Origin: Porphyridium purpureum
Taxonomy: Eukaryota
Direction: 5' to 3'
NCBI GenBank assembly: GCA_008690995.1
Contig: VRMN01000022.1
Span: 1-64,000 of the forward strand
DNA: 64,000 nucleotides
The stretch's first letter is position 1; each line of letters opens with the position of its first letter. Below the pieces are notes generated by a model. It was not told the DNA's origin, ran no database searches, and worked only from the letters and a program-made list of their open reading frames with translations. This document shows, piece after piece, positions 1 through 64,000 of this stretch. The position numbers were made by a program, and so were the translations under genes.

Positions 1-1215
1 GTGCTCGCTTGGCGGCTTGGGACTGACCGCAGTGGCAGACATTGCGCCGTTTGCGTTTGCCGCCGGCAGTCGTGCTGCCGCGCGCGTGGTGGACAACCCG
101 CCCGCACGCGTGTACCCTCCGTCGCTCGCGCAGTGGTGGCGAAGGTTTGACGGAGACGCACACGCCGTGGCGCAGTGGCGCCTGGAGCCAGACGAAGATG
201 TGGAAGCCCTGCTGGACTCGCAGGCACGTGGGAGCCGTCGCTTTTATCGACAATGGTGCTCAGATTGGTCCCACGCGCCGGCCCCGTCCGACCCAGACTT
301 TCACCGACGTCGCAGCGTCAGCTCGCCGCACGCGCTGGCGTGGCTCGGGATGCCGTCTGCCACGCAGCTGGCCGGCACGCACGGAAGCGCGCCGCTGGTC
401 ACCAGATGCATGGCGCGTGGCTGTGCGGCGCATGCTGCCGACCTGTCTGCGAGCCACGCAGCGCGGCGTTCCGGTAATCCCCGGCGCTATCGGGCAGTTC
501 GGATGCCGTCTGCGGGGCCGAGCTGGACCAACACGGTCACCCACGCGCTCAGGTGCCATCTCGGGCCGTCGCGGGTGCGGTGAAAGCGCACTGGTGGTCG
601 ACGCCGTGGCAGCATTTGCGCGCGCCACTTGGCGCCGGTGGAGCGCGAGGTGCACTATTCCCGGCGCGGCGGACTACGCCGGCCGGGGCGACCTGCGCGT
701 GGACAGCACGTGGGTCGATGTGGCAGTGGTGGTGCCGACCGCTTTACCGGCACCAGACTGGCAGCGGTCTGACGGAGCGGCACTCGCAGCGGCGGCGCGT
801 CGCCGAAGCAGGCCTCCTTCGGGCTGCTGCGCGCTTACGACGCACTGGCGTGTCGTTCCAGGCAGTCATTCTGGACACGTACGGCCGGCGCGAACAGTGT
901 GGAGCCGCGTTTCTGGAGACTCTGGTGGCGGCGTACATGCGGCACCGTGGAGTAAGCCAGATGCTGGCAAGCACGGCGCTCCACCGGTCGCTGTCGCTCG
1001 CGGTATACCGCTCGGTGGCGGCGGCGGTGCTTCTACGGCACCCGGGCCCGACTCTGTCAGTTGCCTCGCAGCACTGGCTGGAGACGGGCAGGCGCCTCTT
1101 TGTAGGCGAGGTACTCTCGGAATCGGAAGCAGAGTCGCACTGACTTTGCTGATACATAGGTAAAGTACTTAGGCCCTCTAGATTTATAATGTAAAACGAT
1201 TTCAGAGTAACCCTA
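1..1215 (+). mobile_element. 3' portion of CRE-clade non-LTR retrotransposon (family A), cut by the window start
   Basis: Near-identical to 6944-8148. Encodes the C-terminal RLE region (RGDLRVDSTWVDVAVV) across several frameshifts, stop at 1141-1143, an AT-rich 3' UTR, and ends in AGAGTAACCCTA (1204-1215). Confidence 0.9.
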
Positions 1216-1593
1216 ACCACATTACGGCAACGTGGATGCGCCAGCAAGTGTGCTTCTTTCAGGCTCGCGCGCGTGCACGCGTGCGCCAGATCCCGCCAGC
1301 AGGCGCTGACCGTCCTTTCGCGGGCTGTGTCCCTCGCTGTGTACCGCGCCGCCGCACATGGCATTCTTTTGCGGTACCCGGCGGGACACTCGGCCCTCAC
1401 TTCGAGCGGGCTGCGCTGGCTCCCCCATGTGACGAAAGCGCTCGGCTCCTCCGAACCGAGCACCCCAAGTCACGAGGCCGGCGTCCTCCATTTTGGCCCC
1501 GTGAGCTGATCCCAATTCAGCTCCAACCACGCTGAGTCCCCAACCCTCTGAATAAGTTAAATTTTGACAATAAACACAATTCAGAGTAACCCT
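1216..1593 (+). mobile_element. 5'-truncated copy of a second, diverged CRE-like family (family B)
   Basis: ORF 1273-1509 (LSRAVSLAVYRAAAHGILLRYP) is homologous to the family A C-terminus (LHRSLSLAVYRSVAAAVLLRHP). Its different 3' UTR ends in the same TTCAGAGTAACCCT motif. Confidence 0.75.
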
Positions 1594-1599
1594 AGAGTA

Positions 1600-3148
1600 C
1601 ACTCCTGGCCAAGATGGTTGTCCCAGGTGCAATTTCAAGGTCTGAACTCCAGTTTTATAGTAAAAACGAGCGTTTTCATATAAAATCAATGTTTATACCT
1701 TTTTTAACATATTTTTGTTCCTCAGGTCAGAGGTAAGCGCGCGCTTTTGCGGGACCCCGTGAGGCCATGGAGGGGTTCAAGACATGTGCAAGAAGACCAG
1801 CGCATCTACTGCACTCGGGCATACGATCGCGACCAAGTCCAGCAACCGCAAGCATCGGAAATATGGCACCACGGCTCTCCGACTTTGAGAAAGGCCAGAT
1901 TGACGCTCTGCACCGGCTCTGTCTGACGCCGCGGGCCATTGCAGCACGCCTTCGTCCGCGACCAGACAAGACCCGACCATCGTACAAGACTGTGGAGCGA
2001 TTTCTGAAGAATCGAGGCAAGAAAAGGGTTTTCAAGAAGCCCGGACCGGCGCGGACAATATCGCCGAAATTGGAGCGTCGCCTGATTCGGCACGTCATTA
2101 CGGATAGATTGACGTCTGCACAGGCAGTGACGGAGCTGCAGCTTGCGTGCAGTGCGAGAACTGTTCGTCGTATCCTGCAGAGATCACCAGAGGTTCGTAT
2201 TATCGCACAGAGGCGAAAGTTCTTCATTTCGGAAAAGAACCGAGTCAAGCGGCTTGCATTTGCTCGAGAATACGTCCACAAGCCGCTATCGTTTTGGAAG
2301 AATGTCATCTTCTCGGATGAAAAGATCTTTCGGCTGGACGGGCCGCACGGGTACAACAAGACTTATCAGCGCACGCGAGGCCCTGAGCCCGCGCCAACCA
2401 TGCGTCGCCACAGTGGCGGAGGATCCGCGATGTTTTGGGGTGCCATGTCGTGGCACGGACTGAGTACGTTGCATCGTGTTCAAGGCTCGCTGAATGCCGA
2501 GCGATATCGGCAGGTTATGCTGAACGTCATGATGCCCTGGGCACTGGAACTGCCCTGGCGCCTTGATCAGCCGGATTGTCCATTCATATTTCAGCAAGAT
2601 AATGCGCCCGGACATGCAGCGCTGAGCACGCGCGAGCTGTTTGACACGGTCGGAATCGCACTACTTGATTGGCCAGCGCGGTCGCCGGACTTGAATCCAG
2701 TTGAGAATCTGTGGGCGATCGTTTCTCGCCGTGTGCATTGGCAGGGACGCCAGTTTATGCGCCTCGATGACATGCTTCCAGTTATCTATGACTGCTGGCG
2801 AACGGAAGCGCCAAAGTATGTTGAGGCACTTTTCGAGAGCATGCCCCGTCGCCTGCAAGCTTGCATCGACGCCGGTGGCCGTCAAACCAAGTACTAGTTT
2901 CGTTACTACAGTTAAATCTCTTCTCATAAGCGTGTTTGTCCTCATCAACCTGTTTTATTGTTTTTCTCTTTTTCGGCACTTCTCACACCTGTTGTTTTGT
3001 TCTACGATACCTTTGGACGCCCCTACCCATTTTCCGTGCCGCTGATTCTTTTCGTGCCATCAAAACAGACGACAACCTAGTCGAAAAGCCAAGTTATTCA
3101 CAAAAAACTTCATTTAATCCTGTGGGACAACTAACTTGGCCAGGACTG
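1600..3148 (+). mobile_element. Tc1/mariner DNA transposon, full length
   Basis: Imperfect 25-bp TIRs: CACTCCTGGCCAAGATGGTTGTCCC (1600-1624) and GGGACAACTAACTTGGCCAGGACTG (3124-3148). TA target duplication at 1598-1599 and 3149-3150. Contains a transposase ORF. Confidence 0.95.
1863..2897 (+). CDS. Tc1-family DD34E transposase
   Basis: N-terminal HTH-like region, then VIFSDE, FQQDNAPGH and WPARSPDLNPVENLW, with 34 residues between the second D and E. ATG at 1863 chosen by analogy (MAPRLSDFEKGQI); the ORF opens at 1767. Confidence 0.95.
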   Translation: MAPRLSDFEKGQIDALHRLCLTPRAIAARLRPRPDKTRPSYKTVERFLKNRGKKRVFKKPGPARTISPKLERRLIRHVITDRLTSAQAVTELQLACSARTVRRILQRSPEVRIIAQRRKFFISEKNRVKRLAFAREYVHKPLSFWKNVIFSDEKIFRLDGPHGYNKTYQRTRGPEPAPTMRRHSGGGSAMFWGAMSWHGLSTLHRVQGSLNAERYRQVMLNVMMPWALELPWRLDQPDCPFIFQQDNAPGHAALSTRELFDTVGIALLDWPARSPDLNPVENLWAIVSRRVHWQGRQFMRLDDMLPVIYDCWRTEAPKYVEALFESMPRRLQACIDAGGRQTKY

Positions 3149-3149
3149 T

Positions 3150-3201
3150 AACCCTCTGAATAAGTTAAATTTTAACAATAAACTCGATTCAGAGTAACCC
3201 T
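3150..3201 (+). repeat. Short copy of the family B 3' terminus
   Basis: AACCCTCTGAATAAGTTAAATTTTAACAATAAACTCGATTCAGAGTAACCCT repeats 1542-1593 with about 3 substitutions. Confidence 0.85.
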
Positions 3202-3213
3202 AGAAGTAACCCT

Positions 3214-6200
3214 ACGCATGCAGAGCCGGGGCCGGACGGACACACGGGCTCAGCGCTGCAGTCCATTCGTTCCCGGGTTGAGCAACGGCTCGCCGGAGAC
3301 CGTGACGACGGTGACGCCGCGACCGGTGACGAGGCCATGCCGTCAGCTGGGTCAGACTCTCAAGGCGAACCGGACGGAGGACAGCTCGTCGACGCTGCAG
3401 GCGGCTCTGCTCAGCCAGATGCCGCCCTTTCACGCAGCGCCGAGTCTGTGGTCGGCGATGCAGAGGCTTCAGATGCCCCCGGACGCAAGAATGATGCTGC
3501 TCCGGGGATGGCCCACGCTAAGCGACCCGCCGCTGCCGCGTTATCGCGCACGGTGTCTCCGTCCCGGGCTACTCTGCCCAAGCGTTCCCGGGCGGCTGCA
3601 GAAGTGCCTAGCGTGACGGCGGAAGCAGCGCAGCAAGAGTCTGCAGCAGACAGAGGCGTCGCGCAGGCGCAGCAGAACAGTGCGGGTCTGAGCACTGCCG
3701 CCTGTCTGTTGAATGACGCTGTGCAGCATGCACCAGTCGCCGGAACTTCTGACGCCGGCGACTCGAGCCGTTCCAGCTCGGACGAGGCGCTGCGCTGCCG
3801 TTTCCGGCCTGCTTGTTCCGAGCGGCGCGAGGCAAGTATGGTGCGCCACGCAACCAAGTGCCACCGTGGCGCGCATCACGCGGTCTCGACAGACGCGCTT
3901 GCCGAGGCAGGACTCGCTGCAGACCCGTGTGGAGCATGGCATGCGCTCAGCGGCTCTGCGCACTCTCGGGACCAGCACCGCGCACGCTGCATGCAGTGCA
4001 AGACGGCCCACGCCCACCGTTCCGCAGTGGGCCGTGCCAGCGGCCAAGAGTTTGCCGCTCCCGCACTTCCGGAGGTCCACGCTGTGACTCCGGCTCCCTC
4101 GGCGGCTTCGCCCTTCGGGGCTCATGAGTGAGACACTTTCTGACTCGTGGGAAGGGCCCGGTCCGCGCGGCGCAAGTCTTCTAGCCTCAAGTGAGGAAAG
4201 CGACGCGGAATGGGCTCCCGCACGCCCCCGCGCTCGTCGAGCGTCTGGGCGAGGCCGGCTACAAAGTCGGCCGGGTGGACCAGTGGAACTGCGTGAGCGT
4301 GCTGGTCCTGCGCGAGAGAGTGCGGTGGTGGATGCGCACATCTCCAGCTCTAGGGTGCTGGCAGCCACGCACGCGCCAGTGGCATCTCCGCACAGTGTCG
4401 CAGACTCGGCAGACGGTCGCGCCACACGTCGGTCCGCACGACGACCGCGCCAGCGTGCGGGGCCTGCCGCACACATAGCGGTCAGGGATGCCGTGCTTGG
4501 CCACAGCGCATCTGTTCGCAGCTCTGCTCGCATGCTCCGTCCGGCGGGCTTTGACATTTCGCGACGCAGCGTGGCTCGGATGGCGCAGCTCGAAGCGCCG
4601 CACGCATGTCCGGCCGCCGAGTGCATGCGACGCTACCAGAGTGCGGCTCAGCTGGGCAAGCACTGGCGTGCGGCACATCCGACGGAGCCAGCGAGTGCCG
4701 AGCTTCTGTCCAGCCTGCACTTGAGGCGAAACGCGTGCGGATGGGCGGTGCGCGACGTGCAGCCCCAAGACGCGTGCCAGTGTCCAGCGTGCCGAGCGCT
4801 GTGGAACGCGTGCCCCGTGGCAGGCTGTGAGGCCTCGTGGGCCGAGCCAGCTGGGCTGCTGCGGCACTTGGCGGGCAGTAATCACTCGGCTGAAACACTT
4901 GCCGCAGTGCCACCGGACGCGCTCAGAGCGGTTGGGCTGGCACGCCGGGCGTGCGGCGCGATGTGCTTGCTGCCTGCGCTGTCCGTGCGCCACCAGCGCA
5001 GTCGATGCCGGATCCTGCGCGTTGTGCTGTGGCATTCGAAGGGCACGGCGGTCGCGTGCAGTCTGCAGCGAGCGGGCGCAAGCGGAGCATGACACTCGCA
5101 GTGGCTCCGACACGGCCGCAGACACGCATGTGTCGACGGCGCGTCACGCCGCTGCGCATCCGCCGTCGCCGCTGCTCGACGCCCCCATACTCACCATTCT
5201 TCAAACGGTAGATTGGGTGCTGGGGCTGCGCGTGCGCACGTGGAAGCGCGTACCGGCAAAGTTTGCGCCGGACGTTGCGCTCGAGTTCAGCAGCATGCTC
5301 ACGGAGCTGGCCGAAGCCGCGTCCGAGGCCGCACAAGTCCGCGCGCTCGGAAAGCTGTGGGTGTTTCCGACTTTGGTGCTGTGCCTGCCCATGGAGCGCC
5401 AGAGCACGCGCGCGCGGGCAAGATACCTGGCGACGCGGCTCAAGATGTGGCGCTCCGATGCGCTCGAGCCACTGCTCGACTCGGTGCCTGTGGTGGACGG
5501 TCAACACCTCAGACCCATACCACCAGAGGCCGTGGAGCACCGCATCGTGCAGCATGTGCGCGCCAACCACATTGGCGCCGCGGCGCGACTGGTCGAGTCG
5601 GCGGGTGTGCACGACGTCACGGACTCGGTGCTGGCGCGCTTGCGCGAGCTGCATCCAGAGGCAGGGGCTCGCAGCGGCAGCCACGACGCAGCGCTCGTCG
5701 CACCAGTCGAGTCGGTCAGTATCGACCAGCTGCAGTGCATGCGCGTGCCGTGGGACGCGCAGGCGGTGCGCAAGTCCATTCTGGCCATTCCGCACACCAG
5801 CGGGTGCGGACCGTCGCGGTGGTCCATAGGCGTGCTGCAGCAGGTCATCCGCACGCCCGTGGCGGGTGACACGGCGCTCGGGGCCGTGGCTCTCGCGTTC
5901 AAGCGCATCGCCAGTGTTGGTCTGCATCCGCAAGCTGGCGCGCTGTGGAGCCACGCACGCCTCATCCCGCTCAAGAAGAAGGACGGCGGCGTCCGACCGA
6001 TTGCAGTGGGCGAGCTGCTGCGGCGCGTGCTGGGCAAGCTGGTGCTGGCACACCTGGGCAGCGACGCAGCCGAGTCGCTCCGGCCCGACCAGTACGGCGT
6101 GGGACGCCCGGCCGGGCTCGAAGGCGCGGTGCTGGGGACGCGCCTTGCCGCGATGCAGAGTCCAGCACACAGCCATTGCTGCTCGTCGACATTGCGAACG

Positions 6201-8148
6201 CGTTCAACTGCGTCGACCGGCCCCACGCTGATGCGCATCGTGCAGGGCCGTTTCCCCGCGCTGTGGCCGCTGGTGCGCTCAACGTACGCGCATCCGGCTC
6301 CGCTGCGAGTGGGCGCCCATGTGCTGGCCAGCGCGTGCGGCGTGCAGCAAGGCGACCCGCTGGGGCCCTTGCTGTTCTCGCTGGTGCTGCACAAGGTGCT
6401 GGCAGACACCGAGTCGCCGGGTCTGTCGTCGTTCTGGTACTTGGACGACGGCAGCATTGTGGGGCCGCTCGCGCAGCTGGAAGGCTTCCTGGACGCCTTT
6501 TCGAGCGACGCGGCCGCGTACGGCATGCGCGTGAACCGCACCAAGACGCAGCTGGTGCTTCCGCCAGGAACGCAACCGGCAGTCGTGCCCGCGGGGCTCG
6601 CCGACCTGCCGCGTCTGGCGTGGGACCAAGCACAGCTGCTCGGTGTGCCGCTCGACTTTACCGGCAGTGGCGAGTCGCTCGTGCCGATCACCAACGCGAG
6701 CGCGCAGGTGCTCCAGCTGGCGGAGCAGGTGGCCAAGCTCAGCCACCCCGAAGAGGCGTTCTACCTCCTGCGGGGCAGCGTCGGGCCAAAGCGCCTGATG
6801 CACCTGGCGCGCACCATGCCTCCGCCCGTCGTGACTCGCATCTTTGCCGAGTTTGACCGCGCGTGGCGCAGCATTGTCGCGCGCGCGCTGGGTGTGATGG
6901 CACACGAGGTCGGCGAGCCGTGCAACGCCGAGTGGCGGCTGCCGTGCTCGCTTGGCGGCTTGGGACTGACCGCGGTGGCAGACATTGCGCCGTTTGCGTT
7001 TGCCGCCGGCAGTCGTGCTGCCGCGCGCGTGGTGGACAACCCGCCCGCACGCGTGTACCCTCCGTCGCTCGCGCAGTGGTGGCGAACGTTTGACGGAGAC
7101 GCACACGCCGTGGCGCAGTGGCGCTTGGAGCCAGACGAAGATGTGGAAGCCCTGCTGGACTCGCAGGCACGTGGGAGCCGTCGCTTTTATCGACAATTGT
7201 GCTCAGATTGGTCCCACGCGCCGGCCCCGTCCGACCAGACTTTCACCGACGTCGCAGCGTCAGCTCGCCGCACCGCGCTGGCGTGGCAGCTCGGGATGCC
7301 GTCTGCCGCAGCTGGCCACGGCACGCACGGAAGATGCGCCGCTGAGTCAGATGCATGGCGGCGCGTGGCTGTGCGGCACATGCTGGGCCTGTCTGCAACC
7401 CGCAGCGCAGCGTTCCGGTATCCCGGCGCTATCAGCGCAGTTCGGATGCCGTCTGCGGGGCCGAGCTGGACCAGCACGGTCACCACGCGCTCAAAGTGCC
7501 ATCTCGGGCCGTCGCGGTACGGTCAGCACGCACTGGTGGTCGACGCCGTGGCAGCATTTGCGCGCGCCGCTGGCTTGCCAGTGGAGCGCGGGTGCCTGCT
7601 TCCGGCGCGGCAGACTTGCGCCAACCGGGCGACCTGCGCGTGGACAGCACGTGGGTCGATGTGGCGGTGGTGGTGCCGACCGCACCGGCACCAGGCGGTC
7701 CGACGGAGCGGCACTCGCGGCAGCGGCGCGTCGCAAGCAGGCCTCCTTCCAGGCTGCTGCGCGCACTGGCGACGCTGCTGGCGTGTCGTTCCAGGCGGTC
7801 ATTCTGGACACGTACGGCCGGCGCGAACAGTGTGGAGCCGCGTTTCTGGAGACTCTGGTGGCGGCGTACATGCGGCACCGTGGAGTAAGCCAGATGCTGG
7901 CAAGCACGGCGCTCCACCGGTCGCTGTCGCTCGCGGTATACCGCTCGGTGGCGGCGGCGGTGCTTCTACGGCACCCGGGCCCGACTCTGCCAGTTGCCTC
8001 GCAGCACTGGCTGGAGACGGGCAGGCGCCTCTTTGTAGGCGAGGTACTCTCGGAATCGGAAGCAGAGTCGCACTGACTTTGCTGATACATAGGTAAAGTA
8101 CTTAGGCCCTCTAGATTTATAATGTAAAACGATTTCAGAGTAACCCTA
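3214..8148 (+). mobile_element. Probably full-length CRE-clade non-LTR retrotransposon (family A)
   Basis: Starts just after AGAGTAACCCTAGAAGTAACCCT and ends in AGAGTAACCCTA. Domain order: zinc fingers, RT, CCHC, RLE. Confidence 0.88.
3337..8076 (+). pseudogene. CRE-type polyprotein (C2H2 zinc fingers, RT, CCHC, RLE endonuclease), frameshifted in this assembly
   Basis: C2H2-like fingers (CPAAEC..LGKHWRAAH; CPVAGC..LLRHLAGSNH). RT motifs ARLIPLKKKDGGVRPIAVGE, LLVDIANAFN (other frame), GVQQGDPLGPLLFSL, WYLDDG. CCHC knuckle C..CGAELDQHGHHALKC and RPGDL..WVDV, split over ORFs 3337-4131, 4124-5092, 4827-8096, 5945-6856, 7355-7888 and 6985-8076. Confidence 0.88.
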
Positions 8149-8719
8149 GAGGCTGGCCACGTTGCGAAGCGCGAGGCGGAGTAGCGCGCAGGGCAATGAC
8201 CATGTAGGCTGCTTTTGCTCGGGCCGTGCCATTCTCATGCGCGGTAGTTCAGAGGGCGATGCCGAGCGCGTCAAAATATACCAATGTCGGCGAGCACCAC
8301 GTGCCTGCGCTTGCGCGCCGTGGAGACCTTACCGCTGTTCGCAACGCTGCTTGCTTCTCTACATCTCGTCTGAAACGGCCTCGCAACAGAGCTTCCCGGC
8401 CTTATGCACAGAACAAGGTTTTGGCAAACTTTCCATTTCGCACGCGCACACACCCTCCGATACATGTAATCTGCATGTGTAGCCCTCGCTACAATCACAG
8501 CATTGACCAAAAGCGAATTCCGTCAACGTCCTGCGTCTGGTACGTACATCTTTTTCGGCCATGCACGCCTCTCGAACTGGTAACTGCGCAGGTGTATTCA
8601 ACTCAGCAACGATCATGTCAAGCATGTCGCTCTGTCCGGCCTTGTCCGCATTCGCCTCCTCCGCGCTCGCCTTGATATTACGCATCGAAGAATTCGTGCA
8701 GCCCTGGGTAAGCTGTCAA

Positions 8720-9039
8720 TGTCATGAATTTCCAGTCATAATCTCGTCTACCCGACAGGATCAGCTTGAATGGTTCATTCTCGCCTATATAGCATAGGCG
8801 TCGTATTTGTCTTCGGAGGTCAAAGTGTCGGACGAGGCAAGGAGATAGATAAGACTTTTATTGCGTGGAGATAAACACCTTTTGCAAAGTACAAGGTGAG
8901 CGCCTGAGGGTAATAACATACCGCTCCGTGCTCGTGCTTGCGCACGCCCGTGGCTAGACAGCTGGCGGACGTGTTACCGATTTGTCTCAGTGCAATCTGA
9001 AGAACTCCTTCCGGGACGCAACCCGTGATTTTTGCGACA
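8720..9039 (+). repeat. Copia 5' LTR
   Basis: TG...CA ends; direct repeat of 14048-14367 with about 5 substitutions seen by eye; TATA-like CTATATAG near 8785. Confidence 0.95.
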
Positions 9040-9101
9040 ATCGCGATCTCGCTAGTGATCTTTTTTGCTTGTGATAGTTTGCGAGCACTTCGCCTCTGTT
9101 T

Positions 9102-12100
9102 GTGGGAGGCTTCTACAAGTGTAGGTGCGTTGCTGTGGTTTGGAGAACTGCTGAGTCTGTCGGAGATCCCTCGTGTTCCTTGTGTGTGTTCGGTTTTTAC
9201 GCTGTTATGATGACTCGCAGCAAGAGAAAGCAAGCCCGTACGGCTACACCAAGTACACCTCACGTAGGTTCTGTTCCTGACTCGGCGTTTGCGACCCCGG
9301 CAGTAGCTGGCACGCCGGGGACGGCGGCTGATCCTTCGGTAGCGGAATCACCCAGCGCGGTTCCGCTCGAGAGGATTTCGTCCGACGTCGAATCACCGTC
9401 AGTTGCGACGCTTCGCGTCAGAGCTGACGAAGCTCCCCCAGCCGTTGAGTCCAGCCCAAGTACTTCTTTACCACGCAACGCAGGAAACCCGCCTCGTTTT
9501 GTCGGCGCAACGCCAGGGAGTCCGACGCGATATCGAGACGATTGGCTGTCGCCTGGCACTGCACCAGCAACATACAGGCATGACCCATCGCGTTCTATCG
9601 CGCCTGCTCCCAGCTGGTGGCCTGCCACCATTCAGCTCAGTACGCAAGTGATCCAGGCCCTCGAGCTGGCAGAGGCCGGGCCGACCGACAACATTGAGCG
9701 CATGATGGTTGACGGTATTGTCACGTGCGATTGGCTCATGGAGGCTGATGGACCGGCCGCTGTGTACGCTTGGCAGGACATGTGCAGGAGGCGTCGGCTG
9801 CCGTTCTTTGAAGACGGTACCAACGTGCGGTCGTCTTTTGAAGCTTACGCACGCCACGCAAACTATGCAGTTGGTAGTGCCCAGTGTTTTCAGGGTATGC
9901 CCGTAAGTGGACCAACGGCGTCTGCGCCACTACCTCAACCATCGCAAGTTTCATCGTCAACACCGTCTCCGAGTCTCCCTGTTTCATCACAGAATTCCAA
10001 TCCTCACACGAACAACAACACCATACACCTGCCCTCTTCTCTACCAAACTTCATTAAGTACCTGTCCGAGGACAGGTTCACGGGGGAAGAGGGGGGTATA
10101 GCGTTTGCGAGGTGGAAAAGGAGAGTGATTTTGGCGCAGAGAACATTTGCGCTCAGTGACGAGCTCGTGGCACGCGCACTACCATTGATTGTGGGTGGTC
10201 GAGCAGAATCTATCTTGTTCCGAAGCGCAGAGACGCATCCACGGCTTGCGCAGATGTTGTCGTTGTTGGGAAGCACATTTGCTTCCGAAGCGGCGCTCCA
10301 AGCGCATCGAATTGGCTTGAAACAGTTGGATTTCCACCGTTTCGTCAAGGACTCTGGATCTCTGGTGGCAGCCTTCGACGCCTTAAATCGCACGGCAGAG
10401 GAGCACTGTGCTGCCTTGGGCGACGGCAGGGATGATCCCAATTCGGTGTCTGAGTTTGTGATGGATGCAATGTTTCATTCCCGCTTTGCTCCATCACTAG
10501 TGAGCTTTCAGGACAGAAAGGGCCACAGCGTCGTTCAGAGCGTTCGTGCATTCTTGGCCAACTTGGACCGGACTGATGGACTTCTTATCCCTAGCTTTTC
10601 TGCTCGCAACACGTACTTCAGCGGTGATCAACGTGATGAAAATGACGAGAGCACATACTACACAAGGCGCCTAGTCCGCAATGATCCAAATAGACATGTG
10701 CCGAGAGGTGCAAGTAATCCGGGAGGCAGCGCGGTTCCGAAGCAAAAGGTCGTATGTGATTTTTGTGGGAAAAATGGGCACATGCGAGCTACCTGCTGGA
10801 AATTGCATCCAGAGATGGTCGCCATCGTTGGAGATGTCGAAGCAGGATCGCAGGATGATCGAGACTCCAACAGTGGAGTCGACACAGTTGTTGGTTTGTG
10901 CCTAGATGTTTACTCCATATCGGCAGTATTACCAGCCGTGCTCGATTGGAGTGTGTTCGTTGACTCTGGTGCTGGCCGCTCGGTTGCAGGCTTGAATGCA
11001 TACAAGCGGTATTGCGCAGCCCTCGGGCGCCCCGCAAAGCTCAAGCCGGCGCATGGCGAGGCGGCAGTCCGATGGGGGAGGCTGCTAGAACCTCTAGGCA
11101 TTGGTGTTGTGCGCTTACCTGTTGGGGAAGACCATTTCGTGGAGTTTCGGCCAGTCGTGGTTGATTCAGATGACTTACCGATCTTGTTTGGAGGCAAAGA
11201 CCAAGACAAATTTGGTTTCAACTTGATACGAACGAGCGAACCTCCCTGTCTTTCCTCCCGCGCGTTCAAAGTTCCTCTCTTCCGTCTCCCATCCGGTCAC
11301 CTTGTCATACACTTCGATTCGCCGAATGGAAAACCGCGTACTCTGGATACTATTCTCTACACAGTCGACGAGCTCATGGTGCTGCACAAGAAGTTCGGCC
11401 ACGCGTCAGGTCGTCAAATCCGCAAACTGCTCGATTTATCAAAGGAAGCGGTGGAACCTCGAGTAATGCAAGAGTTCTTGGCAAAGGTCAAGGAATGCGC
11501 TGTATGTCAATGGTACACGGGCCGCCGGTCAACGTACAAGGTCGCGGCAGAGATCAACGCGGATTTTAACCATGTTGTTTTCATGGACTTCGTTTTCCTC
11601 CATGTAAACGGAACAAGGCATAAGGTTCTCCACGCCGTTTGCGGAGGAACGAAATGGAACGCTGCGGGTGTGGTAAAGGACGGATCGGCATCCGGAGTGT
11701 TTAATGTATTCTTCCGAATTTGGATCCAGTTTTTTGGGGCGCCGCATCGGCTGCGCGTGGATAGAGAGAAGGTTTTAGAGGCGCGTGATTTCAAGCTGCT
11801 TTTGGAAAATGAGGGGTGCGTGCTGGATCCGGTTGTAATCGAAGGGCACTGGCAGGTCGGTGTGGTCGAGCGCCATCACGAGTCATTGCGCAAGCTTTGC
11901 ACCCGTGTCTCGCTTGATTCCCCATCTCTGAAGATCGCAGACATTCTCGCCGTATGTTGCCGCGCAATTAACAACACCGTAGGGCCTGAAAACATAATTC
12001 CATCTTTACTCGTATTTGGAACCGTACCCCGTTTGTCTTTGCACGCACGGGTGGCGCAGCATGACTCAGGAGAAACACAAGTTGAACGCATATCCGCTAT

Positions 12101-13931
12101 GCAACTCGCGCGGGAAGAGTGGGCAGCAATCGCATCCCACATCAAACTAAAGGCGGCGCAAAATTCACGCGTGCCCGAATTTCCAAACGAGGAAAATGAA
12201 CTGAGGCCTGGTATTGCAGTGCTAGTGCGACGTGAGCGGTCGAGCGAATGGACCGGAGGCTGGACTGGACCATACGTTGTTGTGTGGGTGGATAAAGAGC
12301 GCGCAGCCGTGGGGGTCGTGCAACCAAGCAGTGTGTCATCCGACCGCGCACGAACCTTGACGTTTTCGATCCACAACATTAAGGTATACCACCCACCAAA
12401 TGCGCTTGCGCCTCTGTCGACCATCTTTGCAATCACAGAAGAACAGGAGTCAAGTGCGTGGGAAGAAGCAGACATGAACGAGATACTCGGTGTTTTGCAG
12501 CGTCAGACGTTGCAGCCTGTTTCCTTTGAGTCAATCCCGCGCGGAGCGAATATCCTAGGAGCGCGGATGGAGAGAGTAACCAAAGCAAACGGCACCAGCA
12601 AATCACGTCTTGTTGTGCAGGGTTTCCGGGACCCAGGCGCCAAAAGCGTGAATGTTGACGCTCCTGTTTTGACGAAGTTTTCATTCCGTTTCCTTGTATC
12701 TGTTGCAGTCCTTCGTGGTTCAAGTCTGTTCTACAGAGATTATTCTCAAGCGTATCTGCAAAGCGAAGAACCTCTCGCACGAGAAGTATACCTTCGACTT
12801 AAGCCAGACGTGCAGCGAATCTTTGCAAAAATAACGAGTTCAAGTTTCCCTGCTTATGCCAAGTTAATCAAGCCGCTGTACGGGCTGACTGAGTCGGGGG
12901 CGTACTGGCACTCAACCATTCGTCATGCGTATGAGGAGCAAGGTTTCTGTGCTGGTGCCTTGGATCCTTGCGTCATGTACCTCACTTCACGCAACAAGAC
13001 GCACGGCGCAGTCGGCATTTTAGTCGACGACACAATATGCGTCGGTGATGAATACTGCCTCGCTGCGGAGCGCAACGTGGCGTCAAGATACGAGAACAAA
13101 GGGGTGATGTCCCCGCCCTTTGTCTTTAATGGATTCGAAGTAGAGAGTGTGGGTTCAGGGGCCTCTTTGAGTCATGCGAAATACGTGAAAGCTCGTCTCG
13201 GGTCGGTGAGTGTCAATGGCTTTGAGGATTTCCGAAAGTTACGGGGGCAGCTCGCTTATCTAGCGAACGGGACCAGACCCGACTTGTTGTGTGCCGTTGC
13301 ACTGGCTTCGCAAGTAACCGAGGAATCGTACACGGAACTGCATGGAAAGCGGCTCGTAAGGCTATGTTCTCGCATTGTCAAGAATCCGGCAAGGCTCATT
13401 TTTGGGCAGCTCGGATATCAAGACTTGTGTCTTCGGGTTTACGCTGACGCATCTTACGCCTCAAATTCGGATTGTACGTCACAAATTGGATTCGTCGTGT
13501 TCTTGGGTGACAAGAGCGACAACGTGCATCTTCTGCATGCGCAATCGAATAAGTCACGACAAGTCGCACACTCTGTGCTCGGAGCCGAGCTCCTGGCTCT
13601 CTGCATCGCCTTCGATTTTGCTGAAGCCGTGCAAACAGAGTACATGAACTGTGGGGTTGACGTACCAATCGTGTTGGCCACAGACAGCAGGCAGGTATTC
13701 GACGCCATCACTCGAAGCTCGACGTTGGCAGAAAAGCGGCAACTAGTTCGCATGTTGGTTCTTCGGCAAGGACTTCAGGACATGCGCATCTCACGCGTCC
13801 TGCATGTCCCTGGCAGACTCAATGTCGCAGACGCTTTGACAAAAGAACGCGAATGCACCTTATGGGAGCACGTGTTGCAGGAAGGAACGCTCCCATGGGA
13901 CTTCTCTGCATCAGTGTATCTGGTCGAATAG
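9102..13931 (+). CDS. Copia gag-pol polyprotein (gag, zinc knuckle, PR, IN, RT, RNase H)
   Basis: CDFCGKNGHMRATC knuckle, protease VDSGA, LHKKFGHAS..CAVC integrase HHCC, integrase core, RT KSRLVVQGF / KPLYGL / ILVDD, RNase H YADAS..NVADALTK. Integrase precedes RT. The true start may be the ATG near 9207-9210. Confidence 0.95.
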   Translation: MGGFYKCRCVAVVWRTAESVGDPSCSLCVFGFYAVMMTRSKRKQARTATPSTPHVGSVPDSAFATPAVAGTPGTAADPSVAESPSAVPLERISSDVESPSVATLRVRADEAPPAVESSPSTSLPRNAGNPPRFVGATPGSPTRYRDDWLSPGTAPATYRHDPSRSIAPAPSWWPATIQLSTQVIQALELAEAGPTDNIERMMVDGIVTCDWLMEADGPAAVYAWQDMCRRRRLPFFEDGTNVRSSFEAYARHANYAVGSAQCFQGMPVSGPTASAPLPQPSQVSSSTPSPSLPVSSQNSNPHTNNNTIHLPSSLPNFIKYLSEDRFTGEEGGIAFARWKRRVILAQRTFALSDELVARALPLIVGGRAESILFRSAETHPRLAQMLSLLGSTFASEAALQAHRIGLKQLDFHRFVKDSGSLVAAFDALNRTAEEHCAALGDGRDDPNSVSEFVMDAMFHSRFAPSLVSFQDRKGHSVVQSVRAFLANLDRTDGLLIPSFSARNTYFSGDQRDENDESTYYTRRLVRNDPNRHVPRGASNPGGSAVPKQKVVCDFCGKNGHMRATCWKLHPEMVAIVGDVEAGSQDDRDSNSGVDTVVGLCLDVYSISAVLPAVLDWSVFVDSGAGRSVAGLNAYKRYCAALGRPAKLKPAHGEAAVRWGRLLEPLGIGVVRLPVGEDHFVEFRPVVVDSDDLPILFGGKDQDKFGFNLIRTSEPPCLSSRAFKVPLFRLPSGHLVIHFDSPNGKPRTLDTILYTVDELMVLHKKFGHASGRQIRKLLDLSKEAVEPRVMQEFLAKVKECAVCQWYTGRRSTYKVAAEINADFNHVVFMDFVFLHVNGTRHKVLHAVCGGTKWNAAGVVKDGSASGVFNVFFRIWIQFFGAPHRLRVDREKVLEARDFKLLLENEGCVLDPVVIEGHWQVGVVERHHESLRKLCTRVSLDSPSLKIADILAVCCRAINNTVGPENIIPSLLVFGTVPRLSLHARVAQHDSGETQVERISAMQLAREEWAAIASHIKLKAAQNSRVPEFPNEENELRPGIAVLVRRERSSEWTGGWTGPYVVVWVDKERAAVGVVQPSSVSSDRARTLTFSIHNIKVYHPPNALAPLSTIFAITEEQESSAWEEADMNEILGVLQRQTLQPVSFESIPRGANILGARMERVTKANGTSKSRLVVQGFRDPGAKSVNVDAPVLTKFSFRFLVSVAVLRGSSLFYRDYSQAYLQSEEPLAREVYLRLKPDVQRIFAKITSSSFPAYAKLIKPLYGLTESGAYWHSTIRHAYEEQGFCAGALDPCVMYLTSRNKTHGAVGILVDDTICVGDEYCLAAERNVASRYENKGVMSPPFVFNGFEVESVGSGASLSHAKYVKARLGSVSVNGFEDFRKLRGQLAYLANGTRPDLLCAVALASQVTEESYTELHGKRLVRLCSRIVKNPARLIFGQLGYQDLCLRVYADASYASNSDCTSQIGFVVFLGDKSDNVHLLHAQSNKSRQVAHSVLGAELLALCIAFDFAEAVQTEYMNCGVDVPIVLATDSRQVFDAITRSSTLAEKRQLVRMLVLRQGLQDMRISRVLHVPGRLNVADALTKERECTLWEHVLQEGTLPWDFSASVYLVE

Positions 13932-14047
13932 TCGCATGTGAGTTGTTTTTTTTTGTCTACCTCCTGTGAACATGCTCCTTCAACATGCTTCGTGCACGCG
14001 TTGGTGGGGAGGCGCAAGAAAAAACAGAAAAGGAAAGACAGAGTGAA

Positions 14048-14367
14048 TGTCATGATTTTCCAGTCATAATCTTGTCTACCCGACAGGATCAGTTTGAATG
14101 GTTCATTCTCGCCTATATAGCATAGGCGTCGTATTTGTCTTCGGAGGTCAAAGTGTCGGACGAGGCAAGGAGATAGATAAGACTTTTATTGCGTGGAGAT
14201 AAACACCTTTTGCAAAGTACAAGGTGAGCGCCTGAGGGTAATAACATACCGCTCCGTGCTCGTGCTTGCGCACGCCCGTGGCTAGACAGCTGGCGGACGT
14301 GTTACCGATTTGTCTCAGCGCACTCTGAAGAACTCCTTCCGGGACGCAACCCGTGATTTTTGCGACA
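14048..14367 (+). repeat. Copia 3' LTR
   Basis: Direct repeat of 8720-9039, followed by TSD GTCAA. Confidence 0.95.
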
Positions 14368-14854
14368 GTCAAAAGGCCAAAATATGATCGGATCCAGTGG
14401 ATCTCTTGTGCTCGACTCATAAGACGCGCACCTGTGCGGCGAGAGACGATTTTACTGCTTGTCCTACATATTCGTGCGACAACGTCCTGGTGCTCTGTAG
14501 TCAAAGCGTTCAGAGCCGCTGTCAACACACTCACCGCGACCACATCGATGCTTTCCTGTAGAACAAGGTCATCGCAGCGCATGTGCGAACAGGCTAATGT
14601 GCTTCGTCTCGCACAACAAGCTTGGCCTTCCAGACTCGTCGAGGTCTCGCTTCAGTGCAAGTGCGTCACAATCAAAGGACGCCAGTAGATGAGGAACACA
14701 AGCAGGACTCTGTCCTGCAAACACGCATGTGCGTGACAGCAGATGGGCCACATCCGCTAATCGGATGTCGAAACAAAACGGCAGACTTCGGTCTGGACAT
14801 CCCTTCGATCTTCACATTTGCGATAAACACGCGAAAGTGGTCGCGTCTTTACAT

Positions 14855-17245
14855 TCATTTCGCCTTCAACAAACACTGATAGCCTAGTTCTTTCAACCTA
14901 TTTTGCGCGTCTGTGTTTCCCTGCTCCGCGGCCTTGCTGTACCACTTGACCGCCGCGCAGCTGTCCTGCGGCAGCCCACCCTTCCCGTCCTCGTAACAAG
15001 CGCCCAACTTGTACTGCGAGTCTGTGTGTCCCCGTTCCGCGGCCTTGGTGTACCACTCGACCGCCACCTACCTGTCTACAGGCAGCTCATCCCGCCCCTC
15101 CTCGTAAAAATAGCCCATTTTGTACTGCGCGTCTGCGTGTCCCTGTTCCACGGCTTTGCGGAACCACGCGACCGCTGCGCTACTGTCCTGGCGCAGGCCG
15201 CCCAATCCCTTGATACAAAAGCAGCCCAGCCGACACTGCGCGCAGGCGTCTCCCTTTTCCACCGCCTTGCGGTACCACACCAGCGCTTCCGCAAAATCCT
15301 CGTTGTCCTCGGCAGTCCGACCACGTTTCTGCCAGTCTGCAGCGTCGCAGCGCGCTTCCTCGGCGGCGGCGGCCTCTTCTTCGCGCCGCCGCGCCTTAGA
15401 AAGTTCTACTTCGGGTTGTGCGGGAAGATCTCGCGCTTCTTGCTCGACATCAGCACGCTCATCCGCGGCTGGTTGAATTATGGCGTTTGCTGACTCACCA
15501 GATAGAACCGTGACCTGTGAAATATTTCCTGCCAACGCATCGACCGCTGCTGTACTGGGGCCGGATGGGAACGCGGTATACTGGGCGGTCTGTGACTTTG
15601 GAGCCGCAGTGGCGCTCTCCGCACCCATGCGGTCATAAAACTCCCACCAGATATCCGATACTGTCGGGCGCTCCTCGGGCGTCGTCCGCAGACACGCCCT
15701 TGCTATATTCACAACCCAGGCCGGCCACTGTTTTGCGTACTCCGACCTGTTTAGTCTGTCCCACAGCACACCCGCTTTCGGATCTTCGAAAATCCTTAAA
15801 ATCTCGATTTCCGAGATTCAGGTCCCATACACCTTCTCGCCGAGCAACATTTCAAACAACATGACGCCGTACGACCAGACGTCACTGGCGCGGCTGTACT
15901 GGATACCACCGAGCACTTCTGGAGCCAAGTGACCACAAGTGCCAACAGACGCGTCCGTGCGCGAAAAGAACTTTCCACACCAGACAGTCCGAAATCGCCA
16001 ATCTTGGGTGTCAAGTCCTCCAGGAGAAGAACATTCTGTGGTTTCATATTGCAATGGATGATATTATTTCCATGCAAATACTTCAACCCGTCTACAATGG
16101 ATCGAAAAATCGTGAGCAGCTGTTCAGGCGATCGTAATTCCTTTCCGCTGTCGAGAAACATGTGCATTTCCAACGAGCCCTTCGCAGCGTACTCGAGCAC
16201 AAAAAGGGCATTCAGCGTTATGCATATCCATCTGCGTCCGCGGGTAAAACCCGCCACGCGTCTGCACAATGTTTTCATGTGAAAGCCTCCATATGATCCC
16301 CGGCTCGTTTCTTAGCTCAGCCAGCGCTTTGATCCCTGCCAACTTTATCTCCTTGATTGCTACTTCAAGTCCCATGAACATGCCCTTGAAAACGTTCCCG
16401 AAGCCAACGGCGCCGAGAGGAGATAGTATGATCCTCTCGCCATTCACATTCGTAAGCTTCTCAGCAATTGCCGCCTCAACATACCAAGGTTCACTCTGAT
16501 CAAGCACCTTTGAATCAAGCCCCGAATCCGCCGCTTTCAAGTATGACTCGGTGACTTTCACTTCCAGGCCGTGCATACTGAGCACAGCACTTCTCTCCGG
16601 ACAGGATCCAAGCTCGTTCTCCAATGTTTTTGTGTTGCTTAGCCCGTCGTCTTCGAGAGCGCGAACCATCTCGTCAGGGCCGGTTTCCAACCTGCGCAGA
16701 ACGGCTTCCAATTCACCAATCACAACTTGGTGATCCCGGTTCTCTTGTCCACGATTTTGCGCTTGCTCGGACGTCAAATGGAATACGAAACTACGCGCCA
16801 ATCGCAACTCGAGCTCGACAAGGCGTGCGTCGCACGTCAGGAACTCACCCTGAAAGTTTTTTGCCTTCAATACGCGTATCGCGTGTTCGATCCCCTTCTC
16901 TGAACCGGAGAATCGCTTCAAAAGGGCGCACGCGGACTGCACTTTAGACTCTAGCTCGCTCATGCATTCGACCAAGCTCGTGTCTTTCATATCACACGCG
17001 CCGGTCGTGCAGTTTTCGTCATTCGTGTCAAAACACGAACGGAGGGTGTTCGAGATGCTCGAGACCCGCTCCGCTAGCCTTGTGCACGAATTGCCATATG
17101 CCTTCGCGGTCAGCGCACACTCTACCAGAACGTTGGTCAACGCGAAAATGGTCTGTGCAAACGGAATCAGTTCCCCGACGTCACCGGCCACGGCGCCACC
17201 TAATTTGAGGCCGTTCGCCGCCTCGGTTCCAATGACAGTTGCCAT
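14855..17245 (-). pseudogene. Disrupted gene: MLKL-like N-terminal helical domain, TKL-type kinase, SEL1 repeats
   Basis: N-terminus IPFAQTIFAL..AKAYGNSCTRLAERV. Kinase GAVGFGNVFKG, VAIKEI, LEYAAKGSL, IHCNMKPQN, IGDFG, APE, DVWSYG. Three to four SEL1 repeats (WYRKAVEKGDACAQCRLG; WFRKAVEQGHADAQYKMG; WYTKAAERGHTDSQYKLG). Frameshifts near 16200, 15980 and 15800, and an in-frame TAG at 15068-15070. Confidence 0.85.
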
Positions 17246-20200
17246 GTTTCATTCCCGTGACTGCTCGCTCCGCAAAATCTCGAGTGACAACCGCGCACTG
17301 TGCCACGACGCACTTACGCACAACCCTCTGCAAGCACGCAACAAAGACAATCCGCGCGGCAATGAGCAACTGTCTGGACGGCAGCCGACTCCCAGTGGTC
17401 ACCCGCACACGCGCCTCTACCCCTCCCGCTCGGCTTTGCTCTCTCCCCGACAGCAGCTCCGACCGGAAAAGGCCAGCTCTTCAACCAGATGTAGCAAGTC
17501 ACACATGCTTGTTGCATGACGCACAACGCACGCAGCGCAGCATCGCGCAAACACACCATCTGTGCCGACGAACACATCACAAAACGCCAGCGATTTGTCA
17601 AAGCACAAGGGCGCTGTGCCCAAAGCACACTTCCGGCGCGCGCCGCACCGGTTTATGCGGGCTGCTCATTCTCGGTTTACGCCTGGAAGAAGATCCCCGC
17701 ATTCCCGCATCTTCTCCTCATCGAAAAGACGTGCCGCGCGCGCGTTATGCGCGACGTGCGTCCACGCCAGCGTGTCGCTTTGGCGCTCGCGCAGACGCGC
17801 CGCGAGCGTTCGTGATTTGATTTATTACTCAGCCGCGGCGCTTTACTAGAAAGGCCAGCCGCCTTGACGCACACGCGCATCGCGAGACACGCGGTGTTTC
17901 ATATCAACGCGGCACGGATTCGCGATTTTCACGAGTGGTGAGGTACAGCCGCGAACACTGGCGGCCACCATGAACAGAACCTCCAACTCTTTGTGTTCAA
18001 GTTTACAATGTCATACGTAAAAGGCAGTATTTTAGTATGAAAAGCGTTGACAAGGCGAAAGTCACGGTCGGAAAGGGACCGAAGTGCGCGTCGGACAGGA
18101 TACGACCCGGCCAACGTTGCGGGTGCGATGACGCAGCAAGGCGAAGGCGACATCGACTTGCACTGCCTCGCGCGTGTGCAACACGGCATCGCACACATTC
18201 CCGCACGCAATCCTGCGCAGACAAATGTAGTATGTTGATGGTAGCCAGCTCGACGGTGCTCCACGCAGCAAAAGTAAAGCTCTACAGCGCAGCCAAGCGT
18301 ACATGCTGCCTTTTGTCCCCAAGTATCTTACATTCTGCATAATCCAGACAATCTTGACCAAACTAAAGTTTGATAATCATGCAAGCCACGCCAACATGTG
18401 CGCGTATCCGCTTCGAAAATGTTACTTGCTTTTAAATTGTGTGTGCTTGATTAATACAAGCCTTGGAAATCATTGTTGCCGGTCACCCGACTGAAAAACC
18501 AACAGCTATGGGTGCTGAGTACACGCTCAATCAGGATGCATCACTTCTGAACTGCGGCTCACTACTTACCCCGTAGGTCAGCCCTCTGCGGCTCATTCCG
18601 TTCGCTACGCGACGGCACTCGCCTAAATACGAGTGCGTCGTGACAGAAATCTTCTCCACTTTGCCCTTGCAGCCCTCTTCTCCCTTAAAGGGAGTCCCAA
18701 TAACTAGAAACATATCAAGTTGGCAAAGAACAAGCATCTGGATTCTACGATACGGAAGCAGCTAAAATGATACCGAAAGTGGTGAGTCGAGGAACTGATA
18801 GAATGCGAGAGCAAGCTTTCTCATGAAGGAAGCGGTTCAAAATGCCGCTGTGAATAGAATAAGTCGTCAACAATCCAGGCATTAACAGTGCAGTTTGCGA
18901 AGATAGTGGTATAAAGGGAATGGAGATTGGGCGGATAGCGCCCGGCACCCTTGCCTGGTCTCGTTGCAAGGCTAGAGTAAAAGAAGGTGTGGAAAATACA
19001 ACAAGATAAAGAAAACTGTTTCGCTCTAGCCGACCCAGTCTTTAGTACCTCATTGACAAAACTCGTCCTGACTCGCTCAAGATCATGGCAGAACCGGCGT
19101 CTGCATTGGCCGCAGCCTCCAAGGATTAGAGCCCGCCCTCAGAATCTTTGCAAGTCCCTTGGGAGGCATTATCACAGAAAGCACACGTAGCGGATGGCCA
19201 GACACCAAAAAAACTAAACATCAACCGCACCTACAAAGTAGCATGTAAAACAGTTGAAGCCAGGGACCCTGCGCGGGCACCTGTCCGCTGCTGCGGGCGC
19301 GGCTTCATTTCTTTTTAGTAGAGCAAAATTCGCTCTTCTGGTGTTGAAGGAGGAGTTGACTAGAAGGTAGCTGAGTCCTAATTCCGGCTTCTCGGGGACA
19401 GATTTCTGAAAGCAACTCTCGTATATCTTTAAAGCTCCTTGCTTTTTAAAATGTCTAGGCCATCTCCAAAAACTAGTCGAAAGGCTCGCCCTTTTATACC
19501 CGCCGCTGCTCAGCTTGTGTCCGCTCCAGCGATGCTCCCATTCTGCGGCGCTATTCCGCGAAGCCGCGCTGCCCGTTACAGTGTGCCGGCCAGGTGTTCC
19601 CAAAAGGTCGTCAGTACTACAGGCCTGTTACGAGTGCTACTCCGGCGCTTGCAAGGGATAATTGAAACGGTAACAATTCTTGTCGCGACTCCTGCTTGGA
19701 ACTTGGTGTCGCGGTGACGGTTTCAAATAGAACACAACAGCGCAGGGGCGACGACAGCCGGAGGTGAGGAAAATCCCACGCAGTAACCCTCTACTGTTGC
19801 CCTCCGCGTCGGTACATACAGCACCGGTTTGGACAGGGGCAGCGTGCCGTAATGGACTGAGCCACCCGATGCCGAGGCTACCTTCCAATTCGCACAGTTC
19901 TTGACCAGTTTTGCTGTGAAGTGGAAGTCAAGATAACTGGTTGTAATCTATAAAGCATGATCGACTTGTCCCATATCGCAGCTATCATTTCAGGGACCAA
20001 CGGTGGCCTTATCGTGCGTCTCGCGCGCGTCAAGCTTGAGGTGGAAAGATGAGCGGCCAGCGGCTTTCGATATACGGGCCATTTGTTTGCGTCTCTCGTC
20101 GCGCAAACATTCCTGTTTCTTTACCGACCCGGCTACGCCATCAGCATAGAGATGCTCTTTACTCAATCATCTCCACCTTTCTCCGTGACTTATCGCTGCT

Positions 20201-20555
20201 CTACGGGCAAGGCCCTGAGGGCATCTTGTTCTCTACGCGAAAATCCTCTACGAGCCTTAATTTGACAGACAGACACGGGCACGCCACGCGTCTCGAACAT
20301 ATGCACGCGCGACGCGCCGGCCCGGTCCGGAACTAATTTGCAGCACCGCACACACGCTTCTGCTTCTTTTGAGCTTCCACCGTGCGTGTCTTTCCCTTTT
20401 CTTCTAACGCATGCCTGCGCACCGCTTGTTCACCCGCATCGCGCTGGGTCAACTTGAACAGCCGGGACGAGCGCGGGTCAAGCGCTTGTGGGACGGGCAG
20501 GAGTTGGGATTGGGTTGGCTGTCGAAGCGTCGTGGTGGTGTTTGTGGGGTATGGA

Positions 20556-23384
20556 ATGGAGCGGCGGAGACTAAAGGGCGTCGCGGGAGGGTTGTACATC
20601 CCGCCACAGAGTGCGCGGTTGCGCTGGGACCGCGCGGACGCAGGCACGGTGCTGGGGAGTGGGTGTAGCGGCACAGTGTACCTGGGCGAGTTGGACGGCG
20701 AGCCAGTCGCATGCAAGAGCCTGCTGCCTGCGTTTGGCCGCTCGGCTCAGTTCGTGCGCGAGCTGCAGGTGTATTCCACGCTCAGGAACGGAAATGTCGT
20801 CCAGTGTCTGGGAATTACAGAGGCTTCAGCACCGGCGTCATCGGGATCTGGACAGCAGCAGCAGCAGCGTGAAGAACAGCATTCGCGTTCAATGTCGGAC
20901 CCTGCCGCGGACAACTCGCTCGACGACTCGGCGTTTGTCGAACAGCCAGTGCTTGTGCTAGAATACTGCGCAGGCGGAGCGCTGGAGGAATGCTTGTCCG
21001 ACTTGCGTGCAAACCACGGCTTTGTGGCATGCCACGCCGCTCACGCTGTGGCGCTAAACGTGGCGCGCGCAATTTTGTATGTCCACCAGTCCGGAATGAG
21101 CCACGGCGACCTGCGCGTGGGAAACGTGCTCTTGACCGAGCGTATCGACTCGCGTACGGGCGAGCTGCCCGTGTCCGGCCGTGCAAAGCTGTCTGATTTT
21201 GGGCTCGTGGCCATGGACACCGGTGGCGGCACAGCGGACGGCGGCGATTCGGCAGGAAGGCTGTTCACCGTACAGGACACAAGCATGTTTCACACGGCGT
21301 TGCGAGGTGGCGCCGGCAACAGGTTTTACCACCTTGCGCCTGAAAAGTTTGACGGCAGGGTGCGCGATGTGGCCGCCGCGCAACGGGCAGACATTTTCTC
21401 GTTTGGCGTCCTGTTGCACGAGCTCGTGACCGGCTCCAACCCTTACGCCAAGGAAGCCATGCCGACTGTGTACCAGAGCCTCTGTGTTCGCGCCGAGCGG
21501 CCTAGCTGGGAGCCTCGGTTCGGCACAGATGTGCGCTGGGAGCAGCGCACGTGCTCGCTGCTTATCAATCTCAGGCACCTGGCAGAAATGTGTTGGGCGC
21601 AGGACCCGAGCAAGCGACCCACTGCGCAGCAGATCGTTGATATGCTACGCGAAGCTCAGGCGACTCAGGTCAATCATAATCACGCATCCGCTGCCATGGC
21701 GAGTCAGGCTGCATACTCAGCGGCCGCCGCCCCCGGCATCGCGCCGTCCGACGACTTGGCGGCGGGATCGATGAATGTGCAAAGGCGTGCAAGTATTGTA
21801 GAGCCCTCGGCACCATCGCTTCAAGACCTGGAGAACGCACTCCCGTCCGTTCCTTTGGCGCCCGCACCAGCGCCTGCGTATCCGGGCATGGTCAGCAATG
21901 GAGCAGCCGTGCGTGCGGAAGAGCATGCGGATGATGAGCCGGCGTCATTTGCCGAGTATGTAAACGGCGGCGGCGGCATTCAGAGCGAGACTCTGCTTGA
22001 AGAGCGTGAGATCGAGAGGCAGATTGAGGATGCCATGCTGGACAACGCCTGGGAGCAGATTCTCATTCATATGCAGTTGCGTCCAAGCTCGCTTGCCGTG
22101 CAGAGAATGGGCTGCCAAGCGCTGGCGGCGGTATCGGTGGGGATGGACACGAGCGAGGACGCAGGAAGGCGCGAGAGTACGGCATTTGTAGAAAATGGTG
22201 GCGCACACACGGTGGTCGCGGCCGTCCTGCACCATGTGAACACTTCGCTGGAGCTTGTTGAATCGGCGCTGTGGACACTCCGCAATGTAGCGAGCAGCTG
22301 TGACGCCAAAGCGTTGCCCATCCTCGTCTCGCTGGACGTGACCGCGGTTGTGTGCCAGGTTCTGCAGCCTATTGTCGCAAAAATGACGCGCGGTTTTGAC
22401 GGAGCTGTGGACGCGAGCGAGCTGCGCCAGTGCGAAACCATCATCGAGCATGGCGCTAAAATTCTCAAGACCATCAGTGAGACCGCATCGTGCGCGGGCA
22501 TGGCTTGGGATCGGGCAACAGCCCTGGATCTGCTGACCCATTTCCTGCTGGCCAGCTCGGCCGAGAGCTCGCAAGTATATGGCCCGGTGATTGAGACGCT
22601 GGTCGCTCTGATTGACGGACGCCCGGACACAGCAAGGCACGCGCTCGAAAAGTGTACTGCGTATGTTCTTTTCGATCAGATGAGCGAGCTGAATCGGGCC
22701 AGTGGCGAGTGGCTTACGCGACTCAGCAACCCTGCCGCCGGCGGCGTTGACGACGAGGAGCGGCGCATGCTGGACGCGGCTCTGGAGCGTTCGTCCGACA
22801 TTTTGGCGTCAGGATTGCAGCTTTTCAAGGCCATGGCGGCTGATGCGCCTACCAAAACACAGGTGGTCCGGAGCGGCGCGTTGCGTGTGATCACTGACTC
22901 GGTCCAGAACTTTGAAAGCGATACGCACCTGGCAGAGAGTGCGTGCGGCGCGCTGTATCAATTTGTGAGTAACGGTGGCGCCGCCGAGAACGCAGATGTC
23001 CTGCAATCCTCTGGAGTGCGCAAGACGGTCGAGCACATGAAGCGTGTTCACGCGCAGTCTGAGGACGGTGCACTGATCTCTGCCTTGATCGACGAGATTG
23101 AGAATGAGCTGGACGCCTCGGCAGCCGACTCGTTCCGCGCGTCGCTACAGGGCGAAGCGGCCATGAGCAATAGCGTACATTCAACCTCAAACGCCCCGAC
23201 TGTGTTTCAGCAGCATCGGCCTACGAGCATGCCTGTGGGGCAATCGTCATTGCCTCCGCCGCGTCACATCCAGTCGAGCGGCGACATGAGTCCGCCAGAG
23301 CTGCAGCCGCTGCCGGTGCGCAGACGCTCTGCCGCGCGAGCGACGCGCCCCAATGCCAATACCAGTCGCATGCCACTGACGTGA
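20556..23384 (+). CDS. TKL-like protein kinase with C-terminal armadillo-like helical repeats
   Basis: LGSGCSGTVY, VACK, HGDLRVGNVLL, DFG, APE, DIFSFG. ARM-like segments (VQRMGCQAL, LVESALWTLRNV, LAESACGALY). ATG at 20556; the ORF opens at 20382. Confidence 0.88.
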   Translation: MERRRLKGVAGGLYIPPQSARLRWDRADAGTVLGSGCSGTVYLGELDGEPVACKSLLPAFGRSAQFVRELQVYSTLRNGNVVQCLGITEASAPASSGSGQQQQQREEQHSRSMSDPAADNSLDDSAFVEQPVLVLEYCAGGALEECLSDLRANHGFVACHAAHAVALNVARAILYVHQSGMSHGDLRVGNVLLTERIDSRTGELPVSGRAKLSDFGLVAMDTGGGTADGGDSAGRLFTVQDTSMFHTALRGGAGNRFYHLAPEKFDGRVRDVAAAQRADIFSFGVLLHELVTGSNPYAKEAMPTVYQSLCVRAERPSWEPRFGTDVRWEQRTCSLLINLRHLAEMCWAQDPSKRPTAQQIVDMLREAQATQVNHNHASAAMASQAAYSAAAAPGIAPSDDLAAGSMNVQRRASIVEPSAPSLQDLENALPSVPLAPAPAPAYPGMVSNGAAVRAEEHADDEPASFAEYVNGGGGIQSETLLEEREIERQIEDAMLDNAWEQILIHMQLRPSSLAVQRMGCQALAAVSVGMDTSEDAGRRESTAFVENGGAHTVVAAVLHHVNTSLELVESALWTLRNVASSCDAKALPILVSLDVTAVVCQVLQPIVAKMTRGFDGAVDASELRQCETIIEHGAKILKTISETASCAGMAWDRATALDLLTHFLLASSAESSQVYGPVIETLVALIDGRPDTARHALEKCTAYVLFDQMSELNRASGEWLTRLSNPAAGGVDDEERRMLDAALERSSDILASGLQLFKAMAADAPTKTQVVRSGALRVITDSVQNFESDTHLAESACGALYQFVSNGGAAENADVLQSSGVRKTVEHMKRVHAQSEDGALISALIDEIENELDASAADSFRASLQGEAAMSNSVHSTSNAPTVFQQHRPTSMPVGQSSLPPPRHIQSSGDMSPPELQPLPVRRRSAARATRPNANTSRMPLT

Positions 23385-23442
23385 ATAGTAGTTGATAAAT
23401 CGTTTACTGCCGACGAGGGAGGATGAAAGAAGGAAGAGCAGA

Positions 23443-24516
23443 ATGTCATTGTTTGGCACCCAATTGGAGCGCGAAATCCGCAAGCGCCGGCATGCCTCGT
23501 CGGGTGCCTCGCTACTTGGTGCCGCGGCTCCACGAGAAAGGAAAACATGGCAGCGTCGTGGCGAACTTTTACAGGCGCGATATGCCGACGTTTTACCGCG
23601 CTCGTCCACCGCTGAAGGTGCATGCAGGACGCCACCACCAAGTGAGCACCTCGTTACCGTGCCAATGCCAGCGGGCATGGACACAGGAACTGGCACAGAG
23701 CCGGTGGGAACTCAGATGCCACCGAGAGAGGATGTTGTACGGCGACTGTCCGAAACGAATGAGCCGGTGATCGCGTACGACGAGAGCGAGCGGGATAACT
23801 TTATTCGTCTGTGCGGCCTAGAGGCCCAAGCCCGCAGCCAAGATTTGGAATACGGACAGAGGCGCGCCGCCAAGGAAAGAGCAGAAGCCATAGCAGCAGA
23901 AGAAGAAGTCAAAATAGAGCAGCAAGGCACCGATTCAAAGCCAACTATGCCGCGCGAAAGCACTGGCCAAAAACGCGTGCAGGACATCCCAGTGGAACCG
24001 CAGGACATCATTGAGCCTCGAATGAATCGCGAGACGTTTGTTCTGGCGTGGATGCACAAGTTGCTCTCCTTGTGGGTGGCAGACATACGTGACCATGCCG
24101 CTCCGACCGCAACGTCCGCACCATCAAAAGTCAGCTACAAGGAACGCCAAGCACACGATACGCTCGTCCAGACACGCGAGTACCTCGAACCGTTCATAAA
24201 GCGGCTGGAAGCGCGCAAGCTTGCCGAAAGTATGCTCGAGTTTCTGTTCCGCATCTTTGAGCAGGTACAGCAACGCGAATACGTGCAGGCAAACGACGTT
24301 TATCTGCGCCTGGCGATTGGCAACGCGCCGTGGCCGGTCGGCGCCACGCAGGTGGGCATCCACTCGCGTGCGGCGCGAGAAAAGATTGGCGAGGAAAACG
24401 TAGCGCACGTCATGAACGATGAGCAGACGCGGAAATTTGTACAGGCTGTGAAACGGCTCATCACGCGAGCGCAGAAGTACTTTCCGACCGTGCCAAGCAA
24501 GATGGTACAAGGATGA
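23443..24516 (+). CDS. PRP18: Pre-mRNA splicing factor Prp18
   Basis: PRP4/SFM-like motif VVRRLSETNEPVI and Prp18 signature YLRLAIGNAPWPVGATQVGIHSR..REKI..HVMNDEQTRKFVQAVKRLIT. Confidence 0.95.
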   Translation: MSLFGTQLEREIRKRRHASSGASLLGAAAPRERKTWQRRGELLQARYADVLPRSSTAEGACRTPPPSEHLVTVPMPAGMDTGTGTEPVGTQMPPREDVVRRLSETNEPVIAYDESERDNFIRLCGLEAQARSQDLEYGQRRAAKERAEAIAAEEEVKIEQQGTDSKPTMPRESTGQKRVQDIPVEPQDIIEPRMNRETFVLAWMHKLLSLWVADIRDHAAPTATSAPSKVSYKERQAHDTLVQTREYLEPFIKRLEARKLAESMLEFLFRIFEQVQQREYVQANDVYLRLAIGNAPWPVGATQVGIHSRAAREKIGEENVAHVMNDEQTRKFVQAVKRLITRAQKYFPTVPSKMVQG

Positions 24517-24571
24517 GCCGCGCGCGGCCGACCTTTTACTCCCCTTTCGCTCGAGTTGATTTCGGTGTGTT

Positions 24572-25030
24572 TTATAAATCGGTACGGCAAGTGCGCATGA
24601 TGGCCACTTCCGAGTGCACGCGATTCAATTCCATCATAACGTCGCGCAAGTGTGCGTCAAGCTCAACATTTTCGGCCTTGAGGCGTTCCAGACGACGTAA
24701 AAGATCCTCATCATTCCACTGTTTCATCCGCTCCGCACGTCCGCGCCTCTCCACATCCTCCTTGGCACTCACCGCCGCATGCACGCTATTCCTTAGTCTT
24801 TCCATTTTGAGCGGCAGCTCATGGCCCAGCGGCGCCGGCTCCGCACCGGCTGCGACGACAGGGTTGGCACCCGTCTGTCCTACAGCAGGACCGGCACCAT
24901 CCTGTGTCCCCGCACCGCGCGCAGCCGATTCCGCAAGCACTCGCTTCAACTCTTCCACCAAGTGCGCGAGGTCGCCGCGCGCATTGCGCACCGCTTCAGC
25001 CAGCCGCTCCTCACTGCTGCCGCTCTCCAT
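24572..25030 (-). CDS. Hypothetical small coiled-coil protein
   Basis: 152-aa ATG ORF with heptad-like L/E/R-rich segments (LLRRLERLKAENVELDAHLRDVMMEL). No family recognised. Confidence 0.55.
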   Translation of the reverse strand: MESGSSEERLAEAVRNARGDLAHLVEELKRVLAESAARGAGTQDGAGPAVGQTGANPVVAAGAEPAPLGHELPLKMERLRNSVHAAVSAKEDVERRGRAERMKQWNDEDLLRRLERLKAENVELDAHLRDVMMELNRVHSEVAIMRTCRTDL

Positions 25031-28000
25031 CCCGCAATGACACTCCCGCCTGCCCGTTCAGGCACCAAGCTTGGCGCGCTAAACTGCAGTCGACGAATGT
25101 TTACCTGGGCAGCTGTGCCGGCTGTGCAGGACGTGCAGGACGTCATGGCGGCTGCCTGAGAGTATGATATTCGCGCCGTGGCTTACGAAGTGGTAGCGAA
25201 CCCAATGTATGGTAGCGCACGGGTGGAGTCGTACGCATTGTTGTTAACGACTGAGGGTGGCGGCGAGCCCAAGACGGGCTTTCCAAACTGCATTGGCGTC
25301 TTTGTGGTCGCCTCTCGGCCACGCCGACCATGACAAAGGGGACGACGGCAAATGAGAAACGGACTCTACTAAGCGCTACGCTACTTTCATCAGAGTCGGG
25401 GGCACAATGCAGCACAGCGACTTCCAAGACTAAAGATGAAGATTCGACGCTCTTGGTGAGCGCGTCCACCAGCGATGCAATTGGAACCCGTGAATCCGCA
25501 GCGCAGCGAATAGATAACGCATCCGTACCGGCAGTGCGCACCGCCAACGCAGACACCGAAGAAAAACAGTCTGTATGCCAGTGCAGATAGGAGCTCAACG
25601 ACATGCCCATCACAATACGCCACGATGATGATCAAGAGCAGGACATTATGCTTGTCGTCGTCTTCAGGCGCAAGTGTTGGACGCTGTATACGCTGGACCG
25701 GGCAGGCGCTCTGTTCAGATCAGGCTTTTTGTGTCTGTCTCTAGGCGACGAAGGGGAAAAGCGGTTGCGCGAGTAGAAATGTGCCCCGCATGGCGTGCGG
25801 CCTGGTCCAGCCTAAGTGCGACCAGGTTATGACAGGCTTGAAGACCAGAGGCTCGATTTTGTCGGTAGCTGCTGACAAATGTACCAGCGCGATGGGCATG
25901 CGCTCCAAAGCCAGGGATAAGGGGAAAAAAACTGAACCCATTTGAACGCCAAACGTAGGTTTTCGTCGCGACGCTCTCAAAGCATGTGCGTCTCGTGGAA
26001 CGCTTTTGCGGCACAGTGGAGCACTCGCTGGCCGTGAGTGATGCGGGTAGGCCGGCAATTCAGATGGATGTGAGGAATGGCAAAGAGCGGCTTGTGTGCT
26101 ACACAAAGCAAGGAAGTAGGAGACGGGTCTCAGTTTCGTTTACCTCTCTCATGCTGCATCTAGACCGCACTGATTTTCGGCAGGGACTCGCGGCCTCCGT
26201 GAATAGGCTGAATTCAGACTTGAATGTCAGGCTGAGATAGACAGTGCGGTGCTACCGATTTCGCCCAACGCAAACTGGCGTCCGGGTGCCTTGTCAAAGT
26301 TTCGTCGGAAATGGGCAGATATCTGTCTGTGTGGCGCTACATATATGTCAAGGACTGTTTTACGATGCTGTGCAATCACAAGGTGCTGAAATTGCCGCTC
26401 ACCGCCGTTGAGCTGAACAGTGAATGGGACTTGGTGTTCATTGGCAGTGCCGAAGGCTCGGCGGGAGATTTTTTTTTCGCTTCGGTTTTTCATTGAGCTG
26501 CCCGGCGCAGCTGAATAGGGGTCGCAGCATGCGAGCACAGAGCAAGTACAACATGCACACATTGTGCCGGCATGGCAGTCCAGAATATGTGGGAGCTGCT
26601 CGTCTACTAGGACAGTGCCAGCATCTCCCGCTTCACCGATTGCCTATATCGACCGGCTGCTTTGTGTTCATTCACACACTTCTCGTGACCGTTTCTCCAG
26701 ACTCGGTGCTCTGGATGCTTGACCTGTCCAAGGCTGGCCCAGGAAGGGGACAAATTTGGGTTGCGGTCGTATCGGCCAATTCACCGCTGGTCGCCATCTT
26801 AATTGGCTTGCTACGATCTAAGCATGCATATTGATTGTCAGAGAAGAAGACTTCGCTCATGCGTTCAGATTCGTTTTATCTCTTTTCTTTGCTCCTTTAA
26901 GATCGACGGCTGCCGGCACGACCCATCTTAACGGCCAGGTTAAGCGAGCTTTCATGGCCGCGCGCTGTAATCGGTAGATCAAACGCGCGTTGAAGTCCGC
27001 AGCCTCCTGCTGCTTTCAAAGCGCGTGCTGCACTGAGGTTTGAGGAAGAATCGACGCCTTGCCGCACACCTGCAAAAAGCATGCTTGGTGGTCGCCACGG
27101 ACTTGTAGCGGCCTGCTTGTGACTGGCTTCATTTTCGCAACAAATACCTTGGCGTCTTGGTTAATCTGGACTGGCCTGTGCGCGTCCCTTTTCTGCACGT
27201 CGCTGGCCACGTAATATCACCTACTGGGAGTCCACTCACACTTGTTCCCGTGAATGGAACTGTCTTCTGGCTCATGACCTGACTTGCGCGGCACTTCCCA
27301 CAGTTGAATGAATCTGAGCGCCGTATCCCCGCTCACATTACGCTCCGAATGCACCACAGCCGTAACCGCACTCAAATCCTGCATCGTATTTGGCCTGAGC
27401 GTCTTTAAGGTGCCCATAGAATCTTGGTGCTTAAACTCACCATCCACGACAGGCGTATAAATCTCCACGTTGCGGTGCGGAAGGTTGCCAAACCCGCAAG
27501 TAGGCTGGGTGAGATCGCCTTCCGTCAACCTGGGCATGCCAAAACTGCTTTTCGACCGGCTCGTGTGTTTGGCAGATAAAAAGAGAACCTGCTTTGCACC
27601 CAGTTGGCGCTAGTCCACTATGAGTTTCTGGCCATCTTCTCATAGGCAGGATAACCAAAATGCAAAGGGCTTGGTTCAGTTACAAAGCGCGTGCCCTCGT
27701 GCACATACCACCCGGTACCTTGCATCATCGTGCCAGTCCGGTTATTGCGCATCTTACATCGCGCCGGCTGGGAACAGAACGCGGAAACGCGTCACGGAGG
27801 GCGTCGTCGAGCAAAATTTCGCGCTGCTCTCGCCAATTCAGTCGCCAGCAGTGCGTAGACGTAACACCACTGGAGCTTACAGAGATGGCCTGCTTTCGCT
27901 GACACCACGTAGGCACAAGTCGCGTTGCCACCACCACGGCCGTCACGAACATTAACTATCATCGGGTGTAAAATACCTCCTCAGCTCTTGTGTCACGTCC

Positions 28001-28629
28001 CACGCAAGCGAACGTGAAGCATACGACATGGCACGGTGCTTGGATTATCATTTTTGTCCTTCACCGCCAATCAAACACGTGCGCAGATCATTCAATGTCT
28101 CTCTCCCTCTTCCAATTCTGTCGCAGCCGGCTGAACGACCAACGCCACCTTCAACAAATTATCGGTTTATCGGCTTCTCCATAACGCGCGTATCGGTTAC
28201 TCTTAAAATCTGAGTTCCTCGGTGTGAGTGAAAGTGTGAAAGAACCATGAGCCAGAGTTTCCAGAAATAGCACATGCCGCGTTGACTCTTACATGTTGTT
28301 GCCGCCAACCGGCGGACTCTTGGTTGAACCTTTCCTTTTGTAGTGGTATTGCAACACCACCACCGGACACACTATCTTCCAACTCTCTCGCTCCGAACAA
28401 ACGGCCTTTCCTTTGTTAGAATGCGTATCTCGTTTTATGCTGGACGTCTACCTTCGTTGCTACGCTCTCCTTAAGAAGAGGCCGATGAGACCTAGAAAAA
28501 ATGCCGCAGAGGAATATAGCCCCTTTCTCTCACCTCCCAACCCCCGCCTACATCACCTCCCGATTGCATTTTGAAAACCCCCTTCCCACTTCACTCGTTT
28601 CCTCTTTACCAGTGGTCGTTTCAAGTATT

Positions 28630-28941
28630 TGTCGTCGTGACTACTCACTGCACACGTGCGCTTTCAGTCATGTCTCACGACTGCCTGTTGTTTTAAGTTC
28701 CCGTCTCCAATATAAATAGCGCGGCCCATGCCTCGGGGGGCCGCGCAGGAGGAGAAGGTAAGATAAGAATTAGTAAAGCGTGCGAGAGAAATCTTACGGT
28801 AAAGTTCAAAGTGCGAAAGAGGGACTACCCGAAACGCGCAGGAACACCACGGAGCCCATGACCAGACGGTCCTCGGCCCCGTAGTTTCACTCCCACGCCC
28901 TTGAAGATATCTTCCGGGACGCAATCCCGAATTTTGCGACA
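28630..28941 (+). mobile_element. Solo LTR related to the Copia family at 8720-14367
   Basis: TGTCG...CGACA termini, 312 bp, TATAAATA at 28711. Its 3' end CTTCCGGGACGCAATCCCGAATTTTGCGACA resembles the Copia LTR end CTTCCGGGACGCAACCCGTGATTTTTGCGACA. Flanks GTATT/GAATT (TSD with 1 mismatch). Confidence 0.7.
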
Positions 28942-29405
28942 GAATTAAGAGACTGTGTGATGAATTCGAAGAACGTTCCTTTCGAGACGCCGGCCGCCTT
29001 CCAGCAAATTATGAAGTAAGAGTTTCACGAAAGGACGAAAGTTAAATGCTGTGGGGATTTTTGCATGCGCGCCCGAGGGGTCGCTACGTGTTGGTGAGCG
29101 GTCGCGGCACGGGCGCCAGGTACCGACCACTTGCAGCAAGCGCGAACATTAAAGGTGGTATCAGTGGAGTATTCTGGTGTAAAGTAGAAGCGGAAGAGCG
29201 GGATGGAAGTAAAACAAAAGGGATAAAATTGACAGGATAAAAGAGTTTGGTGCTGAAGCTCATCGCTCTCAAACTTCTGTCGTGATCAGAGTTTAGGACG
29301 GGACAAACGAGCCATCGCGATCGCTCTTTCGCCCAGCAGCTACCAATAATTACAACAGGCTGTCAGATTCCGCAACAATCCTAGTCTATTTCGGTACGGC
29401 CCGGA

Positions 29406-29694
29406 TGTTACCAATGCTGTGCCTTTTTCTCTCTCTCTTCTTCTTCTTTTTCCGAGCAAGACCTGACCGGCTAGTCCGGGCAGGCGCGTCGCCTTTTTAT
29501 ACCCTTACTTCCGCTAGGGACAGCAAGGCGCCAAGAGAAATGACAATGCAAATCATTGGCATTTCTGCGCGCGTCTAGAAGGTTCTGGAACCTCTAGAAG
29601 CTTCTAGAAACGGTTCAACGGTCTACCGGTTTAACGGCTTACCGGTTTTGGATTAACCGAACCGTTCTAGGTGACTGGGGTCGAACGGATAACA
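29406..29694 (-). repeat. Gypsy 3' LTR
   Basis: TGTTA...TAACA, direct repeat of 34563-34851, PPT adjacent at 29695-29708. Confidence 0.95.
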
Positions 29695-29813
29695 TCTCCC
29701 CCCCTCTTGACTCGACGTCTCGGCGAGACTCCAAACTAAGTTGCATTCTTGGCTCGAGGAACCCGCGCTCCGGGAGAAAACCTCTGCCTAGCAAACTTCT
29801 CACAGTACCCAAG

Positions 29814-32800
29814 TCATTCAGAGTCAGACTCTTCGATAATTTTCAACAAGTCGGGCTCAGAATCGGACGCCGGCATTTCGTCGGGTACTTCTTCATCATT
29901 TTCCCCTGCCATGTATTCTTCGCGTCCATAGTATGGCCTCAGATGCTGGATCGGAAAAACATCATGACAAGCCACACCCTCGGGCAAAATCACTCGGTAA
30001 GCATGCGAGCTTACCTTCTCAATGACAGGCACCGGACCAAGAAACTTTGGTGCCGCCAAATCACTCTTGTTCGGCCGCATTTGCGGCGCCGTGACCAACA
30101 CTTGATCACCAACTTGAAACTCCCGGGCATCCTTGCGTCGATCGAAGAACTTCTGCATTCTCCCTTGGGCTTCGATCAAATTGTCGCGGACTTCTTCATG
30201 GACTTTGCACAGGCGAAACCAGTGCTCCGCCATGTCCTTCGTCTGTCCGTCACGCGCAGGCGTCCACCCTTCACTCGGTGGAAACCGAGGATCCCTTCCA
30301 TATACCACTTTGAACGGCGCGAATCCAGTGGCACTGCTTGGTGCAGAGTTGTACGCAAACTCATACAACGGCAAGTCTCGCACCCAGCCACTATTCGTCG
30401 CCATCAACTTGAGCATTTCCCGAATCACGCGGTTCACTCGCTCAGTTTGGCCATCTGTCTGCGGGTGGTTGGCGGTAGACATAGCCAACTTCATACCCAC
30501 CCGCTTGCTCAACTGCTGCCAAAACGTGGACGTAAACAGCGGATCTCGGTCCGATACAATTGACTTGGGGTATCCGAAACGGCTCACGACGTGCTTCACG
30601 AACAAGTCAGCACAACGTTTTGCTGTCAAGTCCTTGCGCGTCGGGATAAACAGCGCCATCTTCGAATATCGATCCACCACAGTCATGATTGCATCACAGC
30701 TGCCTTCGCTCCGAGGCAGCTCCGTCACGAAGTCCATCGAGATGTCGACCCAAGGTCCTTCTGGGATCGACAAGGGCTTCAGCTTTCCAAACGACCGATT
30801 CTCTGACTTTGTCACTTGGCATGCGTGACAAGTCTTCACAAAACGGCTCACGTCTCGCTTCATCTTTGGCCAGTAGAAGCGAGTCATCAAAGACGCATGA
30901 GTTGTGTCCGCTCCACGGTGCCCTGCTGTCGGGATATCGTGGTGGAGTTGCATGACACGCTCTCTGAACTTCCTCGGCACGCAAACGCGATTCCTCAAGT
31001 ACAAGAGCCCAGCTTCGGTTCGAAAACCCTGGTGGGTCGGTAAATCTCCCATCAAAGTACCAAAGTCTGGGTCACTCGAGTACGAACCCACGAATGCCTG
31101 GAAACCCGTACCAAATTCATCACACCGAACTTGGTACTCTAGCGCGTGCAACTCCGGCTTCCTCGACAAAGCATCGGCTACCACGTTCGACTTTCCCTTC
31201 ACATAGTCGATTGTGATATCAAACTCGGCCAAAAAGTCCAACCACCGTGCTTGCCGGCCATTCAGCTCCTTCTGCGTCATCAAATGTTTCAACGCCTCAT
31301 GATCTGTGTGAAGCACAAACTTTGCCCCGTACAGATAAGGTCGAAACTCTCGCAGACAGTGAATGACGGCCATGAGCTCACCTTCATAGCTGCTGTACCT
31401 GGTCTCTCGGTCCAGCAGCTTCCTCGACGTAAACGCGACCGGTCTGCCTTCCTGTGCCAGCCATCCCCCACCGCGACTTCAGAGCGGTCCGTGTACACCT
31501 CAAATGGCTTTTCAGGGTCTGGCAAGGCCAACACCGGCGCTTCCGTCAACATCCCGACAATCTTCTTGAAGGCCGACTTGCCTTCATCTCCCAGTTCGAT
31601 CAGCTGCTTCTTCGACTTTGCGTTCTGCAACAGCGAAGTCAGCGGCGCCACGACGGTAGAGTATCCTTTGACAAACCTGCGAAACCAGTTTGTCATTCCC
31701 AAAAAGGATCTCAACTCCGTCACCGTCTTTGGCACTGGCCAATCTCTCAAAGCTTCCACCTTCCGTGGATCCATCTTCACGCAACCGTTGCCGACAATGT
31801 TCCCCAGGTATTCGACTTCAGAAACGAAAAAGCTGCACTTCTTGCGCTTCAAACGATACCCTGCCTTTTGCAAGCGCGACAACACTTCCTTCAGGACCTC
31901 GCCGTGCGACTGCCTATCCTTGGTAAAGACCAAAATATCGTCCAAGTAGACAATGACGGTCTTGTCCAGCAGATCTGCAAACAGCTCGTTCATGGCCCTC
32001 TGAAAAGTTGCCGGCGCGTTGCAAAGACCAAACGGCATCACACGGAACTCGAACTGTCCGTACCTGGTCTGGAACGCGGTCTTCGGCACGTCCTCTCTCC
32101 GAACACGCAACTGGTGGTATCCCGATGCCAAATCCAACTTTGAGAAACAGTGAGCTGCGCCCAGTCGATCCAGCAACTCATCCATGTTCGGCAACGGATA
32201 CCGGTCCTTCACAGTTGCGTCGTTCAACGCCCGATAATCAACGCACATCCTCATGCTGCCGTCTTTCTTCTTCACGAACAGCACGGGTGCTCCAAACGGG
32301 CTCTGACTCGGCTGGACGAATCCTTTGTCCAGCAAGTCATCCAAAGTCTCTCGGAGGACTTTCAACTCCGCAGGGCTCAGTCGGTAGACCCTGCCCACTC
32401 TCACAGGCTTCTCATCTTTCAGCCTAATCACATGCTCCACTGTTCGGCTCTCAGGCAGCCCACGTGGCTCCTCGAACAGATTTTCGAAATCCTTGAGCAT
32501 CTTTCTCACAGAGTCAGCTTCTTTGCGCTCCACTGAACAGGGCTTCTCCCTTCCTTTCAGCACGCCGAGGTAGCACTCTTCTACCTCCTGACTCTTCAAC
32601 AGCCGACGGAGCTCTTTCCGTGGCACCAGCATCTGCGTCATGCTCCAGGCCTTTTTCTCTCCGTAGGCCAACATGCCAGACTGCCAATCAATCACTGGGT
32701 TCTCCCGCTTCAGCCACTCCATGCCCAAGATTGCGTCTTGTCCCGCAATCCGGCAAATGGCAAAGGTAGCGGTCCCTGAGTACCCATCGCTCAGTTCAAA

Positions 32801-33211
32801 CTTGACATTGGAAACTTCTCCGGCTGTTTCCAATACAGACCCATCCGCTAGGGTCACATGATCTCTCTTCCACGACGCCTTCTGCTTCAGGCCGTCGGAT
32901 TTCTGCACAAAGTCCACGCTCATGAAGTTGTCCGTCGCGCCACTGTCAATCAAAAACGTGGCCTCTCCGTCGGACTTGTGCACTTTTCCTCGAACTCGAA
33001 GAAGCATGGCAGCTCCCATCCCTCCAAGTTCCTTGATCACGGGCTGATTTGCGCTCGAGTTTCGCCCACAAGGTGTCGGACAGCCAGACCTTGGCTTACC
33101 AAGGCCACCACAGCGGTCTTCATTACCGCCCCTAGAGGTCTCGTAACGTGTGCGAGCCTCCTTTCCCTCTGACTGTCCGAGGAACCTCTCTACTCGAGCT
33201 CCTCGTTTTTT
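29814..33211 (-). CDS. Gypsy pol (PR, RT, RNase H, integrase), one apparent 1-nt frameshift near 31462
   Basis: FLIDSGAT protease; RMCVDYRALN, MPFGLCNAPATFQ, VYLDDIL RT; LAQEGRPVAFTSRKL..NVVADALSR RNase H; HDIPTAGH..CHAC, ISMDFV, HPQTDGQTER, PKFLGP integrase. ORFs 31289-33304 and 29814-31373. Confidence 0.93.
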
Positions 33212-34011
33212 GACTCCAGCGAGTCTCCCTCCAGCTGCTGGATAGTCTTCCTTGCCTCGGGACACTTCCTCGCGATGTGTCCCGGCCTTCCACAATTCCA
33301 GCATTTGAGCTCGCTTCGAACACGCCTCTGACCCTGCACATGTCCCAGCTCCATCGGGACGGGTCCTTCCTGCGCTGCACGACCGAAAAATGGCGTCCTC
33401 ACACTTGAATCACGCACGCCGCGGGTCGCATGAATGGCGTCGTCCACGACCACCGCCACCTGCGCAGCCTCCGCAAACGTGCTCACTCCTCGCTTGTACA
33501 CTTCTAAGCGGACCTCGGGCTTCAGACCCCTCACAAAGCGGTCCATCATTTCTGCGTCCGACAAGTCCGGAATCACAAGTGCCGCGTCCTGAAAAGCCGC
33601 CACATACGCATGGGCCGGGCCTTTCTGCGAAAGACGCGTCAACTTGTCCCTTGCACGCCTGATCGAATCCTGCGGCGTGAACCGAGCACTCACGAGGGCA
33701 GCAAAATCATTCCACGTCGTGGGGATCTCCTGCGGGTAGCGCTCGCAATTCAGAACCCACCAATGAAGCGCCTCTCCCTCGAAATAGTCTGATGCCAGGT
33801 CTACTGCACGCCTCTCCGCAAGCAGACGTTTCTCCAAATCGTCCGGGTGGATGCTCTCCAACAGCCGGCCCAAGATCTTCTTTCTCGCCTGGAACAACCA
33901 CGTCTTCACAACCAGAAGGTCACGCTTCCCGTCGAACCTCATCTGACGGGCCTCCTTCGGGCCACGTGGTCCCAGCGTCTCCGAATCAATCTCCATGCTT
34001 TCTGGACACAA
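33190..34011 (-). CDS. Gypsy gag
   Basis: Retrotransposon gag motifs (GEALHWW, LSQKG..AYV..F, RFVRGLKPEVR), PVPMELG and knuckle CWNCGRPGHIARKC. Likely ATG at 33997. Confidence 0.93.
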   Translation of the reverse strand: MCPESMEIDSETLGPRGPKEARQMRFDGKRDLLVVKTWLFQARKKILGRLLESIHPDDLEKRLLAERRAVDLASDYFEGEALHWWVLNCERYPQEIPTTWNDFAALVSARFTPQDSIRRARDKLTRLSQKGPAHAYVAAFQDAALVIPDLSDAEMMDRFVRGLKPEVRLEVYKRGVSTFAEAAQVAVVVDDAIHATRGVRDSSVRTPFFGRAAQEGPVPMELGHVQGQRRVRSELKCWNCGRPGHIARKCPEARKTIQQLEGDSLESKNEELE

Positions 34012-34548
34012 GCACGCTCAACGATCACGACAACTCGAACAGCAAGCCTCCGATGCTCACTTTCTCCAACAGCTGCGCGCACCACGAACGGGCTCGGTCG
34101 CCCTCACGAACACAAACCGACACACGAAGCTGTCCTCTCACGCACACACACGCACAGCAATCTTCTCACGCACACACAACAAAGCACACAGCAATCCTCC
34201 TCTGTTGCGCTGGATGGGGAGCGGCCCGGGCCTTTGCACTGGGGCGGGGATTATAGATGCGATCTTGTATGGAGGTGTTCGGCGCCTACCTTCGCAAAGG
34301 TGGTCGTGCGACACTAGGATGAATCCTAGTGAAGGCTGACCGTTACGGCTCTTGCCTACTAATACGTGCTAAGGCAGAGAGCGAGTCCGCCGTCAAGGCC
34401 TAGGCCTATCGTACAGCCAAGACTGAGACCCGCTCCACCCGTCGCACCCTCCGGATCGACTTACTCGAACCCCCTTACCCGCAGACTCTCCCACCCAGGC
34501 AACCCCAGAGAAACTCTAAGAGAACCTTAGAGCAACCCCAGGTAACCA

Positions 34549-34560
34549 GCGATGATACCA
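34549..34560 (-). other. Primer-binding site (initiator tRNA-Met-like)
   Basis: Minus strand reads TGGTATCATCGC, 2 nt inside the 5' LTR; canonical iMet PBSs begin TGGTATCA. Confidence 0.8.
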
Positions 34561-34562
34561 AA

Positions 34563-34851
34563 TGTTACCAATGCTGTGCCTTTTTCTCTCTCTCTTCTTC
34601 TTCTTTTTCCGAGCAAGACCTGACCGGCTAGTCCGGGCAGGCGCGTCGCCTTTTTATACCCTTACTTCCGCTAGGGACAGCAAGGCGCCAAGAGAAATGA
34701 CAATGCAAATCATTGGCATTTCTGCGCGCGTCTAGAAGGTTCTGGAACCTCTAGAAGCTTCTAGAAACGGTTCAACGGTCTACCGGTTTAACGGCTTACC
34801 GGTTTTGGATTAACCGAACCGTTCTAGGTGACTGGGGTCGAACGGATAACA
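34563..34851 (-). repeat. Gypsy 5' LTR
   Basis: Direct repeat of 29406-29694; TATAAAAA on the minus strand at 34651-34658. Confidence 0.95.
34731..34767. promoter_or_regulatory. Heat-shock-element array in the Gypsy LTR (second copy 29574-29610)
   Basis: TCTAGAAGGTTCTGGAACCTCTAGAAGCTTCTAGAAA holds two perfect nGAAnnTTCnnGAAn units, about 75-110 bp upstream of the TATA box. Confidence 0.7.
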
Positions 34852-37731
34852 CCGGAAGCCGCGTGTCCAGTTGTTCGGACTATGCTTGATCTCCGTGTCC
34901 GAATGTGCATGCCCCAAACGGCCTCTAGCTTTGAGTATAAAATGGCGGCGTGCCCTTTCTCGTAGAGCGCCGAAAGCTTGAAAACAGGCAGAGAAGATTG
35001 GGAAAAGTGTGTGTGTCATGCAGCTTATTTCACAAAAGTGTAAAGTTACGTTGGTGCTCACGTGACGGGAAAAGCGAGAATTCGGCCTTTGTGACGAGAT
35101 GCTTGGGCCGATAATCTCTCGCACGCGAGCTTGGCACGCTCGAGATGTATAAAAAGAAGACTTCCATGGGTCAATTTAGCGACCGCAAGGGCGTCAAGTT
35201 TGCGGAGCTCGGTTGCAGCATGAGAATCAGGTCCTTGGGAAGCGAGCGGTAGATAGGAGAATTACGAGAATTGTGCTGAAGCATGGGCGACAGCAAGGGC
35301 ACGTACGACCGTCATAGTGACTTTAAAGATGGCTACTAGGAGGAGAGCTGCAATCTAGTGGAGCAACTTGCGGCGGATTGAGCCGCACAAGAAGAGTCGC
35401 CGAGGAGCCGGCATGGCCGGCGACCGGAGCTCTCTAGCGACCAGCGCATGGATATAAAAACGTGCGTTGGTAGAATAGCATCCCGGGCAAGAAAAGTAGA
35501 AGAGAAAAGAAGGGATCTGTTTCTCAGTTCTTGGGGAATGAAAAGGGAAAAAGGGGTTTAGAACAAGAGAAACCGAGAACGTCTCGGGGCCTCAACATTG
35601 GTACATTGCCATCGCTACGCGTACTCTTCTAATTTGTGCAGTTCTTTTAATGTACTCAGGCAAGTCATGGAGCTTGAAAGATTTGCTCGGTGGAAGAATG
35701 GGAAAACTTCGAGCCCAAAAAAGCAGAGAGAGTTTAGTATCGGTGGTGGAGAGCAAACTTAATGCTGCATACGAGAAGAGGTTTATCAAGCAATGTCCTT
35801 TTAGGCGGAGCGGGGCTCGAACAGGTATCCTTCCAAGTTTGCCGCCCTTCTTAATTTCTCATTACATTTCATGGGTGTTCAGTGTTTTGACGCGATGCTT
35901 GCTTGATCTGGTCTATCTTGTTGGAATTGTTTGAAGTTGGGCAACAGTGCAATCCGTAGACTTTACGTACACAACGCCACGATCTTGCTGCGATCGGGTG
36001 TAGGTGCAAGTTCGTGTTTGTGAGGGTTTGGGTGTTGACCCTTCGAGCGCAAAAGGTATTGAAACCTTTGTAATTTTCGGAGTGAGTTATCAAGAGCGAA
36101 GCAGCGCAATTTGGCGTTCCTGGCTCGTTATCGGCTGGCCAGGGTGCGGGGTAGACGAGCAGAATGACAAGTAAATTATTTGCAGCTTGACCTTTTGCTC
36201 TGATTTTACTCGGTAGAGATGTGGATTCACAAACACGAATTTGGTGAAGAAATTCAGTTTTCTCCAGGCCTGGATTGAGTTCTTCAGACAGTTGCGCATT
36301 CTGCTTCTGCATCTGTCGCAAGGAAAGGCTGCAACATTAAGGGACTCTTTGAAACCCGCAGCCCTTCTGAACGTGAACAGAATTCTGACGACGCGATCGG
36401 AACGTGGGGGAAAGAATAAAGATAATGGTCGTGTTTTGCGGCGATGATAGCTTGAGAGACGCACTTGGCAGGTCAGCGAGCAAAAGTCATACAAATTGAC
36501 AAGTGGAATATCTTCAACATCCTCACGCTGCCTTGTACACATACGCAAAGACGCTCCAGCACGTGCTGAATGGGTGGCCAAAATTGGGAAGTCTATAGTG
36601 CAATAGCATTTTCGTTCAAAACTGTGGCCACTAGGCTGTATTAGGGCCGACCGTCTTCTTCTCTCGCTCAGAGTAGCAAATGATAGCAGCCCATGGGAAT
36701 AGCTCGTGTCATGCAACGGGTACGTCTGCGTGTACATGTCACAAGACCGATACATTGCGCTCCTTGATTGAGTCTCCCGGGCATACGCCCGGGGCCACTT
36801 TGATGTGATTTTATGTCCATGCTTCAGGGCTTTAGAGACAACATGTCGACGTCCTAGTCCAGAAGTTCTTTCTATTTGGCGTTTTCCTCCGCATCTTCTC
36901 TCAATTCTTTCGTTCCGACAGGCGGACAAGAGTTCTTGTACTTCCGCTGGAGCGATCGCTCCTTGTATGTGCATCACTAGACAGACCACCACTCAAAAAC
37001 GGTGCACGCCATAACTTTTGACAGGTTTGCTCTGACATCTCCATGTGCGTCTTTTTGCCTCTTCTAGGCTCCAATGATTCCTATGGATGTATGGTGTGCC
37101 CGAACGTTGATTCTTTTGTATTTAAATTATCAGCCCGGTCTCAAGTTTATTTGTCAGCGGCTCCTCGCTGACAATATCCGCATTCGTAGATCATTTCTGT
37201 GAAAGATTCAAGAGGCCCGGACCCACAGGTGTCGCCGCCCAACTGTACACGAACGCCGTCGTACCGAAAACCTTCTTCTCATAGTTATACCTATTATTCC
37301 TGACATTCAATCCTAAAGCCTCTATCTGTTCAAAAGACCGGTAAGCTCAGCTCCGCCCAGCTCCGCCCAGCTGGGCTAGTACCTCATGTAGAGCAGCCGC
37401 GAAGGCCGGAACCATCGCATATCTCCGCGTGACGGTCGGGTCGCGTCGTTCTCGTCCCAGTCACCGGTCGCACCGTCCCTTTCCTAGTCAGTAGCTCGTG
37501 CATTCGCTCACACCCCCTCGAGAACGCTTGATCGGGCGAGTTCGTTTCCTCAACAATTTCCTGTCTATCTGCCGTGCACTGGCTCCCTTTGTGAAAAAAA
37601 TATTGCGCGTGAGCCGACCGAATCGCATCTACAACCGATTCCAAGCCTGCGACGTCATGATTCATTTCTTCGCTTCGTGTTTTGAAATTCCTCTGGCTGT
37701 CCGCGGCGTAGATCTGAAACGTCTCCACCGT

Positions 37732-38248
37732 TGTTGAAATGCACGTGTCCTTCTTTTGGTTGTTTACACCTCCAAGCAAGGGGTCTGCCCGAACGGGAGG
37801 TGTGCTATTGCTTGGTTCGGCTCCAGGCGCGAGGTCTGCTCGAACGGGAGCCTGTTTCTCCAAGGGTCGCAGAGAGACGTTGCACTACCGAGTAGCTCTA
37901 CTCCAGGCAATGCTGCGAATTACCACACCTCTTCTTGTTTTTACAAACTTCTTCCTTGTTGTTCTTCTTTTTATTCTTTTTTCACAGCTGTGGTGTTCCA
38001 CAAGCGGCCCTTGTTTTATACCCGACGGCACTGCCGCACACATATGTGTAGATTGCACTATCTTCCTGGAGGACACGCATGCACGCGAATCAGCCCTGTT
38101 CTGACATGCGATCTTGCCCTGCTGATACGTTGGGTCATGTTCAAGTTAGTCTGAGAAGTGCGGGCGCGACTGCTTCTATGGATTTGGCTCAAAGGTACAG
38201 CCTGGCTATGACGTGCGTTCTGACAAAGTGTTGTGAGTATTTTCGACA
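37732..38248. mobile_element. Solo LTR of a third family
   Basis: 517 bp, termini TGTTGAAA...TTTCGACA, perfect 5-bp TSD ACCGT (37727-37731 and 38249-38253), internal direct repeat GGTCTGCYCGAACGGGA. Confidence 0.78.
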
Positions 38249-38705
38249 ACCGTGCGGACGTACACGAGACTGAATGATTGACTTTCTTTTGTTTTAATTG
38301 GTCTCCCGAAAAGCGCGCTCATTGATTGGTGGCATGAGACGATTCCTGTTCCCTCGAAAACGACAACACCTTCAAAGCCAACATTTATTTGCGCACACAT
38401 AACCCATTCTGCCTCCTCTTTCTTCCTTCCAAAGAGATATTCGCACATGACCAGCAAGAGGACGGCACCGCGAGAACAAACGTATCATTCAATCACCTTG
38501 GACGCGCCGCCCGTGGACGTGGGCGTGTCGAACCACTTTTTAATTATCCTACACAAGCTAAACTGTGCTGTCTTTCACACCGCAGCATGAACATTGCCTG
38601 ATGCCTCTGTCTCCCACCGCCCAAAACCTTTCTGTGGTTTTTCTTGATGCAGGTTTTCGGGTGTAGCGCAGACGGCAGCCGATGTAGAACCCATGCTACT
38701 CAGAC

Positions 38706-41150
38706 ATGACGCGAATGCGATGGAGTCCACGCATGCTGCGACCGCGCAGGCTTCAGGACCACCTCGACGCATGGCGCGACAGCGGCGGTCAGAATTTGGC
38801 ACGGAGGCTGCATGGTTGCGTCCTCCTGCGGGCGACTGGTAAGCCATCGCTGCGAACCAGCTTGCGCCAGGCGGCGGTCCGTCGTCGGGTGGCGTCGTGC
38901 TCTCGATCGTCGTTCCCATTTCGTGATGGCGAAGAAGCGCCGCGCTTAAGCTCGCATGGCGCCGCAATGCTGCGCGTCGGGGACGAATCGGACTTCTTCT
39001 CCAATGAACCGCTGAGCAGCGACGACGAGACGAGCAAAGGCGCCGAAGGGAAGAGTACGGACGACGACACTGACACTGATCGAGATGATCATCGAGACAG
39101 TGACGGTAACGATGAGTATGAAAGCCAGGACGACAGCGCCGTTCAAGATGGCTTCTATCCTGAACACGATGGCGACATTGGTCGTGCTAGACGTCAGGCC
39201 CGCTTTGAGCGGTTATGCACATTTGGCGAAGAGCCTCGATACTCACTCAGCGAACCGCGAGTGAGCACCGAGCGCTTTCAAAGTGTGCTGGAAGCCGCCG
39301 AGCTCATTTCTACCAACAGGATTGCATGGTACGATTCTGTTCTGAACTTGATACGCAGCGATGACCAGGATCTTGGCTCGCGTGACCGCCTGTGGCTTGC
39401 ATTGCGCGTACTCCAGAGAGCGCGCGCTCGAGCGGACGCGGAGGGTGAACCGTTGGGGATCCATGCTCACGTTATCCTATCCTTGCGGAAGCTTTGCGAG
39501 CCGTTTCGCAAGACCAACTTTCTTCTGGCCGTCAAGCGATTGCTCGAGCGCCACGGCGAGCTGCCCACAGCCCAAGTATACAAAGGGTTAATGCGCTACT
39601 TTGTGCTCTGCGACCGAGTTCAGCTGGTACGTGATATGCTGCACGATATGCAGCGCGTGATTCAAACGATTGATGCGAATTCGTTTACGATGCCCATGAA
39701 AGGCTTCATGTTTCTGAACAACAAAAGTTCAGCGGCGCAAATTTGGAGACAATTCCGTGCGCCGGCATTTGCTGACGTCGAGCCCGACCTCCGGCTCCTC
39801 CAGTGCGGGTGCAGGCTCTTGAGCTGGGGTTATCTAGACGATGTCAGTGAGAACGCCCTGTGGATTTCCATGCAGTTCTACAAGCGCGAGATCAAACCTC
39901 GTGCAAGTGACCTGCGCCACTTAGCCAAGGCGCGGATACGTGTGGGCGACTTTCGCGGTGCGCGTACAAGTTTGCGTTGGCTCTGCAAAAAGTGGTACAT
40001 TGCTTTTGACGCAGGTCTGGTGCACGATTTCATCACTAAGTGCCATGAGCTGGAGCAGTGGCACGAGATCGTGATCTTGGTCGATCAGGTGCTGACCCAC
40101 ATCCAGCGGGTGGGTGGCGACTTTGATGTAAAGCTGGATCTGCTGCGTCGATGCCTCAGTGAGTTAGCGCTCGCCGCATGGAAGAGCCGCATCGATATTG
40201 GCCGCGCCGCGGCCTTGTCATACCGTCTTGTGGAGAAACAAAGAACGCTCGACAGGACGATGCTCAGCCACGTCGTGTATCTGAACGCACTGGAGGAAGG
40301 AAGAATGGTTGTTGCGATGCGCGTGGCCAAAAAAAATGCACAGAAGCCCGCTGCGCGTAACCGCACGTTGTATGCGTTTGCTTACGAAGCTATTGTACAA
40401 AAGTTGGTGCTCAAGTCGGTCTCGGACAAGTTGATTAAGCTCCTTCCTCGCAAGGGCTGGCTCGCAAAGCGCCCACAGGACACCGATGACTTTGCATATA
40501 TTGCAGTGAATCTGATCATGGCGCTTGGACAGTTTGGCTTACTCCGTATCGCGACTTCAATCTTCAACGCGTGGACGATGAACAATGAGTCGGTCGTGAA
40601 CGTGGAGGTGTGGAGCGCGTACATGTACGTGGTGGCCGCGACGGGACAATTAAAGCCCGCGCTTGCGATCTTTCGTGAGCTTTATGATCATTATGGCACT
40701 TCGCTCGATGACATGCCACACTATCTGTTGGCAGTGACTGTGCTGCGTGGCAGCAAACAAGGCGCGCTTCCGACAGAGCTTGCGGCTGAGATGCTTGACT
40801 ACATCGACCAGCACTTGAGGAAACCAGACGCACAGCCGAAAGTGCGTCTTCGCCAAGCCGAGTATGATGACCTGTTTGAGCGCCAGGTCGAAAACGTGAC
40901 CACTCGGGACCAGGATGGTCTCGGCCCTACAGTCATGGTCGGGCCATTTCGGCCTTATTCTTCGCGGATCAGGCTGCTTGCCGAAGAGATTCGAACCATT
41001 CTCTCTCAGCAAAGATGCGCTGAGAAGGCCGCCATTCAAGCAGAGGTGCCAGTATCTAACGCTTCGGTCCCGGCTGCACTGCACTCGCCGTCCATGTCAT
41101 TTTCTGACTTTGTGTCTGCATTCGAACCGGTCCCACGTGCGCAACGATGA
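38706..41150 (+). CDS. PPR-like helical repeat protein (paralogue 1)
   Basis: 814-aa ORF with an Arg-rich N-terminus, an acidic stretch and degenerate PPR motifs (VYKGLMRYFVLCDRVQLVRDMLHDM; VWSAYMYVVAATGQLKPALAIFREL). Start uncertain. Confidence 0.75.
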   Translation: MTRMRWSPRMLRPRRLQDHLDAWRDSGGQNLARRLHGCVLLRATGKPSLRTSLRQAAVRRRVASCSRSSFPFRDGEEAPRLSSHGAAMLRVGDESDFFSNEPLSSDDETSKGAEGKSTDDDTDTDRDDHRDSDGNDEYESQDDSAVQDGFYPEHDGDIGRARRQARFERLCTFGEEPRYSLSEPRVSTERFQSVLEAAELISTNRIAWYDSVLNLIRSDDQDLGSRDRLWLALRVLQRARARADAEGEPLGIHAHVILSLRKLCEPFRKTNFLLAVKRLLERHGELPTAQVYKGLMRYFVLCDRVQLVRDMLHDMQRVIQTIDANSFTMPMKGFMFLNNKSSAAQIWRQFRAPAFADVEPDLRLLQCGCRLLSWGYLDDVSENALWISMQFYKREIKPRASDLRHLAKARIRVGDFRGARTSLRWLCKKWYIAFDAGLVHDFITKCHELEQWHEIVILVDQVLTHIQRVGGDFDVKLDLLRRCLSELALAAWKSRIDIGRAAALSYRLVEKQRTLDRTMLSHVVYLNALEEGRMVVAMRVAKKNAQKPAARNRTLYAFAYEAIVQKLVLKSVSDKLIKLLPRKGWLAKRPQDTDDFAYIAVNLIMALGQFGLLRIATSIFNAWTMNNESVVNVEVWSAYMYVVAATGQLKPALAIFRELYDHYGTSLDDMPHYLLAVTVLRGSKQGALPTELAAEMLDYIDQHLRKPDAQPKVRLRQAEYDDLFERQVENVTTRDQDGLGPTVMVGPFRPYSSRIRLLAEEIRTILSQQRCAEKAAIQAEVPVSNASVPAALHSPSMSFSDFVSAFEPVPRAQR

Positions 41151-41650
41151 GCGCAAGGGCAAGTGCATCGCAATTTGTGGGCCGGAGTTCTGAGAGACGT
41201 GCAATCGGCGCAGCATTAGAGGGCGGTAGCCGCTATGTGCTGACATTCGCCACGCTGCCATCGCATCACCGCTGGATTTTGCATTCCGGCGCCGGTGGCT
41301 CAGAGCGTAAGGAAAATTGGCTGGGCTAGAGCGCATCACGAAAGATCTATTTTCGGGCTCGCGTGCTGGTACTCGAAAGCCGCAATCGCTCCTCTCGGCG
41401 GGGGCCCGGGGCTGCGCGACGGCCGTCGTCACGCTTGCCTTCTACTTTGAACCCATGAGTTTAGCATGCCGCAGCCCTTACGTGTCGCCTCGAGCATCCT
41501 AGACGCCTAACCTTGCGCGCGCACTTCGCGGCGTGTGCTAATCTTCCTGCATAAATCGGTTCCGTACCGAAATCAGTCGGGCTCACACGCTTCCTCCGCG
41601 CGTTTTCCGAGCGGATCCTCGCCGGGCGCAACGCGCGGCAGTTCCACCTT

Positions 41651-43363
41651 GTGCGCGGCCGACGGCGCGTTCGCGTGGCAGCCACGCACAGATCGTTCAA
41701 CGGTGTGGAACTGCAAATGTCGTGTGCGCGACAAATGCGCCGGCTCGTGCGGGCGGCCGGTTTACCCGCGCGGCTGCGGTTGCAGCCATGGTGGTGTCGT
41801 GGCCGCGGTGTTGCGCCGTGCTGCATTGATGCCTCGTTTCTAGGCGCACGCGCGAGCGCGAACGCGGATGATACTCGCAGCCTGTGCACGTCGCTTGCAA
41901 GAGCGAATCCCTTGATGCGTGAAGGGGACGCTGCCGCGACTCGCGCGAGAGCGACATTTGGACCAGGCTGCGCCAAGCGCGGACACGCGGCGCGCGGCGC
42001 ACTGCTTGTGCGCCATGCTTGTTCGTCGCTTGAGCGGTGGCCGTATCTGGTCAGTTCGCTTGCGGCCCCTCGGTACTCCATGAGCCGGCTGCCGGAGACC
42101 GTCCGGTTGAACAACGCGCTCGATGATGAGAACAGGCGGCGCACTCTGAGCGTGAAGCAGGTGCAGTACATTGTCGACAGGCATAAGGATGCACGGTTTG
42201 ACCACTGGACGCTCGTCTTTTTGTTGCGCTTCGCGCGAAATGCCATCGACGATCCGCCGCGAGTGCGGTTTGCGTTTGGTCTGCGTATGCTGAAGCGAGC
42301 CATTAACGACGATGCGCAGCTCGACTCCTTTTCGTTGACGCAGATGCTTCCAGTTGCGAAGCTTTGCCTCAAATCCACCGTGATATTGGCGCTCAAACGA
42401 AAGATTGAGGCTCAGAACCATACGCTAGACGTGTCCGCATATAGCGCGCTCATCTCACACTTTGGCTCGTGCGGCCGACCGGATCTGATGCGTGAGATCT
42501 TTGCAGAGCGGCAACGTGTGCATGGCGTTCGCGGCCGTCCTGATGCACTGGCGCTCAAGAACCTCATGTTTGGGTTTCTGAAGAACAAGAATACGAAGAG
42601 TGCGAGAGAGGCATGGCGCTTGCTGCGCTCGCCCCTGTACGCCGATCACTTTGAAATGGATGAGGATACGCTCAGTGGCGGTACCTGGGTTTGTGCAAGT
42701 GGTGAGGACAATGCTGATGAGGCGCGTTGGATTGGAGAGGCGTACCTCAGATTGAAAATCAAGCCTCCCGAGAAGCAGCTGCACTTGCTCGTGTCTGCGT
42801 TTGTCAACTCGCACAACTACAAAGAGGCGCGCGCGTACATGCGCTGGATCAACAAGCTGGATTACACCTTGCATGAGCGGCGACTCTACCAGTACATACC
42901 CAGCTGTATGCGACAGGAAAGGGCAGAGGAGCTCTTGCCGTTGTGTGACGTGCTGCTTGCGGCCAAAAATTTAGGCACAGACGGGGTCGAGCAGCTGCGT
43001 GTCTTGCTTTACTACCTGCGGTCTCTTGCCAATTGCGCCGAGGACTCGGTCGCGAAGCTAAATTACGTCGAAGCCATCAATTGCGCGCATCGCGTGGTCA
43101 AGCACTGGAGAATCACGGATATTCCGCACCGCAATACCTACCGCTTTCTCCGCAGCGCGCGCATCAAGGTCAATTTGACTGTGCGAGATCCTGGGCCGCG
43201 CTTGCCGATAGGACAGAGACTGCCGAAAGGTGTGGCGCGACAGAATGTCATGATCGACCGCTCGGAAGAGAAGCGTATTCGCAGAGAAGAGCGAGAGCGC
43301 GCCGATGAGAAAAAGGCGCACTTCTACAGTACCATCGAGCCCTATCACCACTATGACGAGTGA
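41651..43363 (+). CDS. PPR-like helical repeat protein (paralogue 2)
   Basis: AYSALISHFGSCGRPDLMREIFAE; PDALALKNLMFGFLKNKNTKSAREAW; LHLLVSAFVNSHNYKEARAYMRW. The true start is probably downstream of the ORF start. Confidence 0.75.
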   Translation: MRGRRRVRVAATHRSFNGVELQMSCARQMRRLVRAAGLPARLRLQPWWCRGRGVAPCCIDASFLGARASANADDTRSLCTSLARANPLMREGDAAATRARATFGPGCAKRGHAARGALLVRHACSSLERWPYLVSSLAAPRYSMSRLPETVRLNNALDDENRRRTLSVKQVQYIVDRHKDARFDHWTLVFLLRFARNAIDDPPRVRFAFGLRMLKRAINDDAQLDSFSLTQMLPVAKLCLKSTVILALKRKIEAQNHTLDVSAYSALISHFGSCGRPDLMREIFAERQRVHGVRGRPDALALKNLMFGFLKNKNTKSAREAWRLLRSPLYADHFEMDEDTLSGGTWVCASGEDNADEARWIGEAYLRLKIKPPEKQLHLLVSAFVNSHNYKEARAYMRWINKLDYTLHERRLYQYIPSCMRQERAEELLPLCDVLLAAKNLGTDGVEQLRVLLYYLRSLANCAEDSVAKLNYVEAINCAHRVVKHWRITDIPHRNTYRFLRSARIKVNLTVRDPGPRLPIGQRLPKGVARQNVMIDRSEEKRIRREERERADEKKAHFYSTIEPYHHYDE

Positions 43364-44126
43364 GACACGTCGGCGGCGAGTTCAAGTCAAGGTCGCGGAG
43401 CTCACACATCCGCACGCGCGATCACGCGCATCGCATTGCGGAACGGGAATGTCGGTGCCTTCGTGTCCCATGCACTGCCCATCATGCCTTGCGCGTGCGT
43501 GCCACCCACCATATTTAATACATCTGTGTGTTTGCCCTCAGCCCCAACCCTTCCACCCGTGCGCGACCACTGTGCACGGTTGCGCAGACGTGATGGGTCT
43601 CAGGGCCAAACAGAGTGGTTTGCATATTTGCCCCGCCGGCGATCGATGAGCGGGAGTGACGCGCGCCTCTGCGCAGTGTCAACGGCCCCGAGCACGCGGT
43701 GGTCGAATCAAGCAGAGCGCCTGCGCTGTGCGGCGCCGCGCCGCCGCGCTCGCCGAGAGCATGAGCGGCGCGCTATGGTTGTCGGCGCGGCTGCTGTTCC
43801 GAGTTCGAGCGCGGCGGAGATTATGCGCACGCGGCGCGTGGGGCTGGATTGACGTGTGTATTGACTACCGCGTTAATGTATACGGCCAGTGTCCACAGTG
43901 CCAGTACATGGTTACCCGTAGACCGGCGGCTGCGACCAGCTCGCTCACGTCATTGTCGTCGGTGCGGTTCGATCCTTCAGCATTGTGGTGGCACACGCGC
44001 GTGTGTGCAACAACATTGTGGCCGTTTCGAGAGCCACTGAGTGATTGCGCGCTCGCTTCAGGAGACAGACGCTCATTTGAAGCGTCGCTTGCATCTGCAG
44101 CTGCCATTTTTGCTGATGATGTCGCC

Positions 44127-47100
44127 ATGCCTTCACTTTCCTCGCCGCGTTCTTGTCTTCAGCAATCGTTCTCTTTTATGCCTGCCGGTACCTCGTTGAT
44201 GTCGCCGGCAAGCTACATTCTCGCGTCTGGAACGATGGAGCGACCACTCTTGGTGCGCTGCTTCTCATCTCATGGGACATCGCGGAGCGTATCCTCGGAA
44301 GACCGCAATCCATCTTTGCGATCACTTCCGGCTGGCGCTTCGTATAGAGGCAGCAACAGACGCCAACGACATCGGGAAAACTGTGCCACAGGCGCCTTGA
44401 ATCGACAACTCAAGGCGATGTTGGCGAATGTGGCCACCACGCCCATCCGACTCGAGCACCTCCATCTCGTGCTGAATCAAGACTACTCGCGCGGCGCAAA
44501 CGTGGGAATGAATGGAGCAGAAAATACGGCGGCGCTCAGTGCAGATGCGGATGTTGGGGCTAGCGCAGGGGTAAAAGCGACAGGTGCACTCGAGACGCAC
44601 TCATTTGCCAACATGCGAACGCGCCTCAACCACGATAGTGTCTTGCTGTTGCTGCAGATCGCTCGCACGTTGGACAAGGAAGACGTAACACCGCGACAAC
44701 GATTGGCATTCGTGCTCCGTGTAATTCAGCGCGCACGCGAGCAGCTCGGGCGCCCCAACAGGCACGCTCTGCGTAAGAACGAATCGACCTTGATCACGCA
44801 TGTGTTAGCGATCGCGCGCCCATGCGGCGAAAACGCCGCGCGCGCCGTCCAAGCAGTGCAAAAAGTGATGGCACAGCACGCGCGCTTGCGGAGCTTAAGA
44901 CTGAGCCCTCTTGCATACCGTGGACTCATCGGTCACTTTAGCAATTGCGCTCGGCCGTCGCTCGCTGTCGATGCATTTTATGGGGCGCTGCGTGCGTACG
45001 GGCCTGATGCAGGAGGTGCCTTGACATTCGTGTCTTTAATCGACGCGCTTCTTCGAAATGAACTGGATGATGCCGCAGCCATCGTGTGGGAAATGGTGCG
45101 CTCGCCGCCCTTTTCCGAATGTGTGCTCATGGATGCTGCGTTACTCGACGCCGGGGCGCATGTACTGCTTTGTGAAACCAGCCGGAAGCATGCAATGGCA
45201 CAGACTGAGACAGAGCGTACAAAATCATCCCGCGCCCGTTCGAAGAGAATAGTCGAAATGCAGCTTTTCGAGCGGCAAATGAACGAACAGGCTCGATGGA
45301 TTGGCACCAAATATCGCGAGCTCGGCGTTCCGCCACGACGGCATGCGCTCGCAGCACTCACAAGGGCTTGTATTGACGCTGGCAAACTGGGTGCAGCCCG
45401 TGCGCACTTGCAGTGGAGTGCACGGTTGGGTTACGAACTGCGCGAAGTCGATCTTCAAGCGTACATGAGCGCTTGCGCAGTCTTCAACGAGCCGCAGCAA
45501 CTGTTGTACCTTGGACTCGGAAGCGCGCTGCGCAATGAGCGCGTGCCTTTGCTTCGTGACTACACGGCAGAGCTTTTCGCCGTGGTATGCAATGGCCAGC
45601 TTGACGTGCGCGACGCTGCCGCATGTCTGCATTTTCTTCTCTCGCCGCCTTTGCTTGGCATTCACAGAGGCGTGACTGATCCGCTCACACGCCAGTACGC
45701 CCTTTACATAGGCGCACGCGCGAGCAATGCCCAGCTGATTCGACGTTTGACAGCTGACATGCATTATGTTGCTATTGTACGTGACATGTACGAATCTCTC
45801 CATGAAAAGGCTGTGAGCTCCGACGATGAAGGTAGCGATGACGCGGGCGAAAATCGCTTAGTGGCATCCGCGCACAGCTTTTATGGCGCCAAGGTAATCA
45901 GCTCGCTACTGGCCCTTCGGCTACCGCCACCGCGTGGTTTCGTTCATTTGCCGCGTCAGGGCACGTGGACGGCAGTGCAAGCGAGCGAAGGGCTTGGTGC
46001 GCAAAAACATATGTCCCGTGAGTCATCGCCTTTATTGAACGAGCAACTCGAGTTCGTCCTGCATGAGCACGAGACTCACCCGGACGCCGAACTGCTGGCT
46101 GCCATCGCGCAGTCAATGCTGAAGACCGTCCGCGACGAGGAAGGAAGACGTGTCGGTGGACAGCACGAAGCTCAATTTATGCTCGATGAATGGAGCGTGC
46201 ACGCCGCCCTGCGCATGGCTAGGCTCATGCCAGACACACCCAGGGATTGCGCGCGATTTAGATTCTTGTTTGGATTGCGACTGCTGCAGGCAGCTCGGCT
46301 CCAAGGTGTGGAGTTCAATTCATTCACACTCACTCACATGCTCCCACTTGCCCGGTCGTGCAACAAGGTGAATGTCACCGAAGCAATCAAGCACCTAATT
46401 CAGAGGCAAGCAGAACAAGGCCAGCGGTTGAGCCCGCACGCCATAGCTGTAGACCGTTTACTTAGCCCCATAGCGTACTACGGCTTGATCAGTCACTACG
46501 CGCTGTGTGTGCGGCCAGAGCTTTGCTTGGCAGCTTTCTACGAGCTTCTGCGCGTACACGGCGCGGGAGCGGCGGGGGCAGACGCATTTGCAGGAGTGAT
46601 GCACGGGCTGCTCAACAGTCGCAACGTGCGCGGAGCAGTGCGCGCTTGGTGTGCGATGCGCGAGAGGAGCACGCCGGCCTTTGACAGATTGGTGATAGAT
46701 AGCCACGTACTGACCGCCGGTGCGCGGCTCTGTGCCACTGCGAGCCCGCAAGACTTCTTCGAGACCGACTCTCTCGCCGAGCACGCGCAGTGGATTGCGC
46801 ACCAGCACAAAGTTCTCGCGCTGGTTCCTAGTTGTTTGACGCTGCACCAGCTTACAGTCGCATGTATCCACGCGTCAGACTTTTCGCAAGCGCTGTCGTA
46901 CATGCGCGCCGTGCTCGATGCCGGACATGCTCTGCAGGAAAGGCAAGTGCAGGCGTTCATCAGGGAAACCGCAAATCGCGGTGCGCAACAGTATTTGCTG
47001 CCGCTAGGTAAGGTGCTGGCCCGCCGACATGGTGCGCGAGACCTCGCGGAAAACAAGCAGACGCAACTCGCCACGGATGAGCGGCAGCGGCTTCGGCTCC

Positions 47101-48155
47101 TGCGCAGATTTTTGGAAGCGCTTTATGACGCCGTATGCGAAAGGCAGCTGCACGCGCACGACGCGTATGTGGCAGCCCGGCATGTGTTCGAGTCGTGGAT
47201 TTGGGGAAGCATGTGGGATGGCACCCTTTTGGGCGCCCACACGCTCGCGCCTGAGCCTCTCGCTACGCGCATTGATAGCGAAGCGCGCATGCTGGACAGC
47301 GTGTTGGCCAGTTACATGGTCTTCCTGGCAGCGTCTGCCGAGGATGTGCCGTTCGCTTTGCGCGTAGCAGATGCGTGCCACGCGCGAGAGCCGGATCTAA
47401 AGGCCAATATGCTCAAGGCCTTTGCCTATGCTGCGCTCATCGAACAGTGTTTGCGTGAACGGCGCGTCGCCGCAGTGCTGGGACTAGCATTCGGCGGTGA
47501 GCTCGATGTGGACAGGGGGAACAACAAAGAATCGCAAGTTACACTGCGCCATGGCTCTCAGCAACAGCGCATCGACGCGTATGTGTCAGCATGCGTTGCA
47601 GCGAGTGTCATTTTGACATGCGGTCGTCTTGGGCGCATGGACTTGTGCGGTACGGTGTACGCGCAGCTGGCTCCGGTGTCACGCACCGTGAGTGCAGCAA
47701 CGTCATACATGCTGCAGCTCGCTCTGACCAGGCCGTCCCGTACACGCGCCGCCATTCGAGTGTTTCGGAAGCTGCATGAGCGGCACGCGTGGTCGCTGGG
47801 CGAGGTGACTTATTCTGCGCTCGGCTCGGTTCTTCTGCGCGGCGCTCGCATGCGCGAGATCGACGCGCATGAGGCTGCTGAGCTTCTCCAATACATTGAG
47901 CATTTTATTGATGGAGAACGCGCCGAGTGGGCAAACAAGGGCCAGGATCCATTTAAATTGCGTGCAGAGCTGGAAGACGCACTGAGTCGCTCGAGCCCCG
48001 GTCCGCACCGAGCCGACCTTGAACGCGAGTGGGCTCGCGTGCGCCGAAAGTCAGATACTTTGAACCGCCTGCGGGCCAAGGTAGGGCGATTGCGCTCCCT
48101 GATTCGGCGCGGTGTGCGCAGGAAAGAGCGCGCGACCAGAAATCGTGAAACGTGA
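44127..48155 (+). CDS. PPR-like helical repeat protein (paralogue 3) with an internally duplicated module
   Basis: LSPLAYRGLIGHFSNCARPSLA and LSPIAYYGLISHYALCVRPELC are two copies of the module shared with paralogues 1 and 2. The ORF opens at 43656; ATG 44127 is a guess. Confidence 0.75.
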   Translation: MPSLSSPRSCLQQSFSFMPAGTSLMSPASYILASGTMERPLLVRCFSSHGTSRSVSSEDRNPSLRSLPAGASYRGSNRRQRHRENCATGALNRQLKAMLANVATTPIRLEHLHLVLNQDYSRGANVGMNGAENTAALSADADVGASAGVKATGALETHSFANMRTRLNHDSVLLLLQIARTLDKEDVTPRQRLAFVLRVIQRAREQLGRPNRHALRKNESTLITHVLAIARPCGENAARAVQAVQKVMAQHARLRSLRLSPLAYRGLIGHFSNCARPSLAVDAFYGALRAYGPDAGGALTFVSLIDALLRNELDDAAAIVWEMVRSPPFSECVLMDAALLDAGAHVLLCETSRKHAMAQTETERTKSSRARSKRIVEMQLFERQMNEQARWIGTKYRELGVPPRRHALAALTRACIDAGKLGAARAHLQWSARLGYELREVDLQAYMSACAVFNEPQQLLYLGLGSALRNERVPLLRDYTAELFAVVCNGQLDVRDAAACLHFLLSPPLLGIHRGVTDPLTRQYALYIGARASNAQLIRRLTADMHYVAIVRDMYESLHEKAVSSDDEGSDDAGENRLVASAHSFYGAKVISSLLALRLPPPRGFVHLPRQGTWTAVQASEGLGAQKHMSRESSPLLNEQLEFVLHEHETHPDAELLAAIAQSMLKTVRDEEGRRVGGQHEAQFMLDEWSVHAALRMARLMPDTPRDCARFRFLFGLRLLQAARLQGVEFNSFTLTHMLPLARSCNKVNVTEAIKHLIQRQAEQGQRLSPHAIAVDRLLSPIAYYGLISHYALCVRPELCLAAFYELLRVHGAGAAGADAFAGVMHGLLNSRNVRGAVRAWCAMRERSTPAFDRLVIDSHVLTAGARLCATASPQDFFETDSLAEHAQWIAHQHKVLALVPSCLTLHQLTVACIHASDFSQALSYMRAVLDAGHALQERQVQAFIRETANRGAQQYLLPLGKVLARRHGARDLAENKQTQLATDERQRLRLLRRFLEALYDAVCERQLHAHDAYVAARHVFESWIWGSMWDGTLLGAHTLAPEPLATRIDSEARMLDSVLASYMVFLAASAEDVPFALRVADACHAREPDLKANMLKAFAYAALIEQCLRERRVAAVLGLAFGGELDVDRGNNKESQVTLRHGSQQQRIDAYVSACVAASVILTCGRLGRMDLCGTVYAQLAPVSRTVSAATSYMLQLALTRPSRTRAAIRVFRKLHERHAWSLGEVTYSALGSVLLRGARMREIDAHEAAELLQYIEHFIDGERAEWANKGQDPFKLRAELEDALSRSSPGPHRADLEREWARVRRKSDTLNRLRAKVGRLRSLIRRGVRRKERATRNRET

Positions 48156-49470
48156 GAGCATGTGCCGGACTAGGTTCCATGCGGATGACTGAGCACTTTG
48201 TGGACACGTCAGAGAGCCAGAGACGGCTTGAGTAATTGGCTCTAGCCAGTATTTATAGTTTCACCAACATTTCGTTTTTCGGCATGGCCTTGCAAGCGGC
48301 ACAGCACATACCATCCTGTGGGCATCCAGGACCACATCGAGCTGCTGGGCCATTCACATAGCACGCACACTGCAAGCACCAGCCTCTCCCGATGCCAAAC
48401 GCGAGTCGAGCGGTGTGCCGACCCGACGTCAGCGAAACTTCGTCGAGGCGAAGGTCACTTGCTCAACACCCACCCATCCACGTCATGCAATGCTTTCCGC
48501 TGGTGCGGCGTTGGCCATATTGGGCCGCCAGCCGTTCCATTGTTCACGCAGGCATGTCAAGATGCCAAGCTTGCGCGTGAGGAAGAACGATGGGTCATTC
48601 GAGAAGAATCGACGCGGGGTTTTCAGAGTGGAAAGGAGAATGAGCAGGAAATTCGATGATTGGACGGAAGCGAGCATCGGCTTCAGAGAAAAGCTTAGTG
48701 GCAGCCATTCCAGAGATATGATTTTCGCACGAGCCCAAGCCAAACGCGGGTGGGGCTGCTTCACTTTGCCTCGACGGTAGAACCATCTTATTTAAAACGA
48801 TACCTTGACGTAAACTTTGGAGGTCTGCAGGTTGGTACCTCGGACACCTTCGCCGTCACCACAACGGGCGTGTCTTGCACCACTTTCGATCGGGTGCTTT
48901 ACATGAAGTTCGACCACAGCATCGTGTCTACTGTTGAGCCTGAAGCCTTCCATACTTTCGATAAAATAAAAAAACTCTTGCATGAGACGCTATTCGTGTC
49001 CAAGGTCACAAGCCACGTTTCTGCGATATTTGGGTCTTCCTGATCGCGTCGTAGAACTCTGTTGCTTTGTTCAAGAGGACCTCCCACAACTCGATTTCTC
49101 TTTGGTTGATGAAATTCATCCAACGTTCTCAGAAGCCTCTGAATCAGTTTCTGGTTGAAGTATTCCACGTTGTTCTTACCGGGCTCAGCGAAATTGAGCT
49201 CAGCCACATCCTCCACTGATCGCTTCAAATGATGCCAGCTCTGTCTGGTCCAAGAGGCGTGTCCCGATCATCTGTATTTCCGGTCGCCACAAGTCGTGCA
49301 AGCAGAGCTAGAGTCTTCTGCTGAAATCGTACCCGCCGTCCTTGTGGGTGATCAATCGACCTTTGTGACGAATCATACCAGACATGCCTGGTTGTTGCCC
49401 TTTAATTCTTTCACTCAGTCTGAGAGCTTCGCAAAGATCCTCATCTATCTCACACAAGCTTGCCACCGGC

Positions 49471-52400
49471 TCATGACAACATGACGCGCGGCTGCGACGG
49501 GCCACCCAAAAGCATTGCATCATCGCTCGCGTTTTCGTCACGGTGATCCGCGTCACGTGTTTTAAAGCGTGCGCAGCAATGCTCAAAGAAAGCGCGGTCA
49601 CGCCGCGAGCATGAGGGTCTCGCGGTCAGCATAGCGTGTTCCACTGCACGTGCCAATGCTTCGCCAAAGTGTTTGCTCTGCTCTGCTTGCTCGTCGCGCT
49701 CAACCACACCTCGAGCGAGGTGCAGCTGCGCGGAAGCAACCACAGCATGCAAGTCTGCCCCAGAGAAGCCGGGTGTGCGCTGAGCGAGGTCCAAGCAGTC
49801 TATCTGAAATGTCACGTGACTTGTCGGGCCGGAAGCGGTTGCGTCCGCGTGGACCACTGCCTGTGCTTGGTCGCCATTTGAGGCACTCTGCACACCCGCA
49901 TCACCACCATGCCACGCCAAGAGTGGCTCAAACGCGCGCTTCAAAATATCGACGCGTTCCTGCTCGTCAGGAAAGTCGCAGTGCAGCCATTTATCGAGCC
50001 GACCGGGTCGGAGCAGCGCAGGATCAATAAGATCGGGTCGACTCGTTGCGGCAAGCACAAATACGCCCGCGTGCAATTGCTCGACGCCGTCCATGCACGT
50101 GAGCAGGGCATTGACTACACGATCAGCCACGCCGGTGGTGTCGCCACCGCGAACTGGCGCGAGCGCTTCAAATTCGTCAAAGAAGATCATGCAAGGCGCC
50201 GCGGCCGATGCACGTGAAAAAACGTCGCGCACAGCCGCCTCGCTTGCACCGATGTACTTACTCAGAAGCTCAGGGCCCTTGACACTGATGGCGCGCAGCG
50301 CACAGCGAGGCCCCGCGGCGCGAGCCAGCAAGGTCTTGCCGCAGCCCGGTGGTCCGAATAGCAGCACACCGCTCGGTGCCTTGAGAGGCGCGTGGGCGAA
50401 AAGTCGGGCGTATTTGGACGGCAGCAGCAAAACGTCAAGCAGCTCACGCTTCGCGGCGTGCAATCCACCGATGCGATTCCACGCCAGCGCCGGCTCGCCT
50501 GCGTCGGAGGCTTGGGCTCCCATGGATTCTGCCTGAAGCTGCACTGTACGCGCCTCGAGCATTGCGTGCGGCTTGAAGGTGGCCTGTATCCGTTGCATTG
50601 CCAGCAGCTTGTCCCATTCTGCTTCCGTGCCCATTTTCAAAGCACCCTGACCGTCTGGCAAGTTGCGCTCTTCGCGCCCACGTGAGCACTTGTACAGCTG
50701 CAATTCTACTTTGGCAACCTCCACGAATCGAATCATATCCTGCATCGAGTACCCATCCATACCTTCTGCCAGACGCTGCATATTCAAAGGTCCGTGCTCC
50801 GGCGCAGCCGCGGCACGTTCTCGAATAGACACGGCGTGATTTGGCGGCGACAGGTTCAGAGCACGGGACAAGAAATCTGCGCGGCGTTCCGTGTCTGGCA
50901 GCTGAAGCATGTGAGTTTGTGCAAACAAGCCTGGGTACTGCATGATCTCATGCAAAGCATCAGGAGCGGTACTGGTTGCCAGGATGCCCACTTGCATACC
51001 TGGATCACAAAACACATGAAGGCATTCATCCATAAGAACACTTGCTATCGCCGCGGTGCCGGCGTCCACGTGCTGATCCTGGTAGTGGTCGTCACTTGAC
51101 ACAGCCGGGAGCAACAGATGCAAGTCATCCAAGATCAATAGAGCCGGAAAGCTGCGCCGCGCGCGGGCAAACACGGCGCGGAGTCGTTGCACACTTGCCG
51201 AGCGGGGTTCACCCACATGAGCCGCACATCGCAACCACATCACGCGCACAAGCGCGCGCACTTGTAGAGCGCGCCCTACAGCAGCACACACAAAGCTCTT
51301 ACCAGTACCAGGCTTTCCGCACAGAAGCATTGCGCTCACCCGCATCAGCGACCTTGACTTGAAGCATTGGCTTGCGCCTTTCAAGTCCAGTACGCGCTCG
51401 AAAAAGGAGTGCAGCTGTTCAAATGCGTCGCGCGCCTGCGCGCCATCCAACTGCAGGTCGCGCGCAGCACTTGCAAAACCTGATTTACTACCCTCGCGCA
51501 TACCATGCCGCTGCAGCAAATCACTTGCGTGTGGACGAGCGTACAGCTCAGGCCAAGTGCAAAATCCCCCACAGGTCAATGTCAACGCCGTGACCTCGGA
51601 TGACGGATTTTCCCACTTGAACAACTGTCGTGACGACTCACCTGGTGGTGCTTGGTGCACGCGCGCGGGGTCCGGCTGCACGATGCCCGCAAAGGGTGGC
51701 GGCGTGTCATCAAGCACAACCAGTACAAAGACACTGTCCATTCCCTGCGCGCTCGATGCGTCTGTGGCCTCAGCGACACTGTCCACCTGGACGACAAACG
51801 AACCTGCTGTAATCGCTGCAAAGGGAGTGGCTTGCTCTGAGGTGTGCAGCACTGATTGCAAGGCGATGCGCAGCTCGGCCACGGACGGCGTCGCGGCGCG
51901 CGCTCTGAGCGCCTCTTGTGTGCCATCCTCACGTAAGCAGACATAAAACGTAGCACGCGATGCCACGCGAGCACCACCCACATTGATTGGTGCGACGCGC
52001 TCGAGCTCGACATGATCAAGCGCGCATGCATGTATCGTGCGGGCAAGCTCTGCGCGCACAGCAACGTGATTGGTGTGTACAGGCTCATATCCGCTTCGGC
52101 TCAGTGTCACAGCTGCACTCGCATTAACGTCTGCGCAGTCTGCGCAGTCTGTGCGGTCCGGGACGTCGACCGCAACGCAAACCATCACAAGCGGCAGCGC
52201 GCGCTTCCCGAGGCTAACACTGGCAGGGCAGTGCAGTGCAAACCACTCACCTGATGCGCCGGGCTCGATGCGTAGCGCACGAGCAGTGTTCGCACATACT
52301 CGTACGGAGTTCCACGCTGCGTGTCGTCCAGAACCCCGACAGGCGACCTGAGCGCAATCATCCCCGTCATGCCACGGCTGAACGCGCAGACGCGCGCAAA

Positions 52401-53016
52401 GAAATGGCGCGTCTACATGTGCTCCATGCTGCTCCCTGAGGTTCTCTTCTTGCTCATTGTCCTGAGGCGGCGGAATCACTTCAAAGCTGGTGCTTGTATC
52501 AAGCTGCACGGGGACCGTACGCGAGGAGCTTGCAAGCGCGTCAGCCTGCACGTGCACGACAAGCAGCGCGACACTGCTGCCTCCGGGCATGCGGAGCGGG
52601 ACAAGCATGCCGCTCGCTACAACGCGGATTTGCGCTAAAATGCAGTCCTCGAGCACGCCGGCGTTCAAAAACACGACCTGCCAGTCGCGCGTGCCGCGTT
52701 CTGGCTGCACCTGCACGCGCTTCGCGCGCGGCAGTTCTGGAATGGCCTCCACGTGATACATGGAGGCGTGCTGCACGCCCAGCCGGGACCCAAATGTCGC
52801 ACTCATACTAAAATGATTAGCAATGCCGGACGATGCGCCTTCCCAGCTCGCGTACATGGTATTCACGGCTGCATCTGCGATCTGCTCGACTGGCCGGATC
52901 CGCAGAAACAGCCGGGTGGTAGGCGACAGACTGTGGCACACGCCCGGAGGAAGCCTCACAAAACAGTCGGCATTGGATGCGGCTGCAGCAAAGTCCAAGT
53001 GCGCCTGAAGCTCCAT
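49471..53016 (-). CDS. PEX1: Peroxin 1, AAA+ ATPase
   Basis: N-terminal CFVRLP and DWQVVFLNAGVLEDCILAQIRVV (PEX1-N). D1 GKPGTGKS / LILDDL; D2 GPPGCGKT, VKGPELLSKYIGASE, FFDEFE, ATSRPDLIDPALLRPGRLD. Confidence 0.95.
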   Translation of the reverse strand: MELQAHLDFAAAASNADCFVRLPPGVCHSLSPTTRLFLRIRPVEQIADAAVNTMYASWEGASSGIANHFSMSATFGSRLGVQHASMYHVEAIPELPRAKRVQVQPERGTRDWQVVFLNAGVLEDCILAQIRVVASGMLVPLRMPGGSSVALLVVHVQADALASSSRTVPVQLDTSTSFEVIPPPQDNEQEENLREQHGAHVDAPFLCARLRVQPWHDGDDCAQVACRGSGRHAAWNSVRVCANTARALRIEPGASGEWFALHCPASVSLGKRALPLVMVCVAVDVPDRTDCADCADVNASAAVTLSRSGYEPVHTNHVAVRAELARTIHACALDHVELERVAPINVGGARVASRATFYVCLREDGTQEALRARAATPSVAELRIALQSVLHTSEQATPFAAITAGSFVVQVDSVAEATDASSAQGMDSVFVLVVLDDTPPPFAGIVQPDPARVHQAPPGESSRQLFKWENPSSEVTALTLTCGGFCTWPELYARPHASDLLQRHGMREGSKSGFASAARDLQLDGAQARDAFEQLHSFFERVLDLKGASQCFKSRSLMRVSAMLLCGKPGTGKSFVCAAVGRALQVRALVRVMWLRCAAHVGEPRSASVQRLRAVFARARRSFPALLILDDLHLLLPAVSSDDHYQDQHVDAGTAAIASVLMDECLHVFCDPGMQVGILATSTAPDALHEIMQYPGLFAQTHMLQLPDTERRADFLSRALNLSPPNHAVSIRERAAAAPEHGPLNMQRLAEGMDGYSMQDMIRFVEVAKVELQLYKCSRGREERNLPDGQGALKMGTEAEWDKLLAMQRIQATFKPHAMLEARTVQLQAESMGAQASDAGEPALAWNRIGGLHAAKRELLDVLLLPSKYARLFAHAPLKAPSGVLLFGPPGCGKTLLARAAGPRCALRAISVKGPELLSKYIGASEAAVRDVFSRASAAAPCMIFFDEFEALAPVRGGDTTGVADRVVNALLTCMDGVEQLHAGVFVLAATSRPDLIDPALLRPGRLDKWLHCDFPDEQERVDILKRAFEPLLAWHGGDAGVQSASNGDQAQAVVHADATASGPTSHVTFQIDCLDLAQRTPGFSGADLHAVVASAQLHLARGVVERDEQAEQSKHFGEALARAVEHAMLTARPSCSRRDRAFFEHCCARFKTRDADHRDENASDDAMLLGGPSQPRVMLS

Positions 53017-54093
53017 ACTGCTGTATCAGCCTTGCGACACCTAGCAGAGGTTCCATCCGTCACGAGAAGATCCCGGGAAAGCGCAGAAGAGCGGAAGCGC
53101 GATATGATCGAACGCGCGAGTCATGATCACCACGAGAGAGAAAGAGACAGGCGGAGAATACAATCCGTACTGAGTGTTAGACTTGAGGGGCTCTTTTCAA
53201 GCTTTAGCGATTCGCGCAGGTATCCAGTGTGGGTGCCGAGATGGCCGATTTGTGTCTTGCGTGGGCGGCCGGATCCAACCACTCAAAGGGAAAGAGGAGC
53301 GGCGCGTTTGAGCCCAACGCAAGACTGTGAGTGTTTCTCTTTTTCTATCGGCCGAGATGATTTGAATTGTGCAGGCCACCTCGCGGGGTTTCTGACGTCC
53401 CACGAGCTAGACCTGAATCCATGCCCAATCCTCGGCCGTATGGCTAAACTTCAAATGCGGCGTCACATGCGGCGCGCAAGCGCAGTTCATGCGGGACGTC
53501 TCAGCTTACCAATGTGTACCTCTCTCGCACGTGCACGAATCGGGACGAGCGGGTCACGCCGCGTTCCGAGCGTCCTCGGCCTGGTGAGGCCCACGCGCCG
53601 TGCTCACGTTCGGCTGGCGGCCTGTTCAGCGCATACTTTGGATTGAGAGCGCTTGCGTCCACCAAGCCTGATGCGAACAGCCCGCTCCTTCACCTTGACG
53701 CGACACGCCGGCGCGTCGGCCACGCGAGCGCAGCGGCTCGCGCCTGTACCGCCAAACGCGGGAACCCTAAAGCGACAAAGCCAAGGACGGCCGACGACGC
53801 AGCCGCCGGCCGCACGACGCGACGCGCACGGTGCGCGAGACGCTGCGTCCAAGGCTGTGCGCATGGCAACACCTAGCGCCCGCGCCTCGCCTGAACTGCT
53901 TTATTTATATACATCTGTTCGAAACATGAACAATTGTGGAGCCCCTTGTGGGTGTTCGCCGCCGCATTCGCTCCCACAAAGAGCTCTTGCGACGCCCCGG
54001 AACTCATGTGTACCGGAGCTCAAGGATACAGTCGAGCCCGAGGCGCTGCTGCCACGGAGGTGACTTGCGTGCGTGCACCGCGCGCGTCCGCGT

Positions 54094-54414
54094 TCACGTC
54101 AGCAAGAAATTGGCCACCATGAGCAACTCGAGCGCGGCGTCGCGCGGAATGTTGAAAATTGGCGGCGGGCTGTCCGAGTCCTTGTACTGATTGCGAAAGT
54201 AAAAGTACTGGCAGACTGTCTCGAGCAAGCGCGCCGGGATCTCCGGCAACCGCAGCGTGCGCGACTGCGCCTCAGCAAAGCCGCCGTCCATCAGCGTGCG
54301 AATAAACTCGGACGCGTGCGCGCATTCGGCGTGCAGCAAGAACTCGAAGCCGTCGCCGCTGACCAGCCGCAAGTAGCCCTCGGGCACCTCCTCAAACTCG
54401 CTCGGAACCACCAT
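54094..54414 (-). CDS. ELOC: Elongin C
   Basis: LVSGDGFEF..ASEFIRTLM..FAEA..LPEIPARLLETVCQYFYF..FNIPRDAALELLMVANFL. ATG at 54414. Confidence 0.93.
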   Translation of the reverse strand: MVVPSEFEEVPEGYLRLVSGDGFEFLLHAECAHASEFIRTLMDGGFAEAQSRTLRLPEIPARLLETVCQYFYFRNQYKDSDSPPPIFNIPRDAALELLMVANFLLT

Positions 54415-54882
54415 TGCCGCGCACACACCGCACTTGCCCTCTCGCCACAGCCCCACTCTTCTCTCTCCCTCCTTTTTCCCCCCACCCTCCAGGCCCACAA
54501 CCAACCCTGGTTCCCACTGTACTTCAGGTGTCCAGTGGGTGTCCAGTGGGTGTTCAACAGTTGTTCAGTAGATGTTCAGCAGGGTGTTCAGCTCGTGTTT
54601 TTCTCGGTTTTGCGCCAGCGCGGCAGACGGAAGTTGCGGGAAGCGCGTAAGGGGAATGGTAGACGTATAGAGAGATCTGCTGCGGGTCGGACGACAAGGT
54701 GCGTGCGTCAGGGTGGGAAGTGATCAGCCCGCGATCTGCCGACACTTGCATCGGACACCGGCTCTAGCGTGCGCCAGTCGCTGCGTGGGCGGAGGGAGTG
54801 GGTGACGCGCAGCGGTTCGTGGACACATACGCGTTTGGCTTTTGTCGGTTCTCGGCGCCGCCGCAGACGCAAGTGCATCGTC

Positions 54883-55683
54883 ATGTTTAGGAATCAGTAT
54901 GACACAGACATCACAACGTACAGTCCGCAGGGGCGTGTGCATCAGATCGAGTACGCCATGGAGGCCGTGAAGCAGGGCTCTGCCGTCGTGGGGCTGCGCT
55001 CTGCGACGCACGTGGTGCTCGCCACGCTCAAGCGCTCGTCTTCCGAGCTGGCAAGTAACCAGCGCAAGCTGTTCGAGATCGACTCGCACGTGGGCATTGC
55101 GATCGCAGGGCTCACAGCCGACGCGCGCGTGCTCACCCGCTTCATGCGCGCCGAGTGTCACAACCACCAGTACGTGTACGAGACACCCATGCCGCTATCA
55201 CGGCTTGTGCTGGCTGTTGCGGACAAATCGCAGGTCGCCACGCAGCGCGCATCCAAGCGACCGTTTGGTGTTGGGCTGCTCGTGGCCGGCTACGACACCA
55301 CGGGCGCGCATTTGTATCAGACGTGCCCCTCGGGAAATTATTTCGAGTACGAGGCGTTTGCGATCGGAGCGCGCTCTCAATCCGCAAAGACGTACCTCGA
55401 GAAGCATTTTGAGTCGTTCGCAGCGCTTTCGCTGGAAGAATTGTGCCGCCACGCCATCCTCGCGCTGCAGGAGACCGTCGCTTCAAGCAAGGACACAGAG
55501 CTCACGACCAGAAACACCGCGCTTGCGTTTGTTGGCCGCGACACGCCATGGACCATGGTCGAGGACGACAGCGTCGAGGAGTATCTGCTGGTGCTCGACG
55601 CAGAGGACGAGCTCGAGGAGGGCGACGCGGACGCCGCGCGACAGCAGCCGCAGCAGCCTCCCGCTGCCATGGACGAGAGTTAG
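54883..55683 (+). CDS. PSMA1: 20S proteasome subunit alpha type-1 (alpha-6/PRE5)
   Basis: MFRNQYDTDITTYSPQGRVHQIEYAMEAVKQGSA, RPFGVGLLVAG, AIGARSQSAKTYLEK. Confidence 0.97.
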   Translation: MFRNQYDTDITTYSPQGRVHQIEYAMEAVKQGSAVVGLRSATHVVLATLKRSSSELASNQRKLFEIDSHVGIAIAGLTADARVLTRFMRAECHNHQYVYETPMPLSRLVLAVADKSQVATQRASKRPFGVGLLVAGYDTTGAHLYQTCPSGNYFEYEAFAIGARSQSAKTYLEKHFESFAALSLEELCRHAILALQETVASSKDTELTTRNTALAFVGRDTPWTMVEDDSVEEYLLVLDAEDELEEGDADAARQQPQQPPAAMDES

Positions 55684-55851
55684 ATATTGTTGGATACGCG
55701 CCATGCTAGCCGACCTTATTGAAAAAGAAAGCGTGTGTGAAGAATCCTTTTATAAAGTTCTTTCTCAATCACCAAGTCTACGGCTCCTTCGAGGGCATTC
55801 AAGATGTACGCGACCAGGAGAACGTGAGCACATGCGAGCGTGTGCCACGCG

Positions 55852-56112
55852 CTACAGCGACACTTCGATTTGCCCGCGCGTTCGTTCCGAGTTTTTCCAC
55901 ACAGCAAGTCGGTGCAGCTCCATAAGACCTTGGCGAATGGCTTCGTCGCGCTCCGCACCCTCCAGGTTACGCTTGTCGCGGAACTCGAGCTTCATCATGT
56001 GCAGCATTTTGGCGCGGCGCACGCTTGGGTAGCTGCGCAGCGCACGCAGCAAGTGGCGGTACAAGTGCAGCGGGTTGCGCGACAGACCAGACGGTACTGC
56101 GGTGCTCGCCAT
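55852..56112 (-). CDS. LYR-motif (Complex1_LYR-like) mitochondrial protein
   Basis: LHLYRHLLRALRSYP..KLEFR: LYR tripeptide plus the downstream conserved F. ATG at 56112. Confidence 0.85.
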   Translation of the reverse strand: MASTAVPSGLSRNPLHLYRHLLRALRSYPSVRRAKMLHMMKLEFRDKRNLEGAERDEAIRQGLMELHRLAVWKNSERTRGQIEVSL

Positions 56113-57102
56113 TTCACCGCGTCGAGTTTTTTTTCCCTCTTCCTCTGCCACGGCGCTCTGTCACGCCCCTCCTGCTGGGCAGAAACTCCCCGAGTTCGGA
56201 CTTAGCGAGACGTAGTCGTGTGGGTCTGTGTGAAGCGCAATCGACGTACGACGCGGACTGGAACCCGCACAGACTGTCGCTCGCATAAACGCGGGAGCTT
56301 TTCAGCGTGGGCGAGTCGGGGGCGCTCCGTAGACGCGCAAGCGGCTTATTGAGTGGAAAGCGCTCTTGAATGGAACACGCACAAATGCGGTTCTGATGGG
56401 CAGTCGCACCCTCGACGACCACTGCGATGAGCGCGCGTGTGGAATGCAGTGATGCGAGTCTTTCACCGCCAGATGGCATGGCACGACCGACACCTCAATC
56501 TCAACGGCTTGTGTGGACCACAGGGTAGCGGCGTCTGTCGTTTCTACCTTCAGATTATCGGCAAAGCGCTCGCTGAAGCCCCTGGCTACTTGCCCCTATC
56601 GCTGAATGGCTGACCGTAAGCTGTCAGGCATATCGCCATTGAGGTCGTATCAGCGCCGACAGCTTAGGGCACGTTTCGTATGATCGACCCAACAGCCTTC
56701 CTGCAAAGTGAGCTCGAATTCAAGCAGGGCGATGGTCAAAGTATACACATGCGAAGCGGACCTTGACGGGGCTACGTATGAACAACGACACGCAGAGTCT
56801 GCTAATCAGGTCGTCATTCGCACTGTCATCCTGCTGAGGTCGCCATGTAGTTGGATACGATGCGAGTGAGCAACAGCGTAACACGGATCGCGACGGCTTG
56901 CCGCACCAAACATGTAGGACAGAAGATGAACAGAAAGAAGGCCTTCGGTTCCGGAAAGCAAGCACAAAGATACGCAGTGGGCAGGAGATTAAAGGTTCAA
57001 GATCGTATTCATCGAGGTACAATTCGGAGCGTTCGAGCTCCGTGCCTGCGAGAGTAGTCTTCCAAGTGCCAAAGCTGTGGGACAATCAAATCCGATGTTG
57101 CT

Positions 57103-58110
57103 TTATCTGGTAGCTTCTGCTGTCGACGTCGCTGGCGGCGCGAGTACAGATTCGAGGTCACGCAATCGCTGCTTGATCTGCTTCTTTTCAGCATCCACTG
57201 CAGCACGAGCTGAGCGGCTGGCCGATTTCGCATCTCTTTGTTGCTGCTGTCGCCGTAACCGCGCCAGTCGGGCCTCCAGCACAGTATATTCAAGCTCCAT
57301 TTCGTCGCGCTCTGAGAGTCTGGCACCTGCGTCGCTTTCATCATCTTCCTTGATCTCTGAAAATACCTGGAAAGGCTCTGGTGGCACAGGCGGTGCGAGC
57401 TCGCCGACGTGTACTTTCTGGGCGATGTCACCCACCGGGTCATGTCTTATTGATGCAGCTGGAGCCGGCGCAGGAGCCGCCGCAGGCTCGGAGGCGCGGT
57501 ACGGATTTGGCGCAAATGGCGAAATACTTGGTGGCGGAGGCGGCGGGTTCGCCTTGGCGTCACGAACGGACTCCTCGTACTGCCGAACCAAATGAAACGC
57601 GCCGAAGAACAGCACCAGCGCGCCTGCATACTTGATCGCAAAACGCGCGTAAAGGTGCGGGTCGTTCATCGGGTTTTCCAGCATGGCGCGGCGCGTGTTC
57701 TCGCGCTCTGCCTCTTCCGCTTGTTTCGCTGCTCCAGCCGCCTCTACAGACTCGTGCGCTGGATGCGCAGCTTCAGACGCCGCTGGGCCTTCGCTGGGAC
57801 GAGCGGACTGCGGCTGCGCAGAGGTCGATGTCGACGTCGACGCCGACGCTGCCTCCGACGCCGACAGTGCCGAACTTTGGTTGTTCATCGCCTTTGCACT
57901 CGTGCATCGCAGTCGACCACGCCCAGACAGAAGCATAAGTTCTTTCGCAGCCGTACGCATCTTTATATGAAAGCACCTCTCCATGCGGAGAGCGACAGGT
58001 TCAAGCGCGGCCAGGCGCACTGGCGTGGCCGCGGCCTCGAGCCAGACTCCAATCACATCCGAGCGCGCGCGCGCTGCGCGCGCCAAGCGCCCCGCCAGCG
58101 CAGCGCGCAT
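57103..58110 (-). CDS. Hypothetical single-pass membrane protein, possibly mitochondrial
   Basis: Arg/Ala-rich N-terminus (MRAALAGRLARAARAR), hydrophobic segment FAIKYAGALVLFFGAFHLV, Pro-rich linker, C-terminal coiled coil. Confidence 0.7.
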   Translation of the reverse strand: MRAALAGRLARAARARSDVIGVWLEAAATPVRLAALEPVALRMERCFHIKMRTAAKELMLLSGRGRLRCTSAKAMNNQSSALSASEAASASTSTSTSAQPQSARPSEGPAASEAAHPAHESVEAAGAAKQAEEAERENTRRAMLENPMNDPHLYARFAIKYAGALVLFFGAFHLVRQYEESVRDAKANPPPPPPSISPFAPNPYRASEPAAAPAPAPAASIRHDPVGDIAQKVHVGELAPPVPPEPFQVFSEIKEDDESDAGARLSERDEMELEYTVLEARLARLRRQQQQRDAKSASRSARAAVDAEKKQIKQRLRDLESVLAPPATSTAEATR

Positions 58111-58451
58111 GGTGTTCCCGAACTCAACCACAGCGGTGCGCGCGCAGAACGCCGAACCGCGCGAGACGTGCTCACAGCACTCACACAAACACGAACAACC
58201 AAACACACAGAAGCACACTCAACACAAGCACGTGCCACCACCCGACCCCGCCCCGCGCCGCCCCGCACCGCGCGTGACAAATTAGGGTTTCGTGGTAGTT
58301 TCATAGTAAAACGATGCTGTTTTATTATGGCCGAGTCGGAACAATTTTCGGTTTTTCCGGTTTTTTCGGTTTTTTCGGTTGCGGGGGAAGTGAGAGGTGG
58401 GAAAAGAGGGCAGCGGGCAGCAGCAGCTGGTGGTGGTGACTGCGCGGTGTA

Positions 58452-61400
58452 GTGCGGTCGCGATGTGGAATCAGCTGGAGCGCGTGCGGCAGCGCGTCCG
58501 AGGCGCGCGACGGGCTGCTGGCTGCCGCGACCGCGGGCGATGGGGAGGACGAGGAGGGCGATGGAGCAGGAAGCACCAACCGTAGCGGCAGCCAGAGCGC
58601 CGAGATGGCGCAGCATGCTGCGCGCGCCGGGCCTTCGTTGGAGCACGGCGGTGGAGAAAGTAGCTCCGAAGATATGCTGCGTGAGCTCAGCGTGCGCTGC
58701 AAGCTGCTCGAGGACGACAAGCGCGATCTCGAGGAGCAGCTCGTCGCGCTCGAGAACGTGGCTGACGAAAAGGCCGAGATTGAGACCATGCTCAAGTATG
58801 CAGAGGAGGAGAAGGACGCGCTGCGCGAGCAGCTCGAGAGCTGGGCGACCGAGAATGTCGAGACTGCTCGCGCCGCGAAACTGCTGGATGACATGACCGC
58901 GCAGCGCGACGCGCTGGCGAGCGAGCTGGCGATTGTTCAGGACGACCTGCGCAATCTCGTCCATGAGTATAGCAGGAGCCGGGCACAGAGCGAAGCACTC
59001 GCCAACGCCGAGCGTGGGCGCAAAGAAGCACTGGAGGAGCTTGAGCTGCTACAAGCTGCGCAGACAAGTATGCTAGACGCGCTCAAGACCATGACAAACG
59101 AGCGCGACGCGGCTGTCGCAACCGCAGACAAAATACGCGACAAGCTCAATGAGCTGCGCTCCAGTACGGACGAGTCACTGCGCGAGCAGCTGACGGACGC
59201 GCAGCGCGCTCTGGAGGCAAGTAGCACAGACCTTGAGACAACGCGATGCGACAACGCGGCTATGGTGGCGCGCGTGGATGAGCTCGAGGCGCATGCCGCG
59301 CGTTTGGAAACCGAACGTGAACAAATGTTGGAGCAGACGTCGGCTCTCAAAAATGCGCTGGATCGCGAGGTCGAGCGCAGCAAACGCAGCGAAGAGCGCA
59401 GTGACGAGCAGATTCAGGCGCTACGAGCCCAGCTCGACGCAGCCGCTGTCGACCGCACGGCTGACGCCGAGGCTAGACGAAGCATGCAAGTTGAGCTGGA
59501 CAGTACGCGAGCTGAATCGAAGCGGTTTGAATCTGAGCACGCGACGTTGCAGGCCCAGATTGCTGCACTCCAGGCGGAGCTGGAGGACACAAAGCTGAGC
59601 AGCCATGATCACCAAGCCGAAGCGGGCGCAGCGCTCCTTGCTGCTCAGACAGACGTAGCGCGTATTGAAGAAGAAGTGGCCGGTTTGCGCGCAGAGCACG
59701 AACAGACTGTCCTGACGATGAAGGAGCAACTCGCCGCCCGTGAGTCTGAGCTGGAGGCGGCGCGCGCGCAGGCCAGCACGCTCGAGGCGCTCGAAAGCCA
59801 GCTTCGTGATGCTGTGCAACGTGCGCAGCTTCTGAGCGATGAAAGAAATGCGGCGCTAGAGGCCGCTCAAGCCGCCCGGGACTTTGCGGCGGGTGCGCAA
59901 GCAGATATGGCCAGTCTGCGCTCCGACTTGAGCCAGAAAGTGGAGGTGCTGGAAAGGCAGCTCGTCGCGCGCGACGATGAACTGGAAACGGCGCGCTCTC
60001 AATGCAGCGCACTGGAGGCACAGGTGCAACAGATTAAGGGCGAGCGCGACGCGGCGCGCACGGAGCTAGCCGCGGCGGATATTGACTTGGTTGAGCGCAG
60101 CTCGGCCGTATCATACGCGTCGTCGTCTCGACATGAGGTTGAAGCCTTGGGCGCAGAACTGCAAGTTTTAAGGCAAAGTCTAGACAGTGCGCGCGCAGAC
60201 GCACAGCGCGCAAGCAACGAGATGAGCGCTCAAGTTGAACAGATGCGTGCTGCGCTGGACGCCCGCACAGCAGACGAAGCGCAGATCGCAGAGCGGCTGC
60301 GCGTGGCAGAGGCTGCAAAAGCGCAACTATCGGAGGAGCTCGAAGCTGCTCGGAGGGACGCGCAAGCCGAGCGCGACGCAGCACTGATTGACTTGCAAAA
60401 CGCGCGCGGACATCGTGAGCACGATATTGACACGCTTCAAGCAGAGTCTGTCTTGCGCGTCGAAGAGGAACGCGCAAAGCGCGTTGCAGAAGTAGACGCG
60501 CTTCGCGTTGAGAAGGACGCCGCGTTGGCCGAGCTTGAACGGACGGCAGAGGAGCAAGTCGAGCAGCTGCGTGAGCAAGTGGAACGCGCCGAATCTGCAT
60601 TGGTGCAAATACAAGCCCAGCAAGCGGCTGCGGGTGCGGAACGCGAACGCGAAGTCGATGCGATCATTCAAGCGCACCTGCAACGCGTACAGCTAGCAGA
60701 GGCCGAGACGGATGGTCTGCGAAAACAGCTGCAAGATGCCGAGCAGATGAACGCCGAAATTTTGAATCAAAACGCAGCGGCAAGCGCCGAGTCAGGGCGT
60801 ACGTTGCAGGCGTTGCAGACCGAGCTAGACGCAGCTCTTGTCGACTTGCGGAACGCTCGCTCCGATCATGAGCGCGAGGTGGATTCCCTTCGAGCCGACA
60901 TTGCTTCTCGCGTTGAGGAGGAGAGCGCCAGGCATGTGGCAGAAATGAGCACACTGCGTGCCGAGAAGGACGCTGCCTTGGCCGAAATGGAGCAAAACGC
61001 GGAGCAGCAAGCAATGCAGCTGCGCCAGCAAGTAGCGCATGCCGAATCTGCGTTGGTGCAGATGGAGGCGCAAATAAGCGCGGATGCAGAACGCAAAGCC
61101 GAGGTCGAGGCGATCATTCAATCACACCTGGATCGCACGCAGCGCGCAGAAGCCGAGGTGGACGCGCTGCGCGAACAACTGCAAGACGCTGAGCAGGCAA
61201 ACGCCGAGTCTTTGAAACATCACGCGGCGGCGGGCGCCGAGGCAGAGCGGGCTTTGGAGGCTTTGCAGGCGAAAGTGGACGCCGCGGAGCGCGTGGAATC
61301 ACAGCTGCGAGCCGATCACTGCGCACAAGTGGAGCGTCTCGAGCTCGCTGCGGCTGAATTACGGTCGCGAGTCGACGCGCTCGAGTTGGAGCGCAGCGAG

Positions 61401-62240
61401 CTTTCTGCGCGAGTGCAAGATGCGCAGCTCGAAACGGAACGTTTGCGAGCAGAAGCCTTGGCGGCTCGCGCGCAGATGGAATCTCAACTGCGTGAACGAG
61501 ATGCAGGAGCACAAGCACAACAGCGCGAGCTACGAGAAGCGGGCGAGCAGCTTGAATCACTTGTGGCAGAAAAGCAGGCGCAGATGCAAGCCATTGAGCA
61601 GCTCAGCGCGCAGCTTGACGAGTCGAAGCGTGTCGAGTCGGAACTGCGTGCGGCTATGGGGGCGCTGCGGAAAGAGCTGGACGATGAACAGGCTCGGCAG
61701 CATTCCGAGCAGAGTGCGCGAGACGCGCAGACAAATACGACCACGGCCGAGCTGCAGCGACTACAGCAGACTGTGGTTGAAGCGAATGCGCGCACGCAAG
61801 CCATGGAAAGGGAACGAGAACAGTGGAAGAGTCGCCTACAAGCACTTGAATCGAGCCTCGCGGAACGCGCGCGCGCGCGAGATGCGGCGGAGCGCGAGCT
61901 AGCAAGCGTTCGCGAGCAGCTGCGGCAAACATCCATTGAGCGCGAACAGGCCGCAGATCCGCCGGTGAGCGTTGCCGCGGCGGCGCTCGCTCGCGCCGTG
62001 TGCAGTGCGCAAAATCAAGATGCCGTGCGCCGCGCTGGCGAGCGTGCTCTCGCCTTTGTGCGCGGCTCAGTCGTTCCGGCGGCTCGGCATACGTACAAAC
62101 GTGTGATGGCGATGCTCAACCAGCCGGTGGAGAAGGACCCGAGCCACTCGAGCCCGACGCCTGGGGCCACACCGCGTGGAGGCGGGCCTGGTAGTGGTGC
62201 AACCACAGTGGCCATTGCGACATCAGACGAGGTGCCTTAG
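58452..62240 (+). CDS. Long coiled-coil protein (golgin/myosin-tail-like composition)
   Basis: About 1260-codon ORF of continuous E/A/L/Q/R heptads. Start uncertain: first in-frame ATG near 58605, out-of-frame ATG at 58463. Confidence 0.85.
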   Translation: MRSRCGISWSACGSASEARDGLLAAATAGDGEDEEGDGAGSTNRSGSQSAEMAQHAARAGPSLEHGGGESSSEDMLRELSVRCKLLEDDKRDLEEQLVALENVADEKAEIETMLKYAEEEKDALREQLESWATENVETARAAKLLDDMTAQRDALASELAIVQDDLRNLVHEYSRSRAQSEALANAERGRKEALEELELLQAAQTSMLDALKTMTNERDAAVATADKIRDKLNELRSSTDESLREQLTDAQRALEASSTDLETTRCDNAAMVARVDELEAHAARLETEREQMLEQTSALKNALDREVERSKRSEERSDEQIQALRAQLDAAAVDRTADAEARRSMQVELDSTRAESKRFESEHATLQAQIAALQAELEDTKLSSHDHQAEAGAALLAAQTDVARIEEEVAGLRAEHEQTVLTMKEQLAARESELEAARAQASTLEALESQLRDAVQRAQLLSDERNAALEAAQAARDFAAGAQADMASLRSDLSQKVEVLERQLVARDDELETARSQCSALEAQVQQIKGERDAARTELAAADIDLVERSSAVSYASSSRHEVEALGAELQVLRQSLDSARADAQRASNEMSAQVEQMRAALDARTADEAQIAERLRVAEAAKAQLSEELEAARRDAQAERDAALIDLQNARGHREHDIDTLQAESVLRVEEERAKRVAEVDALRVEKDAALAELERTAEEQVEQLREQVERAESALVQIQAQQAAAGAEREREVDAIIQAHLQRVQLAEAETDGLRKQLQDAEQMNAEILNQNAAASAESGRTLQALQTELDAALVDLRNARSDHEREVDSLRADIASRVEEESARHVAEMSTLRAEKDAALAEMEQNAEQQAMQLRQQVAHAESALVQMEAQISADAERKAEVEAIIQSHLDRTQRAEAEVDALREQLQDAEQANAESLKHHAAAGAEAERALEALQAKVDAAERVESQLRADHCAQVERLELAAAELRSRVDALELERSELSARVQDAQLETERLRAEALAARAQMESQLRERDAGAQAQQRELREAGEQLESLVAEKQAQMQAIEQLSAQLDESKRVESELRAAMGALRKELDDEQARQHSEQSARDAQTNTTTAELQRLQQTVVEANARTQAMEREREQWKSRLQALESSLAERARARDAAERELASVREQLRQTSIEREQAADPPVSVAAAALARAVCSAQNQDAVRRAGERALAFVRGSVVPAARHTYKRVMAMLNQPVEKDPSHSSPTPGATPRGGGPGSGATTVAIATSDEVP

Positions 62241-62752
62241 CGCTGCGCACGCCCTGCGTCTGCGCTCTGCGCCCAAGCTGGCTTGGGGTATTGGCATGTG
62301 ATGTAACGTTTGTCCGTGGCGACGAAACCAAAGTGTGCGCCCTGCGCACATCTTGTGAATTTCCAGTGCGGGCTCTTACCAACGTTCGCTTTCATGCGCA
62401 TCATACTGCACCTGTACATGCCCGAAGCAATGTGTGCGCTTGACGGTAACTTTCGTGCTCTATGAGAAGGCGGGGTTCATTAAGCTCATTTATAACCAAC
62501 TCTTTGGAAACGACTGTTCACATGATCGTGCAGCTGCAGGGCTGTAAAACACGCACACGCCACACCAAAGAAAAAGGCGAATCGGGGCCGACTTGTGACA
62601 TAGCCCTTGCGCGCTAATTTTAACCCCGAGCCCCAGTGACACATACACACATACAGTCTGCTTCAGAGGCAGCGTGACGTCATGCTCTCTTCTATCTTTT
62701 GATACTCTAACTTTCTCCACACTTTGTTACTCGGTTTCTGCCCTTGTCCACG

Positions 62753-64000
62753 TTACCCTCCGACGTTCATTTCACTTCCGTCACCCGGGAAACCCTTCAT
62801 AGGCTTCGCAGTCTCGTACAGATCCTTGAACGTCCTGGGTCCCTCCTCCTCCTCCTTCTCGGGCTTCTCGCGAAGCTTTTCTGTTCGGTCGCCCAAGTTG
62901 CGCAACACGGTGACCTTGATCTTCTTGTCGCCCTGTCCAATGGTGATTTCGTCCTCGTTCACTGGCTCCGGCCCTTTCTTCTTCGCGATCACCGGTGGCT
63001 TGACGTACACCTTTGCCTGGTAAGCCTGCAGCAGGGAGGTCGCCGGCGCGTCCGCCTCGGCGTCTTCCAGCGCAAGCGCGCGCTGCAGATCGACCACCAG
63101 CTGCTTCACTCGCTCCAACTGGAACTCCTTGACGCCAATGTCGGCGGCGACGCGGCGCGAGCGGCCGCGCACCGTGTCGGCGCCTGTCTTGCCCCACTGG
63201 CCGGCGCCTACGCCCAGGAACTGGCCGGCAAACACCTGCGGGTTCTTCCCGTACAGAGGTCTGATGTCCATATCGGCCGCCATGGCCGCAAAGGGCGCCA
63301 GAAAGGCGCGCGACGACGCGAGCGACGTGTACGCGGCGTCAAGCTCGATCTGGAGCGCGTTGGCCTTGCCCTGCGCAATGAGGAGCTCGCGCTGCAGCTT
63401 TTCGCGCGACACCTTGGGCACGTTGTACTTTTGCGACGGGTGCTCCGAGTTTGGAATCACCGGCAATCCGTCCACAATCTGGTGCGGCATGATGGCCGCC
63501 TTGTTGTTGAGTGGCAGCATGCTCATCATGGGCAGCTTCTTGTCGGAACGCGCCCAGCCGCCCTGCAGCCGGCACTGCAGATTGAAGGTCGAGTTTGGCG
63601 CGTACGTGCCGCGGAAGCGCATGTACGGCACGGTGTCGAGCCCAAACACGTCCAGGTACTCCTCCGAATCAAAGTACGAGTCGACCTCTGCGTCGTACCC
63701 GCCTGCGGCAAAGATTTCGTAGTGCTTGGACATTTCGGCCATGTCGAGCGGCGCGCGGCCCATAAAGTGCTTAAAGTTGAGCTCGATGAAGCGGAATTGC
63801 GACACCGATTCGAAGAAGCGCTTCTTGTAGGTGGCCGACTTGGCGACGCCGCGCACAAAGTCGCGCGTGGAGATCGCGCCGACCAGGAACTGCGATTCGA
63901 GCGTGGCGAGCTCATCGCGCTCCTCCTCCATGACGTACGCGTTGCCCATGACGTTGCGGTAGACGGTGCGCATGGTGGCCTCGCGGTCGACCTCGCTGAG
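62753..64000 (-). CDS. Phycobilisome linker polypeptide (nuclear-encoded), 5' end beyond the window
   Basis: PBS linker domain: VYRNVMGNAYVMEEER..LESQFLVGAISTRDFVRGVAKS..RFIELNFKHFMGRAP..GYDAEVDSYFDSEEY..FGLDTVPYMR. Confidence 0.95.
   Translation of the reverse strand, partial: LSEVDREATMRTVYRNVMGNAYVMEEERDELATLESQFLVGAISTRDFVRGVAKSATYKKRFFESVSQFRFIELNFKHFMGRAPLDMAEMSKHYEIFAAGGYDAEVDSYFDSEEYLDVFGLDTVPYMRFRGTYAPNSTFNLQCRLQGGWARSDKKLPMMSMLPLNNKAAIMPHQIVDGLPVIPNSEHPSQKYNVPKVSREKLQRELLIAQGKANALQIELDAAYTSLASSRAFLAPFAAMAADMDIRPLYGKNPQVFAGQFLGVGAGQWGKTGADTVRGRSRRVAADIGVKEFQLERVKQLVVDLQRALALEDAEADAPATSLLQAYQAKVYVKPPVIAKKKGPEPVNEDEITIGQGDKKIKVTVLRNLGDRTEKLREKPEKEEEEGPRTFKDLYETAKPMKGFPGDGSEMNVGG

What the first reader, a model, noticed from the sequence alone, without database searches (positions are those of the whole stretch)
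1..8151. Head-to-tail CRE retrotransposon array joined at telomere-like repeats: candidate telomere-targeting retroelement system in a red alga
Seen: four co-oriented units: family A 3' part (1-1215), truncated family B (1216-1593), a family B 3' stub (3150-3201) and long family A (3214-8148). Each ends in TTCAGAGTAACCCTA with no poly(A), and the next unit starts right after the motif. Known: CRE-clade RLE elements are site-specific, and MoTeR (Magnaporthe) and Cnl1 (Cryptococcus) are telomere-associated members. TAACCCTA is the C-strand of TTAGGG-type repeats. Inference: the element RNA 3' end could pair with a G-rich telomeric strand to prime reverse transcription. The 3' ends face the gene-rich side, the polarity of HeT-A/TART arrays if a chromosome end lies to the left. 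I know of no such description in red algae, but cannot search.
Basis: partly seen in the sequence, partly recalled or inferred. Interest (0 to 1): 0.88.

Follow-up and report, generated by a model that had tools for sequence, protein, structure and literature searches.

The report
Telomere-type jumping-gene array in red alga
In the red alga Porphyridium, related jumping genes are stacked head to tail and each ends in the same short repeat, which is likely this alga's still-unknown chromosome-end (telomere) sequence, though this stack has not been shown to sit at a chromosome end.

Summary
The array is real. Four same-strand units of restriction-like-endonuclease (RLE) non-LTR retrotransposons end in TTCAGAGTAACCCTA. 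A Tc1 transposon splits one junction. The host is Porphyridium purpureum, whose telomere is unknown; TTAGGG probes and TRAP failed (PMC3622300). The motif is TTC(A) plus a tandem unit, GAGTAACCCTA, mixed with TAACCC. Four families occur in mixed arrays on many contigs. Five of 80 metagenome relatives carry true (TAACCC)n on the same strand, and one shares 13 bases with family B right up to the repeat. Best reading: a MoTeR/Cnl1-like telomere-targeting system whose target, G-strand TTACTCTAGGG, is likely the host telomere unit. Against: no long repeat tract was seen. Three runs show unique DNA, not the array, left of 8149. One cluster is contig-internal, and the tree puts these elements beside, not within, the telomeric group. 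Replacement of telomerase is untested.

The parts
1..1215 (+). Family A retrotransposon, 3' part (RLE region, 3' UTR, repeat tail); runs off the window's left edge
   Evidence: 93% to 6944-8148; tblastn to P0224
1216..1594 (+). Family B retrotransposon, 5'-truncated 3' fragment with tail
   Evidence: 76% aa to P0013 residues 1064-1154; motif at 1580-1594
1595..1599 (+). Start of a second repeat unit (GAGTA), split at TA by the Tc1 insertion
   Evidence: sequence
1600..3148 (+). Tc1/mariner DNA transposon with TA duplication, terminal inverted repeats and transposase ORF 1737-2897
   Evidence: inverted arms 1598-1625/3123-3150; Pfam DDE_3 and HTH_Tnp_Tc3_2
3149..3202 (+). Rest of the split repeat unit overlapping (AACCCT) a 3' stub of family B with its tail
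   Evidence: 95% to 1542-1596
3203..3214 (+). Extra variant repeat unit GAAGTAACCCTA between elements
   Evidence: GTAACCCT at 3206-3213
3215..8148 (+). Near full-length family A element: one ORF (ATG 3337 to stop 8076) with C2H2 fingers, RT (YLDD), CCHC knuckle and PD..D endonuclease motif; this copy has frameshifts; 5' end between 3215 and 3241
   Evidence: RVT_1; motifs and frames; indels not shared by short-read contigs
8134..8151 (+). Proximal tail plus GAG, the three bases shared between the repeat and the unique flank
   Evidence: array-free contigs begin matching at 8149

Best explanation
This is a head-to-tail array of two of at least four Porphyridium families of RLE-encoding non-LTR retrotransposons joined by short GAGTAACCCTA/TAACCC tracts, which likely are the host telomere repeat that the elements target, as MoTeR, FoTeR and Cnl1 do in fungi. 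Shown: the array, the domains, the shared tract and its strand. Inferred: the endonuclease nicks the G-rich strand (TTACTCTAGGG mixed with TTAGGG), the RNA's 3' repeat pairs with the freed end and primes reverse transcription, and the copy lands with its 5' end toward the chromosome tip, often 5'-truncated, leaving 1-3 repeat units between neighbours. Repeated rounds and recombination would build mixed arrays. The junction at 8149 likely marks a break or off-target site joined through the 3-base GAG seed in this lineage only.
For: Shared tail across families whose RT regions are only 54-61% identical and whose 3' UTRs differ. All 3 internal 5' ends in the window, and the 3 clear 5'-truncation rows shown in other runs (3521 X5, 7973 X9, 8007 X2), are preceded by the repeat with short overlaps; the X2 row is 30 of 30 letters of mixed 11-mer and hexamer units. 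5 of 80 metagenome relatives carry (TAACCC)n on the sense strand, four of them with long tracts at the contig's 5' end. L068 shares TAAACACAATTCA with family B up to the tract (1 occurrence in 372,321 bases; 1 of 200,000 shuffles), and L030 also ends in TTCA. The unit matches the Galdieria candidate TTTATTTAGGG at 8 of 11 positions. Fused gene models show A-B, B-A and A-D neighbours on other contigs. Named copies sit on 14 of the 25 smallest contigs and within 5 and 14 genes of two large-contig ends. MoTeR has the same polarity, short stable inter-element tracts, breaks and internal relics (PMC7367193 passages).
Against: No long pure tract of the 11-mer was seen; 7 rows (10 contigs) after the A tail go into unrelated DNA within about one extra unit. 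X2, X7 and X9 carry unique DNA left of 8149, and X7's depths leave no room for an array-flank contig. One named cluster lies about 700 genes inside the 5.7-Mb contig, and 4 of 21 other transposon genes also lie within 20 genes of contig ends; long arrays break contigs wherever they are. In the careful tree the Porphyridium clade lies outside the telomeric-plus-Cnl1-like group (95/91), the branch uniting them has only 86/75, and an alternative placement was not rejected (AU p=0.07). Cnl1 also inserts into genes.
Confidence: 0.62

Rival explanations
1. Self-targeting interstitial element: the repeat is an element-borne 3' tail kept from telomere-targeting ancestors; copies insert into each other's tails and build arrays in transposon islands, while the true telomere is something else.
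For: Array-free alleles continue into unique DNA with only GAG shared; interior cluster among Copia/Gypsy genes on the largest contig; no long tract seen; Cnl1 inserts into genes, often without target duplication.
Against: The tract starts at the position where relatives have real telomere repeats; it is shared by diverged families; hexamer/11-mer mixing suggests an outside template; most mappable clusters are near contig ends.
Confidence: 0.22
2. Retrotransposon-built telomeres: telomerase is absent or weak and the elements extend chromosome ends directly, the RNA tail priming on the terminal 3' end as HeT-A/TART do.
For: TRAP was negative in three red algae and two probes gave no signal in P. 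purpureum after BAL31 (PMC3622300); tracts are short; tails meet many unrelated sequences through 1-6 base overlaps; four co-oriented families.
Against: The authors allow technical or wrong-primer causes; the endonuclease motifs are intact; relatives sit inside ordinary TTAGGG tracts; presence of TERT was not testable here.
Confidence: 0.11
3. The order of units and the 8149 junction are an assembly join of collapsed repeat copies.
For: Clustered indels in both A copies; no contig bridging 8148/8149 among those shown for 4 runs.
Against: Tail-to-5'-end joints occur in independent runs (1218 to 3241 in X5, 1596 to 3669 in X1); clean TA duplication inside a repeat unit; the junction falls in phase with the repeat (GAG).
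Confidence: 0.05

Closest known systems
MoTeR1/2 (Magnaporthe oryzae) and FoTeR (Fusarium oxysporum)
   Same: RT plus restriction-like endonuclease; C-strand repeats on the sense strand at the 3' end; arrays with truncated copies, short inter-element tracts and other transposons inserted (PMC7367193 passages; PMC12857005 sections 18-19 and passages).
   Different: Red alga; 11-nt unit mixed with TAACCC instead of TAACCC alone; four co-existing families; chromosome-end position not demonstrated.
Cnl1 (Cryptococcus neoformans)
   Same: Homologous RT (P0071, 28% identity, E 5e-17; its identity as Cnl1 is recalled); 5-80 kb subtelomeric arrays that defeat assembly, plus insertions into genes (bioRxiv 10.1101/2021.08.11.455996 passages).
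   Different: Outside the Cnl1-containing group in my tree; several families share one tail.
Unnamed telomere-embedded relatives L030, L031, L036, L068, L077
   Same: Same domain order; (TAACCC)n on the same strand; 3' boundary TTCA in two, 13 shared bases in one.
   Different: 25-27% protein identity; canonical hexamer tracts; hosts unknown.
HeT-A/TART/TAHRE (Drosophila)
   Same: Head-to-tail multi-family arrays with 3' ends facing inward (recalled).
   Different: Those are jockey-clade, poly(A)-tailed and replace telomerase (recalled); this element has an RLE, no poly(A), and telomerase status is unknown.

Membership tests
RLE-encoding non-LTR retrotransposon (CRE group) | Single ORF with N-terminal C2H2 zinc fingers and central RT | tested here: met
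   Two C2H2 motifs and YLDD in families A and C; RVT_1
RLE-encoding non-LTR retrotransposon (CRE group) | C-terminal CCHC knuckle and PD..D endonuclease motif; no APE, RNase H or integrase | tested here: met
   CCHC-RH pattern in A (P0220) and B, PD..D in A, B, C; D1122 invariant and H1065, C1069, H1079, E1100, D1113, K1148 at 90% or more in 11 sequences; Pfam finds only RVT_1 and a finger
CRE clade | RT groups with CRE1/CRE2, SLACS, CZAR against R2/R4/NeSL/HERO | tested here: inconclusive
   No trypanosomatid or outgroup sequences were in hand. Scores favour the Cnl1-like protein (80 bits) over solved R2 proteins (33 bits), in different searches
MoTeR/FoTeR/Cnl1 telomere-targeting elements | Tandem, co-oriented arrays with 5'-truncated copies separated by short repeat tracts | tested here: met
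   fused gene models elsewhere
MoTeR/FoTeR/Cnl1 telomere-targeting elements | Flanking tract is the host telomere repeat, C-strand on the sense strand | tested here: inconclusive
   Strand and boundary match telomeric relatives, but the host telomere is unknown and no long tract was seen
MoTeR/FoTeR/Cnl1 telomere-targeting elements | Intact copies at chromosome ends, 5' end outward | tested here: inconclusive
   Near contig ends in 2 of 4 large-contig clusters by hard bounds, a third by estimate, one interior; orientation elsewhere not readable; no whole genome
MoTeR/FoTeR/Cnl1 telomere-targeting elements | Common ancestry with the fungal telomeric elements | tested here: inconclusive
   Adjacent, not nested; 86/75; alternative not rejected, AU p=0.07
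HeT-A/TART/TAHRE | Jockey-clade element with poly(A) 3' end (recalled) | tested here: not met
   RLE motifs and no poly(A)
HeT-A/TART/TAHRE | Host lacks telomerase; elements alone extend the ends | not testable with these tools
Endonuclease-less Penelope-like terminal elements | No endonuclease domain | tested here: not met
   Endonuclease motifs present

The most novel reading that the evidence does not exclude
Porphyridium has lost or sidelined telomerase, and four RLE retrotransposon families build and heal its chromosome ends by priming on the terminal 3' end with an 11-nt repeat carried in their RNA tail: a second, independent HeT-A/TART-like system, outside insects and made from a different retroelement clade.
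Probability: 0.11. Interest if true: 0.92.

Novelty: new member of a known kind. Interest (0 to 1): 0.63.

Why it matters
The telomere of P. purpureum, and of most mesophilic red algae, is unknown, and earlier probes and TRAP assays failed (PMC3622300; PMC7046594). The element tails give a precise candidate, TTACTCTAGGG mixed with TTAGGG, that one Southern, one FISH or one look at long-read ends can test. If right, MoTeR/Cnl1-type telomere targeting extends from fungi to Archaeplastida, with the elements tracking a changed telomere unit, and it would explain why this genome's assembly breaks into many small repeat contigs.

Tried and rejected
No whole genome is held, so copies could not be mapped directly. 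Rfam found no RNA gene in the window (0 matches), which argues against a spliced-leader, snRNA or rRNA target here. A strict TTAGGG target was rejected: the unit is 11 nt, and human-type probes failed. A poly(A) tail is absent. The lone GTAACCCT at 19783 has no element beside it and is within chance (0.51 expected). No close homolog outside Porphyridium: identities fall from 51% or more to 37% or less among 1.84 billion representatives. The metagenome scan (24 of 64 parts read, best 80 of 521 kept) gave no Porphyridium contig, and none of the 80 loci holds GTAACCCTA. The FastTree grouping of Porphyridium with all telomeric relatives (99, 29 rows) did not hold as a starred branch in the careful tree of 35 rows. 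The ESM Atlas gave only unnamed RVT_1 clusters. TeloBase's one held supplement has no red-algal entry; its online tables could not be seen. One search fetched an unrelated paper. Contig depths suggest many copies (X7 body contigs about 2,200-6,900 against about 310-360 in the flank) but are not copy numbers and are not used as evidence.

Full report
Observation. The motif TTCAGAGTAACCCTA occurs four times, all on the + strand (1201, 1580, 3188, 8134), against 0.04 expected. The units are a 3' part of family A (1-1215), a 5'-truncated family B piece (1216-1594), a B stub (to 3202) and a near full-length A (3215-8148). Between B and its stub lies a Tc1/mariner element (1600-3148) with a TA duplication, inserted into a further unit of the repeat. 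An extra unit follows the stub, and GAG follows the last A. So the junction sequence is an element boundary TTC(A) followed by a short tandem tract of GAGTAACCCTA.

Host and element. The linker gene at 62753-63973 matches a chain of the phycobilisome structure 6KGX at 405 of 406 residues, and the closest named homologs of the element and of neighbouring transposons are labelled Porphyridium purpureum. Family A has one ORF with C2H2 fingers, RT, a CCHC knuckle and a PD..D endonuclease motif. The window's copies carry clustered indels that short-read contigs lack (for example at 5009, 6167, 6176, 6221, 7493), so they are copy damage or uncorrected read error. Public gene models show four families, A-D, 54-61% identical in the RT, and fused models that run from one family into another (P0014, P0016, P0235 B to A; P0220 A to B; P0010 A to D). 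Mixed arrays therefore exist elsewhere in this species.

Junctions in other runs. I laid contigs of five coded runs; 43 of 190 loose-end rows were shown. Three rows are clear 5' truncations of A (3521, 7973, 8007) and all three are preceded by the repeat, with 1-4 bases of overlap; at 8007 all 30 letters shown are mixed GAGTAACCCTA and ACCCTA units. The other 'before' rows shown were short mismatches at indels, other transposon ends, another family's 3' UTR ending in the same tail (8099, three runs), a probable chance match (5626), or the array-free allele. Two joints link a tail to an A 5' end with unknown letters between. After the A tail, 7 rows (10 contigs) enter unrelated DNA at different phases within about one extra unit; a depth-135 contig in X2 runs on through GAG. 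No long pure tract was seen, though contigs collapse such tracts. X2 and X7 hold 58 other letters before 8149, and record 32 of X9 implies 132; the 30 letters shown are unique DNA. X7's binned depths (507.6, 584.8, 440.4) are fully explained by that contig (224.5, my arithmetic) plus two alleles (209.9, 150.4), leaving no array-flank contig. The junction at 8149 is thus lineage-specific or an assembly join.

Position. The window's own RT model lies on a contig short enough that position 1 is within about 29 kb of its edge. For named copies I ranked protein accession numbers, using 9,898 proteins on 52 contigs from PMC6811547 (passages; 'telomer' occurs 0 times). Sixty points gave no violation of contig order; two accessions were left out, and order within a contig is assumed to follow position. 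Named element genes are on 14 of the 25 smallest contigs. On contigs over 780 kb, one cluster is within 5 genes of an end, one within 14, one near an end by density only, and one about 700 genes inside the largest contig; two mid-size contigs were not bracketed. As control, 4 of 21 other transposon genes lie within 20 genes of an end. This fits terminal arrays but cannot prove them, since long arrays break contigs anywhere.

Relatives. Of 80 metagenome loci, five carry (TAACCC)n on the sense strand: L031, L036, L068 and L077 at the contig's 5' end, and L030, L036, L068 and L077 at the element's 3' end (4 of 53 loci with a readable 3' side). L068 shares TAAACACAATTCA with family B exactly up to the tract, the only occurrence in 372,321 bases; 1 of 200,000 shuffles reached 13 bases and 173 gave two loci ending TTCA (noticed by eye first, so post hoc). 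Where these relatives have telomere repeats, Porphyridium has GAGTAACCCTA. That is the strongest reason to read the tract as the host telomere unit. Its G-strand, TTACTCTAGGG, matches the Galdieria candidate TTTATTTAGGG at 8 of 11 positions. Trees are weaker: the four families form a clade (100/100) next to, but outside, the group holding the five telomeric loci and the Cnl1-like protein (95/91), with 86/75 on the uniting branch (35 of 130 rows); one alternative placement was not rejected (p=0.07).

Mechanism. Shown: array, domains, shared tract, polarity. Inferred from the RLE family and from MoTeR: nicking of the G-rich strand, pairing of the RNA's 3' repeat, target-primed reverse transcription, frequent 5' truncation, short tracts left between copies, and growth by repeated insertion and recombination. 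MoTeR arrays show 5' ends outward, stable tracts of at most two repeats, breaks that are healed or capture internal DNA, and internal relics (PMC7367193 passages), which would cover both the 8149 junction and the interior cluster. Cnl1 forms 5-80 kb subtelomeric arrays yet also inserts into genes (bioRxiv 10.1101/2021.08.11.455996 passages), so this one array could still be interstitial. I give 0.62 to telomere targeting, 0.22 to self-targeting interstitial arrays, 0.11 to telomerase-free end building and 0.05 to artefact.

Literature. PMC3622300 (passages, sections 13 and 18): P. purpureum gave no signal with human-type or Cyanidioschyzon-type probes after BAL31, and TRAP failed in three red algae. 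PMC7046594 (passages): red-algal telomere data are mostly missing. PMC12857005 (abstract, sections 18-19, passages): FoTeR; 'algae' occurs 0 times. PMC4640811 and PMC7658794: passages only. PMC10767889: one supplement searched, no red-algal hit; its online database was not seen. Searches listed no report of a telomere-associated retrotransposon in red algae or of this repeat; Repbase and subscription journals were not searchable. The scan's own notes hold nothing on this DNA and only other-genome CRE cases that I did not use.

Verdict. A real, new member of the MoTeR/Cnl1 kind in a red alga, with a testable candidate for an unknown telomere. Chromosome-end position and telomerase status remain open. 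Interest 0.63.

Noticed in passing
window 1600-3148: Tc1/mariner inserted at the TA of a repeat unit. The letters before the 3521 truncation in X5 also end in CTG-TA-ACCCT, which may be a second such insertion; an identical transposase is on record on another small contig that also holds a family C copy.
   Followed up: partly
window 8715-14370: Copia LTR retrotransposon with an open 1,574-aa ORF and 98% identical LTRs; the bases flanking its two ends do not form a matching target duplication.
   Followed up: partly
window 29405-34851: Ty3/Gypsy element on the - strand with 100% identical 290-bp LTRs and a split pol frame.
   Followed up: partly
window 8149-8184: The flank at the junction reads as the open end of a frame up to a TAG, so the array may have cut a coding sequence.
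   Followed up: no
window 14894-17245: Frameshifted protein-kinase-like gene on the - strand ending in a 111-bp tandem repeat.
   Followed up: no
window 38706-48155: Three neighbouring long + strand ORFs that look helical-repeat-like by eye; the two scanned (814 and 1,464 aa) have no Pfam match.
   Followed up: no
L030, L031, L036, L068, L077: Unnamed metagenome RLE retrotransposons embedded in (TAACCC)n, grouping apart from the fungal Cnl1-like branch: a possibly undescribed telomere-targeting lineage.
   Followed up: partly
L067:1-127 and L035: L067 begins with (TTTCAGTT)16, a possible other terminal repeat; L035 has a 2,962-aa open frame.
   Followed up: no
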